In this document: in pieces, positions 1 to 41,572 of the stretch
How positions within the stretch are numbered: the stretch's first letter is position 1
Layout of the letters: each line of letters begins with the position of its first letter
DNA from: a virus
DNA length: 41,572 nt
Direction: 5' to 3' (one strand)
Virus record (IMG/VR): IMGVR_UViG_3300045988_021153
Span: 1-41,572 of that record
Notes under the pieces: model-generated
Databases searched by the model: none
What the model was told of the DNA's origin: nothing
What the model saw: only the letters and a program-made list of their open reading frames with translations
Made by a program: the position numbers and the translations under genes

Positions 1-141
1 CAAGGGCCGAAGGGCGACAAGGGAGACCCCGGTGTGCAGGGGCCGCGCGGTGAACAGGGCCCTGCCGGAGAACGAGGCCCGAAAGGAGAGCCTGGAACAC
101 CGGCGGTGACGGCGGCGGACAACGGAAAGTTCCTGCGGGTC
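1..141. repeat. Terminal direct repeat, copy 1 (identical to 41432..41572)
   Basis: Base-by-base identity read directly (caagggccgaagggcgacaag...ttcctgcgggtc). Confidence 0.95.
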
Positions 142-198
142 GTGAACGGAGTCTGGACGGCGGAGGCCGTTCCTTCGGCGGGAGGTGCGTCGTTTTGA
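1..198 (+). CDS. C-terminal part of a collagen-like tail fibre protein (continues 41099..41572 across the junction)
   Basis: Frame 1 reads QGPKGDKGDPGVQGPRGEQGPAGERGPKGEPG...VNGVWTAEAVPSAGGASF, with a TGA stop at 196..198. Position 1 is a codon start relative to the ATG at 41099. Confidence 0.8.
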   Translation, partial: QGPKGDKGDPGVQGPRGEQGPAGERGPKGEPGTPAVTAADNGKFLRVVNGVWTAEAVPSAGGASF

Positions 199-2096
199 GT
201 GAATATTTGACAAACGGTGCGGCGCTGACCCACACGGCAGACCGGATTCGCGCGAAAACCGGCTCGGCGGCAAAGCTCACTTGGGACGACGCAAAGGGCT
301 TCGGAGATGCGGTGGATGCGATTTCGGCAAAAGAAAGCATACAGCACGCGGAGATTCCGGACTATGTGAAGGCGGAGGCGCTTTCGGTGGCGGAGAAGGT
401 CAGGCGCGTCCTGAAAGACGACAGCATCGTATTTGCGGCGGTCTCCGACTTTCACCACACCGGGCCGCAGACGGACGGCTGGCAGACGAACATCAACGCC
501 GGAAATCTGCACGCCTGCATGGCGCTCAAGGTGCTGGCGTACAGCCTGCCGAGGCTCGATTTTGCATGTATGCTCGGCGATGTGACGTTCGGCAACGCAA
601 AGACCACGACCGAACTGATGCAGGCACAGTTTGACGAGATCAACGGCTGGCTCGGTGAGGCATGGCGCGATGTGCCGCAGTTCCGAACGGTCGGAAACCA
701 CGACACCGGAGAGTACAGCACGCTTGTCGGCGCGGCATTCCTGAAAAACAACATCGGGAAATACAACGAGGGCGCGGTCTATGGAAGCGCGGAATACGGC
801 TACTGCTATCGGGACTTTCCGGACAGAAAGCTGCGCGTGATCTGTCTGAACTCCTGTGAGGGCGAGACGACGGGAGGCGCAAGTGCTCCGAAAATCTTCT
901 CCGATGCGCAGCTGATGTGGTTTGCGGAGACGCTGAGCGATGCGGGAGGCAAGGCCGATGCCGCCAAGTGGGGCATCCTCGTGCTGGCACACTATCCGCT
1001 CGATCTGGGCGGCGCGTATCCCGCGGGAAACATCGTAAAGGCATATGTGAATGGAGAAGTAGCCGTTGTCGGAGGAGAACGGATCAATTTTCAGGGGAAA
1101 AACGCGGCGAAGTTCATCGCAAATGTCCACGGGCACAATCACTGCGTCCAGTTCGGAAAGCTCCACAGCGTGGAAAACGGAAAAGGCACACAGTTTGACG
1201 CATGGCGGATGTGCACGCCGAACGCCTGTTTTTACAGAAACAACTCCGGCGTCGTCACCATGTACGGAATCTCATTCGGCGATCCCGCGGCCTACGACAA
1301 GACGGCCGGAACGGGCAAGGACACGGCCTTTAATATCAACGTCATCAATCCGTCTGAGCAGGTGATCTATTCGTTCTGCTACGGCGCAGGAACGGACAGA
1401 ACCATCGGGTACGCGGCAACGGTCTATCACAGCATCACGAACACGCTGACGCATGTGACGACGAGCAATGACGCAGTCGCTGCCGAGGACGGCACGGAAT
1501 ATACGGCGGCGCTTTCGGCGGTGAGCGGCTACACGATGGAGACGGTCTCGGTCACGATGGGCGGCGTGGACATCACGGCCTCCGCCTACACGGAAAGCTC
1601 CGGTGTCATCCGCATCGCGAAGGTCACGGGCGACGTGGTCATTACGGCGAAGGCGGCAAAGGTTGTATCGTATCATAACCTTGTCCCGACCGCTGTGGAC
1701 ACGAGCGGGGCCTCTGCGCCGTATACGGATGGGCAGATGCTCAGCTCCAGCGGCGTATTGTCGGCAAGCAGCCACTTCACGACCACCGGCTTTATCCCAT
1801 TTGACGGCGGCGCGGTTCATATTTATCGCATCGGCGGTGACGGCGTTGCATGGAACGAATATGGCGCAAGGCTGGCGTGGTACAATGCCGACTTTTCGCT
1901 GAAGGGAAACGTACTTAGCTACAATCAGCTCGGGAACAGCATCTATTTCCCGACCAAGGTGGAGGACCCGAACGCCGCTGCGGCATTTTCTACGGACGAA
2001 AATGTCGCACCGCCGAAGGGGGCGAAGTATTTCCGTGTGTCTGCCAAGGGCAAGGGCGCGGATCTGATCGTAACACTGGACGAAGAAATCACATGA
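195..2096 (+). CDS. Tail fibre/spike protein with a calcineurin-like metallophosphoesterase domain
   Basis: 633 aa. The TTG start overlaps the upstream TGA. The N-terminal motif ALTHTADRIRAKTGSAAKLTWDD..FGDAVDAI is shared with 40237..41088. Phosphoesterase motifs: SDFHH, GDVTFG, GNHD, LAHYP, HGHNH. The C-terminus looks Ig-like plus lectin-like. Confidence 0.75.
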   Translation: MSEYLTNGAALTHTADRIRAKTGSAAKLTWDDAKGFGDAVDAISAKESIQHAEIPDYVKAEALSVAEKVRRVLKDDSIVFAAVSDFHHTGPQTDGWQTNINAGNLHACMALKVLAYSLPRLDFACMLGDVTFGNAKTTTELMQAQFDEINGWLGEAWRDVPQFRTVGNHDTGEYSTLVGAAFLKNNIGKYNEGAVYGSAEYGYCYRDFPDRKLRVICLNSCEGETTGGASAPKIFSDAQLMWFAETLSDAGGKADAAKWGILVLAHYPLDLGGAYPAGNIVKAYVNGEVAVVGGERINFQGKNAAKFIANVHGHNHCVQFGKLHSVENGKGTQFDAWRMCTPNACFYRNNSGVVTMYGISFGDPAAYDKTAGTGKDTAFNINVINPSEQVIYSFCYGAGTDRTIGYAATVYHSITNTLTHVTTSNDAVAAEDGTEYTAALSAVSGYTMETVSVTMGGVDITASAYTESSGVIRIAKVTGDVVITAKAAKVVSYHNLVPTAVDTSGASAPYTDGQMLSSSGVLSASSHFTTTGFIPFDGGAVHIYRIGGDGVAWNEYGARLAWYNADFSLKGNVLSYNQLGNSIYFPTKVEDPNAAAAFSTDENVAPPKGAKYFRVSAKGKGADLIVTLDEEIT

Positions 2097-2126
2097 CGGG
2101 CAATGCCCGCGAGAAAGGAGCACAAG

Positions 2127-2426
2127 ATGGAAGACGGGATTCAGGCGCAGATCGCCTCTGTGGAGGCGCGATGCAAGAGCAACTCGCACAGGATCGACGA
2201 GCTGGAGGCAGACAACAAGGCGCTGCATCAGCTGGCGACCTCGGTGGAGGTGCTGGCCACCAAGCAGGAGACGATCGAGGAAAACGTGAACGAGATCAAG
2301 GCCGATGTGAAAAGCCTCAAGGCGCTGCCGGGGAGCCGCTGGGAGGCGGTTGTGAAGGGCGTCATTACCGCGCTCATCGCGGGGCTGATCGGCTTTGCGC
2401 TGGCGAAGCTGGGGGTGGGTGGATGA
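2127..2426 (+). CDS. XhlA-like haemolysin/lysis-associated protein
   Basis: ATG at 2127 follows the RBS gagaaaggag. Coiled-coil region (IDELEADNKALHQLATSVEVL...) followed by a C-terminal TM helix (VITALIAGLIGFALAKLG). Lies directly upstream of holin and amidase genes, as in PBSX xhlA-xhlB-xlyA. Confidence 0.65.
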   Translation: MEDGIQAQIASVEARCKSNSHRIDELEADNKALHQLATSVEVLATKQETIEENVNEIKADVKSLKALPGSRWEAVVKGVITALIAGLIGFALAKLGVGG

Positions 2427-2683
2427 TGGAGTTCTCGAAGAAGTGGCTGCTCGGAAGCGGAATCGCCTGCGTGGTGCTGACGACCCTGTGCGCTTTCGGC
2501 CTGCCACTGGTGGAGATCACGCTTGCCGTTATCGCGGAGACGACGGCGAGCAGCGGCTTTTATCTTTGGAAGGCAAAGAACGAGAACCGGAGCAAGTACG
2601 CACTCAAGTACATCAAGAGCCTGCCGGAGACTTACACGGCAGAGGAAAAAGCACGGTTTCTGGAAATCGTGCTGAAAGACTGA
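2423..2683 (+). CDS. Small two-TM membrane protein, holin-like
   Basis: ATGA start/stop overlap with the upstream gene. MMEFSKKWLLGSGIACVVLTTLCAFGLPLVEITLAVIAETTASSGFYLW, then a charged tail. Confidence 0.6.
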   Translation: MMEFSKKWLLGSGIACVVLTTLCAFGLPLVEITLAVIAETTASSGFYLWKAKNENRSKYALKYIKSLPETYTAEEKARFLEIVLKD

Positions 2684-2698
2684 AAGGAGTAGAAATGT

Positions 2699-2923
2699 TT
2701 GGACGATAATAAGATAAACGAAATATGCGACAAAGCCAGATCTAAAGGTTGGCTGAATGGATTCGATTTTTCAATACTTATTCAAGAACTGACAATACCG
2801 GAAGGGGCATGGGTCATTGATACTGGAAATTTTGAAAATGTAAACGCCGAGGTGGCGCTTAGACTGATTGACAGAATCAGGCGGCATCCAATTATTTGGA
2901 AGTTATTTTTCATGGTAGCGTGA
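2699..2923 (+). CDS. Hypothetical protein on a low-GC 240-bp insert
   Basis: 74-aa ORF with a TTG start 9 nt after aaaggag. Markedly AT-rich relative to its flanks. Bracketed by the 11-bp direct repeat TGAAAGGAGTA. Confidence 0.45.
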   Translation: MDDNKINEICDKARSKGWLNGFDFSILIQELTIPEGAWVIDTGNFENVNAEVALRLIDRIRRHPIIWKLFFMVA

Positions 2924-2932
2924 AAGGAGTAC

Positions 2933-3163
2933 ATGCAAATGGATAATATCAAGAAACGGCTGGGGAATCTGCTGAGCGTGAAGTCGCTGGTGACGCTGGT
3001 GCTGACGGGCGTGTTCGCCTACATGGCGGTCGTTGGCAAAATCTCGCAGGACTTCATGACCATCTACGCGGTCATCATCGCGTTCTACTTCGGAACGCAG
3101 AGCCAGAAGCTTCAGGATGCGGTGGACGAGAAAGGAGGCGGCGCGGGAGATGCCGGTAATTAA
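2933..3163 (+). CDS. Holin
   Basis: 76 aa with two TM helices (LVTLVLTGVFAYMAVVG; IYAVIIAFYFGTQ) and a charged C-terminus. Overlaps the endolysin start. ATG at 2939 is an alternative start with better RBS spacing. Confidence 0.7.
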   Translation: MQMDNIKKRLGNLLSVKSLVTLVLTGVFAYMAVVGKISQDFMTIYAVIIAFYFGTQSQKLQDAVDEKGGGAGDAGN

Positions 3164-3845
3164 GGACGCTCTGACAAGCTGCAACCACAGCAAGGGCGGC
3201 TGCCGCCCGAAATACATCGTGGTGCATTATTTCGGGGCGCTCGGCACGGCTGCCAGCGTGGCGGAGTGGTTTAAAAATCCGCAGGCCAGAGCCAGCGCCC
3301 ACTATGCCGTGGATGAGAAGGACATCATCTACCGCTGCGTGAAGGAGTCCGACATTGCGTGGCACTGCGGCGACGGCCAGAAGCATCCGGAGTGCCGCAA
3401 CTGGAATTCCATCGGCGTGGAGGTTCGCCCGAGGAAGGTCGACAAGGCGCGTCTCGGCGCGTATGATACGGACTGGTACTTCGATGAGGCGACGCTTGAA
3501 AACGCCGTGTGGCTGATCAGGCGGCTCATGAAGCAGTACAACATCCCCGCAGAGAACGTCATCCGGCACTACGACGTGTCCGGGAAGATGTGTCCGAGGC
3601 CGTTTGTCGGGGACGATGTGAATACCCACTACAACACGTCCGGCAATGTGCAGTGGGCGAGATTTAAAGAAAGGATCGATGATGAAGTGGTAGAAAAATC
3701 GAAAATGATCGTGGACGGCAAGGAGGTCTCCGTCGAGCGCATCCTAAAGGACGGCACGAACTATGTCAAGGTGCGCGACATCGCCGCCGCGCTTGATCTG
3801 AAGGTGTCGAACAAGGGCAGCATCGCGGTGCTGGAAACGAAGTAA
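3150..3845 (+). CDS. Endolysin: N-acetylmuramoyl-L-alanine amidase (Amidase_2/PGRP type) with a C-terminal Cu-amine-oxidase-N-like wall-binding domain
   Basis: RBS aaaggagg precedes the ATG at 3150. Motifs: YIVVHY, ASAHYAVD, DIAWHCGD, NSIGVEV, RHYDVSGKMCP. C-terminus: DGKEVSVERILKDGTNYVKVRDIAAALDLKV. Confidence 0.9.
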   Translation: MPVIKDALTSCNHSKGGCRPKYIVVHYFGALGTAASVAEWFKNPQARASAHYAVDEKDIIYRCVKESDIAWHCGDGQKHPECRNWNSIGVEVRPRKVDKARLGAYDTDWYFDEATLENAVWLIRRLMKQYNIPAENVIRHYDVSGKMCPRPFVGDDVNTHYNTSGNVQWARFKERIDDEVVEKSKMIVDGKEVSVERILKDGTNYVKVRDIAAALDLKVSNKGSIAVLETK

Positions 3846-3854
3846 GGCAAGCCG

Positions 3855-4079
3855 ATGCTGCGGGGGCTGCCGAGTCTGAGCCGCAGCGATTGGGAGCATT
3901 TGATCGAGGAATGGATTTTGTCGGAGCGATACCGGCGAATCCTGAAACGGAAGATCCTTGACGATTGGAGCCACGAACGCATTGCCGAGCGCGAGGGCTT
4001 GAGCGTAAACGGCGTCAAGAAGATCATAGCGCGGTGCGTGATCGTACTGCGGGAACATGCAACAGAGCCGCCCGGATAG
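3855..4079 (+). CDS. Small sigma-70 region-4-like HTH protein
   Basis: 74 aa. LSERYRRILKRKILDDWSHERIAEREGLSVNGVKKIIARCV resembles a region-4/LuxR-type HTH. Confidence 0.55.
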   Translation: MLRGLPSLSRSDWEHLIEEWILSERYRRILKRKILDDWSHERIAEREGLSVNGVKKIIARCVIVLREHATEPPG

Positions 4080-4088
4080 GGCGGCTCT
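4064..4088 (+). terminator. Hairpin at the end of the HTH gene (no U-tract)
   Basis: agagccgccc-ggata-gggcggctct, a 10-bp stem. The stop codon lies in the loop. The hairpin is followed by tacag, so it is not a canonical intrinsic terminator. Confidence 0.35.
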
Positions 4089-4122
4089 TACAGCAGGAAC
4101 GAAAATTTAATATTCTGTTGCA

Positions 4123-4151
4123 TTTACAATGATCTTAATTTGTTCTATAAT
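4123..4151 (+). promoter_or_regulatory. Sigma-70-type promoter of the low-GC moron
   Basis: TTTACA (4123..4128), 17-nt spacer, TATAAT (4146..4151), lying 34 nt upstream of the ATG at 4185. Confidence 0.6.
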
Positions 4152-4184
4152 GGCATCAAAACTAGAGAAGGAGATCATACTACA

Positions 4185-4403
4185 ATGTGCAAGCCTATTT
4201 ATGCGAATTCACTGACTGTTACTGCGAACGAGGCAAAGAATGAATTCATTTTTACATTTAAGCATAAATATCCGGTAGTTGGAGCGAATGGCGTTGTGGA
4301 TAGCGATCAGGAAGAAACGGTGGCCGCAGTGATCGTAAATGAACAGTTGGCCGAGGCTCTTCCGGAGATGATGTCTAAAGTCCTAAGTGAGCAGGTGGAT
4401 TGA
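4185..4403 (+). CDS. Hypothetical protein, DUF3467-like pattern
   Basis: RBS gaaggag precedes the ATG at 4185. IYANSLTVTANEAKNEFIFTF...VAAVIVNEQLAEALPEMMSKVL resembles the YxN..v....sEFxxxF...A..L layout of DUF3467. This is from memory, not searched. Confidence 0.55.
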   Translation: MCKPIYANSLTVTANEAKNEFIFTFKHKYPVVGANGVVDSDQEETVAAVIVNEQLAEALPEMMSKVLSEQVD

Positions 4404-4762
4404 TGCCTAACTTTTTTGAAGTTGTAGATAGAAACGGAATAAAAGTTTACTGTACAAAAGAGCAGTGGGATTCTCATGTAGCTCTTAACCACAGCATTAT
4501 GGTTTCAAACGTCGACGCGATTGTGGAGACAATCAGGGAGCCGGAACTGGTTTTACCAAGTCACGACACGAATCCTCCACTGGATGAACGAAGGATATAC
4601 ACAAAAGAATCAAAAAGTGCTACATACTACCCGAAGCTCAAATATACGCACGTCGTTGTGTCTGTCTGCGGCGGATCGGGCGAAGTTGTAACCGCATATC
4701 CTAATAACAACAAGAAAAGCGGCTGTGGAGAAGGTGAGGCGATATATGTTGCAGAAGAATAG
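4403..4762 (+). CDS. Putative toxin-like protein (partner of the DUF2283-like gene)
   Basis: TGATG stop/start overlap. The pattern IKVYCTKEQWDSHVALNHSIMVSNVDAIVETIREPELVL...YTHVVVSV..GEVVTAYP is typical of small nuclease-fold toxin candidates encoded next to DUF2283 genes. Confidence 0.6.
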   Translation: MPNFFEVVDRNGIKVYCTKEQWDSHVALNHSIMVSNVDAIVETIREPELVLPSHDTNPPLDERRIYTKESKSATYYPKLKYTHVVVSVCGGSGEVVTAYPNNNKKSGCGEGEAIYVAEE

Positions 4763-5003
4763 CATCGGATTTGACTACGACAAGAAATTCGACGTCCTGT
4801 ACATTGCCCTCGGTGACCGCAGTAATTCTTACGGTGATGATTCCGACGGGAATGTGATCTATCTGAAAGACATTGACACGGATGAATTGACCGGGATAAC
4901 GATCATGAATTTTAAGAAGAAGTATATCGAGAATAAACTTCCTGCATTTTCAAAGAGCATCCGAAAGGTGCTGCATGACGCTGAGAAAGTAGTTATGCAG
5001 TAG
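4746..5003 (+). CDS. DUF2283-like protein (putative antitoxin)
   Basis: RBS aggtgagg precedes the ATG at 4746, which overlaps the upstream gene by 17 nt. Signature: GFDYDKKFDVLYIALGD...DGNVIYLKDIDTDELTGITIMNFKK. Confidence 0.65.
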   Translation: MLQKNSIGFDYDKKFDVLYIALGDRSNSYGDDSDGNVIYLKDIDTDELTGITIMNFKKKYIENKLPAFSKSIRKVLHDAEKVVMQ

Positions 5004-5021
5004 AGATTTTCAATCACACAG

Positions 5022-5051
5022 CAGCCGCCCTGTATGGGGTGGCTGTTTTTT
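5022..5051 (+). terminator. Intrinsic terminator of the moron
   Basis: cagccgccc-tgtatg-gggtggctg stem followed by tttttt. Confidence 0.8.
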
Positions 5052-5152
5052 GTCCGAAAAGTGGCCGGTAAGTTGGTTTTTTGTTCCGATGGCAGGGCGC
5101 ATAATGAGGATAGGAGCTGGCCAGCTTACTTTTTGATTCGGAGGATTTTTTT

Positions 5153-5683
5153 ATGGAATACGCAAGCAATGGCAAGGGCAACCTCGGTGTTACACTCGGC
5201 GCGATTGGAACCGGACTCGGCGTACTCGGCGGCGGGCTTGGAAACCTGCTTGGCGGCTGGGGCGGCATCGGTGCAAATCCGATGGCCGCTGCGGCGATGG
5301 CTGCCGGTGCGGTATGCAGCGAGAACACGCCGGTGACGCGCTACGCGCTCGAACAGCAGAAGACGATCTCGGAGAAGGACATGGAGATCGCATACTGGCG
5401 CGGGCAGGACGAGACGAATCGGAAGATCACGGAATCCTACAGCAAGCTGGAAAACCGTCTGATCGGTCTGGCGGCGGAAGTCCGCGCGAACAAGGATGAG
5501 CAGGTAGCCATCAACATGCAGCAGGCCGTGTACAACGGCACCAACACTGCGACGATTGGCTGCATCCAGAATCAGGTGGCTCAGCTGCTCGGGCTTACCA
5601 AGCTCGTCGTGCCGAACACCTCCGTGTGCCCCGGCTGGGGTGCGGCGAAAGTGACGGTTGAGCCTGCGACGGCGACCGCCTAA
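5153..5683 (+). CDS. Glycine-zipper/coiled-coil protein of unknown function
   Basis: RBS ggagg precedes the ATG at 5153. The N-terminus is GNLGVTLGAIGTGLGVLGGGLGNLLGGWGGIGANPMAAAAMAAGA, followed by a coiled-coil region. Confidence 0.7.
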   Translation: MEYASNGKGNLGVTLGAIGTGLGVLGGGLGNLLGGWGGIGANPMAAAAMAAGAVCSENTPVTRYALEQQKTISEKDMEIAYWRGQDETNRKITESYSKLENRLIGLAAEVRANKDEQVAINMQQAVYNGTNTATIGCIQNQVAQLLGLTKLVVPNTSVCPGWGAAKVTVEPATATA

Positions 5684-5690
5684 TGCAAAA

Positions 5691-5710
5691 GGGGCGGCAA
5701 GCGCCGCCCC
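5691..5710. terminator. GC-rich hairpin whose U-tract is only on the minus strand
   Basis: ggggcggc-aagc-gccgcccc, preceded by caaaa and followed by aaaaatt. It would terminate leftward (antisense) transcription better than rightward transcription. Confidence 0.4.
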
Positions 5711-5733
5711 AAAAATTAGATGGAGGTATCCTT

Positions 5734-6072
5734 ATGGTAACGATCGATCAGGCCATGCGCGGCGCGATGCGGTTTGCGGACAGTGAGATCATTCCGCACC
5801 TGCCGACCGGCAAGGGAATCGGCGCGGGAATTGCGCTGGCGCTCATTATGGATGGAGGCAAGGAGCGCTTGATGCAGCTAAAGGAGCATCCGGCGGTGCA
5901 GCTCATGGGCGTAATGGACGATGGCGGCAACATTGACATCGACCGGCTGTACAATGCCGCTCGCCCGAAGATGGAAGGACAGAAGCTGCCGGTGAATGTG
6001 CCCATCCTCGGCGAGCTGCGCTTTGATGTGGGCGATCTCGATAAGCTGTACAGATACATCAAGGAGGCGTGA
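5734..6072 (+). CDS. Hypothetical protein
   Basis: RBS atggaggt precedes the ATG at 5734. 112 aa, with a hydrophobic segment GKGIGAGIALALIM. Confidence 0.6.
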   Translation: MVTIDQAMRGAMRFADSEIIPHLPTGKGIGAGIALALIMDGGKERLMQLKEHPAVQLMGVMDDGGNIDIDRLYNAARPKMEGQKLPVNVPILGELRFDVGDLDKLYRYIKEA

Positions 6073-6074
6073 GC

Positions 6075-6542
6075 ATGAAGGAATATATTGAAAAGCTGTA
6101 CAAGGAGCTGGAAGCCGTCGCGGAGCGCCCGGTGACGCTCTGCCGCGCCGAGGAAGCCGGTGTATACGCAAACACCATCCGTGCGTTGGAAAAGCTGGAC
6201 GGGCGGCACGGAGCCTGCGAGGGGCTGACGCGCGAGGACGCGGAGGAATGGGCGGCGAGGATGGAAAACGCCGACGGCTCGACCGGGCCGCACTGGACGA
6301 TGGACCAAACGTCTGCCGTGGCGGATGCTCGCGGCATCGGGCGCGACGTTCCCCGCTGGGCGTGGGGCGTGGCGATGAACATGATGTACTCCGACTACTA
6401 CGGTGTGGCCGTGGACTTCGGCGTGAATCGCCCGGAGTTTTACGCTGCGCTGGCAGAGGCGTTTCTGATGGACAAGGACGGCCCCGGTCCGGAGGCAAAG
6501 CTGTGCGCGTATTATAGGGGGATCGTGGAGCGCGGGCGTTAG
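6075..6542 (+). CDS. Hypothetical protein
   Basis: RBS aaggagg lies 8 nt before the ATG at 6075. 155 aa with a conserved-looking core ENADGSTGPHWTMDQT...NMMYSDYY. Confidence 0.65.
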   Translation: MKEYIEKLYKELEAVAERPVTLCRAEEAGVYANTIRALEKLDGRHGACEGLTREDAEEWAARMENADGSTGPHWTMDQTSAVADARGIGRDVPRWAWGVAMNMMYSDYYGVAVDFGVNRPEFYAALAEAFLMDKDGPGPEAKLCAYYRGIVERGR

Positions 6543-6558
6543 CATTTTTGGTTAGCAT
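6538..6558 (+). repeat. Two direct GTTAGCAT repeats (candidate integrase arm-type sites, left of the core)
   Basis: GTTAGCAT occurs at 6538..6545 and 6551..6558. Confidence 0.5.
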
Positions 6559-6654
6559 TTTGTGTTTCGCTAATGCAAAAACACTTGCGTGAATGTGCAA
6601 TATATTATGCGTTCGTACAATGGCAAAAGTGCCAGGAAGCATTGATATATAAGG

Positions 6655-6695
6655 AAAAACCCGCAATCTCAATGGATTGCGGGTTTTCTGTTTTT
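6655..6695. terminator. Bidirectional intrinsic terminator
   Basis: aaaaa-acccgcaatc-tcaatg-gattgcgggt-tttctgttttt, a 10-bp perfect stem with an A-run before it and a T-run after it. Confidence 0.75.
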
Positions 6696-6721
6696 GGTGC
6701 TGATGGCGGGACTCGAACCCG
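6695..6721 (-). other. attP core: 3' end of a tRNA gene (T-arm, acceptor 3' strand, CCA)
   Basis: The reverse complement reads cgggTTCGAGTcccgc-catcagc-a-cca, i.e. T-loop, T-stem, 7-nt acceptor strand, discriminator and CCA. The 5' T-stem partner is broken (tcggg versus cccgc) and no D-arm or anticodon arm is present. Confidence 0.7.
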
Positions 6722-6749
6722 AAAGGTGATAGACAAAAGCCTTGCGGCA

Positions 6750-7808
6750 TCAGGGATTTTTACTGTTGTTAGCATATTGGTTAGCATTTGCTCCGAAAAA
6801 GGCGGCCATTTTGTTCTGACTTTTGAGCCTGGCAGCGGCGGCAAGGTGCGTGTAAATCTTGTGCATCGTTTGATAGTCAGCCCAGCCGCCGAGCTCCATC
6901 GTCTCCTGCTCCTGCAAGCCGAGATAAAATGCCAGAGACGCGAAGCTATGGCGAAGACCATGCACGCCGACCTGAGGGAGATCGTTGTCGCGGCAGAGCT
7001 GGTTGATCTGAATACGGAGCGTGTTGGCGTGAAATGGATATACAAGGCCATCCGGCTGGTGCGGAGCCGTGCGGCGAATTGCATCGACAAGGGCTGGAAT
7101 CATGATCGGAACGACGCGGCGAGAGGAGGCGTTTTTATTGGTCGGCTTGTGAACGAGCACATTGTCTTCGCTCATAACGGCTGCACCGTGGACGGAAATG
7201 GTGTTTGCGGACAGATCGATTTTGCCAAAGGTCATGGCAAGGATCTCGGAACGGCGAAGGCCGTGAAGCGCAAGCAGCGCGGCAACCTCGAACGACTTTC
7301 CGTGAACAAGATCGACGAAGCGAAGAACTTCGTCCGGCTCCAGCCACGAAGGGTCAGCCGGAACGAGCTGAGGAAGGCGCACGTCCGGCGGCGTCATTCC
7401 GGCATGACGCATAGATGTGCGCAAAAAGCTCCATGCATTTTTTAACGTCTTGGCAGATGTGAGGTCGGCTTCTACGTCGATCACGCGCTGCCAGTTTTTT
7501 ATTTTTGAGGCAGGCTTGTCGGCAATGCTCACAAAACGGTGGTCGCGGATTGTCGCGTAGCCGCGGACTGTGGAGGGCGATGCCGTTTTGCGGATGCTAT
7601 CAATGTAGTCGGCCATGAGGTCGCGGACAGTCTTATCCGTTCTGAATTTGCTGTCGTGGATGTCGGCGCGGTGCTGGGCTTTGATAAGCTGCGCCTGCTT
7701 GATGCAGTCGGAGCGGGTGAGGGCGGAGACGGGGATGCTCTCGCCGCCGAGGCGGAGCTGGATAAACCATGTGCCGGATTTCAGTTTGCGAGGCTCGGGG
7801 ACTTTCAT
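6750..7808 (-). CDS. int: Tyrosine recombinase / phage integrase
   Basis: 352 aa. RBS ggaggtg. Catalytic-type motifs: ALHGLRRSE, HGLRHSFASL, GGWADYQTMHKIYTH. Adjacent to the tRNA-derived attP. Confidence 0.95.
   Translation of the reverse strand: MKVPEPRKLKSGTWFIQLRLGGESIPVSALTRSDCIKQAQLIKAQHRADIHDSKFRTDKTVRDLMADYIDSIRKTASPSTVRGYATIRDHRFVSIADKPASKIKNWQRVIDVEADLTSAKTLKNAWSFLRTSMRHAGMTPPDVRLPQLVPADPSWLEPDEVLRFVDLVHGKSFEVAALLALHGLRRSEILAMTFGKIDLSANTISVHGAAVMSEDNVLVHKPTNKNASSRRVVPIMIPALVDAIRRTAPHQPDGLVYPFHANTLRIQINQLCRDNDLPQVGVHGLRHSFASLAFYLGLQEQETMELGGWADYQTMHKIYTHLAAAARLKSQNKMAAFFGANANQYANNSKNP
6768..6787 (+). repeat. Two direct GTTAGCAT repeats (candidate arm-type sites, right of the core)
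   Basis: GTTAGCAT occurs at 6768..6775 and 6780..6787, inside the 3' end of int. Confidence 0.5.
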
Positions 7809-7866
7809 GGGGCACCTCCAAGGGATACAGAATACCGCTCCGGCGACATGCCGGGGCGGCTATTTT

Positions 7867-8256
7867 TTATGCACGGAACCAACCGACGGTGGGACTCAGG
7901 ATATCCACCACCAGAGCAAAAGCGCAAAGCGCGACGATGCCGAGCAGGACAAGGGTGGTGATGCGGTGCATTTTCAGAGACTTCCGAAGATGCTCGCGCT
8001 GGACACGGAGGCTTTTGTTTTCCAGCCGAAGCAGCTCGGAAACGGACTCCGGAGCGGGAGGCGAAATGCCGAAGTATGCGTTCATGTCGATGCCGAGGGC
8101 ATGGCAGATCGGGCCGACGGTATAGACGGAGGCGCTTTTTGATTCGCCGCGCAGGTATTGAGAAACCGTATTGAGGGCGAGGCCGGCACGGTCGGCGATG
8201 ATCTGGTTTGTGAGATGCTGCGCATCCTTCGCTTCGCGGCAAAGCTGCCACAACAT
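7867..8256 (-). CDS. XRE-family HTH protein with a C-terminal transmembrane anchor
   Basis: HTH region: HLTNQIIADRAGLALNTVSQYLRGE. Coiled-coil: LLRLENKSLRVQREHLRK. TM helix: ITTLVLLGIVALCAFALVV. The start at 8256 was chosen over 8328, and the RBS is weak. Confidence 0.7.
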   Translation of the reverse strand: MLWQLCREAKDAQHLTNQIIADRAGLALNTVSQYLRGESKSASVYTVGPICHALGIDMNAYFGISPPAPESVSELLRLENKSLRVQREHLRKSLKMHRITTLVLLGIVALCAFALVVDILSPTVGWFRA

Positions 8257-8420
8257 TTTTTCCAAAAAAATCACTCCAAACACACAACTGGGGCGTGAAA
8301 GCCCACGAAAAGGGATGGACTTAACCATTGGTAAAAGCGTATGGTTGAACTACAAGCGCTCCCAATCGCTTGCAGGAACCAAAGGCCCGTGCCGGATTTC
8401 GGCACCCGGCGCGGGTGGGA

Positions 8421-9932
8421 TCAACCGATTGGCCGCGTATACCCGGCGGCTTTTGCCTCGGTCACCGTTGACACATAACGATCTGCGACAACAGAATCGT
8501 AGCACTTATCAAACGGAAGATAGAAATACATTTCACCGCCTGCACCCATGGCGCACTTAACAGCAGGATAGTTGCGCAAATCAACGGAATAGTTTTCATA
8601 ATAGTGGAGATTTGGGAAATGCGCAAACGCGGCTTTTGCCTCTGCAGAGATGGAACAGGAACAAACAAGGTGACCGTCTACGCGTATATCAGGATGCTTC
8701 GCCTGAAAGAGAGAAACGGTTCCGAATAGCTGCGTGACAACGTTGGTATGAAGCTCCTTTTCAGAAGCCCAGTATTTACACTGGACAACGCAGAGCTTTG
8801 ACAGATCGCGCTTGAATACAAGAAGGTCGCAGCCCAGATCGCCTTTCCCACATTCGGCACCGTTGTATTGGACAAAGTTACCGGCTCGCTCGTACTGAGA
8901 GCCAACATACCGCTCGAATTCAAGGCCAAGCTGCGGGCGGTTTTTCTTCTTAGCGTTCCACGCATTCAGCGCGATCTGGTACCTGTCCTTTGAATTCCAT
9001 TCGTACAGTGAGAGCAGAGACATGCATTTTTTTCGATCCTCTGCGGACGAAATCAAAGGAAGCCACATATTCTTAGGGGGAACAAGCTTTTCAGGAGGCT
9101 CGGATACGCTGACGGCAAGAGAAGTCTTGAGCTGTTCAAGAGCAGAAAGCACTTTCTCCGCACGCCGCTTTTCCTTTTCAACGGATTCCCACCGCGCGTT
9201 CAGCTCTGAAAGCGAGGACTCGACCGCCTGCGTGTCCAATGTGCTGAGGAGACCAAGGTCAACCGCGAGGTAATACATATGCTTGCAGGGCTGGCGCCGA
9301 AACTGAAAGTCAGGGCAGGTGCAATCGTACAAAGTTGTATGATAGATGCCGTGCAGGCCGGAGATATTCGCGCTTATCTCGACAGGAGAATCGTAAGAAA
9401 TAGGCTCATTCAGCGCGGAGTACAGACGCGGATCCTCAATAAAGCTATAATCCTTCGCCGCCAAGAATGCAGGGGTGGAGTGATATGGCTCCATAAATGC
9501 CAAGGCACGATCCCGCAAGGCGTGCATATTTCTCATGTATAAGTCGAAGCAAACCCGTCTCTCTTTCTCAGAAGCGTCTTTTTCACCCTGCGCGTGGCCG
9601 TCAGAATAGCTTTTGGCCTCCGCAGCGGCGATGGCTTTTTCCTGTCTGGCCATATAATCGTGCTCGGCAGATTTCAACACTTCGCGGCTGGAATTTTCGC
9701 ATTCACATCTTACACGACTACGGATGCGAGGGAGAAGCCAGAGCGATACTGGGATCGTGACGCAGAGGCCAAGAAAATAGAACAGCTCGGATATATGTTC
9801 CAGAATGCCGATGAGCGTCTGGGATCTGTCCTCCAAATGGATACTGAGTTCTTCGACAAGAGAACCCAACAACCAAGAAAGAAACGAAGCGCCGACAAAA
9901 GCAAGGATTTTCTCGGCCAATGGCAACACCAC
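8421..9932 (-). CDS. Membrane-anchored SWIM zinc-finger / Mrr-like (PD-(D/E)xK) nuclease; candidate defence protein
   Basis: 503 aa in a lower-GC stretch. Two N-terminal TM helices. SWIM finger DCTCPDFQFRRQPCKH (CxC-x9-CxH). Mrr_cat-like core LEFERYVG...GDLGCDLLVFK...VVQCKYW. C-terminal motif YFYLPFDKCYDSV..TVTEAKAAGYTRP. GTG start without a clear RBS. Confidence 0.8.
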   Translation of the reverse strand: MVLPLAEKILAFVGASFLSWLLGSLVEELSIHLEDRSQTLIGILEHISELFYFLGLCVTIPVSLWLLPRIRSRVRCECENSSREVLKSAEHDYMARQEKAIAAAEAKSYSDGHAQGEKDASEKERRVCFDLYMRNMHALRDRALAFMEPYHSTPAFLAAKDYSFIEDPRLYSALNEPISYDSPVEISANISGLHGIYHTTLYDCTCPDFQFRRQPCKHMYYLAVDLGLLSTLDTQAVESSLSELNARWESVEKEKRRAEKVLSALEQLKTSLAVSVSEPPEKLVPPKNMWLPLISSAEDRKKCMSLLSLYEWNSKDRYQIALNAWNAKKKNRPQLGLEFERYVGSQYERAGNFVQYNGAECGKGDLGCDLLVFKRDLSKLCVVQCKYWASEKELHTNVVTQLFGTVSLFQAKHPDIRVDGHLVCSCSISAEAKAAFAHFPNLHYYENYSVDLRNYPAVKCAMGAGGEMYFYLPFDKCYDSVVADRYVSTVTEAKAAGYTRPIG

Positions 9933-10049
9933 CGGTAAAATGATAAGCGGGGAACTGCTATTTACAGTCTAGCCCCTTTTCCCAGATGGTGCAAGATGGA
10001 AATGTGAACGAAAAATGAACGGAGTTTTTGTGGAGAAAGGGAGGAAACG

Positions 10050-10148
10050 ATGGAAAAGGCAAGAGAAAGACTACAAAATATCCTTGAGCGGGCGACGGAT
10101 GAGCAGATCTGGCTGCTGCTGTGGCTGGCAGAAAAGATCCTTCGATAA
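10050..10148 (+). CDS. Possible 32-aa ORF
   Basis: RBS aaagggagg precedes the ATG at 10050. MEKARERLQNILERATDEQIWLLLWLAEKILR, followed immediately by a strong terminator. Confidence 0.35.
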   Translation: MEKARERLQNILERATDEQIWLLLWLAEKILR

Positions 10149-10150
10149 GA

Positions 10151-10189
10151 AATCACCGGAAGCGGTCATTCGCTTCCGGTGATTTTTTT
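10151..10189 (+). terminator. Intrinsic terminator (14-bp perfect stem)
   Basis: aatcaccggaagcg-gtcatt-cgcttccggtgatt followed by ttttt. Overlaps the last codons of the minus-strand repressor gene. Confidence 0.75.
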
Positions 10190-10552
10190 CGCGTACTCGT
10201 AGATGTTGTCCCAGAACTCAGGGGGCATTTCCATTGCCGCAGCGATGCAGCGCTTGCGGGTGGATTCGTCGGCCTCGGACAGAACGTCGGCAAACATCAG
10301 GGCCATGCGCTCGTTCTCGCTTCGCTGGACGTACATCGCCCCTTCTCCGGTCTCCAGCCACGCAAGCGACACGCCGAATTCCCGGCAGATGTCCGAGATT
10401 GTGCGGTCTGTAAATGGTTTTCGGCCAGAACATAGGGCAGAAATGTGAGGCTGCGTCAAATGCAGTTTGTCAGCTAACTCGGATTGCGTCAAGCGTAGAT
10501 CTTTCATCAAGTAGACGAGTCGTTCACCGATTGTGCTCAATGGGTTCACCAC
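10166..10552 (-). CDS. CI-like XRE-family repressor
   Basis: IGERLVYLMKDLRLTQSELADKLHLTQPHISALCSGRK is a classic XRE HTH. Divergent from the plus-strand early genes. A TTG at 10540 has better RBS spacing (aaaggtgg-N8) than the GTG at 10552. Confidence 0.85.
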   Translation of the reverse strand: MVNPLSTIGERLVYLMKDLRLTQSELADKLHLTQPHISALCSGRKPFTDRTISDICREFGVSLAWLETGEGAMYVQRSENERMALMFADVLSEADESTRKRCIAAAMEMPPEFWDNIYEYAKKITGSE

Positions 10553-10718
10553 CTTTCACTGAGACTGTAACACAACGCAGAATAAAAATCAAGTGAAAAT
10601 ATATCAAAGAAATAAATTTTGGCTTGACAACATTGATAAGATATGCTACGGTATAGAAAAGAAATAATTCAAGATTTCTTAGATGATGAGAAATGTCGAT
10701 TGGAAGGGGGTGGGAGGT
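10553..10718. promoter_or_regulatory. Divergent lysis/lysogeny switch region
   Basis: AT-rich 166-bp gap. Plus strand: TTGACA at 10624..10629, with only a weak -10 (TACGGT after 17 nt). Minus strand: TTGATA-N17-TATTCT (10607..10579). Confidence 0.5.
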
Positions 10719-10976
10719 ATGACGGAAAGCGAACGCTTTGGACTTCAGCTGTTGGAAGAAACGGCAAAGAACGAGACGCCGACTGCTTATGCGTTAGCCC
10801 TCCGGATGATGGAAGCATCCGAAGGGCTGGGCGCAACGGCGCGAGACTTCGATCGGGCTGTTACGTATGTGCAGCGATGGACGAAATCAACGCAACGGAT
10901 CAAGACTGCCGGTACTACGATAGCGGAGGTCCTGCGCCACAGAGACGCTGTCCTGAAGGAGCTTCAGGAACTCTAG
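10719..10976 (+). CDS. Hypothetical early protein
   Basis: RBS gggaggt precedes the ATG at 10719. 85 aa. First plus-strand gene after the switch region. Confidence 0.6.
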   Translation: MTESERFGLQLLEETAKNETPTAYALALRMMEASEGLGATARDFDRAVTYVQRWTKSTQRIKTAGTTIAEVLRHRDAVLKELQEL

Positions 10977-11099
10977 ATGCACGGAATCCTCCGGCTTTCG
11001 GTTCGGGTTTTTTGCCAGCCATTCGGCAAAGAGAGTCTGCGCGTAGGCCAGCGCGATCTGCTGGTCTACGGGGTCAAGCGTGTAGAAATTATCAGGCAT
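10887..11099 (-). CDS. Hypothetical protein (minus-strand cassette A)
   Basis: RBS ggaggtg lies 5 nt before the ATG at 11099, with its own promoter. The last 90 nt overlap the convergent gene 10719..10976, so the true 3' extent is uncertain. Confidence 0.5.
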   Translation of the reverse strand: MPDNFYTLDPVDQQIALAYAQTLFAEWLAKNPNRKPEDSVHLEFLKLLQDSVSVAQDLRYRSTGSLDPLR

Positions 11100-11121
11100 G
11101 AAATCACCTCCATTCGACCGT

Positions 11122-11149
11122 ATTTTAGCATACGGAAGGGAGGCGTCAA
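11122..11149 (-). promoter_or_regulatory. Minus-strand promoter A
   Basis: Reverse complement reads TTGACG-N16-(TGc)TAAAAT. The inverted repeat CCGTAT-N6-ATACGG (11118..11135) overlaps the -10. Confidence 0.6.
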
Positions 11150-11161
11150 GGGGGTGAGAAG

Positions 11162-11593
11162 TCAGTGAAAAAGGGACGCGAGCAAAGAGATGATCTGGGC
11201 GCGATGCTCAAAAAAGGCCCCGAGGATGAAGACTATAAAATGTTCAAAAATCGCTGCTATTGCCAGCACGTTGCTAAGCTTCTTCTGACGTTTTTCCTCG
11301 GCATGCTGTTTCGCTTCCTTCTCGGCAAGCTGTAGACGCTCTTTTGCCTCCTTTTGGAGGGAAAGAAACAGCTCCGCGCCGGGCTGCTCCAGCTGTACGT
11401 AGGAGCCTGCCGAAAAATCGCCGGAAATGAGGCTCTGGCCGCGCATGGTATTCAGAAGGGATTTCGTCCGGAGAATGTCGAGGCCGGAAAGCGTGACGGC
11501 CTGATTCATCAGGTCAGCAAACTGCATACGCCCGCCGACGCCATAGAGCAGGGCCAGCGGGATATAACGGGTATCCGTTACATGCTCAAACAT
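11162..11593 (-). CDS. Hypothetical protein with a C-terminal TM segment (cassette B)
   Basis: RBS aaaggaggtg precedes the ATG at 11593. 143 aa: coiled-coil KEAKERLQLAEKEAKQHAEEKRQKK, then the hydrophobic stretch LAIAAIFEHFIVFILGAFF. Confidence 0.7.
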   Translation of the reverse strand: MFEHVTDTRYIPLALLYGVGGRMQFADLMNQAVTLSGLDILRTKSLLNTMRGQSLISGDFSAGSYVQLEQPGAELFLSLQKEAKERLQLAEKEAKQHAEEKRQKKLSNVLAIAAIFEHFIVFILGAFFEHRAQIISLLASLFH

Positions 11594-11615
11594 GGAAGCA
11601 CCTCCTTTTGACTGT

Positions 11616-11643
11616 ATTTTATCATACGGTTGGGAAGTGTCAA
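11616..11643 (-). promoter_or_regulatory. Minus-strand promoter B
   Basis: Reverse complement reads TTGACA-N16-(TGa)TAAAAT. An imperfect inverted repeat CTGTAT-N6-ATACGG overlaps the -10. Confidence 0.65.
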
Positions 11644-11659
11644 GAAAGGCGGTGAGAAT

Positions 11660-11872
11660 ATGTCCGAGGAACAGGCAATGGGAGCTGAAAAAAGAATAGA
11701 AGCTTTCTCCAAAAGAAGCTTGGAACGGAGAACGAAATGGAAGCAGGAAGCGGAAATCCGAAGAAGGTACAGGCAGGCGTTAAAAAGCGCCGCACTGCCG
11801 GAGCAGGACGGCGCGGGAAATGTGACCTTGCACTTTAACGGAGAGGCGGAAGCGCGGAATCAAGAGCTTTGA
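11660..11872 (+). CDS. Hypothetical basic protein (starts MSEEQ)
   Basis: The ATG lies inside the 38-nt repeat. 70 aa. The 3' end overlaps the convergent gene 11835..12074 by 38 nt. Confidence 0.45.
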   Translation: MSEEQAMGAEKRIEAFSKRSLERRTKWKQEAEIRRRYRQALKSAALPEQDGAGNVTLHFNGEAEARNQEL

Positions 11873-12074
11873 GCGTAGCCGGGGAAACGTCCGAAATAGC
11901 GGATCGGAGTTTACGCAAGCACTTCATGGCGACTTTATTCTCGTCAACGATGCTGTTTCTGGTATCCGCAGTTATGGCGGCGTCGTTGTCGAGCTGATGG
12001 TTATTCAGGAAAAGGCACTGATGTGTGATGGAGTACAAGAATTCAAGTTCAGTGAGGGAGAAAGACTGATCCAT
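11835..12074 (-). CDS. Hypothetical protein (cassette C, low GC)
   Basis: RBS aaggaggtg precedes the ATG at 12074. 79 aa: MDQSFSLTELEFLYSITHQCLFLNNHQLDND... The longer 472-aa ORF in this frame is a GC-driven artefact. Confidence 0.65.
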   Translation of the reverse strand: MDQSFSLTELEFLYSITHQCLFLNNHQLDNDAAITADTRNSIVDENKVAMKCLRKLRSAISDVSPATLKALDSALPPLR

Positions 12075-12120
12075 TTGTATCACCTCCTTGCCTGCGAAAT
12101 TGAGCTGCCCGGGTGATTCA

Positions 12121-12149
12121 ATTTTACAGGCAAGGGCATGTGGTGTCAA
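12121..12149 (-). promoter_or_regulatory. Minus-strand promoter C
   Basis: Reverse complement reads TTGACA-N17-TAAAAT. The 47-nt leader contains the inverted repeat AAATTGA-N14-TCAATTT. Confidence 0.55.
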
Positions 12150-12165
12150 GAAAGGCGGTGAGAAT

Positions 12166-12309
12166 ATGTCCGAGGAACAGAAGAAGATCGACGGCGTGCT
12201 GCACGAAATGAAGCACATGACCCCGCAGCAGATCGAGGTCATGATCGCATATATGCAGGGGATGGCAACGGCGGCAAAGCTGATGCAGGCAGGACGGAAG
12301 GAGGCGTAA
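12166..12309 (+). CDS. Hypothetical 47-aa protein (starts MSEEQ)
   Basis: Same RBS and first 5 codons as 11660. Its stop is 2 nt before the next ATG, suggesting translational coupling. Confidence 0.55.
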   Translation: MSEEQKKIDGVLHEMKHMTPQQIEVMIAYMQGMATAAKLMQAGRKEA

Positions 12310-12311
12310 AC

Positions 12312-12551
12312 ATGCCGAAGATGAAGGTCGAACGCTCGACGGACTATCGCCTGACGGCGATGATCCGCGGCGAGATGGCAGCGCAGAATGTCAGCGTGGA
12401 GAAGGCCAGCCGGTACGCCGGGTGCTGCGTGAACACGCTTTACAAGGTGTTCGACTCCCCCACCGCGTACATGGACAAGGCGCTGCGCCTGATGCGCGGG
12501 CTGTCCATCCCGATCGAAAAGGTGCGGGAGACGATCACATATCCGTATTGA
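12312..12551 (+). CDS. Small HTH-like protein (Cro/antirepressor-type candidate)
   Basis: 79 aa. AAQNVSVEKASRYAGCCVNTLYKVF resembles a helix-turn-helix. Confidence 0.6.
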   Translation: MPKMKVERSTDYRLTAMIRGEMAAQNVSVEKASRYAGCCVNTLYKVFDSPTAYMDKALRLMRGLSIPIEKVRETITYPY

Positions 12552-12563
12552 GGAGGAAGAAAC

Positions 12564-12827
12564 ATGAGCGACATTGAATTTATCACGGAAATGAACCACC
12601 GGCGCGCACGAGAGCGGGAGCTTGGGATGCGCTATGCGGAGCTTGCGAAGCTGCGCGAGCGGCGCGAGAAGGTACGCCGGCAGGGGATGACGTGCTGCTG
12701 GGTCGGCGGGGCGTTTTTGTACGGGATGGCGCTGGGGCTGCTGGCGTTCGGGGCGCAGCTCCCGGCGCTGATCATCGGCACGGTGGCGGCGGTCGTGGCT
12801 GTGGCCGGGAGCGTGCTGTATGAGTGA
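12564..12827 (+). CDS. Small membrane protein
   Basis: RBS gaggagg. Basic coiled N-terminus, then two hydrophobic helices (WVGGAFLYGMALGLLAFG; LIIGTVAAVVAVAGSVL). Confidence 0.65.
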   Translation: MSDIEFITEMNHRRARERELGMRYAELAKLRERREKVRRQGMTCCWVGGAFLYGMALGLLAFGAQLPALIIGTVAAVVAVAGSVLYE

Positions 12828-13041
12828 TGAGAAGATCACGGTGGCGTTCCGGCCGGAGCAGCTGGAGGATGTGATCGAGGCGCTTGTCCGGGCGGCGGAG
12901 CAGGACGCGGAGGACATTGAGATCCTTGCCAGCATGGCGCATCCGGACCGCGAGATCATCAAGGGACTCGCAGAGAGCCGGAAGCGGCTGAGCACGATCG
13001 CGGCGTGGCTGCAGCACGTCCGGGAGGAGGCGGAGGTGTGA
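12820..13041 (+). CDS. Hypothetical acidic protein
   Basis: 73 aa. The ATG overlaps the upstream stop. Confidence 0.6.
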   Translation: MSDEKITVAFRPEQLEDVIEALVRAAEQDAEDIEILASMAHPDREIIKGLAESRKRLSTIAAWLQHVREEAEV

Positions 13042-13283
13042 GCCGCAAGTATGAGCCGGCGATCCGGCCTGTACCGCCGCCATGCGGGCAGCACTGCCCG
13101 AGCAGGACGGCAGGGTGCAGCGTGATGTGCTGCACGTGGACGCTCTATGAGTCCATCCGGGAGCATATCTACGATGCGAACCATCAAGGGAAGGCGGCGC
13201 TGGAAATGAACCGGAAGGCAAACAAGCAGATGAACGATGCGGTCAAGGGGCAAAGGAGGCCGAGGCTTTATGCGGCAAAATAG
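13038..13283 (+). CDS. Cys-rich hypothetical protein
   Basis: GTG start overlaps the upstream TGA (gGTGTGA), after the RBS ggaggcggagg. Contains PPCGQHCPSRTAGCSVMCCTW. Confidence 0.55.
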   Translation: MSRKYEPAIRPVPPPCGQHCPSRTAGCSVMCCTWTLYESIREHIYDANHQGKAALEMNRKANKQMNDAVKGQRRPRLYAAK

Positions 13284-13518
13284 CTATCCCGGAGAGAGCG
13301 GGCAGCGCAGGACGCGGATCGTGGAGCAGGACGGCTACACGGGAAAGAACTACTTTTCGGTGGTGTACGGGGCGCAGACCGTGACTGTGCACGCGGCGGA
13401 CACGCTCGCGGCATTGTTCGTGGCTGCGAAGCATTGGGGGTACAAGTTCTCGCACCCCGAATATCATCAGAACGCGAAGGCATACAAGCTGCACAGCAAG
13501 CCGGATTTTTTCGGATAA
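13270..13518 (+). CDS. Hypothetical protein
   Basis: RBS aaggagg precedes the ATG at 13270. 82 aa. Confidence 0.6.
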   Translation: MRQNSYPGESGQRRTRIVEQDGYTGKNYFSVVYGAQTVTVHAADTLAALFVAAKHWGYKFSHPEYHQNAKAYKLHSKPDFFG

Positions 13519-13591
13519 AAAAAGCCCTCGACCGGAAGGAGCCGGACGAGGGCGCGGCCATAAGGCCGAACGATGACAAGGAGAGTATAAC

Positions 13592-13936
13592 ATGGGGGAT
13601 CGATATTTGCAAGAGGCAACGGAGATCATTCGCAAGCAGCAGGGCAAGCGCGGGCCAGTTTGGATGTGCGGAGAGCAGCTGCTGGAGATAATCGCGCAGG
13701 ACGAGGACGCGACGAAGCTCGTGCTGGACGATCTGACACACGGCGGGATGAGCCTTGAGAAGTGCGAGAAGAAGATCCGCGAGTTTGCGCGCGGGCACGG
13801 CGGCTGCTGCACGGGGGCAGAGGGTGAGCAGATTATCCGGGAATACTTTGGGCTGCCGGAGACGCGGAAGGCTCCGAATCAGGAGCAGACGGAAAAGCCG
13901 GCGGACGACGTGATCGATCTGGAGGCGTTTTTCTGA
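13592..13936 (+). CDS. PcfK-like / AcrIIA9-family-like protein (tentative)
   Basis: RBS aaggagag. 114 aa. MSLEKCEKKIREFARGHGGCCTGAEGEQIIREYFGLPE matches my memory of the PcfK-like core. Not searched. Confidence 0.45.
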   Translation: MGDRYLQEATEIIRKQQGKRGPVWMCGEQLLEIIAQDEDATKLVLDDLTHGGMSLEKCEKKIREFARGHGGCCTGAEGEQIIREYFGLPETRKAPNQEQTEKPADDVIDLEAFF

Positions 13937-13949
13937 TGGCGGAGCAAAT

Positions 13950-14225
13950 GTGCTACGAGAAGCTGCTGCCAAGCCAGCCGTCAGAGGGCGCGTCGTAGTG
14001 ATCCCATGTAAAGCGGGCGACGCGCTATGGACATTTTGCACACATCCGCGCGGGGAAGTGTACTCTATGACCGTGACTGACGTCAGCACGCTTAATGGGC
14101 GGACAATGCTGAACACATCACGATGCGGCGTTGTAGATGCACGGGATGTCGGCGAAACCGTATTCCTGACCCGCGAGGAAGCCGAGAAGGCTTTGCAGGA
14201 AAGGGAGGGCAGCACAGATGGCTAA
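13950..14225 (+). CDS. Hypothetical protein
   Basis: 91 aa with a GTG start. The C-terminus VFLTREEAEKALQE is typical of small phage proteins. Confidence 0.55.
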   Translation: MLREAAAKPAVRGRVVVIPCKAGDALWTFCTHPRGEVYSMTVTDVSTLNGRTMLNTSRCGVVDARDVGETVFLTREEAEKALQEREGSTDG

Positions 14226-14412
14226 GTCGAAAAAGCTTGGTATGCCCGCCGCCTATACATCGAATGCAAGAGCTGATTTCCTGCGCCGCCCGAAAGCAGC
14301 AGAACATCGGAAATGGGCGGTGGCAAGTGATGATCGTCTGGAACGTATGGAGCAGAAGCGGATGGAACGTGAAAAGGAGGGCAAGAAGGATGGCAACGAA
14401 ACGAATATGTGA
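14218..14412 (+). CDS. Hypothetical basic protein
   Basis: 64 aa. The ATG overlaps the upstream gene. Confidence 0.5.
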   Translation: MAKSKKLGMPAAYTSNARADFLRRPKAAEHRKWAVASDDRLERMEQKRMEREKEGKKDGNETNM

Positions 14413-14575
14413 CCGCTGCGGGGTGGAGATAAACCCCACAAGCTCTGTGACGTATGTAAACGTACGAAGCGCGTTCCATGAGAATTCACCTGATATTGAG
14501 CTTTGCTGCTCCTGCGCAATGAAAATCAAAGAATGGCTTAAGCCACGTGTAGAGGAGGGCAAGAAGGATGGCTGA
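14390..14575 (+). CDS. Zinc-ribbon-like protein
   Basis: The ATG lies in the repeated junction aggagggcaagaaggATGGC. CDRCG...CCSC pairs. Confidence 0.6.
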   Translation: MATKRICDRCGVEINPTSSVTYVNVRSAFHENSPDIELCCSCAMKIKEWLKPRVEEGKKDG

Positions 14576-14819
14576 AACATACTGTACCGCATTTATGGAG
14601 GACTTGCCGCCTGAAAAGCAGGCTGAGGGGCTGGGCGTTCAGGCCGCCGTAGTCCTCGGCGAATGCTTTCGTTGCAAAGACTATGCACGATGCTCAACTG
14701 ATGAAACATTTGTGTTTCCGGCAGAGGCGGCCTGTATGGTACGCAGGGACCGTGTGCTGAGAGATTGGGGCCTGCTGGACGAGGCTGGCGTGGAGGTGCG
14801 GGACGATGGGTCAACATAA
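14568..14819 (+). CDS. Hypothetical protein
   Basis: The second copy of the aggagggcaagaaggATGGC junction supplies the RBS and ATG. 83 aa. Confidence 0.6.
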   Translation: MAETYCTAFMEDLPPEKQAEGLGVQAAVVLGECFRCKDYARCSTDETFVFPAEAACMVRRDRVLRDWGLLDEAGVEVRDDGST

Positions 14820-15006
14820 GCACAACCCGACCGCTATTGCAGCGGCAAAAGGCGAGCTGCCGCCGAAGAAGCGAGAGCGGCAGCTGACCAAGAGGCAGGC
14901 GGAGCGGCTTTTGAAAGCAGAGATCCTGAGTAGATGCACACCACTGATTGCATTGCCGTATGAAATGCAAAGCAGAATCGTAAGAGAGTATATGGCTTAT
15001 GACTGA
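14806..15006 (+). CDS. Hypothetical protein
   Basis: 66 aa, overlapping both neighbours in operon style. Confidence 0.55.
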   Translation: MGQHKHNPTAIAAAKGELPPKKRERQLTKRQAERLLKAEILSRCTPLIALPYEMQSRIVREYMAYD

Positions 15007-15310
15007 TTACATCAGGCGCGAGGATGCGCTATTTGCGTTACGGAAAGCTGAACGTGGTGGAAGCATGACGGCACTAACACGGTTGGAACGTGCGTATGCC
15101 GAAATTCGGGAATTGCCCGCCGCCGACGTTGCGGAGGTGGTGCGGTGTAAGGGCTGCGAATATGCCGAACGGTATGAGCGGACAAACGGGACCGCAGGCT
15201 ATTACTGCGGCCACCCGAAAAACAGATTCACATATGGCGAGCGCTGGGATCGTGTCTTCAAACCGGTAAAAGAGGCGAACGATTTTTGCAGTTACGGGGA
15301 GACAGAATGA
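14999..15310 (+). CDS. Hypothetical Cys-containing protein
   Basis: 103 aa. LPAADVAEVVRCKGCEY...YYCGHP...FCSYGE is a pattern common in Firmicutes phages. Confidence 0.65.
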   Translation: MTDYIRREDALFALRKAERGGSMTALTRLERAYAEIRELPAADVAEVVRCKGCEYAERYERTNGTAGYYCGHPKNRFTYGERWDRVFKPVKEANDFCSYGETE

Positions 15311-15765
15311 GCGGGCTGCGGTTTGAGAGCATGGCGGACATGCCGCCGAGGATGCGGGAGCTTTACGCGAGGCAGGCGCGCGACCTCTCAGGCGCTGCGG
15401 CGCCAGCTCCCCTTGCGAAGGGGAGCCAAGGAAAAACGAAATACGGAAGCCAGAAGGCAGAACGCGGAACGATCCGATTTGACAGCCAGAAGGAGGCGCG
15501 GCGCTACGACGAGCTGATGGTGATGCTGCGCGGCGGGATCATCACAGATCTGCGGCTGCAGCCACAGTTTACATTGCAGGAGAGCTATCTCACGGAGGGC
15601 GGCGAGCGCATCCGCGCGATCCGCTACACGGCCGACTTCTCGTACCGGTTCGGCGGAAAGCTGGTGGTGGAGGATGTCAAAAGCGGGCCGACGCGGACGA
15701 AGGAGTATCTGAGAAACCGGAAAATGATGCGATCCAAGTACGGGATCGATATACAGGAGGTGTGA
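15307..15765 (+). CDS. DUF1064-family protein (putative Holliday-junction resolvase/endonuclease)
   Basis: KYGSQKAERGTIRFDSQKEARRYDELMVMLRGGIITDLRLQPQFTL...IRYTADFSY...VVEDVKSGPT matches the DUF1064 layout. Confidence 0.8.
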   Translation: MSGLRFESMADMPPRMRELYARQARDLSGAAAPAPLAKGSQGKTKYGSQKAERGTIRFDSQKEARRYDELMVMLRGGIITDLRLQPQFTLQESYLTEGGERIRAIRYTADFSYRFGGKLVVEDVKSGPTRTKEYLRNRKMMRSKYGIDIQEV

Positions 15766-15768
15766 GGC

Positions 15769-15975
15769 TTGGCGGAAACAAGGGACCCATGCACGCTGCC
15801 GAAGGACATGCGCTGCTGCGCAGGCGGAGTTGGATACGCTTATGTATGCCACGGATGCGGGTGGATGGCAGCAGAGCAGGAGCGGCGGCACGCGCTGCCG
15901 CTGGTGGAGGACGAGGACGGCCTGCGCCGCAGGCACGTTGGAAATGGCAATCAGCCGGAAGGAAAAGAAAATTGA
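15769..15975 (+). CDS. Possible Cys-rich protein
   Basis: TTG start 10 nt after aggagg. Contains CCAGGVGYAYVCHGCGW. The coding call is weak. Confidence 0.4.
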   Translation: MAETRDPCTLPKDMRCCAGGVGYAYVCHGCGWMAAEQERRHALPLVEDEDGLRRRHVGNGNQPEGKEN

Positions 15976-16096
15976 TGGACTTATGGCCTGCCGCGTTGCC
16001 ATGAGACGGCAGGAAAGGAAACCGGCTTTGCATCCTGCGCACGGTCGTCTGCAAAAGGCCGTGCGCAGGACATCATAACAAAAAGGAGCGGGAAAA

Positions 16097-16318
16097 ATGA
16101 CATTCCAGCGAAAAACCGCTGAACGATTTTTGACGCCGACGGCGGTGAAAATCCGAATCACAAGCCCGGTGGAGCTGCTGCCGGAGCTGTGCCCGACGGT
16201 CGGGGCCGTATATGATGCGGAGCGGTGGCCGTCGTACACATCGCCGGTCGGCGGCTATGTGATCGTAGTCGGCGGGAAGCGGATCAACATACGCAGAAAC
16301 GAATGTATTGAGGTATAG
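16097..16318 (+). CDS. Hypothetical protein
   Basis: RBS aaaaggag. 73 aa. Confidence 0.6.
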   Translation: MTFQRKTAERFLTPTAVKIRITSPVELLPELCPTVGAVYDAERWPSYTSPVGGYVIVVGGKRINIRRNECIEV

Positions 16319-16330
16319 GAGGTAAAAGGC

Positions 16331-16678
16331 ATGGCGCAAATCATGGAACTGTTTTCGGCGGAGCTGGCCGATTTTGTGAAGGCATACGAAAAGGAGTATT
16401 GGCGGGTGGATTTTCACGGGGAGAAATATCCGCCCCGGATCGTGATGGAGCGCGTGGAGCCGCCGCTTTTCATGCAGGGGGATGATGAGGCTCCGGGCGG
16501 GCGCGGCCAGATCCAGATCATCGGGCGGCCGGAGATGCAGGTGGTGACGAGTGGGAAGCTGCAAATCGGGAAAAAAGATCTGACAAAGATGATAAACGGT
16601 GCGGGGAATCTTTTGGAGCTGTTTCTGCACGGGTTTATGCAGGAATGCGATGAGCTGAAAGAAGGCACTGCGCGCTGA
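16331..16678 (+). CDS. Hypothetical protein
   Basis: RBS ataggaggt. 115 aa. Confidence 0.65.
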   Translation: MAQIMELFSAELADFVKAYEKEYWRVDFHGEKYPPRIVMERVEPPLFMQGDDEAPGGRGQIQIIGRPEMQVVTSGKLQIGKKDLTKMINGAGNLLELFLHGFMQECDELKEGTAR

Positions 16679-16680
16679 AC

Positions 16681-16709
16681 GCATGGCAGGAGGTGTCCTG
16701 CCATGCTTT
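16681..16709 (+). terminator. Perfect 10-bp hairpin with a short T-run (terminator/attenuator-like)
   Basis: gcatggcagg-aggtgt-cctgccatgc followed by ttt. Confidence 0.4.
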
Positions 16710-16743
16710 GAACGGGCAGAAAAGAACAAAGGTGGGATACAGC

Positions 16744-17580
16744 ATGCAATTTGAACAGGAATGCCTATTTGATGATAATCCGGAGTACGACGCATTTACA
16801 GAGAAATTCAAGATGAAAAAGACAACGGACGACTGCTACACGCCACCGCTCGTCTATGATGCAATCCGGGATTGGGCGTGCGGCGAGTACGGGATAGATC
16901 CGGAAAGCATTGTGCGGCCATTCTATCCGGGTGGGGACTATGAGCGTTTTGACTATCCGGACGGCTGCGTCGTGCTGGACAACCCGCCTTTTTCAATTCT
17001 TTCAAAAATCTGCGAATTCTACATAGACAGAGGGATTGCGTTCTTTCTTTTTGCGCCATCGCTCACGGCGTTCTCCGGCCGATCAGTTGTGCTGAGGATG
17101 AACCATATCATTTGCGATGCAGACATCACGTATGAAAATGGCGCAGTCGTTCGCACGGCGTTTGTAACAAGTTTCGGAGGAAACATCGCGCAGAGCGCCC
17201 CGACGCTCAGAAAAGCGGTCGAGCGGGCGATGCGGCAAATTAAGGCGGAGACAAAAAAGGAGCTGCCGAAATATACATATCCGGACCATGTGCTGACGGC
17301 AGCCATGCTGCAGAAATATGCTCACTACGATGTAGAGTTTGCGGTTAAGCGCGAGGACTGCACACAGATTGCGAAGCTGGACAGCCAGCGTCCGATGGGG
17401 AAAGCGATTTTCGGCGGAGGCCTACTGCTATCCGAGAAGGCTGCAGCAGAGAAGGCTGCAGCAGAGAAGGCTGCAGCAGAGAAGGCTGCAGCAGAGAAGG
17501 CTGCAGCAGAGAAGACTGCAACACATATATGGGAACTTTCAGAGCGTGAACGAAAAATTGTTGCAAGCTTCGGAAAATAA
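16744..17580 (+). CDS. DNA N6-adenine methyltransferase
   Basis: RBS aaaggtggg. TTDDCYTPPLVYDAI and the catalytic motif IV VVLDNPPFS. Carries the (EKAAA)5 repeat near its C-terminus. Confidence 0.8.
   Translation: MQFEQECLFDDNPEYDAFTEKFKMKKTTDDCYTPPLVYDAIRDWACGEYGIDPESIVRPFYPGGDYERFDYPDGCVVLDNPPFSILSKICEFYIDRGIAFFLFAPSLTAFSGRSVVLRMNHIICDADITYENGAVVRTAFVTSFGGNIAQSAPTLRKAVERAMRQIKAETKKELPKYTYPDHVLTAAMLQKYAHYDVEFAVKREDCTQIAKLDSQRPMGKAIFGGGLLLSEKAAAEKAAAEKAAAEKAAAEKAAAEKTATHIWELSERERKIVASFGK
17434..17523 (+). repeat. 15-bp tandem repeat: GAGAAGGCTGCAGCA x5 plus one degenerate unit
   Basis: Five perfect units (17434..17508) and GAGAAGACTGCAACA (17509..17523). Encodes EKAAA x5. Confidence 0.95.
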
Positions 17581-17598
17581 GACAGGGTGGGGGAAATT

Positions 17599-18378
17599 AT
17601 GGCAAAAAGGCACAAGCGGCGGTTATTTGCCGGGGCGGTATGTACGCAGATCGTTTACAGCGTGGCGGCAGGCGCGGAGCTGAAGACCAGCAGGCCAAGA
17701 AAGCCGCGCTTTGCGAACAAGGCAGAGCGCGCGGAGTTCAATCGCAAGAACTCGGAGCGGAGGTTTGCGGCGCTCGTGAACGCGAACTTCGGGCCGTCGA
17801 GCCTATACTCCACGCTGACGCTGGCGGATGAATATGAGGTACATACTGCGCAGGAGATGCGCAAGATCCGCGACAAGTACTACAGGCGGCTTTGCTACCG
17901 CTTCCCGGAAGCAAAGATCGTGATGGGCTACGGCCGAGGGAAATCGACGAGCCGCTTCCACTTACACATGATCACGGACGGCATTCCGGCCTCTGAGCTC
18001 GCGCGGCTCTGGGGCCTTGGCAGCGTGGCAGAGTCCAAGGCGCTGCGGAAGCACAACTATTATCTGGATAAAAACGGAAGCAAGGTAGACCACGGACAGG
18101 ACTACACGTCGCTTGCGAACTACCTGCACGGGCACTGGCGAGAGGAATTCGGAGGGCACCGCTGGAAAGCAAGCCGAAACTGCGTGAAGCCGGAGGCGGA
18201 GCCAGCGACGGAGGCCGTCCGGGACTACAGCACGGAGCGGCCGCCGGTCGCGCCGCGCGGGTATGTTCTGGTGGAGGCACGCGCGACGCAATACGGCTTC
18301 CTATATTTCAAATATGTATTGGATCCAAAAAGAGAACAAAAAGAGCGGAGCGGGGGCCGCTTACATTACGCCTTGTAA
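17599..18378 (+). CDS. HUH-type rolling-circle replication initiator (Rep)
   Basis: Motif 1 LYSTLTL. Motif 2 RFHLHMI (HUH). Motif 3 DYTSLANYLHGH (catalytic Tyr candidate). Confidence 0.7.
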   Translation: MAKRHKRRLFAGAVCTQIVYSVAAGAELKTSRPRKPRFANKAERAEFNRKNSERRFAALVNANFGPSSLYSTLTLADEYEVHTAQEMRKIRDKYYRRLCYRFPEAKIVMGYGRGKSTSRFHLHMITDGIPASELARLWGLGSVAESKALRKHNYYLDKNGSKVDHGQDYTSLANYLHGHWREEFGGHRWKASRNCVKPEAEPATEAVRDYSTERPPVAPRGYVLVEARATQYGFLYFKYVLDPKREQKERSGGRLHYAL

Positions 18379-18424
18379 ATGTGTAGCGTTTTAGGACGAA
18401 GGGAGAGGGAGGCGAAAGAGGCAC

Positions 18425-18616
18425 TTGCAAAGTGGGAAAAAACGTGGTAATCTGGTTGTGGAAGGTGATCGCGTGGTCTGCCCGGTATGCGGCAGACGCA
18501 CGGCGATCAGGCTGATGGAGTCAACAAGACTCCGGGACTTCCCGCTGTTCTGCAAGAATTGCAGACAGGTAACGATCGTGAATACTGAGCCAGAGCCTAA
18601 GAGCCAGAGCCGATGA
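18425..18616 (+). CDS. Cysteine-rich KTR-domain protein
   Basis: VVCPVCGRRTAIRLMESTRLRDFPLFCKNCRQVTIV matches the CPVCG-KTR...FPLxCxxC pattern. TTG start. Confidence 0.7.
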   Translation: MQSGKKRGNLVVEGDRVVCPVCGRRTAIRLMESTRLRDFPLFCKNCRQVTIVNTEPEPKSQSR

Positions 18617-18680
18617 TCTGTCCGCTGTTGCGGAGGTCGTCGGCTGCTTGTGCATCCGAGGGAAAACTGGATAAGCAAAA

Positions 18681-18718
18681 AGCCGGATCTCCGCGAACGC
18701 GGGGGTCCGGCTTTTTTG
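18681..18718 (+). terminator. Strong intrinsic terminator at the end of the early/replication module
   Basis: agccggatctccgcg-aa-cgcgggggtccggct followed by tttttt. Confidence 0.85.
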
Positions 18719-18847
18719 TTGTTTGATCCAGAGGCTGTGCCGGGCGCGAGCCCGAACGGCATAGGCCATGTTTTTACCTCCTACTGGGCGCGGAGACTGG
18801 GGACCTCCGCGTCTGGCAGAGCCTCTGGAAGAAAGGGGGCGAAGTGC

Positions 18848-19357
18848 CTGAACGAGAAGATTTACAAGAGCGAGCGGGAGCTTCGCTCGGCGGTAGACCG
18901 CTATTTTGCGGCGATCTGCTACAGGGAGCCGGTGACAAGGATGGTGCCGGTGCTGGAGGATCGGGAGTTTATCAAGAACGGGGAACGGATCGTGATGCAG
19001 TGTCCGGCGCTCGACAAGTACGGGCACCAGCAGATGGCCGTGGAGACGGTGATGCGCGGCAAGAAACCGCTGATGCGCGAGGTCTGGACGCGGCCGCCGT
19101 GCCTGCCGGAGATGCTGGCGGCGCTGGGCGTGGACGAAAAGAGATGGGCGCAGATGTGCGCATCGGAGGAGCTTGGCAAAGCGTGCGCGCGCGCAGGGGC
19201 GCGAATCGAGATCTACAACATTCAGCGGCTGGACAGCTCGAACGCGAACGGCGCGAAGTTCCACCTGGAGCGGCGCTTTGGGTGGGACGAGGCGAAGGAC
19301 GGCGGAACGGATGTTGCGTTTGAGCTGCCGGAGGGCGTGGCCGGATGGGAAAAGTAA
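18848..19357 (+). CDS. terS: Terminase small subunit (start codon uncertain, possibly CTG)
   Basis: LNEKIYKSERELRSAVDRYFAAIC...PPCLPEMLAALGV...NANGAKFHLERRFGW is TerS-like. Overlaps the terL start. No in-frame ATG/GTG/TTG lies downstream of the RBS gaaaggggg. Confidence 0.7.
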   Translation: MNEKIYKSERELRSAVDRYFAAICYREPVTRMVPVLEDREFIKNGERIVMQCPALDKYGHQQMAVETVMRGKKPLMREVWTRPPCLPEMLAALGVDEKRWAQMCASEELGKACARAGARIEIYNIQRLDSSNANGAKFHLERRFGWDEAKDGGTDVAFELPEGVAGWEK

Positions 19358-20706
19358 CGATCGATCTCACGCGCATCTCCGACAAGCAGCGCCGGTTTAT
19401 GGAGGCGCAGGCGCGGTATGTGGCATACGGCGGCGCACGAGGCGGCGGAAAGAGCTGGGCCGTGCGGACGAAGGGAAAGCTGCTGGCGCTGAGATGGCCG
19501 GGGATCAAGATCCTGATCGTCCGGCGGACATACCCCGAGCTGCTGAACAACCACATTGAGCAGCTCTGCGCGGAGCTGGCAGGGCTGGCGAAGTATTCGC
19601 AGGTGCGGAAAACGCTGACCTTCCGGAACGGCTCGACGATCCGGTTCGGCTACTGCGCAACGGACAGGGACATTCTGCAATATCAGGGTGCGGAATACGA
19701 CGTGGTATTTATCGACGAGGCCGCGCAGCTCAAGAAGGAATGGCTCGACGCCATTGACACAACGGTGCGCGGCACGAATGGATTCCCGAAGCGCACCTAC
19801 TACACGCTCAATCCGGGAGGTCAGAGCCACGGATACTTCAAGCGGCTATTCATCGATCGTCTGTTCGAGAAGGATGAAAAACCGGAGAACTACACGTTCA
19901 TCCAGGCGCTTGTCACCGACAACAAGGCACTCATGGAGGCGCAGCCGGAGTATTTGCAGACGCTGCAAAAGCTGCCGGGAAAGCTGCGGCAGGCATGGCT
20001 TGAGGGCAGATGGGATATCTACGAGGGGCAGTTCTTCGAGGATTTTATAAACAACCCGGAGGGCTACCGGACGCGGCAGAACACGCACGTGATCGAGCCG
20101 TTCACGCCGGATCCGGGCTGGACGATCTGCCGGAGCTACGACTTCGGCTACGGAAAACCGTTCTCCTGCGCGTGGTGGGCGGTGGACTACGACGGCGTGA
20201 TCTATCGCATACTGGAGCTTTACGGCTGCACGGATGAGCCGAACACGGGAATCAAGTGGTCGCCGGACGAGCAGTTTGCACGGATCGCACAGATGGAGCG
20301 CGAGCACCCGTGGCTCGCTGGAAAGCAGATCCGCGGCGTCGCGGACCCGTCGATCTGGGACGCCTCGCGCGGTGAGAGCGTGGCGCAGACGGCGGCGAGA
20401 TACCGCGTTTACTTCACGCCCGGCGACAACAAGCGCATACCGGGCTGGATGCAGTGCCACTACCGGCTCCAGTTCGATGAGAACGGCTACCCGCGCATGT
20501 ATGTATTCAGCACCTGCAAGGCGTTCATCCGGACGATCCCGCTGCTGGTGTACGATGCGCACAAGCCGGAGGACCTGGACACGAGCATGGAAGATCATTG
20601 CGCGGATGAGTGGCGGTATTTCTGCATGTCAAGGCCGATCAAGCCGATGATCGCGGCGCCGGCCAAGCCGCAGTGGATCGATCCGCTGAACATGATGGGA
20701 GGATGA
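19345..20706 (+). CDS. terL: Terminase large subunit
   Basis: 453 aa. Walker A YGGARGGGKSW, VVFIDEA, and a C-terminal nuclease region. Confidence 0.95.
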   Translation: MGKVTIDLTRISDKQRRFMEAQARYVAYGGARGGGKSWAVRTKGKLLALRWPGIKILIVRRTYPELLNNHIEQLCAELAGLAKYSQVRKTLTFRNGSTIRFGYCATDRDILQYQGAEYDVVFIDEAAQLKKEWLDAIDTTVRGTNGFPKRTYYTLNPGGQSHGYFKRLFIDRLFEKDEKPENYTFIQALVTDNKALMEAQPEYLQTLQKLPGKLRQAWLEGRWDIYEGQFFEDFINNPEGYRTRQNTHVIEPFTPDPGWTICRSYDFGYGKPFSCAWWAVDYDGVIYRILELYGCTDEPNTGIKWSPDEQFARIAQMEREHPWLAGKQIRGVADPSIWDASRGESVAQTAARYRVYFTPGDNKRIPGWMQCHYRLQFDENGYPRMYVFSTCKAFIRTIPLLVYDAHKPEDLDTSMEDHCADEWRYFCMSRPIKPMIAAPAKPQWIDPLNMMGG

Positions 20707-20709
20707 GAT

Positions 20710-22461
20710 ATGCGATACCCGGAGCTTACCGCGCCGGCGCAGAGCGAGCTGGTGACGGACACCTTCGCGGGCTACAACCACAACCTGCGCATCGGGGATG
20801 GGGAGTTTTACGAGATGGAAAATCTCACATCCAGCGACTATCCCCTGCTGTCGCAGCGCGAGCGGCGGGCGACCGTGATGAGCCTTGCAGGCGTGCAGGG
20901 GCTGCTTGCAAAGGATGCGCTGGCGTGGATCAAGGACGGGATCCTGTACTACAACGGCTTATCCATGGAGCCAGCCATGTACGGTGTAACGCTGACGGCG
21001 GGAGAAAAGCAGATGGTTTCGATGGGCGCGTATATCTGCGTGTTCCCGGACGGGTGGTATTTCAACACTGAGGACGACACGGACAACGGCTTTATGGGCC
21101 GCGAGAACGCGGTGAACTGCCAGCAGACGGCGCTGACGGTCAAGGTGTGCACGGTGGACGGACAGATCATCACGATCTCGCACCGGCAGCAGGCAATGCC
21201 GGAGAATCCGGCGAACGATGCGTACTGGCTCGACACGGGCAAGCACGAGCTCAAGCAGTGGAGTGCGGTGCAGAGCCAGTGGGTGAGCATCCCGACGGTG
21301 TACGTAAAGCTGGAGGCAAACGGCATCGGAGCGGGTTTCAAAAAGGGCGACGGCGTGCAGGTGAGCGGGCTCCAAGGGACGGAGCAGGTGAAGAAGCTGA
21401 ACGGCTCGCACGTTTTGCAGGATGTCGGAGACAACCACATCGTGATCATAGGGATCGTAGACGAGGACGCGAGCCAGAACACAGGGACGGTGAAGGCCGC
21501 GCGGCGCGTGCCGAAGATGGACTACATCACGGAGAGCGGGAACCGGCTCTGGGGCTGCCGGTACGGCGTGTCGGACGGAAAGACGGTGAACGAGCTGTAC
21601 TGCTGCAAGCTGGGCGACTTTAAGAACTGGGAGTGCTATCAGGGCGTGGCAACAGATTCCTGGCGCGCAAGCTGCGGCTCGGACGGGCGCTTTACGGGCG
21701 CGGCCACGCTGGCGGACAGCCCGATCTTTTTTAAGGAAGACTGCTTCCACCGCGTTTACCCGAGCGCGCAGGGCGCGCACCGTGTCGTGGAGCAGAAGGC
21801 TCGCGGCGTCCAGCGCGGCAGCGAGCGAAGCCTCACGGTGATCGCGGACAGGCTCTATTACAAGGCGCGAGACGGCGTGTGCGTTTACGACGGCTCACTC
21901 CCCTATCTGATCTCCGACGCCTTCGGAACGGAGCTGTACCGCAGGGCTGCCGCAGGCGGCGCGCGCGGGAAGTATTACATTTCGATGCAAAATGCGCAGG
22001 ACATATGGGAGTTATTTGTCTACGACACGCTCAAGGGGCTGTGGCACCGGGAGGATGTGCTGCATATCACGCAGTTCGCGGCGCTGGACGACGAGCTTTA
22101 CATGCTGCGAGACGATGGGACGCTCATGACGGCATACGGAAGCGGCGGGACGCTTGAGGATGCCGTGGCATGGAGCGCGACGAGCGGGATCATGACCTGC
22201 GGTCTGACGGGGAAAAAGTACATTTCGAGGCTGAATCTCCGGATGCAGCTGCCGGTCGGAAGCCGATGCGACTTCTGGATCGAGTACGACTCCGGCGGGC
22301 AGTGGGTGCACGCCGGGCACATGGAGGGATGGGGGATCCGGACGTTCCTGCTTCCGATCCGGCCGCAGAGATGCGACCATCTGCGGTTCCGCATGACGGG
22401 CAAGGGGCCGATCAAGCTATTCAGCCTCAGCCGCATTCTGGAAAGCGGCAGCGACGCATAA
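20710..22461 (+). CDS. Hypothetical 583-aa virion-module protein (repeat/propeller-like?)
   Basis: RBS gggagga. Tightly packed between terL and portal. Repeated strand-like segments (YYISMQN..WELFVYDTLKGLWHRED; DDELYMLRDDGTLMTAYG). Confidence 0.7.
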   Translation: MRYPELTAPAQSELVTDTFAGYNHNLRIGDGEFYEMENLTSSDYPLLSQRERRATVMSLAGVQGLLAKDALAWIKDGILYYNGLSMEPAMYGVTLTAGEKQMVSMGAYICVFPDGWYFNTEDDTDNGFMGRENAVNCQQTALTVKVCTVDGQIITISHRQQAMPENPANDAYWLDTGKHELKQWSAVQSQWVSIPTVYVKLEANGIGAGFKKGDGVQVSGLQGTEQVKKLNGSHVLQDVGDNHIVIIGIVDEDASQNTGTVKAARRVPKMDYITESGNRLWGCRYGVSDGKTVNELYCCKLGDFKNWECYQGVATDSWRASCGSDGRFTGAATLADSPIFFKEDCFHRVYPSAQGAHRVVEQKARGVQRGSERSLTVIADRLYYKARDGVCVYDGSLPYLISDAFGTELYRRAAAGGARGKYYISMQNAQDIWELFVYDTLKGLWHREDVLHITQFAALDDELYMLRDDGTLMTAYGSGGTLEDAVAWSATSGIMTCGLTGKKYISRLNLRMQLPVGSRCDFWIEYDSGGQWVHAGHMEGWGIRTFLLPIRPQRCDHLRFRMTGKGPIKLFSLSRILESGSDA

Positions 22462-22471
22462 GGAGGGAAAG

Positions 22472-24346
22472 ATGGAAAAAGACACGGGCATGACGCGCAT
22501 CACGGATGTGCTCGGCGCCGACGGAGCGGGCGATGCCATGCAGCCGGTCGGCGTGGCGCAGATCCGCACGGCGATGGAGACGCTCGAACAGTACAAGGCG
22601 AAGAAGGACGCGCTGGAGCAGCGCGTGATCGCCTCGGAGCAGTGGTGGAAGATGCAGCACTGGCAGAGAATGGACCCGAGCGGGAATCCATACGACCCGC
22701 AGTGGCGGTCGGCATGGCTGTTTAATGTGATTATGGGTAAGCACGCCGACGCGGTCGCGGCCTTCCCGGAGCCTGCAATCCGGCCGAGGGAGCCGGACGA
22801 CCGCGCGGAGGCCGGCATGCTGACATCCATTGTGCCGGTGATCCTCGAACAGAACGACTTCGAGGAGGTGTACTCCGATTCGTGCTGGACGAAGATGAAG
22901 CAGGGCACGCTGATCTGGGGCGTGTTCTGGGATGCTGGGAAGCTGAACGGGCTGGGTGACGTCTCCGTGAAGGAGATCGACATCCTGAATCTGTTCTGGG
23001 AGCCCGGCGTGACGGACATCCAAAAGAGCCGGAATCTGTTTTACACGGAGCTGGTCGACAACGACATCATCCGGCAGCGATACCCGCAGGTCGGAGACAG
23101 TCTCAAGGGGGACGGGACGTTTCTTGCGAAGTACAAGACGGACGATCAGGTGGACACGTCGAACAAGTCGCTCGTGGTGGACTGGTACTACAAGAAGATC
23201 GTGGACGGGAAAAGCGTGCTGCACTTTTGCAAGTTCGTGGGCGAGACGGTGCTCTCGGCGACGGAGAACGACCCGAACATGCAGGCGGGGCTTTACGACG
23301 ACGGGGACTATCCATTTGTGATCGATGCGCTGTTCCCGGTGAAGGGATCGGTTGCCGGATACGGCTACATCGACATCGGAAAAAGCGCACAGGCGCAGAT
23401 CGACCTGCTCAATCAGGCGATCATCAAAAACTCGGTGATGGCGTCCACGCCGCGCTGGTTCGTGCGGAACGACGGAAGCATCAACGAGAAGGAATACGCG
23501 GACTGGCGGAAGCCTTTTGTCCACACGGACGGAAATCTCGGGCAGGACTCCGTGCTGCCGATCACGGTCACGCCGCTATCGGGGAACTACATCAACGTCA
23601 TCCAGAACAAGATCGAGGAGCTCAAGTGGACGACCGGCAACACGGACGTGAACAACGGCTCGGTTTCCTCCGGCGTGACGGCAGCGAGCGCGATCGCCGC
23701 CTTGCAGGAGGCGTCCGGGCGGAGCTCCAAGGACGCGACACGATCGGCGTACCGCGCATACGCGCGGCTCATCCGCATGGTGATCGAGCGCATCCGGCAG
23801 TTTTACGATCTGCCGCGCAAGTTCCGCATCCGCGGGCAGCTCGGGACGGAGGAATACGTTACGTACTCCAACCAGAATCTCAAGCAGCAGGAGATGCTCG
23901 GGCTCGGCGGCGACGCCGTGTGGCGAAAGCCGGTTTTCGACATTGAGGTGTCCGCGCAAAAATCCTCGGAGTACACGAGGCTCAGCCAGAACGAGCTGGC
24001 GCTACAGTTCTATCAGCTCGGCTTCTTCGATCCGGCGCGGACGGATCAGGCGCTGGCGACGCTCGACATGATGGACTTCGACGGAAAGGACGAGATCAGC
24101 CAGAAGATCGCGCAGAACGGGACGATCCAGCAGGAGCTGGCAAAGTGGCAGGAGATGGCGCTGGCGCTCGCGGAGCGGTACGACCCGGCCATGGCGGACG
24201 GGCTGGCACAGCAGATCATGGGAGCGGGCGGCGCGGCGCAGCCGGTGGCCGGAGGAAGCGCGGCAGGAATGCCGAACGCAGAGGCAGAGGCAAAGAATGT
24301 GACGGACGCGCGCGAGCAGGCGCAAAAGAGCACGCAGCCGGAATGA
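22472..24346 (+). CDS. Portal protein (podovirus head-to-tail connector type)
   Basis: 624 aa. RBS aaggaggg. Position is before the scaffold and capsid genes. Acidic, flexible C-terminus. Confidence 0.85.
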   Translation: MEKDTGMTRITDVLGADGAGDAMQPVGVAQIRTAMETLEQYKAKKDALEQRVIASEQWWKMQHWQRMDPSGNPYDPQWRSAWLFNVIMGKHADAVAAFPEPAIRPREPDDRAEAGMLTSIVPVILEQNDFEEVYSDSCWTKMKQGTLIWGVFWDAGKLNGLGDVSVKEIDILNLFWEPGVTDIQKSRNLFYTELVDNDIIRQRYPQVGDSLKGDGTFLAKYKTDDQVDTSNKSLVVDWYYKKIVDGKSVLHFCKFVGETVLSATENDPNMQAGLYDDGDYPFVIDALFPVKGSVAGYGYIDIGKSAQAQIDLLNQAIIKNSVMASTPRWFVRNDGSINEKEYADWRKPFVHTDGNLGQDSVLPITVTPLSGNYINVIQNKIEELKWTTGNTDVNNGSVSSGVTAASAIAALQEASGRSSKDATRSAYRAYARLIRMVIERIRQFYDLPRKFRIRGQLGTEEYVTYSNQNLKQQEMLGLGGDAVWRKPVFDIEVSAQKSSEYTRLSQNELALQFYQLGFFDPARTDQALATLDMMDFDGKDEISQKIAQNGTIQQELAKWQEMALALAERYDPAMADGLAQQIMGAGGAAQPVAGGSAAGMPNAEAEAKNVTDAREQAQKSTQPE

Positions 24347-24415
24347 GAATCGGACGCGCATGGCGCGACGAGATAAATTTAAGGGGTCGCCCACCGACGG
24401 GCAGAAAGGAGCAAC

Positions 24416-25282
24416 ATGCTTCACAGATCTATTTTTCAGTTTTTCGCCGCCGATGACGGCGGCACGGGCAGTATTGCGGCAGTCGCCCAGCCGGACGCGA
24501 GCAGCGGCCAGAACGGGGCAACCGGAGCGCCGGAGGCAGGCCAGACAGCACCCGTCGCTCAGGTGCAGCAGGCAGAGAGCTTTGAGGATCTGATCAAGGG
24601 CAGGTACAAGGCAGACTACGAGCGCAGCGTGAAGGCTGCCGTCTCGGAGCGGCTCAAGGGCACCAAGCGCACAATCAGCCGCTTCTCCCCCATTCTCGAT
24701 GTGCTGGGGCAGCAGTACGGCATCGACGTCTCCGATCCGGAAAAGATCGACTATGACGCGCTGACCAGAATGCTGACCGACGACAAGCGGCTCTATGAGC
24801 AGGAGGCTCTGGAAAAGGGCATCCCGCTGGAGACCCTGATGCACATGAAGCAGGTGGAGCGGCAGAACGCGGCGCTGCAGCGCGAGAACGCGGCAGCGCA
24901 GGGCGAGATGCAGCGGCGGGCGGAGTTTGACCGCATCGTCGGAGAGTTCGCGGAGGTACAGGCGCTGTACCCCGGCGCAGATCTGGCGGTAGAGCTGGCA
25001 AACCCGAGCTTCGGACGGCTCGTCTCAAACGGCGTTCCGGCGCGCACGGCTTATGAAGTCCTGCACCAGCAGGAGATCAATGCCGCGCGGACGCGCATGG
25101 TCGCGCAGGCGGCGCAGCAGCAGGCCGTGGCCGGGATTCAGGCAAACGGCATGCGCCCGCAGGAGGGCGCGGCAAACGCAGGCGCCGGAGTCCCTGTACA
25201 GTTTGACCCTCGAAAGCTCACAAAACAGCAGCGCGAGGAAATTCGCGCAAGGGTGAGACGGGGCGACAACATCGTTTTGTAA
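24416..25282 (+). CDS. Scaffolding protein
   Basis: 288 aa, alpha-helical, Q/E/A-rich, lying between portal and capsid. Confidence 0.65.
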   Translation: MLHRSIFQFFAADDGGTGSIAAVAQPDASSGQNGATGAPEAGQTAPVAQVQQAESFEDLIKGRYKADYERSVKAAVSERLKGTKRTISRFSPILDVLGQQYGIDVSDPEKIDYDALTRMLTDDKRLYEQEALEKGIPLETLMHMKQVERQNAALQRENAAAQGEMQRRAEFDRIVGEFAEVQALYPGADLAVELANPSFGRLVSNGVPARTAYEVLHQQEINAARTRMVAQAAQQQAVAGIQANGMRPQEGAANAGAGVPVQFDPRKLTKQQREEIRARVRRGDNIVL

Positions 25283-25302
25283 GCCCCGGGAAGGGAGCAT
25301 AA

Positions 25303-26379
25303 ATGAAACTTTTTGGCAAGGCATTTCAGGTATTTTTCGCGCCGGACGCAGGTACGCTCGTCAACGCGACCGATACCTACGTAAACGCATACACGGGCGA
25401 GAAGACGGCGTTCTCGGCGCCGAACGATCTTTCGTCCACGATGAAGACCTACTACGACACGGAGCTTCTGGAGAACGCGCGGCCGAATCTGATCCACGCG
25501 CAGTTCGCTCGAAAGCAGCCGCTGCCGAAGGGCCGCGGCAAGAGTGTCGAGTGGCGCAAGTGGAACACGCTGGCGGATGCGCCGGCACTGCAGGAGGGCG
25601 TGATCCCGACAGGCCAGAAGCTCGGCCAGTCGAGCATGACGAGCGCCATCGTTCAGCACGGCACCTACGTCACGGTGTCCGACCAGCTGGAGCTGCACGC
25701 GATCGACAACGTGATCCTCGGCGCGACCGAGGAGCTTGGCGCATCGGCGGGCACCACGCAGGACAAGCTCGTGCGCGACACGCTGGCGGCCGGCACGAAC
25801 GTCCAGTACTGCGACAAGGTCAGCGAAGATGGCGCACACACAAAGGTCGAGAGCCGCGCGACGATGGACAAGACCTCCCGCCTGACGCCGACGGAGGTAA
25901 ACAAGGCCGTCACCACGCTCAAGAAGCTGAAGGCCCCGAAGATCAGCGGCAAGTATGTCGCCATCATCCATCCGTCCGTTACGTTCGACATCCGAGAGAA
26001 CAAGGACTGGATCGAGGCGCACAAGTACGCCGATGTGACGCCGCTGTTTGACGGCGAGATCGGCGAGCTGCACGGCGTGCGCTTCATTGAGACGACGGAG
26101 GCAAAGATTTGGTGCGACAGCACCTGCCCGACGAAGACCGGCGGCAACCTCTGCGTGTACTCCACGCTGTTCCTCGGCAAGGACGCATTCGGCATGATCG
26201 ACCCGGAGGGCGGCGGCCTTGAAATGATCATCAAGAGCAAGGAGCAGGCAGGCGGCCCGCTGAACCAGTTCAGCACGCTCGGCTATAAGTTCTCCACCGC
26301 GACGAAGATCCTGTATCAGGAGCGCATGGTGCGCGTGGAGAGCACTTCCGCCTACTCGGAGACGGACGAGAAAAACTAA
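25303..26379 (+). CDS. Major capsid protein (N4-gp56-like, HK97 fold)
   Basis: 358 aa. YYDTELLENARPNLIHAQFARKQPLPKGRGKSVEWRKWNTL matches my memory of the N4-gp56 capsid family signature. Confidence 0.85.
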   Translation: MKLFGKAFQVFFAPDAGTLVNATDTYVNAYTGEKTAFSAPNDLSSTMKTYYDTELLENARPNLIHAQFARKQPLPKGRGKSVEWRKWNTLADAPALQEGVIPTGQKLGQSSMTSAIVQHGTYVTVSDQLELHAIDNVILGATEELGASAGTTQDKLVRDTLAAGTNVQYCDKVSEDGAHTKVESRATMDKTSRLTPTEVNKAVTTLKKLKAPKISGKYVAIIHPSVTFDIRENKDWIEAHKYADVTPLFDGEIGELHGVRFIETTEAKIWCDSTCPTKTGGNLCVYSTLFLGKDAFGMIDPEGGGLEMIIKSKEQAGGPLNQFSTLGYKFSTATKILYQERMVRVESTSAYSETDEKN

Positions 26380-26391
26380 GGAGGCAGCAGC

Positions 26392-26616
26392 ATGGCAGAG
26401 GTAAAGGACACGAAGGCCGCAACGAAGACTGTGTTTTTGCACAGAGCGTCGGAGACGGAGCAGCAGTTTGAATTTGTCTGCGTGAACGGCAAGGCCTATC
26501 AGGTGCCGCGCGGAAAGCCAGTGGAGGTGCCGCTGGCGGTGGCCGAGGTGCTGGAGCACGCGCAGATGCAGGAGGCAGAGCTTTTCGAGCGCGTGAGCGC
26601 GATGCAGAAGCAGTGA
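26392..26616 (+). CDS. Small head-associated protein
   Basis: RBS aaggagg. 74 aa, directly after the capsid gene and before a terminator. Confidence 0.6.
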   Translation: MAEVKDTKAATKTVFLHRASETEQQFEFVCVNGKAYQVPRGKPVEVPLAVAEVLEHAQMQEAELFERVSAMQKQ

Positions 26617-26622
26617 TACGGA

Positions 26623-26646
26623 GGGGCGCGCAAGCGCCCCTTTTTC
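26623..26646 (+). terminator. Intrinsic terminator after the capsid operon
   Basis: ggggcgc-gcaa-gcgcccc followed by ttttt. Confidence 0.85.
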
Positions 26647-26667
26647 AGAAGAAAGGAGGCGGCGCGC

Positions 26668-27120
26668 ATGACAATCCGAGAGGCGATCGAGGCCGTAGAC
26701 CGGCTGACGCCGAATCAATATGAGAACATCGACAAGGTCCGCTGGCTGAGCGAGCTGGACGGCGTCGTTTATCTGGAAATAGAAAAAACACACGGGAGCG
26801 GGAATCCCGTGTGCGAGCCGTGGGTGCGGACGCGCGATCCGTTTGACCGGGAATGGTGCGGATGCACGCAGCCGGCGCAGGATGAACAAACGTTCGCAGG
26901 GTATCCGGAGGCAGTCGATCTGGACACGGTGCTGCGCGTGCCGTGGCCGTATGACGAGATCTACCGCTGGTACCTTGAAATGAAGATCGCGGACGCAAAC
27001 GGAGAAATGACGCGGTACAACAACGCCATGGCAAAGTACAACGCATACTACACGGCGTATCAGGACTTCTACAACCGAACGAACATGCCGAAAATGACGG
27101 CCCCGTTCATCCATCTGTGA
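26668..27120 (+). CDS. Putative head-tail adaptor
   Basis: 150 aa. VPWPYDEIYRWYLEMKIADANGEMTRYNNAMAKYNAYYTAYQDFYNR is a pattern seen in gp6-like connector proteins. Confidence 0.55.
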   Translation: MTIREAIEAVDRLTPNQYENIDKVRWLSELDGVVYLEIEKTHGSGNPVCEPWVRTRDPFDREWCGCTQPAQDEQTFAGYPEAVDLDTVLRVPWPYDEIYRWYLEMKIADANGEMTRYNNAMAKYNAYYTAYQDFYNRTNMPKMTAPFIHL

Positions 27121-27127
27121 GGCGCAT

Positions 27128-28399
27128 ATGGGGAGCCTGACTTTACAGTACCCGCCGATGAGCGGCGGCGATGCCGCGCAGCAGCTCGACGGCCTGCGGC
27201 GGTATCTGATGCAGATGGCCGACACGCTCAACGGAGCGGACTGGTCGGCGGGCGCGGTGCTGACGGAGATCTCGCAGGCGATCGACGCAGAAAGCCTTGC
27301 AGAGCAGGAGCGGCAGACGGAGCTTGCCGGGTACGCGGCGCTCAAGACGCTGATCATCAAGACGGCGGACTTCGCGGCCGAGAACTCCGAGGCGTTCCGG
27401 CTCAAGCTGAGCGGGAACTATGTGGCGGTGTCCGACTTCGGGAGGTACTGGCAGGAGGCCAGCATGACCGTGGACGGGAACGAGTTCGGCATCCGGCAAC
27501 TCTACGAATACGCGGCGGGCGTGAACAATGCGTTCACGGTGAACTCGAAGCAGTATGTCAAAACGGGGCTTTTGTACTACGACGGCGTGAAGCCCGTGTA
27601 CGGCGTGGGCGTCGGAAACATCGAGACGACGGTCGCGAACGAGAACGAGGTGATCGACAAGTCCCGCAACGAGCTTGTGACCGTGACGCCGGGGCGCGTG
27701 AGCTTCTGGCAGGACGGGAGCGAGGTTGCCTATTTGTCGGAGAAGAAGCTCCACTTCCCTGCCGGAACGCTGGAGGCATACAGCGCGACGCTGACGGGCA
27801 AAATCACGGCGTCAGCCGGATCGAGCTTCGGGCCGTGGAGCATCTCCGAGAGCAGCATATACCGCACCGACAACACATGGGGCGGCGCGGGGCTGTATTT
27901 CGGGACGAGCGGGCTTTCCATCAAGTCCGCCTTCAAGGTGGACGCGGACGGGAAGCTGACCGCGACGGGCGCGGACATTACAGGAACGGTAAGAGCGAAC
28001 GACCTGCTGATCGGAAGTGCGGCCGGAGGCTATTCCAGCATTAAAACGCAGCTGCGGTCGCTGGTGGACGATGTGGCGGAGCTCTCCGCGCTGGCGGCGA
28101 CGGTAAGCGTAGACAAGTACGGCACGCTCACGTCGCTCGACCTGAACATCGGAAACCGCGGTTACATCAGCATCACCGGCGCATCGACCGCGTTCACGGC
28201 AATGGAGCTTTTCAGCTACGGTGCGGTGCGCATCCTGGCGGACAGCGGCGCGGTGTATCTGGCGCTGAGCGACAACAGCGCGTACATCCAGATCGCGGCG
28301 TCCGGGGAAATCAGCATGAAAGGAAAGAGCCTTAAATTTAACGGCGCGGAGATCAACACTGCGGGAGGCGCAGTGCAGACCACGAAGGAGGAGGCATGA
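27128..28399 (+). CDS. Tail structural protein (nozzle/tubular-type by position)
   Basis: 423 aa, beta-rich, in the position of T7 gp11/12. Confidence 0.6.
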   Translation: MGSLTLQYPPMSGGDAAQQLDGLRRYLMQMADTLNGADWSAGAVLTEISQAIDAESLAEQERQTELAGYAALKTLIIKTADFAAENSEAFRLKLSGNYVAVSDFGRYWQEASMTVDGNEFGIRQLYEYAAGVNNAFTVNSKQYVKTGLLYYDGVKPVYGVGVGNIETTVANENEVIDKSRNELVTVTPGRVSFWQDGSEVAYLSEKKLHFPAGTLEAYSATLTGKITASAGSSFGPWSISESSIYRTDNTWGGAGLYFGTSGLSIKSAFKVDADGKLTATGADITGTVRANDLLIGSAAGGYSSIKTQLRSLVDDVAELSALAATVSVDKYGTLTSLDLNIGNRGYISITGASTAFTAMELFSYGAVRILADSGAVYLALSDNSAYIQIAASGEISMKGKSLKFNGAEINTAGGAVQTTKEEA

Positions 28400-28602
28400 T
28401 GGTAAGAGAGGTAAAAACGCTGCGGCGGAAGGTCGCCGAGGCGCTGAATGAATCAAAGCTGCCGCCGGTCGTGGCGCAGCTGGTGCTCGACAGCATTCGG
28501 ACGGAGCTGCAGAGCATCGTGCAGATGCAGGAGGCGGCGGAGGCGGTGGCGCCGCCGGAGGAGAAGGAGGCAGAGGACGATGGCTCTTTACAGGGTAAAT
28601 GA
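28396..28602 (+). CDS. Small hypothetical virion-module protein
   Basis: 68 aa, with ATGA overlap to the upstream gene. Confidence 0.5.
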   Translation: MMVREVKTLRRKVAEALNESKLPPVVAQLVLDSIRTELQSIVQMQEAAEAVAPPEEKEAEDDGSLQGK

Positions 28603-29713
28603 AAACGGCAAGGCCCCTGCCGGGCTTGGCGTGGGCGACGAGGTCGTTACCGCGGGCGGCACGTACCGCATCGACAGCGTCGGCCCGGACGGGCAGTACA
28701 AATCGACGCTCGTGAACCGAAATCAGACCACGCAGAGCTATCAGGGCGGCTATGCGAGCCGGAACACGCTGCCGGGATATTCGGACTACACGGCGGGCAG
28801 GCTCGGAACGCTCGAACGGGGCTACTCCCCTTCCGGCGCGGTATCGCAGGCAAAGGCGTATTTGCAGCAGGTGCAGAGCCGGAGGCCGGGGGCATATCAG
28901 TCGCGCTGGGACGCGGAGCTGGATAAGCTCTACGACCAGATCACGAACCGGAAGCCCTTTCGGTACGACCTCAATCAGGATGCGCTCTATCAGCAGTACA
29001 AGGAGCAGTATCAGAGGCTCGGCCGGCAGGCCATGGAGGACACGATGGGGCAGGCGGCGAGCCTGACGGGCGGCTACGGCTCGACCTACTCGGAGCAGGT
29101 GGGCCAGCAGGCGTACAATGCGTATCTCCAGAGCCTCAACGACATCGTGCCGGATCTCTACGACCGGGCGTATGGCCGGTATCGGGACGAGGGGCAGGAT
29201 CTCTACAACCGGTACGGGCTGGTCGAGGGGCGCGAGAACATGGATTACAGCAAGTACCGCGACACGGTATCGGACTACTACAGCGACCTCGCGGATGCGC
29301 GGAGCGCCTACGACTCGGAGTGGAGCCGCGACTACACGCAGTACTCCGATCAGCTGAGCTACTGGGCGCAGAAGGCCGCGCGGGAGCAGGCCTTCTGGCA
29401 GTCGCAGCAGGCGAAGGCCTCCGGAGGCGGTGGCGGCGGCGGTGGCGGAAGCAAGGCCGGCACCGGAAACGGCAAGGGATACATCGACAACACATACAAC
29501 AGCGGCGGCGCGGGCGGTGCGGCCGCGAAGACATACGATCAGCTCAAGCGAGGGCTGAGAGAGTGGATCGCGGCAGGACAGCCGGAAAAGGCGTATGAGC
29601 TGTTTGTGAGCATGGCGGGGCAGCTGAATCTCAGCGATGCGAAGGGCAGAAAACAGTACAACGAGCTTGCGGCAATACTGAACAAGGCGGGGTACGGCAT
29701 CCCGATGGAGTAA
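28580..29713 (+). CDS. Y/Q-rich internal virion protein candidate
   Basis: RBS gaaggagg precedes the ATG at 28580. 377 aa. Repeated Y-x-x-Y/Q segments and a G9 run (SGGGGGGGGGS). Confidence 0.65.
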   Translation: MALYRVNENGKAPAGLGVGDEVVTAGGTYRIDSVGPDGQYKSTLVNRNQTTQSYQGGYASRNTLPGYSDYTAGRLGTLERGYSPSGAVSQAKAYLQQVQSRRPGAYQSRWDAELDKLYDQITNRKPFRYDLNQDALYQQYKEQYQRLGRQAMEDTMGQAASLTGGYGSTYSEQVGQQAYNAYLQSLNDIVPDLYDRAYGRYRDEGQDLYNRYGLVEGRENMDYSKYRDTVSDYYSDLADARSAYDSEWSRDYTQYSDQLSYWAQKAAREQAFWQSQQAKASGGGGGGGGGSKAGTGNGKGYIDNTYNSGGAGGAAAKTYDQLKRGLREWIAAGQPEKAYELFVSMAGQLNLSDAKGRKQYNELAAILNKAGYGIPME

Positions 29714-29723
29714 GGAGAACGAG

Positions 29724-32700
29724 ATGGCAAAGAAACGGACAGGACTGGATGCGCTCCGGGAATATGAGGCGAGAAGCGGACGGCAGACGCAGAGCGAGAG
29801 CCAGCCGGCAGAAGACTCCGGCGGCACGTGGCGCAGCGGCCTTGACGCGCTGCGGCAGTTCGAGGCAAACGGCGGCGGGCAGAACGTCAAGAACGGCCCG
29901 TATAATCCGAACTACCGAACCATGACGCGGGCTATGTATGAGTCGGCGTATGAGCGATACAAGCGCGCGGCGGAAGCCCAGGAACGCTACAGCCGCGCGG
30001 CGGACGCCGTGGGCAACAATCCGGTCGGCGGGTATCTGCGGGCGATGCAGCAGCGGCAGCCGCAGGGCCGCGCCGCGAAAACAATCGACCATGATCAGCA
30101 GAGCGGGTACCGGCGGACACGTGAGGTCAAGTCGGCACAGGTGCAGCCGACGATCGAACATGACCAGCAGAGCGGGTATCTGCGGACGCTGCGCATGAAG
30201 GGCAGCGCGGAATATCTGACACAGTCTCAGGAAGATCCGGAATGGGAGACGGTGCGGCAGGATCAGGCGCGCGGCGGGAAGCGGACGCAATACGAGATGC
30301 GGCGGCAGATCGAGCAGCTTGAAAGGGCGCGGGACTATGCGCTTTCGATGCAGGCCGGAGACCCGGAGGGGCTTCCGGAGCTGCGCGGGGCATACGAGGC
30401 GGTGAACGCCGGGCGCACAAAGCCGATGACGCTGACGGAGATGGACGAGGCGCTGCGGGAAATGAAGGTCAGAAAGCAGAACGCCGCGACGCTGGCGAAC
30501 GAGGCCATGACCGCGCAGGAGCTTGAACGGAAAAAGGATGCGATCTATGCACTGGCCTTTTATCCGGAGGAATGGACGCCGGAGCAAAAGCAGGCGGCGA
30601 GAGGCATTCTCGAAACGCAGCGCGGCGGGAGCGGAATTTTCGGCGGCATGGACCGCGCACCATATGCCTTCGCGCCGTACATCGAGGCGGTGCGGAGCGG
30701 AGACATGGACCGCGCGGACGAGTGGGAGCAGATCTACAACATGCTCTACTCGCGCCTTTTTGAGAAAACAACGGCGGTCACCGAGGGCTTCGCGGAGGGA
30801 CTTGGGCTGCGGTCGGCAGAGAAGGTCATCGGAGCGGCAACGGGCGCGGAGAATCCAGCATGGGAGGCATACATGCGCTCGGTGCAGGTGGCAAAGGCGC
30901 AGAATCCGGCGCTGAGCGCGGGCGGACAGATCGCAGGCTCGCTTGCGCTGATGGGCGGCATCAGCAAGGGCGTCGGCGCGGCAAGCGGTGCGCTGCTCGG
31001 AACGAAGGCGGCACAGTTCGGGACACTCGGCAGGACGGCGCTTTCGATGGGCCAGTCGGCGCTGACGTTCGCGGCGAGAGAGGCCATTCAGGGAGCGGGC
31101 GCGGTGGCGACCGGAGAGAAGACCGGCGGCGCATACGCGCAGGACATCCTCGCAAGCGGCGCGGGCGGCGCGGCCGGTGCGCTCGTATCCGGGCTTATCT
31201 CCACGAACATGGCAGACTGGCTGAGAAGAACAGGAAACAGCAAGCTGTTCTGGGAGTTCGTGCGGCAGAGCGCGAGCGCATACGCCTTTTCCGGCACGAG
31301 CGTTGCAACAAGCGCGATGCTCGGGAGCGAGAAAAAGAGCGCGAACGAGATCGCGACGGAGCTTGGAACGGCCTTCCTGTTCTCGCTCGTCAGCGGATAC
31401 ATGAACACGATGCGCGAAACCAAGATGGCGAGCGCAGCCGTGGAGCAGAAGTACGAGACGATTTCACAGCAGCTGGACGCAATCGGAAAGCACCTTGACG
31501 GCGGCAGGAAATTCAGGACGGAGGAGGAATTCACGCAGGCCGTCGAGGATCTGCGCAGGACGGTGCAGGGCCTCAAGGCGGATGTGCAGGGAACATACTA
31601 CGCAGGACAGCAGGACTTCGTCAATCAGATGGTGGCGGCGCTCGACCGCATCGACTACAACCTGCTTTCGATGCTCCCGGGAGCGGATGCCGGAACGGCA
31701 GCAGCTTCGGCGGCCTCGACGGCGGCAGCCGGGACAGGCGGCGTGGCTGCGGCAGAAGCACAGAAGCTGATGCAGGAGGCGTCCGCGGCGCTGGCAGAGG
31801 GCACACAGGGCGTGCCGACCGCACCGGTACAGCCGGGGGATGCAGGCGGGAAGGGCGCGGCAGCGGCGGCACAGGCGCTCACAGAGGGCACGACGGCAGC
31901 AGAGCAGGCGGTGCAGGTGCCGCCGGCACAGCCGGCGATGCCTGTTCCACCGGATATGGCGAAGGAGGCCGAAGCTGCACAGCGGGAGGCGAACTTCCAG
32001 ACGCACAGCAGGTACGCAGAGGAGCGGGACGCGCGGGCGCGGGATGCGGAAGAAGTGTCGCAGGCGCGGGCGCAGGAATACACAGAGGCGATCAACGACG
32101 CGGAGGCGGACGCAGCAGATGCGGCTTTTGAGAAACTGAACAAGGCGGAGGTCAGCGGCGCATTGGACGCGCAGACTCGCTGGCAGGCAGAGGATGCCCG
32201 TGCGGAGCGGCAGTTTGAGGTGGAAAGCCGTGAGGACACGGACCGGGCGCTGAGCGAGGCTGCGCAGCGGTACGGCTATGACGAGCGGATGACGAGCGTG
32301 CTGCTTTCCGGGTACAGCGGGGCGCAGAGCACGCAGCAGTACGCCGAGGCAGTGAACGCGGCTTACGAGTACGGCAAAAGCGGAATGAGCCGCACAGCGG
32401 CGCAGAGAGCCGCACAGGGCATTGACAAGGCACTGGCAGACGAGGCGTGGAGCGCCGGAAAGGAGATTGCAAATGGCGAAAAAGCAGGAGCCGCGCGTAT
32501 TGATGACGGCGGCAAACGGAATGCAGGTATGGATTCCGGAAAGCCGGTTGGAGCAGTGGCAGGCGGCGCAGGCGGCACAGCGGCGCGATCCGCAGCGGGG
32601 CGCGCAGTCGCGGAGAGAATTGGCCTCGAAAATCGCGTCAGCGCTGCTGGGCAGCCGTACCTGAGCGGAAAGGACATCGGGCTGAGCAAGGGCTCTGCAC

Positions 32701-35700
32701 AGCGGAGCTTTCGCGAGGCGCCGCAGAGCACATGGACCGACGGCATGAAGGCCGCCGCCGAGACGCTCCGGAGCGCTGGCTTTGCGGATGTGCATTTCAC
32801 GGTGGGCTCGATCAGCGTGGAGAACCAGCGGGCGAAGGTCACGCGGTACGCAGACGGCGTGGCCGCAGGAAATTCGGTATGGGTGAATGCGACGGCGAAG
32901 AAATGGAGCGTTCAGCAGCTTGCAGACCACGAGTCGTTCCACCGGCAGGTGCAGGACGCACCGGGACTGCTGGACAGCGTGCGGGCGGTTGTGGCAGACG
33001 AGCTGGGAGATAGCGGCATTCGGGAGCTTGCACAGCGGTATGCCGAGGCATACGAGGGCTGCTATGACGGCGCGGAGCTGGAGGCGTACATCGAGGAGAT
33101 CTGCGCGGACGCCTACGCAGGCATGGACCGGTTTCCGGAGGAGAAGGCAAAGATCATACAAAAAGCCGCCCAGCGGGCGCAGGACGCGCAGCAGGCGGCA
33201 GAAGAAAACGGCGGGACCAGAGGCCCGCCGGAGAAATATAGCTATGCAGGAGAGCTCGCGCGAACGGCTGACAGCAAGTCTTTGGCCCGCGCGGAACAGA
33301 TGGAAGAAAACGGCGCTTCGGCGGAAGACATCTTCCGGGAGACCGGATGGTTCAAGGGTGCCGACGGGCAGTGGCGGTTCGAGATCGACGACAGCAAGAT
33401 GGAGTTCCGCAGAGACGGTGATGTCCGGCTGATGGAGGAAGAACCGTACCGCAGGATGCAGGAGCTTTCTGACAAGTGGGCTGCCAGCTTTGAAAAAGGC
33501 GGCGAGGAACTCACGGAGGCGGAAAACGCAGAACTGGAGGCACTTCAAGATCAATACGTTGATCGAGTATGGGAAGAAAAATATGAGCTTCAGGACTTCC
33601 TGAAGCACGACGATCTTTACAGAGCATATCCGAAGCTGCGGCATATGTCGCTGATATTCCGGCCGATGTCCATTGAGAATTATGGCTATTACTCGCCGAA
33701 GGATGGCGCGATTGTGATGAACAGCGACCTGATCGGTGCTCCGGAAAAAACGCTCATTCATGAAATTCAGCACATTATTCAGTCCATGGAGGGATTCGCG
33801 CGAGGCGCAAGCCCGAAATACTGGAATGACCGCATGGAGGAGGGCTTCTCGAAAAAGAACGCCGCAGGCGAGGAGATGCTACCGAACGAGCTTTACAGGA
33901 ACACAGCCGGTGAGATCGAGGCGCGGGACGTGGCAGAACGTCGGAATCTGAGCGCGGAGGAACGCCGAAACCGGATGCCGGATACGGGGAATGCCGATAC
34001 GGTGTTTGCAGAGGCTGGATGGCAGACTGCGATGGACTACGACCCGGAAACAGCCAGCATCAAAGAGCAGGTCGAAAATAGCCGCGAGGCGCTTAACGCG
34101 ATGGATGTGGTTGCGCGGGCGTCCGTTCCGACAAATCTTAAAACCAAGGATTCGGCTGCCGCATGGGCGGCAGAGCGGCTGAAAAGCACAGGATACCGCA
34201 TAGACCGGCAAGGGTACGGCGAAATCTATTTCAGCAAGAAGGATATGGACAAGGGGCTTCGGTACGCCGATACGGCGGAAGAAAAAGCAGCACTTGCCGT
34301 ATTACCTCAAGTGCTGAAGCGAGGAATTGAGATCGGAGACCACGCAAACCACAAAAATAGAGCGAAGCAGACGGTGACGTTTGCGGCGCCTGTGGAGCTG
34401 AATGGAACGCGTGGAAACATGGCTGTGGTCGTAAACAGAAACGGCAACCACTATTATGCTCACCGGATCGTCATGCCGGACGGAAGCGTATTTCGCTTTT
34501 CAGGGAATGCAGAAAATGCAGCGCAAGAACTGTCCCGGGGAGTGACCGTTTCCGGATCTCTTGCCGACACCACAAGCGCTGCATCTACGGACAGTATACG
34601 CAGATCAGAGCGGGAAAGTCAAGAAAAATTTTCTGCATCTGAGGAAGTGTCGGAAGCCGACGCCGGGGCGGAGGGGTCGGAGCTTCAGGTCGAGAAGCTG
34701 CCGCAGGCGAACCGGGATCAGTTTATGCGCTTTGCAACGAAGATCACGGACGATCTTGTCACGCCGCTGACTGCGCAGATGGAAACGCTGCGGAAGGAAA
34801 TGCGCCCGCGCGTGCTGGAGCTGGTGGACGAATTTCTGGAAAACGACGCGCTGAAAAGGTCCTCGGTCAATGCGATCTTTGAAGAAGCGTATGACCGCGC
34901 GCTGGAGCTAAACAGGGAGTTCTCCGAGAAGTACGCGACGCTGCAATACACCATCCGGAAAACTCCGGTCACGTTCACGGAGGAGGACACGAGACAGATC
35001 GAGCAGTACGACTATTTCGATGAAGCAGCGCTGCGGAAGCTGACGATCAAGGAAAAGGGCGGGGCGAGCATCGGTGAGCTGTATTCCGATCTTTCCGGGA
35101 TGCTGCCGGAGCTGTTCCCGTCCGGAATCAAAAATCCGGCGAAGCAGATCATGCGGATCGCGAGCGTTTACAAGCGCATCAGCAAGGCACAGGCGCTGGC
35201 ACAGCAGGTGGACAGCACGAACCCGGAATACTTCCGAGAAAATGCGTACAACGAATTTTTGGAGCAGCTGCGAAAAATCGTGCCGAAGATGCGAACAGAG
35301 CGGGAGCTTGCGCAAATCAACATCGAGGAAGAAGCGAAGATGGAAGCCTATATGGCGGAGCGCGAGAGAAGGATCGCGGAGGAGGATGCGAGACTGGCTG
35401 AGGAAGAAGCCGCAAAGGCTCCGCCGGAGGTCTTTGAAAGCCTGACGATGGACAGCATCCCGAAGAAAGCGCAGGACTATCTGCGCAGGGTGCGCGGGCA
35501 GACGGCGGCGGCGATCCAGCAGACGCTTTCGATGCCGTTTGCGGCGCGGCAGGAGGTGCTCAAGCCAGCCCTTGAGGGCATGATGAACGAATATCTTCAG
35601 ACCGGCAGGATCTCGCAGGAGACGATAGACAGGAGCTTTGAGGAATCGTACAGGCGCGGCGTGGAGATGGACACGGAATTTTACGACGAGTACAAGGACG

Positions 35701-38700
35701 TGAAGACGCGGCTGCGCGATCTGAAGGTCACGCTGTCGGAGACGGATCGGGCGGACATTGCGGACTTTGACGATTTCCGCAGGGCGGCATTCGGGAGGCT
35801 GCGCATTGCAGACGAGGGCGGCCTGCCGGTGGACACTGCCTACAACCAGATGCGGGAGATGGCGCCGGAGCTGTTCCCGGCGGGCATCACGCATCCGGCG
35901 GATCAGCTGATGCAGATGTTTGAGGTGTCCAAGCGCATCGAGAGGGTGCAGCGGTCACTGGACGAGTTCCACGGGGAAGAAGCAGAGGAATTTAAGCGCT
36001 GGGCCAAGAACGACTACGAGGCGAGCGTTGAGAACATGCTGGGCTCGCTGCGCGTGGCGCGGCGGTATGCCGAGGCGCGGATGCGGCAGAAGCAGGCGCG
36101 GGCCGTGCCAACGACGCTGGATGAGGTCAAGGCGCTGCACACAGAGCTCAAGAAGCTGCGCCGGACGTATGAGCGGGCGGCGGCCAAGAACCTGCTGACG
36201 GCGGAGGACAACAATGTCCTAAACAAACTGCTGCGCGGCGATCTCGCGTCGGAGGACGTGCAGGGCATGGAGAACGCAAAGGGCATCCTTGCCATGTACG
36301 AGGCCAAGGCAGACTATGACGAGACGGCTGCCAAGATCGCGGACTGGCGGCGCTATCAGAAGGCACAGAGGCTCGCGGTCGCCGATGCGGCGCTTAAAAA
36401 CGCGGATCAGGCGAAGGACAAAGCCGCCGGCATCCAGTACAGCCGGGAGACGATGACGCGCAATGTCCGGGACATCTTCCCGGAGGCGGACGCGGAGATC
36501 ATCAACAGGACGTACTTTGAGCCCGTCCGGACGGCCAGCGCGAACGCGAATAAGCTGAAAAACCAGCTGCGAGAGCAGGTCAAGGCGCTGGACTTGAGCC
36601 GGAAGGTCAGGACGGGAGACGCCGTGAGCGAGGCGCATGCGGTGCAGCTGCTGGGCGAGGCGCAGGACAACATCCGGTATCTCGAGCAGCACCCGCGGGC
36701 GCAGGACCGGGACGGAAAGACGCTCGATGAATGGCACGCAATCGTGCGGGATCTGTGGGCCACGAGCCCGGGTCTGGACAGGGCGAAGATCGAAAACGCC
36801 GTGGAGACGTTCCGGAAGATCTATGACGGACTCTTTGAACAGATGAATGACGTGCGCGTCCGAAACGGCTATGAGCCGATCAACTACCGGCAGGGCTATT
36901 TCCCACACTTCCAGCCGGGGACGACGGACGGCATTCTTGGGCTGATGGGAAAGGCGCTCGGCATCGACGCGGAGGTATCGGCCCTGCCGACGACCATCAG
37001 CGGCCTGACGCACACCTTTAAGCCTGGTATCACCTACTTCGGGAATGCGCTGGAGCGCATCGGATTTGACACGGCGTATGACGCGGTGGAGGGCTTTGAC
37101 AAGTATGTGGAGGGCGCGGCGAGCGTGATCTGCTACACGGACGTCATCCAGAATCTGCGGGCGCTTGCGCAGCAGGTGCGATACCGAACATCGGACGAAG
37201 GACTGCGGGAGCGGGTGGACGACGTCCGGGCCAGAGACGATCGGACCGAGAACCAGAAGGAACTGGAGATCGAGGCGATCATGAAGCAGGGGCGCTTTTC
37301 GCTTTCGAACTTCGCGATCGAGCTGGACGAATACACAAATCTGCTGGCAAACAAGAAAAGCAAATACGACCGAGCCGTGGAACACCTTACGAATCGCAAG
37401 GTCTACAAGCTGCTCAAGGCGTGGCAAAGCCGCGTGGCGGCGAACATGGTCGCGGTCAACCCGGCGTCGTGGCTGACAAACTTCGGCGTCATCACGCAGG
37501 CAGGAGCACAGCTCAAGACGACATCCGTGCTCAAGGCGATGGGACAGACGCTCAAGGGATGGACGAAAGACGACGGCTTTGTAGAACGGAGTTACTTCCT
37601 CGTAAACCGGCGCGGAAGTGATCCGCTTGTCCGCACCTGGCAGCAGAGCGCGAGCGCGGTACTGTCAAAGCCGATGGACTGGATCGACACGTTCTCGGCG
37701 GACACCATTGTCCGGGCGCGGTACATGGAGAACATCGCGCGCGGCATGAGCGAGGAGGAGGCGATGCGCGAGGCGGACGACTTCGCGGCAAACGTGATGG
37801 CAGACCGCTCGAAGGGCGCGATGCCGACGCTCTTTGAGGCCCGCAATCCGTTCGCGAAAATATTTACACAGTTCCAGCTTGAGGTGAACAATACCTTCTC
37901 GTATCTTTTCAAGGACCTTCCGCGCGATATGCGAAAGAAGGGCATGTTCGCACTGGCCTATGCGCTTTTTAAGTTCCTGATCGGTGGGTACATCTACAAC
38001 GAGGTGTACGAGCACTTCATCGGGAGACGGACAATGCTCGACCCGCTGGGGATCGTCAACGACACGGTGGGCGATCTGACGGGGTACGAGCTCAACAATC
38101 TGGCGGACGCGGCCATGGGCGGCGGACTTATCAAGGAGTCGGAGCCGGAGAGCGTGATCAGGAGCGTCGCAAATCTCGCTGTAAACGTCGGGCAGGAGCT
38201 TCCGATGATCGGAAGCCGAATCGGCGGGGGTAAGTATCCGTTTATGAATTCGTTCGGTGATATTGGAAACGCCATTGATGCGCTTGATGCGGAGAACAAG
38301 ACGGGCGGAGAGAAGGCCGCGCAGGCGGCAAGGGAGCTGATCAATCCGGCGGCATACTGGCTGCTGCCGTTCGGCGGCGGGCAGGTCAAGAAAATGTGGC
38401 AGGGCATCAGCGCCCTGAAGCGGCAGGGCAGCTATACGGCGGACGGGCGGATGCAGTATCCGATCTACACCGACCGGAAGGGCGACATGGCGAGCGCAGT
38501 CGCACGAACAATGCTGTTCGGCAAGAGCGCGACGCCGGGGGCGCAGGCGTGGGTCGAGGCGGGTTTCGGCGCACTGAGCGAGAAAGCCACGCAGACGTAT
38601 GAGGCGATGCGCGCCGGTGGCGTTGACCAGAGAGACAGCTATGAGCTTATCAAGGCCATGTCCAAGATCAAGAAGACCGACGACGCGACAGCGAAGGAAC

Positions 38701-39278
38701 TCAAGATGCAGATGCTGCTGTCCTTTGACATCGAGGACAGCGGGAAGGTGCTGTACTACTACAACATGATGGCGAGCGACAAGGAGCGGGCACAGATCGA
38801 CAAGCTGCTGGAAGCCGGCGCGGACGTGGGAGAGTATCTGAGATACATTCAGGCGGCCGCCGGGGTGACCGGCGAGAAGGACGCCGACGGCAAGACGATC
38901 TCCGGAAGCGTGAAGGACGAGACGCTCCAGCTGATCGATGGCCTCGATCTGACGCCGGAGCAGAAGACGGCGCTTGCTGCGGACAGCTACACGATGACCG
39001 GGTTTGAGCCGTGGACGGAAAACCACGACAGGCTGTACAAGGCCGTTTCGACCGGAAAGGACCTGCGCAGCACGCTCAAGGAGCTGGAGAAGGCCGGATA
39101 TGAGCCGAAGGAGATCCGCGCGGCAATCACGGAGATGTTCCGCGATGAATATCTTGCGGCAGACAAAGCCGGGAAGGCACGGCTCAAGGGATACCTGCGA
39201 AACGCGTTCATGGCGTGCGGGCTTTCCAAGAAGGAAGCGGAAAACAAGATCAAGAAATGGGAGGAGGCACAGAAGTGA
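29724..39278 (+). CDS. Giant polyvalent virion/ejection protein (3,184 aa)
   Basis: One uninterrupted ORF with RBS aaggaga. Gly/Ala hydrophobic segments. Two HExxH motifs (HESFH at 32928..32942; HEIQH at 33759..33773). A nuclease/LPD-like module (about 34200..34500). A duplicated 161-aa module. A tape-measure-like C-terminal third. Confidence 0.9.
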   Translation: MAKKRTGLDALREYEARSGRQTQSESQPAEDSGGTWRSGLDALRQFEANGGGQNVKNGPYNPNYRTMTRAMYESAYERYKRAAEAQERYSRAADAVGNNPVGGYLRAMQQRQPQGRAAKTIDHDQQSGYRRTREVKSAQVQPTIEHDQQSGYLRTLRMKGSAEYLTQSQEDPEWETVRQDQARGGKRTQYEMRRQIEQLERARDYALSMQAGDPEGLPELRGAYEAVNAGRTKPMTLTEMDEALREMKVRKQNAATLANEAMTAQELERKKDAIYALAFYPEEWTPEQKQAARGILETQRGGSGIFGGMDRAPYAFAPYIEAVRSGDMDRADEWEQIYNMLYSRLFEKTTAVTEGFAEGLGLRSAEKVIGAATGAENPAWEAYMRSVQVAKAQNPALSAGGQIAGSLALMGGISKGVGAASGALLGTKAAQFGTLGRTALSMGQSALTFAAREAIQGAGAVATGEKTGGAYAQDILASGAGGAAGALVSGLISTNMADWLRRTGNSKLFWEFVRQSASAYAFSGTSVATSAMLGSEKKSANEIATELGTAFLFSLVSGYMNTMRETKMASAAVEQKYETISQQLDAIGKHLDGGRKFRTEEEFTQAVEDLRRTVQGLKADVQGTYYAGQQDFVNQMVAALDRIDYNLLSMLPGADAGTAAASAASTAAAGTGGVAAAEAQKLMQEASAALAEGTQGVPTAPVQPGDAGGKGAAAAAQALTEGTTAAEQAVQVPPAQPAMPVPPDMAKEAEAAQREANFQTHSRYAEERDARARDAEEVSQARAQEYTEAINDAEADAADAAFEKLNKAEVSGALDAQTRWQAEDARAERQFEVESREDTDRALSEAAQRYGYDERMTSVLLSGYSGAQSTQQYAEAVNAAYEYGKSGMSRTAAQRAAQGIDKALADEAWSAGKEIANGEKAGAARIDDGGKRNAGMDSGKPVGAVAGGAGGTAARSAAGRAVAERIGLENRVSAAGQPYLSGKDIGLSKGSAQRSFREAPQSTWTDGMKAAAETLRSAGFADVHFTVGSISVENQRAKVTRYADGVAAGNSVWVNATAKKWSVQQLADHESFHRQVQDAPGLLDSVRAVVADELGDSGIRELAQRYAEAYEGCYDGAELEAYIEEICADAYAGMDRFPEEKAKIIQKAAQRAQDAQQAAEENGGTRGPPEKYSYAGELARTADSKSLARAEQMEENGASAEDIFRETGWFKGADGQWRFEIDDSKMEFRRDGDVRLMEEEPYRRMQELSDKWAASFEKGGEELTEAENAELEALQDQYVDRVWEEKYELQDFLKHDDLYRAYPKLRHMSLIFRPMSIENYGYYSPKDGAIVMNSDLIGAPEKTLIHEIQHIIQSMEGFARGASPKYWNDRMEEGFSKKNAAGEEMLPNELYRNTAGEIEARDVAERRNLSAEERRNRMPDTGNADTVFAEAGWQTAMDYDPETASIKEQVENSREALNAMDVVARASVPTNLKTKDSAAAWAAERLKSTGYRIDRQGYGEIYFSKKDMDKGLRYADTAEEKAALAVLPQVLKRGIEIGDHANHKNRAKQTVTFAAPVELNGTRGNMAVVVNRNGNHYYAHRIVMPDGSVFRFSGNAENAAQELSRGVTVSGSLADTTSAASTDSIRRSERESQEKFSASEEVSEADAGAEGSELQVEKLPQANRDQFMRFATKITDDLVTPLTAQMETLRKEMRPRVLELVDEFLENDALKRSSVNAIFEEAYDRALELNREFSEKYATLQYTIRKTPVTFTEEDTRQIEQYDYFDEAALRKLTIKEKGGASIGELYSDLSGMLPELFPSGIKNPAKQIMRIASVYKRISKAQALAQQVDSTNPEYFRENAYNEFLEQLRKIVPKMRTERELAQINIEEEAKMEAYMAERERRIAEEDARLAEEEAAKAPPEVFESLTMDSIPKKAQDYLRRVRGQTAAAIQQTLSMPFAARQEVLKPALEGMMNEYLQTGRISQETIDRSFEESYRRGVEMDTEFYDEYKDVKTRLRDLKVTLSETDRADIADFDDFRRAAFGRLRIADEGGLPVDTAYNQMREMAPELFPAGITHPADQLMQMFEVSKRIERVQRSLDEFHGEEAEEFKRWAKNDYEASVENMLGSLRVARRYAEARMRQKQARAVPTTLDEVKALHTELKKLRRTYERAAAKNLLTAEDNNVLNKLLRGDLASEDVQGMENAKGILAMYEAKADYDETAAKIADWRRYQKAQRLAVADAALKNADQAKDKAAGIQYSRETMTRNVRDIFPEADAEIINRTYFEPVRTASANANKLKNQLREQVKALDLSRKVRTGDAVSEAHAVQLLGEAQDNIRYLEQHPRAQDRDGKTLDEWHAIVRDLWATSPGLDRAKIENAVETFRKIYDGLFEQMNDVRVRNGYEPINYRQGYFPHFQPGTTDGILGLMGKALGIDAEVSALPTTISGLTHTFKPGITYFGNALERIGFDTAYDAVEGFDKYVEGAASVICYTDVIQNLRALAQQVRYRTSDEGLRERVDDVRARDDRTENQKELEIEAIMKQGRFSLSNFAIELDEYTNLLANKKSKYDRAVEHLTNRKVYKLLKAWQSRVAANMVAVNPASWLTNFGVITQAGAQLKTTSVLKAMGQTLKGWTKDDGFVERSYFLVNRRGSDPLVRTWQQSASAVLSKPMDWIDTFSADTIVRARYMENIARGMSEEEAMREADDFAANVMADRSKGAMPTLFEARNPFAKIFTQFQLEVNNTFSYLFKDLPRDMRKKGMFALAYALFKFLIGGYIYNEVYEHFIGRRTMLDPLGIVNDTVGDLTGYELNNLADAAMGGGLIKESEPESVIRSVANLAVNVGQELPMIGSRIGGGKYPFMNSFGDIGNAIDALDAENKTGGEKAAQAARELINPAAYWLLPFGGGQVKKMWQGISALKRQGSYTADGRMQYPIYTDRKGDMASAVARTMLFGKSATPGAQAWVEAGFGALSEKATQTYEAMRAGGVDQRDSYELIKAMSKIKKTDDATAKELKMQMLLSFDIEDSGKVLYYYNMMASDKERAQIDKLLEAGADVGEYLRYIQAAAGVTGEKDADGKTISGSVKDETLQLIDGLDLTPEQKTALAADSYTMTGFEPWTENHDRLYKAVSTGKDLRSTLKELEKAGYEPKEIRAAITEMFRDEYLAADKAGKARLKGYLRNAFMACGLSKKEAENKIKKWEEAQK
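34698..35180 (+). repeat. Internal protein-level repeat, copy 1 (aa 1659-1819 of the giant ORF)
   Basis: Aligns colinearly with copy 2: ...EEAYDRALELNREFSEKY...MLPELFPSGIKNPAKQIMRIASVYKRI. Confidence 0.8.
35457..35939 (+). repeat. Internal protein-level repeat, copy 2 (aa 1912-2072)
   Basis: ...EESYRRGVEMDTEFYDEY...MAPELFPAGITHPADQLMQMFEVSKRI. Same 161-aa length as copy 1, with diverged DNA. Confidence 0.8.
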
Positions 39279-39631
39279 GCGCAAGCAATGTGATCCCGGC
39301 GGCGCGGGTCAGCCCGCGCATTGCGAACGGGTGTATTTGCTGGTATGAGGGAGACACGTTCTCCCTCCGCCTCCGGCTGGAGCTGGAGGACCAGGACGGC
39401 GCGGCCGTCACGGTCGGCGCGTCGGACAGCGTGAAGATCACGTTCTACGACCGGATGCGGGCGCAGGTGCAGCAGTTCGTGTTTTCCGGCATTGTGGGAA
39501 ACACGGTGACGCTCGACTTCACGGAGGACGTGAGCGCGAAATTCCGGAAGGGACTGTACCGCTACGACATTTTGTACACACATGGCGACAAAACCACGCT
39601 CGCGAGCGGGAATGTCGCGCGCGTGGAGTAA
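39275..39631 (+). CDS. Small beta-rich (Ig-like?) tail protein
   Basis: GTG start overlaps the giant ORF's TGA, after the RBS gggaggagg. 118 aa. Confidence 0.6.
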   Translation: MSASNVIPAARVSPRIANGCICWYEGDTFSLRLRLELEDQDGAAVTVGASDSVKITFYDRMRAQVQQFVFSGIVGNTVTLDFTEDVSAKFRKGLYRYDILYTHGDKTTLASGNVARVE

Positions 39632-39643
39632 GGAGGCGAGGGT

Positions 39644-40237
39644 ATGAAAATCGAGATCCCGGAAAGCGTGAGGGTGACGATCCACGGGCTGATCTCGCGC
39701 GGGATACAGGCCGTGGAGGTGTCGGACGCGGGGCATCTGATCTTCACGCTGACGGACGGCGAGAAGATCGATCTCGGAGACATCCGAGGCCCGGAAGGGC
39801 CAAGGGGAGAAGCCGGACCGCAGGGGCCGGCCGGACGCGACGGCGCAGACGGAAAGGACGGCGAGACAGGCCCGCGCGGGCAGCCAGGGCCGAAGGGCGA
39901 CAGCTTCCAGACCGTGGTGGAGGACGACGGAAATGGCAACATCACCATCCGGGCGCTGACGACCGAAGGGACCGGAACGAGCGGGCAGAACGGATACACG
40001 TTCACGCCGTCCGTCAGCGCGGAGGGCGTTATCAGCTGGACGAACGACGGCGGGCTCGTGAATCCGGAGCCCGTGAACATCAAGGGACCTGCCGGAGCGA
40101 ATGGGCAGCAAGGGCCTGCGGGAACGAACGGAAAAACGCCGGTGAAGGGGACGGATTATTTTACGCAGGCAGACAAGGAGGAGCTTGTGCAGGCGGTGCT
40201 GGCAGCGCTGCCTAATGGAGACACGGAGGCGTATTGA
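39644..40237 (+). CDS. Collagen-like tail fibre protein
   Basis: G-X-Y runs: GPEGPRGEAGPQGPAGRDGADGKDGETGPRGQPGPKGD and GPAGANGQQGPAGTNGK. Confidence 0.8.
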   Translation: MKIEIPESVRVTIHGLISRGIQAVEVSDAGHLIFTLTDGEKIDLGDIRGPEGPRGEAGPQGPAGRDGADGKDGETGPRGQPGPKGDSFQTVVEDDGNGNITIRALTTEGTGTSGQNGYTFTPSVSAEGVISWTNDGGLVNPEPVNIKGPAGANGQQGPAGTNGKTPVKGTDYFTQADKEELVQAVLAALPNGDTEAY

Positions 40238-41088
40238 TGGCAAAGGTAGCTGTAACAAAGGCAAAGCTGGTGGCGCTGGCAGATGCCGTGCGCGGAAAAG
40301 CCGGAGTGAGCGGGAAAAAGACGATCGACGAGCTGACACAGGCCGTGGATGGAATCAACGTAGGGACAAACACGGCAGACGCAACGGGCGGAGCGGAACA
40401 GATGCTTGCGGGATACACCGCATACGGAGCGGGAGGCAAGTTTACGGGGGCGATCGAGAGCTTCAGCGGGTGGGAGGTTGCGCCGTCCGCGGCGCCGACG
40501 ACCATCAAAGGCCGGCGCTATCTTGCAAGCGACATGACGATCAAAGCGGCAAGGCTGCAAGACAGGACGGTAAAGCCGACGACAAGCAGGCAGACCATCA
40601 GCAAGACGGATGCCGCGTGTTACGGGCTCGGCACAGTGACGGTGGAGGGCGCGAAGCTTCAGGCGTGCAGCGTGACGCCGAAAGACACAGAGCAGAACAT
40701 CACGCCGTCCGGAGATAATATCGGATTCTCGTCCGTGCACGTCGAGCCGATCAAAAACTACACTAAGTTCATGCGGTTCGTCATGCAAGGAAGCGGCGGA
40801 AACGGGCTGCGAATACCAAACACGGACGGCTTTACAAGCATATTTGAGTGCAGCGTACTCAGCGGGACAAAGCTGGAGGAGGTCACGGAGAGCGGTGTCG
40901 TGCTCGCCGCTTTCTGGTTAGATGGTAAAAGCCTTGTCAAGCAGGCGTCACACAACGGGTTCCAGGCAATCGTGACATACAATGAAAACCTGAGCTGTTC
41001 GGTCGGACAGGATGAGATCATCATCATGAGCTCGCTACAGGGCACGAAGTTCTCAGGACCGCTCGTTGTGTCGGTATACGGAAGGTGA
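40237..41088 (+). CDS. Tail fibre / receptor-binding protein
   Basis: TGATG overlap. The N-terminus KAKLVALADAVRGKAGVSGKKTIDELTQAVDGI shares the anchor motif of 195..2096. The C-terminal third is lower in GC. Confidence 0.7.
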   Translation: MAKVAVTKAKLVALADAVRGKAGVSGKKTIDELTQAVDGINVGTNTADATGGAEQMLAGYTAYGAGGKFTGAIESFSGWEVAPSAAPTTIKGRRYLASDMTIKAARLQDRTVKPTTSRQTISKTDAACYGLGTVTVEGAKLQACSVTPKDTEQNITPSGDNIGFSSVHVEPIKNYTKFMRFVMQGSGGNGLRIPNTDGFTSIFECSVLSGTKLEEVTESGVVLAAFWLDGKSLVKQASHNGFQAIVTYNENLSCSVGQDEIIIMSSLQGTKFSGPLVVSVYGR

Positions 41089-41098
41089 GGTGGGAAAC

Positions 41099-41572
41099 AT
41101 GGCAGAAAAAGAATTAAGATCGATCCAATTCCCCGGGCTGGAAGACGTGTACGTCGTGCCGGAGGGCGGCGGTGGCGGAGCGACCGGTCCTGCCGGAAAG
41201 GATGGACTCACGCCGACGATCGGAGCAAACGGGAACTGGTATCTCGGCGACGAAGATACCGGGAAGCCGTCCCGCGGTGAAAAGGGCATTCCCGGCGAGA
41301 AGGGCGCTGACGGAGCAGCCGGTAAAGACGGCTACAGCCCGGAGGCGACTGTAACGCAGATCAATGGCGGCGCGAAGATCATTATCAAGGACAAAAACGG
41401 CACGACATCCGCAAACGTGATGAACGGCGCACAAGGGCCGAAGGGCGACAAGGGAGACCCCGGTGTGCAGGGGCCGCGCGGTGAACAGGGCCCTGCCGGA
41501 GAACGAGGCCCGAAAGGAGAGCCTGGAACACCGGCGGTGACGGCGGCGGACAACGGAAAGTTCCTGCGGGTC
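41099..41572 (+). CDS. N-terminal part of a collagen-like tail fibre protein (continues at 1..198; 176 aa in total)
   Basis: RBS aggtgaggtggg precedes the ATG at 41099. G-X-Y runs. No stop before the window end, and the frame continues at position 1. Confidence 0.8.
   Translation, partial: MAEKELRSIQFPGLEDVYVVPEGGGGGATGPAGKDGLTPTIGANGNWYLGDEDTGKPSRGEKGIPGEKGADGAAGKDGYSPEATVTQINGGAKIIIKDKNGTTSANVMNGAQGPKGDKGDPGVQGPRGEQGPAGERGPKGEPGTPAVTAADNGKFLRV
41432..41572. repeat. Terminal direct repeat, copy 2 (identical to 1..141)
   Basis: Same 141 nt as the window start. It lies inside a coding region. Confidence 0.95.

What the first reader, a model, noticed from the sequence alone, without database searches (positions are those of the whole stretch)
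4090..5055. Self-contained low-GC three-gene moron, possibly a tripartite toxin-antitoxin-like system
An AT-rich island of about 950 bp sits in a roughly 60% GC genome. It has its own near-consensus promoter (TTTACA-N17-TATAAT, 4123..4151) and a strong terminator (5022..5051). It carries three translationally coupled small genes:
- a DUF3467-like protein (4185..4403);
- a 119-aa protein whose pattern (EQWDSHVALNH...IVETIREPELVL...HVVVSV..EVVTAYP) resembles small nuclease-fold toxins;
- a clear DUF2283-type protein (DYDKKFDVLYIAL...GITIMNFKK).

DUF2283 proteins have been proposed as antitoxin partners. A three-gene version with a DUF3467-like first gene is not something I recognise as characterised.
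Basis: partly seen in the sequence, partly recalled or inferred. Interest (0 to 1): 0.7.

Follow-up and report, generated by a model that had tools for sequence, protein, structure and literature searches.

The report
Three-gene nuclease toxin cassette in prophage
A gut-bacterial phage carries a small, foreign-looking three-gene unit: a predicted RNA-cutting toxin flanked by two tiny partner proteins. The same trio recurs as a block in many unrelated prophages, so it is probably an uncharacterised three-part toxin-antitoxin or phage-exclusion module.

Summary
Window 4090-5055 is the lowest-GC stretch of the 41.6-kb window (0.43 against 0.59). It has a near-consensus promoter, a strong terminator and three overlapping genes: A (72 aa), B (119 aa) and C (85 aa).

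- **A** is DUF3467-like.
- **B** is a BECR-fold nuclease close to PBECR2, MuF_C and DUF4258. The family's active-site pattern is conserved (His25 in the N-terminal helix, Thr97 near the C-terminus).
- **C** is a divergent DUF2283, a family annotated as a predicted antitoxin.

The trio is a fixed unit. Every complete locus found through B has A-B-C in the same order. This covers about 37 distinct versions in at least five flanking contexts in Clostridia, plus a RefSeq-annotated Anoxybacillus plasmid. The cassette is always lower in GC than its flanks, and all three genes are under purifying selection.

C occurs without B, including two independent deletions that keep the promoter and C. A also occurs without B once. 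B never occurs without A and C.

The best reading is a prophage moron encoding an RNase toxin held in check by two small acidic partners. Toxicity, the RNA target and the role of A are untested. It matches no model in the PADLOC defence library, and no paper in the searched library describes it. I rate it a new variant of a known kind.

The parts
4064..4088 (+). Hairpin at the end of the preceding sigma-70-region-4-like gene. It marks the upstream boundary of the cassette.
   Evidence: A 10-nt perfect inverted repeat. It folds at -24.7 kcal/mol, z = -5.2. It is not followed by a long T run, so it is a weaker terminator candidate.
4123..4151 (+). Sigma-70/SigA-type promoter of the cassette: -35 TTTACA, 17-nt spacer, -10 TATAAT.
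   Evidence: It matches 11 of 12 consensus positions. It is conserved in L015 and L012, and is retained in the deletion variants L043 and L074, where it is fused to gene C.
4185..4403 (+). Gene A, 72 aa, acidic (pI 4.5), DUF3467-like. It is an obligatory third partner of unknown role.
   Evidence: There is no Pfam hit for the window protein. In the family, 5 of 13 members hit PF11950 (best 4e-7). Orthologues are recorded as DUF3467 in L021 and in RefSeq Anoxybacillus. The AF2 model has pLDDT 84.8 and a beta-beta-beta-alpha topology. dN/dS is 0.02-0.13.
4403..4762 (+). Gene B, 119 aa, a predicted metal-independent BECR-fold endoribonuclease (PBECR2/DUF4258-like). It is the putative toxin. The putative catalytic codons are His25 at 4475-4477 and Thr97 at 4691-4693.
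   Evidence: DUF4258 scores E = 0.025 for the window protein. The exhaustive search found 299 representatives. Among 118 of them, 31 hit PBECR2 (best 8e-8), 10 MuF_C and 10 DUF4258. Conservation: H25 in 113/118, H30 in 105/118, R63 in 106/118, T/S97 in 117/118. The top Foldseek hit is 7m5f_C, a BECR CdiA-CT toxin (probability 0.98, TM 0.51). The identical protein in nr is named DUF4258, and near-identical ones are named nuclease.
4746..5003 (+). Gene C, 85 aa, a divergent DUF2283 protein with an NSYGDD motif and a variable basic C-terminal tail. It is the putative antitoxin or immunity protein.
   Evidence: PF10049 scores E = 5e-4 (20.6 bits, cutoff 23). It hits phrog_36767 at 1.3e-16. In the family, 22 of 26 members hit DUF2283. 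C persists without B in L043, L074, L045 and L051. It shows the strongest co-variation with B.
5020..5053 (+). Intrinsic terminator of the cassette: a 12-bp stem, a 4-nt loop and a T run.
   Evidence: Found by the terminator scan. It folds at -22 kcal/mol, z = -3.5, with 0 of 200 shuffles as stable.

Best explanation
The region is a horizontally acquired prophage 'moron'. It is a three-gene toxin-antitoxin-like cassette, transcribed from its own promoter independently of the phage's late genes.

Gene B encodes a small BECR-fold, metal-independent endoribonuclease of the phage PBECR2/DUF4258 lineage. Its putative catalytic residues are His25 and Thr97, helped by His30, Arg63 and His/Lys83.

Its activity is kept in check by direct binding of two small acidic proteins translated from the same mRNA:
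- C (DUF2283) is the principal antitoxin or immunity protein.
- A (DUF3467-like) is a second, obligatory partner. It is most likely a co-inhibitor or an assembly/stabilising factor of the complex.

In a lysogen the complex is inert. When the balance is upset, free B cleaves RNA and arrests the cell. Triggers could be loss of the prophage, shut-off of host transcription by a superinfecting phage, or proteolysis of a partner. The outcome would be prophage addiction and/or abortive-infection immunity.

Shown here: the anatomy, the family assignments, the conserved active-site residues, strict co-occurrence, purifying selection, and the asymmetric loss pattern.

Inferred: toxicity of B, which partner neutralises it, the RNA target, and the biological role.
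For: **Anatomy.** The cassette has its own promoter and terminator, overlapping genes, and the lowest GC in the window.

**B is a BECR nuclease.**
- Family members hit PBECR2, MuF_C and DUF4258. B proteins taken from trios match nearly the whole PBECR2 profile at E = 1e-4 to 1e-3.
[quoted passage not shown] This is the PBECR active-site configuration described in PMC5512222.
- The single structural hit is the BECR toxin CdiA-CT of S. marcescens BWH57. Its proposed active site (H47, E51, H52, R89) parallels B's H25, H30 and R63.

**C is DUF2283.** The family hits PF10049. DUF2283/YuzE is described as a predicted antitoxin in PMC12521503.

**The trio is a unit.**
- All 15 loci reached through five B homologues have A-B-C.
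- In the B-pattern metagenome scan, 18 of 20 loci have the trio. The other two are a contig end and a deletion remnant.
- In the B-pattern viral scan, 25 of 25 loci have the trio.
- All loci reached through four distant C homologues have the trio.
- 8 of 10 genome loci have it.
- An Anoxybacillus plasmid carries it, annotated by RefSeq as DUF3467 / hypothetical / DUF2283.
- There are 37 distinct versions in at least five flanking contexts.

**Asymmetric loss.** Two independent deletions in the window's own phage lineage remove A and the catalytic part of B but keep the promoter and C: L043 lacks window 4187-4703 and L074 lacks 4181-4642. Solo C occurs in L045 and L051, and solo A occurs in L051. 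No B was found without both partners.

**Selection and co-variation.** dN/dS is 0.02-0.24 for all three genes. B-C distances co-vary most strongly: partial r is 0.58 for B-C against 0.29 for A-B.
Against: - No experiment. The toxicity of DUF4258/PBECR proteins has not been shown in any paper I could find, and PMC11980606 lists the DUF4258 function as unknown.
- B is acidic in most lineages (pI 4.8-6.1), which is unusual for an RNase toxin.
- Neither A nor C has a recognisable DNA-binding domain, so the classical type II autoregulation is unsupported. No operator-like inverted repeat was found at the promoter.
- The window's own A, B and C each score below the Pfam gathering thresholds.
- The B model is only moderately confident: pLDDT 70.7, one good model of five, Foldseek E = 0.048.
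- Most loci were found through B or C themselves. Many belong to one phage lineage, so the counts are not independent.
- The fold of A gave no functional lead.
Confidence: 0.55

Rival explanations
1. It is the same cassette, but the roles are swapped. A (upstream, acidic, DUF3467-like) is the true antitoxin in the classical antitoxin-then-toxin order. C (DUF2283) is an accessory protein, such as a regulator, adaptor or chaperone.
For: A lies immediately upstream of B and is translationally coupled to it (TGATG). PMC11980606 lists DUF4258 modules as antitoxin-first. A is the most acidic of the three (pI 4.4-5.3) and evolves fastest, as antitoxins often do. A is always lost together with B in the deletion variants. 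A also survives alone in L051.
Against: B-C distances co-vary more tightly than A-B distances (partial r 0.58 against 0.29). Both independent deletions keep C under the cassette promoter. DUF2283, not DUF3467, carries the database prediction of antitoxin. C has the typical layout of a conserved core plus a variable C-terminal tail.
Confidence: 0.2
2. It is a lytic-cycle effector rather than a toxin-antitoxin module. B is a phage RNase used during infection to cut host or phage RNAs, for host takeover, counter-defence or transcript processing. This is what was proposed for solo PBECR domains. A and C would be timing inhibitors or specificity subunits.
For: PMC5512222 proposes that PBECR domains, including solo versions in phages, target host or phage mRNAs or CRISPR RNAs. 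The host phages carry giant polyvalent proteins: a 3184-aa protein with LPD23 and LPD3 in the window, and ART-PolyVal neighbours in L001-L006. A haloarchaeal-virus preprint suggests a counter-defence role for viral DUF4258 proteins.
Against: The cassette has its own housekeeping-type promoter and terminator and a foreign GC content. It sits in the lysis-to-lysogeny accessory region next to integrases, recombinases and repressors, and can lie on the strand opposite to its neighbours. It hops between unrelated backbones as a unit. Phage lineages tolerate losing A and B while keeping C, which is hard to explain for a core infection function.
Confidence: 0.15
3. It is an immunity island. A and C are primarily immunity proteins that protect the lysogen against PBECR-type nucleases injected by competing phages, for example in polyvalent or MuF-fused proteins. 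B is a linked, possibly secondary, component.
For: A and C each persist without B. Orphan immunity genes are common in polymorphic-toxin biology (PMC3482391). PBECR domains are delivered by virions according to PMC5512222.
Against: An intact B under strong purifying selection, with conserved catalytic residues, is present in nearly every copy. Solo A or C copies are the minority and look like decay products of the trio.
Confidence: 0.07

Closest known systems
Predicted DUF4258 (Ntox49 / RelE-ParE superfamily) toxin modules of type II toxin-antitoxin systems
   Same: It has a small BECR-fold predicted RNase next to a small partner gene. The identical B protein is named DUF4258 in nr. The window's B and 10 of 118 relatives hit PF14076 weakly.
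   Different: The hits are below the Pfam cutoff (15.3 against 25 bits), and the family is closer to PBECR2. Partners reported for DUF4258 are HicB or MqsA-type antitoxins, not DUF2283 together with DUF3467. There are three genes, not two. DUF4258 itself has no experimentally shown activity.
PBECR2 / MuF_C phage BECR nucleases (Iyer et al. 2017, PMC5512222)
   Same: It has the best profile similarity: 31 of 118 relatives hit, and the match covers nearly the full profile. It shares the His plus Thr/Ser active-site pattern and the phage origin. Solo versions were noted in phages.
   Different: PBECR2 was described mainly as a domain of virion-packaged polyvalent or MuF proteins with no dedicated partners. 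Here it is a stand-alone gene in a promoter-to-terminator moron, always flanked by two small proteins. Scores are below the gathering threshold (19-23 against 27.1 bits).
Tripartite toxin-antitoxin systems (toxin-antitoxin-chaperone HigBA-SecB; omega-epsilon-zeta; paaR-paaA-parE; pasABC). This comparison rests on my own knowledge of these systems.
   Same: It is a three-gene operon in which a toxin is accompanied by an antitoxin and a third small protein.
   Different: A shows no SecB relationship: hhalign probability is 0.15%, and there is no SecB among the top 50 Foldseek hits. Neither A nor C has an RHH or HTH domain like omega or PaaR. The gene order (accessory, toxin, antitoxin) and all three families differ.
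CdiA-CT/CdiI toxin-immunity pairs with BECR-fold toxins (e.g. S. marcescens BWH57, PDB 7M5F)
   Same: This is the only significant structural neighbour of the B model. It has a similar H-x4-H...R arrangement of conserved residues. Its small acidic immunity protein binds over those residues.
   Different: There is no sequence homology, no delivery domain and no secretion system. B is intracellular and phage-encoded, and it has two partner proteins.

Membership tests
Pfam PF10049 DUF2283 (gene C) | Match to the family profile at the curated gathering score | tested here: inconclusive
   The window's C scores 20.6 bits (E = 5e-4) against a cutoff of 23, covering profile positions 3-48 of 49. In the family, 22 of 26 members hit at E <= 0.01, best 4.6e-6. 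Several homologues carry precomputed PF10049, and nr and RefSeq name orthologues DUF2283. I conclude it is a divergent member at family level.
Pfam PF11950 DUF3467 (gene A) | Match to the family profile | tested here: inconclusive
   The window's A has no hit at E <= 1. 5 of 13 homologous first genes hit, best 4e-7. The L021 orthologue carries precomputed PF11950 (weak), and RefSeq names the Anoxybacillus orthologue a DUF3467 domain-containing protein. Membership is transitive, not direct.
PBECR2 (PF18810) / BECR-fold RNases (gene B) | Profile match at the gathering score | tested here: not met
   The window's B has no PBECR2 hit. B proteins from trios score 13.6-22.7 bits against a cutoff of 27.1, though over nearly the whole profile. 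31 of 118 family representatives hit at E <= 0.01, best 8e-8. I treat it as a sister family, PBECR2-like.
PBECR2 (PF18810) / BECR-fold RNases (gene B) | Active-site configuration: His in the N-terminal helix plus a C-terminal Thr/Ser (PMC5512222) | tested here: met
   H25 is conserved in 113 of 118 and lies in predicted helix 19-29. T/S97 is conserved in 117 of 118 and lies in the last conserved strand. H30, R63 and K/H83 are also conserved.
PBECR2 (PF18810) / BECR-fold RNases (gene B) | BECR fold (N-terminal helix followed by a 4-5-stranded sheet) | tested here: inconclusive
   The AF2 model has pLDDT 70.7, with only 1 of 5 models confident. The topology is two N-terminal strands, then helices, then four strands. 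The only Foldseek PDB hit is the BECR toxin 7m5f_C (probability 0.98, TM 0.51, E = 0.048).
Pfam PF14076 DUF4258 (gene B) | Profile match at the gathering score | tested here: not met
   It scores 15.3 bits (E = 0.025) against a cutoff of 25. 10 of 118 relatives hit at E <= 0.01. nr nevertheless names the identical protein DUF4258.
Type II toxin-antitoxin system | Adjacent, co-transcribed small genes encoding a toxin and a protein antitoxin | tested here: met
   The genes overlap between one promoter and one terminator. The order is conserved in all loci.
Type II toxin-antitoxin system | The toxin arrests growth and the antitoxin neutralises it by binding | not testable with these tools
   This needs expression and rescue assays and complex modelling or purification. 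No multimer prediction was available.
Type II toxin-antitoxin system | The antitoxin can be found without the toxin, but not the toxin without the antitoxin | tested here: met
   C occurs without B in L043, L074, L045 and L051, and A occurs without B in L051. No intact B was found without A and C in about 100 loci, 37 of them distinct trios. The sample is biased towards one phage lineage.
Type II toxin-antitoxin system | The antitoxin carries a DNA-binding domain that autoregulates the operon | tested here: not met
   There is no HTH, RHH or AbrB domain in A or C. There is no inverted repeat at the promoter.
Toxin-antitoxin-chaperone (TAC) systems | The third gene is a SecB-like chaperone | tested here: not met
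There is no SecB among the top 50 Foldseek PDB hits, which are weak matches to levivirus coat proteins and LptE at TM about 0.5.
Type III toxin-antitoxin (RNA antitoxin) | Tandem-repeat RNA antitoxin next to the toxin gene | tested here: not met
   There are no tandem repeats and no Rfam family in 3800-5300.
Catalogued anti-phage defence systems (PADLOC-DB v2.0.0) | A match of any component to a defence-system model | tested here: not met
   There are no hits for the window trio or for three divergent trios.
Phage moron | An autonomous transcription unit (own promoter and terminator) with deviant composition, inserted between phage modules | tested here: met
   The same low-GC unit sits in different backbones at GC 0.33-0.45, against flanks of 0.37-0.63.

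The most novel reading that the evidence does not exclude
The DUF3467-like protein A defines a new kind of third component in toxin-antitoxin biology. It would be, for example, a sensor or adaptor that releases or activates the BECR RNase when a superinfecting phage arrives, or a dedicated non-SecB chaperone. The A-B-C cassette would then be a previously uncatalogued prophage-encoded abortive-infection system, widespread in gut Clostridia and present in Bacilli. This reading would give first functions to three families: DUF3467, DUF2283 and the PBECR2/DUF4258-like solo nucleases.
Probability: 0.3. Interest if true: 0.7.

Novelty: new variant of a known kind. Interest (0 to 1): 0.55.

Why it matters
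Three domains of unknown function are tied together here in one compact, mobile and strictly conserved operon: DUF3467, DUF2283 and the solo PBECR2/DUF4258-like nucleases. This gives a concrete, testable hypothesis for all three at once.

The exact B protein is seen on hundreds of human-gut metagenome contigs. The module may therefore influence prophage stability and phage-phage competition in abundant gut Oscillospiraceae.

If B is a sequence- or structure-specific RNase with two protein inhibitors, it is also a candidate tool. It would be a new example of how BECR nucleases are regulated. The obligatory third partner has no parallel in the known tripartite systems.

Tried and rejected
- **Single-sequence searches.** Pfam, NCBIfam and PADLOC scans of the window proteins gave only sub-threshold hits or none. 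Family-level scans were needed.
- **SecB-like chaperone idea for A.** Rejected on hhalign and Foldseek. The fold of A (three strands plus a helix) matched only generic beta-meander-plus-helix proteins such as levivirus coat proteins and LptE.
- **PDB sequence searches.** Profiles of A, B and C found nothing usable.
- **tblastn against GenBank phages.** A and B (window and divergent versions) gave no match. The plasmid collection gave the single Anoxybacillus example.
- **The search for related loci.** The broad B and C alignments failed for lack of a conserved block. The first genome scan with C patterns found nothing.
- **My own DNA pattern.** My first degenerate DNA pattern for B was one base short and found nothing. 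The corrected pattern worked.
- **Type III TA or an RNA element.** Rejected.
- **Operator palindrome at the promoter.** None found.
- **Literature.** DUF3467 appears once, in an unrelated paper. YuzE and COG5428 searches were uninformative. Two papers use the DUF2283/PF10049 label for what look like other families.
Full report
**1. Observation**

The stretch 4090-5055 is real and stands out.
- Its GC is 0.428 against 0.589 for the 41,572-base window. It is the lowest of all 966-bp stretches (mean 0.589, sd 0.046).
- Third-codon-position GC of genes A and B is 0.47 and 0.43. In the flanking endolysin, sigma-r4-like, 176-aa, 129-aa and DUF7841 genes it is 0.72-0.81.
- The consensus scan finds TTTACA-17-TATAAT at 4123..4151 (11 of 12) and one terminator at 5020..5047 followed by a T run.
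- The terminator hairpin folds at -22 kcal/mol (z = -3.5).
- The number of promoter-like sites in the region is no higher than in shuffles (3 against 2.2). The argument for this promoter therefore rests on its quality, its position 34 nt upstream of gene A, and its conservation in related cassettes.

The three genes are:

| Gene | Coordinates | Length |
|---|---|---|
| A | 4185..4403 | 72 aa |
| B | 4403..4762 | 119 aa |
| C | 4746..5003 | 85 aa |

A and B share one base (TGATG), and B and C overlap by 17 nt. There is no Rfam family and no tandem repeat in 3800-5300.

**2. What the proteins are**

Taken singly, the window proteins score below the curated thresholds.
- A has no Pfam hit.
- B hits DUF4258 at E = 0.025.
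- C hits DUF2283 at E = 5e-4 and phrog_36767 at 1.3e-16.
- NCBIfam and PADLOC are silent.

Family-level evidence is much clearer.

*Gene B.*
- A word-index search found only 12 close relatives.
- An exhaustive profile search of 1.84 billion representatives found 299 at E <= 1e-3.
- Of 118 that I aligned, 31 hit PBECR2 (best 8e-8), 10 MuF_C, 10 DUF4258 and 4 PBECR3.
- B proteins taken directly from trios match nearly the full PBECR2 profile, but at 19-23 bits against a cutoff of 27.1. I therefore call the family PBECR2-like rather than a member.
- The family conserves W22, H25 (113/118), H30, P47, R63, Y66, K/H83 and T/S97 (117/118).
[quoted passage not shown] H25 lies in predicted helix 19-29, and T97 lies in the last conserved strand.
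- The AF2 model is moderate (pLDDT 70.7). Its only meaningful PDB neighbour is 7m5f_C (probability 0.98, TM 0.51). That chain is the BECR-fold CdiA-CT toxin of S. marcescens BWH57. Its proposed catalytic residues H47, E51, H52 and R89 are covered by its immunity protein (PMC8616854). B's H25, H30 and R63 have a similar spacing.
- The identical protein is in nr as 'DUF4258', and near-identical ones as 'nuclease'.

*Gene C.*
- It has 223 relatives by word-index search. Several carry PF10049 or are named DUF2283.
- 22 of 26 aligned members hit DUF2283.
- The subfamily has an invariant NSYGD[DE] motif, an acidic core and a variable, more basic C-terminal tail.
- DUF2283/YuzE is described as a predicted antitoxin in PMC12521503. 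I found no experimental work.

*Gene A.*
- It has 11 close relatives.
- 5 of 13 first genes of trios hit DUF3467 (best 4e-7).
- The L021 orthologue carries precomputed PF11950. RefSeq calls the Anoxybacillus orthologue a 'DUF3467 domain-containing protein'.
- The AF2 model (pLDDT 84.8) is three long antiparallel strands plus a C-terminal helix.
- Fold searches give only generic matches: levivirus coat proteins and LptE at TM about 0.5, and an uncharacterised Myoviridae protein.
- There is no SecB relationship.

**3. The trio is a unit**

I built local HMMs of A, B and C and ran them on six-frame translations of every fetched locus.

| How the loci were found | Result |
|---|---|
| Five B homologues | 15 of 15 loci have A-B-C |
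| Metagenome scan with B peptide patterns | 18 of 20 loci; L072 ends at a contig end, L074 is a deletion remnant |
| Viral scan with a degenerate B DNA pattern | 25 of 25 loci; A of L084 is seen only at relaxed settings |
| Four distant C homologues | All loci have the trio; in L101, C is a tandem duplication |
| Viral scan with C peptide patterns | 21 of 22 loci; L043 is a deletion variant that keeps only C |
| Genome scan with a C DNA pattern | 8 of 10 loci (Oscillospiraceae, Lawsonibacter hominis, Butyricicoccus, Lachnospiraceae and other Clostridia) |
| tblastn against plasmids | Anoxybacillus amylolyticus plasmid: DUF3467 / hypothetical / DUF2283, between a LexA-like repressor and a serine recombinase |

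There are 37 distinct versions, with B identity to the window falling to 26%.

The flanking contexts differ:
- after an endolysin and before an integrase or recombinase;
- between a tail-fibre-like gene and a giant ART-PolyVal gene, on the opposite strand;
- between SHOCT genes and an antirepressor;
- after a DUF1064 region;
- after an HSDR_N gene.

In every context the cassette is lower in GC than its flanks. It usually has its own promoter-like sequence and terminator.

**4. Selection and loss pattern**

All three genes are under purifying selection, with dN/dS of 0.02-0.24. dS differs several-fold between the three genes of the same pair of phages. This indicates recombination inside the cassette.

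A diverges fastest (mean p-distance 0.73). B and C diverge at 0.59 and 0.58. B-C distances co-vary most: the partial r values are 0.58 for B-C, 0.44 for A-C and 0.29 for A-B. This is weak evidence, because all three genes share one history.

The most telling result is the asymmetry of loss.
- In the window's own phage lineage, L043 lacks exactly window 4187-4703 and L074 lacks 4181-4642.
- These are two independent deletions. Both remove A and the catalytic part of B, yet keep the promoter, the ribosome-binding site and an intact C.
- Solo C also occurs in L045 and L051. L051 has a solo A next to a hicAB pair, 5.4 kb from its solo C.
- I never saw an intact B without both partners.

**5. Mechanism**

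The best-supported reading has four parts:
- The cassette is a moron expressed on its own.
- B is a BECR endoribonuclease toxin.
- C is the principal neutralising partner.
- A is a second obligatory partner.

The outcome would be prophage addiction and/or abortive infection. I put this at about 0.55.

The steps that are shown are the anatomy, the family placement, the conserved catalytic residues, the co-occurrence, the selection and the loss asymmetry. The steps that are inferred are toxicity, who binds whom, the RNA target and the phenotype.

Points against:
- B is acidic in most lineages.
- Neither partner has a DNA-binding domain, and there is no operator palindrome.
- DUF4258 has no demonstrated activity.

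The rivals are:
- A is the antitoxin and C is the accessory protein (0.2).
- B is a lytic-cycle RNase effector, as proposed for solo PBECR domains (0.15).
- The cassette is an immunity island against injected PBECR toxins (0.07).

**6. Comparison with what is known, and novelty**

The cassette works like a type II toxin-antitoxin or toxin-immunity pair built on a BECR nuclease. It is not a demonstrated member of any characterised system.
- It fails the Pfam thresholds for PBECR2 and DUF4258.
- It lacks the SecB-like chaperone of TAC systems.
- It lacks the RHH or HTH regulator of omega-epsilon-zeta and paaR-paaA-parE.
- It has no RNA antitoxin.
- It matches nothing in PADLOC.

In the searchable literature DUF3467 appears once, in an unrelated context. 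No paper links DUF3467, DUF2283 and a PBECR/DUF4258 nuclease.

The individual genes are already annotated in databases as DUFs. The new point is the conserved three-part architecture and the obligatory DUF3467-like partner. My verdict is a new variant of a known kind, with interest 0.55.

Noticed in passing
window 29724-39278 (+): A 3184-aa ORF carries the polyvalent-protein domains LPD23 and LPD3. In L001-L006 the same trio sits next to 2600-2900-aa ART-PolyVal genes. Phages carrying the cassette therefore tend to have giant polyvalent proteins, the protein class in which PBECR domains were first described. No B-like domain was found elsewhere in the window.
   Followed up: partly
window 3855-4079 (+): A 74-aa protein consists of little more than sigma-70 region 4 (Sigma70_r4_2, E = 2.4e-8). 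It lies directly after the Amidase_2 endolysin (3117-3845) and ends in a strong hairpin. It is conserved next to the cassette in L015 and L043.
   Followed up: no
L043 2959 and L074 2001 (window 4187-4703 and 4181-4642 missing): Two independent natural deletions remove A and most of B and fuse the cassette promoter to C.
   Followed up: yes
L051 151-1119 and 5778-6032: A solo DUF3467-like gene lies next to a convergent pair that I read by eye as hicA/hicB (not scanned against Pfam). A solo DUF2283 gene lies 5.4 kb away in the same prophage. There is no B gene.
   Followed up: partly
L101 1529-2542: This is a trio variant in which C is a tandem duplication of the DUF2283 domain (142 aa) and B is shortened to 102 aa.
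   Followed up: partly
window 4185-5003 compared with L015, L028 and L034: Synonymous divergence differs several-fold between A, B and C within the same pair of phages. For L034 the values are A 0.50, B 0.11, C 0.35. For L028 they are A 0.80, B 0.51, C 0.04. This suggests frequent recombination inside the cassette.
   Followed up: partly
window 5153-5683 (+): A 176-aa protein immediately downstream of the cassette has a Gly/Ala-rich N-terminal half that could be membrane-associated (my reading of the sequence only). It has no family hit. With the next two genes (129 aa and DUF7841) it recurs downstream of the cassette in L012 and L015.
   Followed up: no
window 2551-3000 and 10351-10800: There are two further low-GC patches (0.41-0.45) in the first 12 kb of the window. 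I did not examine them.
   Followed up: no
window 8421-9932 (-): A 503-aa ORF has only a SWIM zinc-finger hit. It occupies the position where related phages carry a serine recombinase or tyrosine integrase.
   Followed up: no
protein collection, cluster of window 4185-4400: The 90%-identity cluster holding protein A (72 aa) also lists 74-aa members named sigma24-family protein, which is the neighbouring gene, and a 182-aa member. The cluster looks chimeric.
   Followed up: no
literature: PMC6733907 and PMC4755241: PMC6733907 cites PF10049 as a 'calcineurin-like family'. PMC4755241 calls the ICE activator FseA a DUF2283 protein; from memory the family meant there is DUF2285. Both look like label mix-ups and should not be used as evidence for DUF2283 function.
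   Followed up: no

Follow-up and report, generated by a model that had tools for sequence, protein, structure and literature searches.

The window analysed here is a stretch of viral DNA of 41,572 nucleotides (IMG/VR record IMGVR_UViG_3300045988_021153). It carries an ORF of 503 aa on the minus strand (8421..9932), with a GTG start at 9932. The probable true start is the TTG at 9920, which is chosen by gene callers on most contigs and gives a protein of 499 aa. The ORF is a real gene and not a chance ORF, because full-length homologues of its product are conserved at 39-52% identity. Chance ORFs as such are common in the 59% GC sequence of the window. The GC content of the ORF is 50.6% compared with 58.9% for the window, which places it in the lowest 4.7% of equal-sized windows, and its GC3 is 0.56 versus 0.66-0.87 in other genes.

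The upstream flank of the gene is formed by a CI-like HTH repressor (10166..10552, minus strand; Pfam HTH_3, 1.7e-10), which also has a sub-threshold match to Phage_CI_repr (18.9 bits, cut-off 22) and matches PHROG families of transcriptional regulators and repressors. The downstream flank consists of an HTH gene (7867..8328, minus strand), in which Pfam identifies an XRE-type HTH protein (7867..8256) whose TM helix is C-terminal, and a tyrosine integrase (6750..7808, minus strand; Pfam Phage_integrase, 1.5e-11). An earlier note on this DNA had described a 503-aa minus-strand ORF of lower GC than its surroundings, located between an integrase/HTH pair and a CI-like repressor; the ORF, its composition and its neighbours were all found as described.

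Two neighbours were considered as possible partners of the gene. The HTH protein at 7867..8328 is itself predicted to be membrane-anchored; its role as the dedicated second component of a two-gene system was ruled out, as 33 phages without the nuclease also have it, at 85-99% identity. A conserved 32-aa ORF with a strong ribosome-binding site (10050..10148, plus strand) is oriented divergently from the nuclease gene. It is conserved whatever the cargo, and its assignment as a dedicated antitoxin or regulator is not supported. A single, weak promoter-like element upstream of the gene was found by hand and was not called by a promoter scan, and the hairpin elements of the cassette are likewise weak and hand-found. 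We infer that the gene is expressed in the lysogen.

The gene lies in a single-gene cargo cassette (8390..9958, minus strand) that has no counterpart in close relatives lacking the nuclease. The blastn homology with L091, L092, L098, L096 and L123 stops at 9958/9959 and restarts at 8389, and the homology with L114 and L118 stops at 9987. Only two of 39 closely related phages have the nuclease gene; the remaining 37 contain unrelated cargo instead. Two other cargos of this slot are different Mrr-type nucleases that match the PADLOC models of ZorD, LmuA and type IV enzymes. The same nuclease allele was found beside different repressors. The near-identical alleles have only 14 variable sites, from which no hot spots of variation are readable. 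Given the sharp breakpoints, the presence in two of 39 relatives, the anomalous GC content and the association of one allele with different repressors, the gene is an accessory prophage cargo ('moron') in a variable hotspot. The expectation of a single-gene unit that is accessory, and not a core replication or recombination gene, is thereby confirmed.

The genomic context of the family is largely consistent with this position. At all homologue loci inspected the gene is located directly downstream of a repressor-type gene, which encodes an HTH protein or, in L008, an M78 peptidase-like protein, and at most of these loci an integrase of the tyrosine or serine type follows. Among 79 genome loci, a same-strand HTH gene is found at position -1 in 24 and an integrase at positions +1 to +3 in 26; among 80 viral loci, an HTH gene is present in 55, an integrase in 38 and both in 35. 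The typical place of the family, in genomes of Bacillota as in viral contigs, is between a repressor and an integrase; clustering in such slots had been put forward as a check by the earlier note. Outside Bacillota the family is not prophage-linked, and in many phyla single genes of the family are found away from any prophage. At some of these loci only, the neighbours are defence genes, including BREX, reverse transcriptases, HEC-06, SngC and a methyltransferase; this neighbourhood is suggestive only.

A word-index homologue search retrieved only 12 relatives, and a 36-sequence profile gave the same 12. An exhaustive profile search yielded 972 clusters at E<1e-30; clustered at 50% identity, the family thus has about 1,000 members, and the initial view of the protein as a near-orphan was dropped. 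A few relatives are deposited as 'restriction endonuclease'. In PADLOC-DB v2.0.0 no family matches the 503-aa protein at E<=1, including mREase_IV, Zorya and Kiwa, and no match was found in PHROGs. When PDB sequences were queried with either the protein or the family profile, the outcome was no match or only coiled-coil noise (keratin, Rad50, ATP synthase b). In the INPHARED phage collection nothing matched at the DNA level, and the one protein match was marginal and confined to SWIM. A fold search of BFVD retrieved Mrr-like domains only; the complete architecture was not seen in any viral protein. We found no paper on a family combining SWIM, Mrr and TM segments or on the 'sunset' domain described below; PADLOC, PHROGs, the PDB sequence search and the literature thus provided no characterised homologue. 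The combination of TM, SWIM and Mrr regions had been reported as unmatched by any named defence system. This holds for the PADLOC families, but the architecture is not a one-off, as the 972 clusters demonstrate.

The protein consists of an N-terminal membrane anchor, two helical stalks separated by a SWIM finger, an Mrr-type nuclease domain and a short C-terminal tail, all encoded on the minus strand. Two predicted TM helices, aa 8-27 (9852..9911) and aa 49-68 (9729..9788), have 19-residue Kyte-Doolittle means of 1.76 and 1.92, respectively. These scores are moderate; the same N-terminal positions in homologues reach 2.0-2.5. The hydrophobic segment at the first helix is kept in full-length homologues, and the second helix is directly followed by the Arg-rich sequence PRIRSRVR. 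One or two N-terminal TM helices were predicted in 135 of the 159 top cluster representatives (85%; one helix in 62% and two in 23%) and in 74 of 80 relatives from IMG/VR. Where there is a single TM helix, the 15 residues preceding it contain on average 0.38 K+R in the family and the 15 following it 3.43, and by the positive-inside rule the protein body with the nuclease would therefore be cytoplasmic. Both membrane insertion and the cytoplasmic location of the nuclease are thus predictions from hydropathy and charge. The first stalk (aa 69-150, 9483..9728) corresponds to helices 38-106 and 109-150 of the AlphaFold model and is less conserved than any other region, with 15-28% identity among full-length homologues; the second stalk (aa 233-290, 9063..9236), with 16-48% identity, corresponds to helix 234-272.

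The SWIM domain with its conserved lead-in spans aa 151-232 (9237..9482) and is supported by Pfam SWIM and the AlphaFold model. The match to Pfam SWIM (PF04434) scores 24.5 bits at a cut-off of 19.6. The candidate zinc ligands C204, C206, C216 and H218 (9279..9323) have the spacing C204-x-C206-x9-C216-x-H218. The Cys and His residues are invariant in 36 relatives, of which 34 have a SWIM match, and the finger is present in 60% of the top 159 clusters. SWIM is the most conserved domain of the protein (66-79% identity among full-length homologues), which counts against its being a surface that tracks diverse phage proteins. In the model, this region is a beta-hairpin with helices (pLDDT 85-92); a domain-only model (pLDDT 71.7) gave no match with E<1 in a comparison with PDB structures.

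At aa 291-445 (8598..9062) lies the Mrr-type PD-(D/E)xK nuclease domain, including a helical lead-in; it was assigned by Pfam and Foldseek. The Mrr_cat_2 score of 22.0 bits lies exactly at the cut-off of 22.0; homologues carry precomputed PF04471 matches, and an Mrr_cat match is found in 33 of 36 relatives, with the best E-value of 2.9e-14. The AlphaFold model has pLDDT 88-95 over aa 290-503. Foldseek matched the restriction-endonuclease-like alpha/beta fold of the nuclease domains of MspJI (the best match, 4.8e-05), EndoMS/NucS, Hjc and AF1548, and also Avs3. The catalytic signature E...D(x3)D...QxK, its Glu being in the first helix, is complete in the 503-aa protein. In 158-159 of 160 aligned sequences there is no change at the candidate catalytic residues E340, D365, D369, Q384 and K386, and for this reason the protein is probably an active nuclease.

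The C-terminal tail (aa 446-503, 8424..8597; pLDDT ~90) has the sequence YFYLPFD...GYTRP and resembles the NCBIfam 'sunset' domain (NF051437) at 22.8 bits (E 6.7e-05), short of the curated cut-off of 27. In 33 of 36 relatives, the 'sunset' match has E<0.01 (best 7.7e-07), and P456, K459, C460, P473, D475, Y478, A493 and G497 are near-invariant. Pfam at E<=1 recognizes in the whole protein SWIM, Mrr_cat_2 and a weak DUF4229 only, with no modified-base reader domain such as Mrr_N or SRA.

The domain order suggested by the earlier note is thus largely reproduced. The two N-terminal hydrophobic helices agree with the hydropathy profile, the CxC-x9-CxH motif is a SWIM finger with invariant ligands, the proposed Mrr_cat/PD-(D/E)xK core is recovered by Pfam, Foldseek and the relatives, and the C-terminal motif is identified as 'sunset'-like. 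Both the SWIM and the PD-(D/E)xK assignments hold at the level of the protein and of the family. Of the two regions described as coiled coils, the long helices are present in the model, and the coiled coil itself is putative.

The slot and the architecture are both comparable to those of known systems. Lactococcal Sie2009 and Ltp of S. thermophilus are reportedly superinfection-exclusion genes located in the integrase-repressor slot of Gram-positive temperate phages. Those Sie proteins that are known from this slot lack an enzymatic domain; they are lipoproteins or small membrane proteins and act by blocking the injection of DNA. The gene studied here shares their genomic position and, as we read it, belongs with them to variable, often membrane-associated, lysogen-expressed cargo acting against incoming phages, whereas it encodes a nuclease of 500 aa and they are small and non-enzymatic. 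A comparable logic of variable cargo is known from the P2 and P4 prophage defence hotspots (PMC9122126).

Zorya (ZorAB with ZorC/D) and Kiwa are membrane-associated, DNA-targeting, multi-gene systems with separate membrane sensors (PMC12904381). In them, too, an attack on incoming DNA is linked to the membrane through which phages enter, and ZorD, which the sister cargos of the slot resemble, ends in an Mrr-like nuclease. In contrast to these systems, the anchor and the nuclease are combined here in one polypeptide encoded by a one-gene cassette. The catalytic fold and the E...D(x3)D...QxK signature are common to Mrr/type IV and Mrr_cat nucleases (PF04471, PF13156). Classical Mrr is soluble and has an N-terminal winged-helix DNA reader, whereas in the 503-aa protein the nuclease is accompanied by a TM hairpin, helical stalks, a SWIM finger and the C-terminal tail.

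The closest likeness in design is to SNIPE, which combines a TM segment with DUF4041 and GIY-YIG domains and whose characterised representative was studied in E. coli (PMC13190303). Since its publication, the concept of a membrane nuclease is no longer without precedent. In both, one polypeptide joins a TM anchor at the N-terminus to an elongated middle part and, at the C-terminus, a nuclease facing the cytoplasm, the anchor and the orientation being predictions in our case. Most homologues in both families have one or two TM helices in the first ~70 residues: 59% of SNIPE homologues have one and 7% have two (PMC13190303), compared with 62% and 23% here. The N-termini of SNIPE are poorly conserved, as is the TM/stalk region of the SWIM/Mrr family; the most conserved domain is the nuclease in SNIPE (PMC13190303) and the SWIM finger in the family of the 503-aa protein. 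The two proteins are not homologous: DUF4041 and GIY-YIG are both missing from the Pfam matches at E<=1 of the 503-aa protein, in which SWIM, an Mrr-type PD-(D/E)xK domain and the 'sunset' tail take their place. SNIPE cleaves phage DNA during injection and associates with the injection machinery, an association that is not known for the SWIM/Mrr family, and while SNIPE was studied in E. coli, the SWIM/Mrr gene is prophage cargo in presumed Clostridia. On the best reading, the SWIM/Mrr protein would be a non-homologous analogue of SNIPE, and we adopt SNIPE as the mechanistic model; in the absence of homology, the analogy carries no weight of descent.

What the analysis shows is the domain architecture, a conserved active site, a topology at the level of prediction, and the status of the gene as accessory cargo in a hotspot. 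We consider it the most likely reading, though at slightly less than an even chance, that the protein is a lysogen-borne, membrane-tethered nuclease that excludes incoming foreign DNA and is exchanged as cargo between repressor and integrase. The N-terminal helical hairpin would anchor the nuclease at the cytoplasmic face of the membrane, and the long helical stalks would keep the enzyme away from the membrane. Most likely it would be produced in the lysogen or soon after infection; it would cut foreign DNA while this enters through the membrane, and so protect the cell and the resident prophage from superinfecting phages and possibly other incoming elements. Membrane confinement, probably together with auto-inhibition, would spare the chromosome and the prophage's own replicating DNA. 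Such confinement would also explain how an Mrr-type nuclease can be carried without a companion gene in the cassette. The SWIM finger and the 'sunset' tail could serve as DNA-binding or partner-binding and gating modules. The target of the nuclease and its protective effect, and with them the defence function, are what we infer from these features.

The same architecture and context would equally suit an abortive-infection or toxic effector, in which perturbation of the membrane by a phage (injection, holin or depolarisation) activates or frees the nuclease, all DNA is degraded and the cell dies. Under this scheme the anchor would be a sensor or a restraint, and death would precede completion of the phage cycle. 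SNIPE without its TM segment is toxic and cleaves host DNA (PMC13190303), and Mrr-type effectors occur in Zorya, Lamassu and Avs, to which the PADLOC matches of the sister cargos and the Foldseek match to Avs3 relate. Nothing in the sequence separates abortive infection from cleavage at entry. We still regard a suicidal effector as rather unlikely: no protease site, sensor domain or activating or releasing partner gene was found, the cassette consisting of one gene, and blocking entry would benefit a prophage more than killing its host on superinfection.

Another alternative is a membrane-bound type IV enzyme that cuts only DNA with particular base modifications, like Mrr and MspJI, so that self is spared by chemistry and not by location. 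The nuclease falls within the Mrr_cat families, its structure comes closest to the nuclease domain of MspJI, a modification-dependent enzyme, and sister cargos of the same slot match type IV models of PADLOC. The 503-aa protein itself matches no such model, Pfam at E<=1 reveals no modified-base reader domain, and the near-universal N-terminal TM anchor would be left unexplained, which makes this alternative quite improbable. A role in the service of the phage also appears improbable, be it degradation of host or competitor DNA at establishment or induction, control of lysogeny, or a toxin-like addiction module. In the distant relative L008 the gene shares 23 nt with that of the integrase, suggesting co-expression, one relative adjoins HicAB, and the conserved 32-aa ORF adjoins our cassette divergently. 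However, the gene is dispensable in its lineage, as 37 of the 39 close relatives do without it, neither the HTH-TM gene nor the 32-aa ORF is a dedicated partner, both being kept whatever the cargo, and members of the family stand alone outside prophages in many phyla.

Returning to exclusion at entry, we tentatively suggest, with somewhat less than even confidence, that the family as a whole is a second, evolutionarily independent class of injection-site nucleases, with the 503-aa protein as its founding example. Its members would be single polypeptides with an Mrr-type nuclease on a helical stalk at the inner face of the membrane; they would distinguish self from non-self by location, and not by sequence or modification, and would be traded as cassettes of the repressor-integrase hotspot among temperate phages of gut Clostridia for the exclusion of rival phages. 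The SWIM finger is often, but not always, present in this proposed class. If the suggestion is true, distinguishing self from foreign DNA by its location would have been reached at least twice with unrelated nuclease folds, and location-based exclusion would be widespread in hard-to-culture gut Clostridia, where prophage-encoded immunity shapes the spread of phages. It would possibly give the first functional context for a bacterial SWIM finger and for the 'sunset' tail. With one cassette of 1.5 kb and obvious catalytic mutants, the hypothesis is directly testable. The slot itself is clean and hypervariable in this group of gut phages: in the relatives without the nuclease gene it contains at least 13 unrelated types of cargo, mostly uncharacterised membrane proteins, which constitute a list of candidate exclusion or defence genes.

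The minus-strand ORF at 8421..9932 encodes 503 aa from a GTG start. Chance long ORFs are frequent at the 59% GC of the window; this ORF has full-length conserved homologues at 39–52% identity and is therefore a gene. A GGTGG preceding the TTG at 9920, and the 499-aa products called on most contigs, suggest that this TTG is the true start. The domains proposed in the earlier note were recovered by profiles and hydropathy. These are two N-terminal hydrophobic helices (aa 8–27 and 49–68; 19-residue Kyte-Doolittle means 1.76 and 1.92), a SWIM finger (C204-x-C206-x9-C216-x-H218; 24.5 bits against a Pfam cut-off of 19.6), an Mrr-type core (Pfam Mrr_cat_2, 22.0 bits, exactly the cut-off) and a C-terminal tail similar to the 42-residue NCBIfam 'sunset' domain (22.8 bits, under the cut-off of 27). 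In 36 diverse relatives, SWIM was matched in 34, Mrr_cat in 33 (best E-value 2.9e-14) and 'sunset' in 33 (best E-value 7.7e-07). At the family level the domain calls appear solid, and profile matching places the nuclease in the Mrr_cat superfamily and the finger in SWIM. For the two coiled-coil regions, the term 'coiled coil' draws only on long helices predicted by the model and on profiles that weakly resemble SMC, Rad50, keratin and ATP synthase b.

The AlphaFold2 monomer model, built from a 12-sequence input, has a mean pLDDT of 76.9, reaching 88–95 across aa 290–503, and contains long helices at 5–35, 38–106, 109–150 and 234–272; with a pTM of 0.47, the placement of the domains relative to each other is unreliable. 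Foldseek matched the model to the nuclease domains of MspJI (4.8e-05), EndoMS/NucS, AF1548, Hjc, Cdn1/Card1 and Avs3 in the PDB, and the PD-(D/E)xK fold is therefore confirmed. When the window protein was aligned with 159 cluster representatives, residues E340, D365, D369, Q384 and K386 were invariant in 158–159 of the 160 sequences, as were H395/E396 and the tail residues P456, K459, C460, P473, D475, Y478, A493 and G497. Given this invariance, the nuclease is very probably active as an enzyme, and the 'sunset'-like tail is an integral conserved part of it.

A word-index search returned only 12 relatives. When 1.84 billion cluster representatives were searched exhaustively with a profile, 4,509 matched at E<0.001, including 972 at E<1e-30. 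Among the top 159 representatives, hydropathy predicts one N-terminal transmembrane (TM) helix in 99, two in 36 and none in 24; the SWIM signature is found in 95. Lysine and arginine residues within 15 positions of the helix average 0.38 before it and 3.43 after it in the single-TM forms, and 3.39 after the second helix in the two-TM forms. By the positive-inside rule, this asymmetry puts the stalk, SWIM finger and nuclease on the cytoplasmic side in the predicted topology, a location that fits the zinc finger and the invariant cysteines. With one representative genome taken per species, relatives are encoded at 442 loci. The minimal form, a TM helix followed by about 150–200 residues, the nuclease and the tail (roughly 380–450 aa), was seen in Bacillota, Verrucomicrobiota, Actinomycetota, Chloroflexota, Cyanobacteria, Planctomycetota, Pseudomonadota and one archaeon. 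Members with the SWIM finger came only from contigs labelled Clostridia/Eubacteriales and from one short Bacteroidales-binned contig. Among full-length homologues of the window subfamily, the SWIM region is the most conserved (66–79% identity), followed by the tail (52–72%), the Mrr core (46–61%), the TM hairpin (25–34%) and the first stalk, which is the least conserved (15–28%).

The window is a temperate phage genome with a large terminase, portal, major head protein, endolysin and replication initiator. The neighbours named in the earlier note are in place: a tyrosine integrase (6750..7808), a helix-turn-helix gene with a TM helix (HTH-TM; 7867..8328) and a CI-like repressor (10166..10552). 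The lower GC content noticed there was also borne out (50.6% against 58.9% for the window, within the lowest 4.7% of equal-length windows), and GC3 is 0.56 compared with 0.66–0.87 in other window genes. We compared the slot in 39 viral contigs with a close homologue (53–99% identity) of the HTH-TM gene. Only two (L093 and L117) carry the nuclease, 99% identical; the same slot in the others holds at least 13 unrelated cargo types, mainly small membrane proteins. DNA homology of the gene-less relatives to the window ends at 9958/9959 (9987 in two) and resumes from 8389, and the cassette is therefore 8390..9958 and contains one gene. The same nuclease allele also adjoins a repressor just 33% identical to that of the window, and in the fetched locus L005 near-identical flanks (HTH-TM 88%) enclose an allele 53% identical. 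The gene is thus accessory, contrary to the possibility of a core phage gene raised at the outset. The slot is a recombinational hotspot, and the nuclease gene is exchangeable cargo that came from a lower-GC source.

Other slot cargos include a soluble 306-aa Mrr-type nuclease distinct from that of the window, present in five contigs, and a second distinct 304-aa Mrr-type nuclease with internal TM helices. Both match PADLOC models (the Mrr-like end of ZorD, PDC-S02, LmuA and type IV enzymes) and can be aligned with the window family across the Mrr core only. Eight of the ten slot cargos tested had no PADLOC match. An N-terminally anchored 266-aa protein, a zinc-ribbon and TM2-like protein, a YHYH-motif protein and several small multi-TM proteins also occupy the slot. 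Across contigs L090–L128 the slot lies just upstream of the HTH-TM gene; examples of its cargos, of whatever type, are L097 4731-5651, L109 1314-2228, L094 5030-5830, L100 5321-5833 and L096 5372-5797.

At the loci found by exact-protein look-up, all homologues lie directly downstream of a repressor-type gene, which is an HTH gene or, in locus L008, an M78 peptidase-like gene. An integrase (tyrosine or serine recombinase) comes next in most, and HicAB adjoins one. Genes of fetched loci were called by a simple greedy ORF procedure and neighbours classed by ad hoc profiles. Among 79 genome loci, HTH_3 was matched in 25 of 73 immediate upstream neighbours (nine also matching Peptidase_S24), and an integrase is the immediate downstream neighbour in 18 of 75; per-locus profile searches gave a same-strand HTH at −1 in 24 and an integrase at +1 to +3 in 26, almost exclusively in Bacillota. 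In IMG/VR, at least 269 viral contigs carry a relative. The best 80 of these have an N-terminal TM in 74 cases, a same-strand HTH directly upstream in 55, an integrase within 2.5 kb downstream in 38 and both HTH and integrase in 35. The expected clustering in integrase–repressor slots thus holds for Bacillota and viral loci but not outside Bacillota, where family members are stand-alone genes with unrelated neighbours, some of them defence genes (BREX PglX/BrxH, reverse transcriptases, HEC-06, SngC, a type II methyltransferase). We infer the host group solely from the MAGs in which relatives occur, those of Oscillospiraceae, Faecalibacterium and Gemmiger.

The predicted anatomy is that of an active-looking DNA endonuclease held on helical stalks at the cytoplasmic face of the membrane, and the position between repressor and integrase is a classical site of lysogen-expressed exclusion genes. 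Protection of the lysogen from incoming genetic elements is the probable role of the gene. The best-supported mechanism, favoured tentatively and at somewhat less than even confidence, is cleavage of foreign DNA during its entry into the cell by the membrane-confined nuclease. Confinement, probably together with auto-inhibition, would keep the chromosome and the DNA of the prophage itself from being cut. By analogy with SNIPE (below), the variable TM/stalk region could set what the nuclease associates with, and the SWIM finger and 'sunset' tail may bind DNA or gate activity. An abortive-infection effector, with membrane perturbation activating or freeing the nuclease, is inseparable from entry cleavage by sequence alone, and we consider it unlikely. 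Kinship with Mrr and MspJI would suit a membrane-anchored type IV enzyme, but no reader domain was found by Pfam and the near-universal membrane anchor would be left unexplained, which makes this reading quite improbable. A phage-serving or addiction function is similarly improbable because 37 of the 39 close relatives dispense with the gene and family members also occur outside prophages.

The model for entry cleavage is SNIPE, an E. coli TM, DUF4041 and GIY-YIG protein that cuts phage DNA during injection, becomes toxic once its TM is removed and has no effect on an induced prophage (PMC13190303). Its homologues have one TM (59%) or two (7%), all within the first ~70 residues, and poorly conserved N-termini, the nuclease being the most conserved domain (PMC13190303). 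The window family shares this evolutionary pattern of TM counts and variable N-terminal part. In contrast to SNIPE, the window nuclease lacks both DUF4041 and GIY-YIG by Pfam and is therefore not SNIPE; a SNIPE-like mode of action is suggested only by hypothesis. As the first reading had supposed, no named defence system fits: PADLOC v2.0.0 matched the window nuclease to no system. Source names for the looked-up relatives are only 'hypothetical protein', 'Restriction endonuclease' and 'predicted nuclease with TOPRIM domain', and a literature search found no paper on the nuclease family or the 'sunset' domain. As a principle, membrane-bound nucleases in prophage hotspots are already known. Neither the protein family nor its architecture had been described, nor had its link to the repressor–integrase slot in gut Clostridia phages.

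Two neighbours were rejected as dedicated partners, each being present whatever cargo fills the slot. One is the HTH-TM gene (7867..8256, minus strand), which is conserved across the 39 viral contigs and lies immediately upstream of the integrase gene; Met25 is the probable start of its 153-aa ORF. Its product has an XRE-type HTH, a helical linker and, at the C-terminus, a TM helix of strong hydrophobicity (KD19 2.9), and so resembles a DNA-binding protein anchored in the membrane. The other is a 32-aa ORF (10050..10148, plus strand; MEKARERLQNILERATDEQIWLLLWLAEKILR) with a strong ribosome-binding site, GGGAGGAAACG-ATG, convergent with the CI gene and divergent from the cassette. Its product is 84–91% identical in loci L005/L006 and about 17 IMG/VR contigs with any cargo. 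Between the convergent CI gene and 32-aa ORF, the stop codon of CI lies within a GC-rich hairpin at 10140..10170, ACCGGAAGCG-aatga-CGCTTCCGGT; it was not called by the scan and looks like a bidirectional terminator. The intergenic region upstream of the nuclease homologue in L005/L006 (L005 2349-2612) has a good promoter-like element, TTGCCA-17-TATACT. Overlapping it is a tandem near-repeat, AAAATATGTC(T/C)ATACTGT(A/T)A, that resembles an operator; the corresponding position in the window showed no repeat of this kind.

Three unrelated lysogeny-module proteins, the slot cargos L105 4875-5828 and L113 5284-5823 and the M78-peptidase-like L008 561-1238, end in a Cys-containing tail, ...KYH..sC......GY.aC.rC.P, that resembles a cysteine-bearing version of the nuclease's 'sunset'-like tail. 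In the structural region, a single 3,184-aa ORF (29724..39278, plus strand) is unusually large for a 41.6-kb phage, and its one weak PHROG match is of unknown function. After the endolysin gene, a second low-GC pocket at ~3500..5000 (GC 0.44–0.50), whose small ORFs 4400..4762 and 4725..5003 have no PDB sequence relatives, may be another cargo region.
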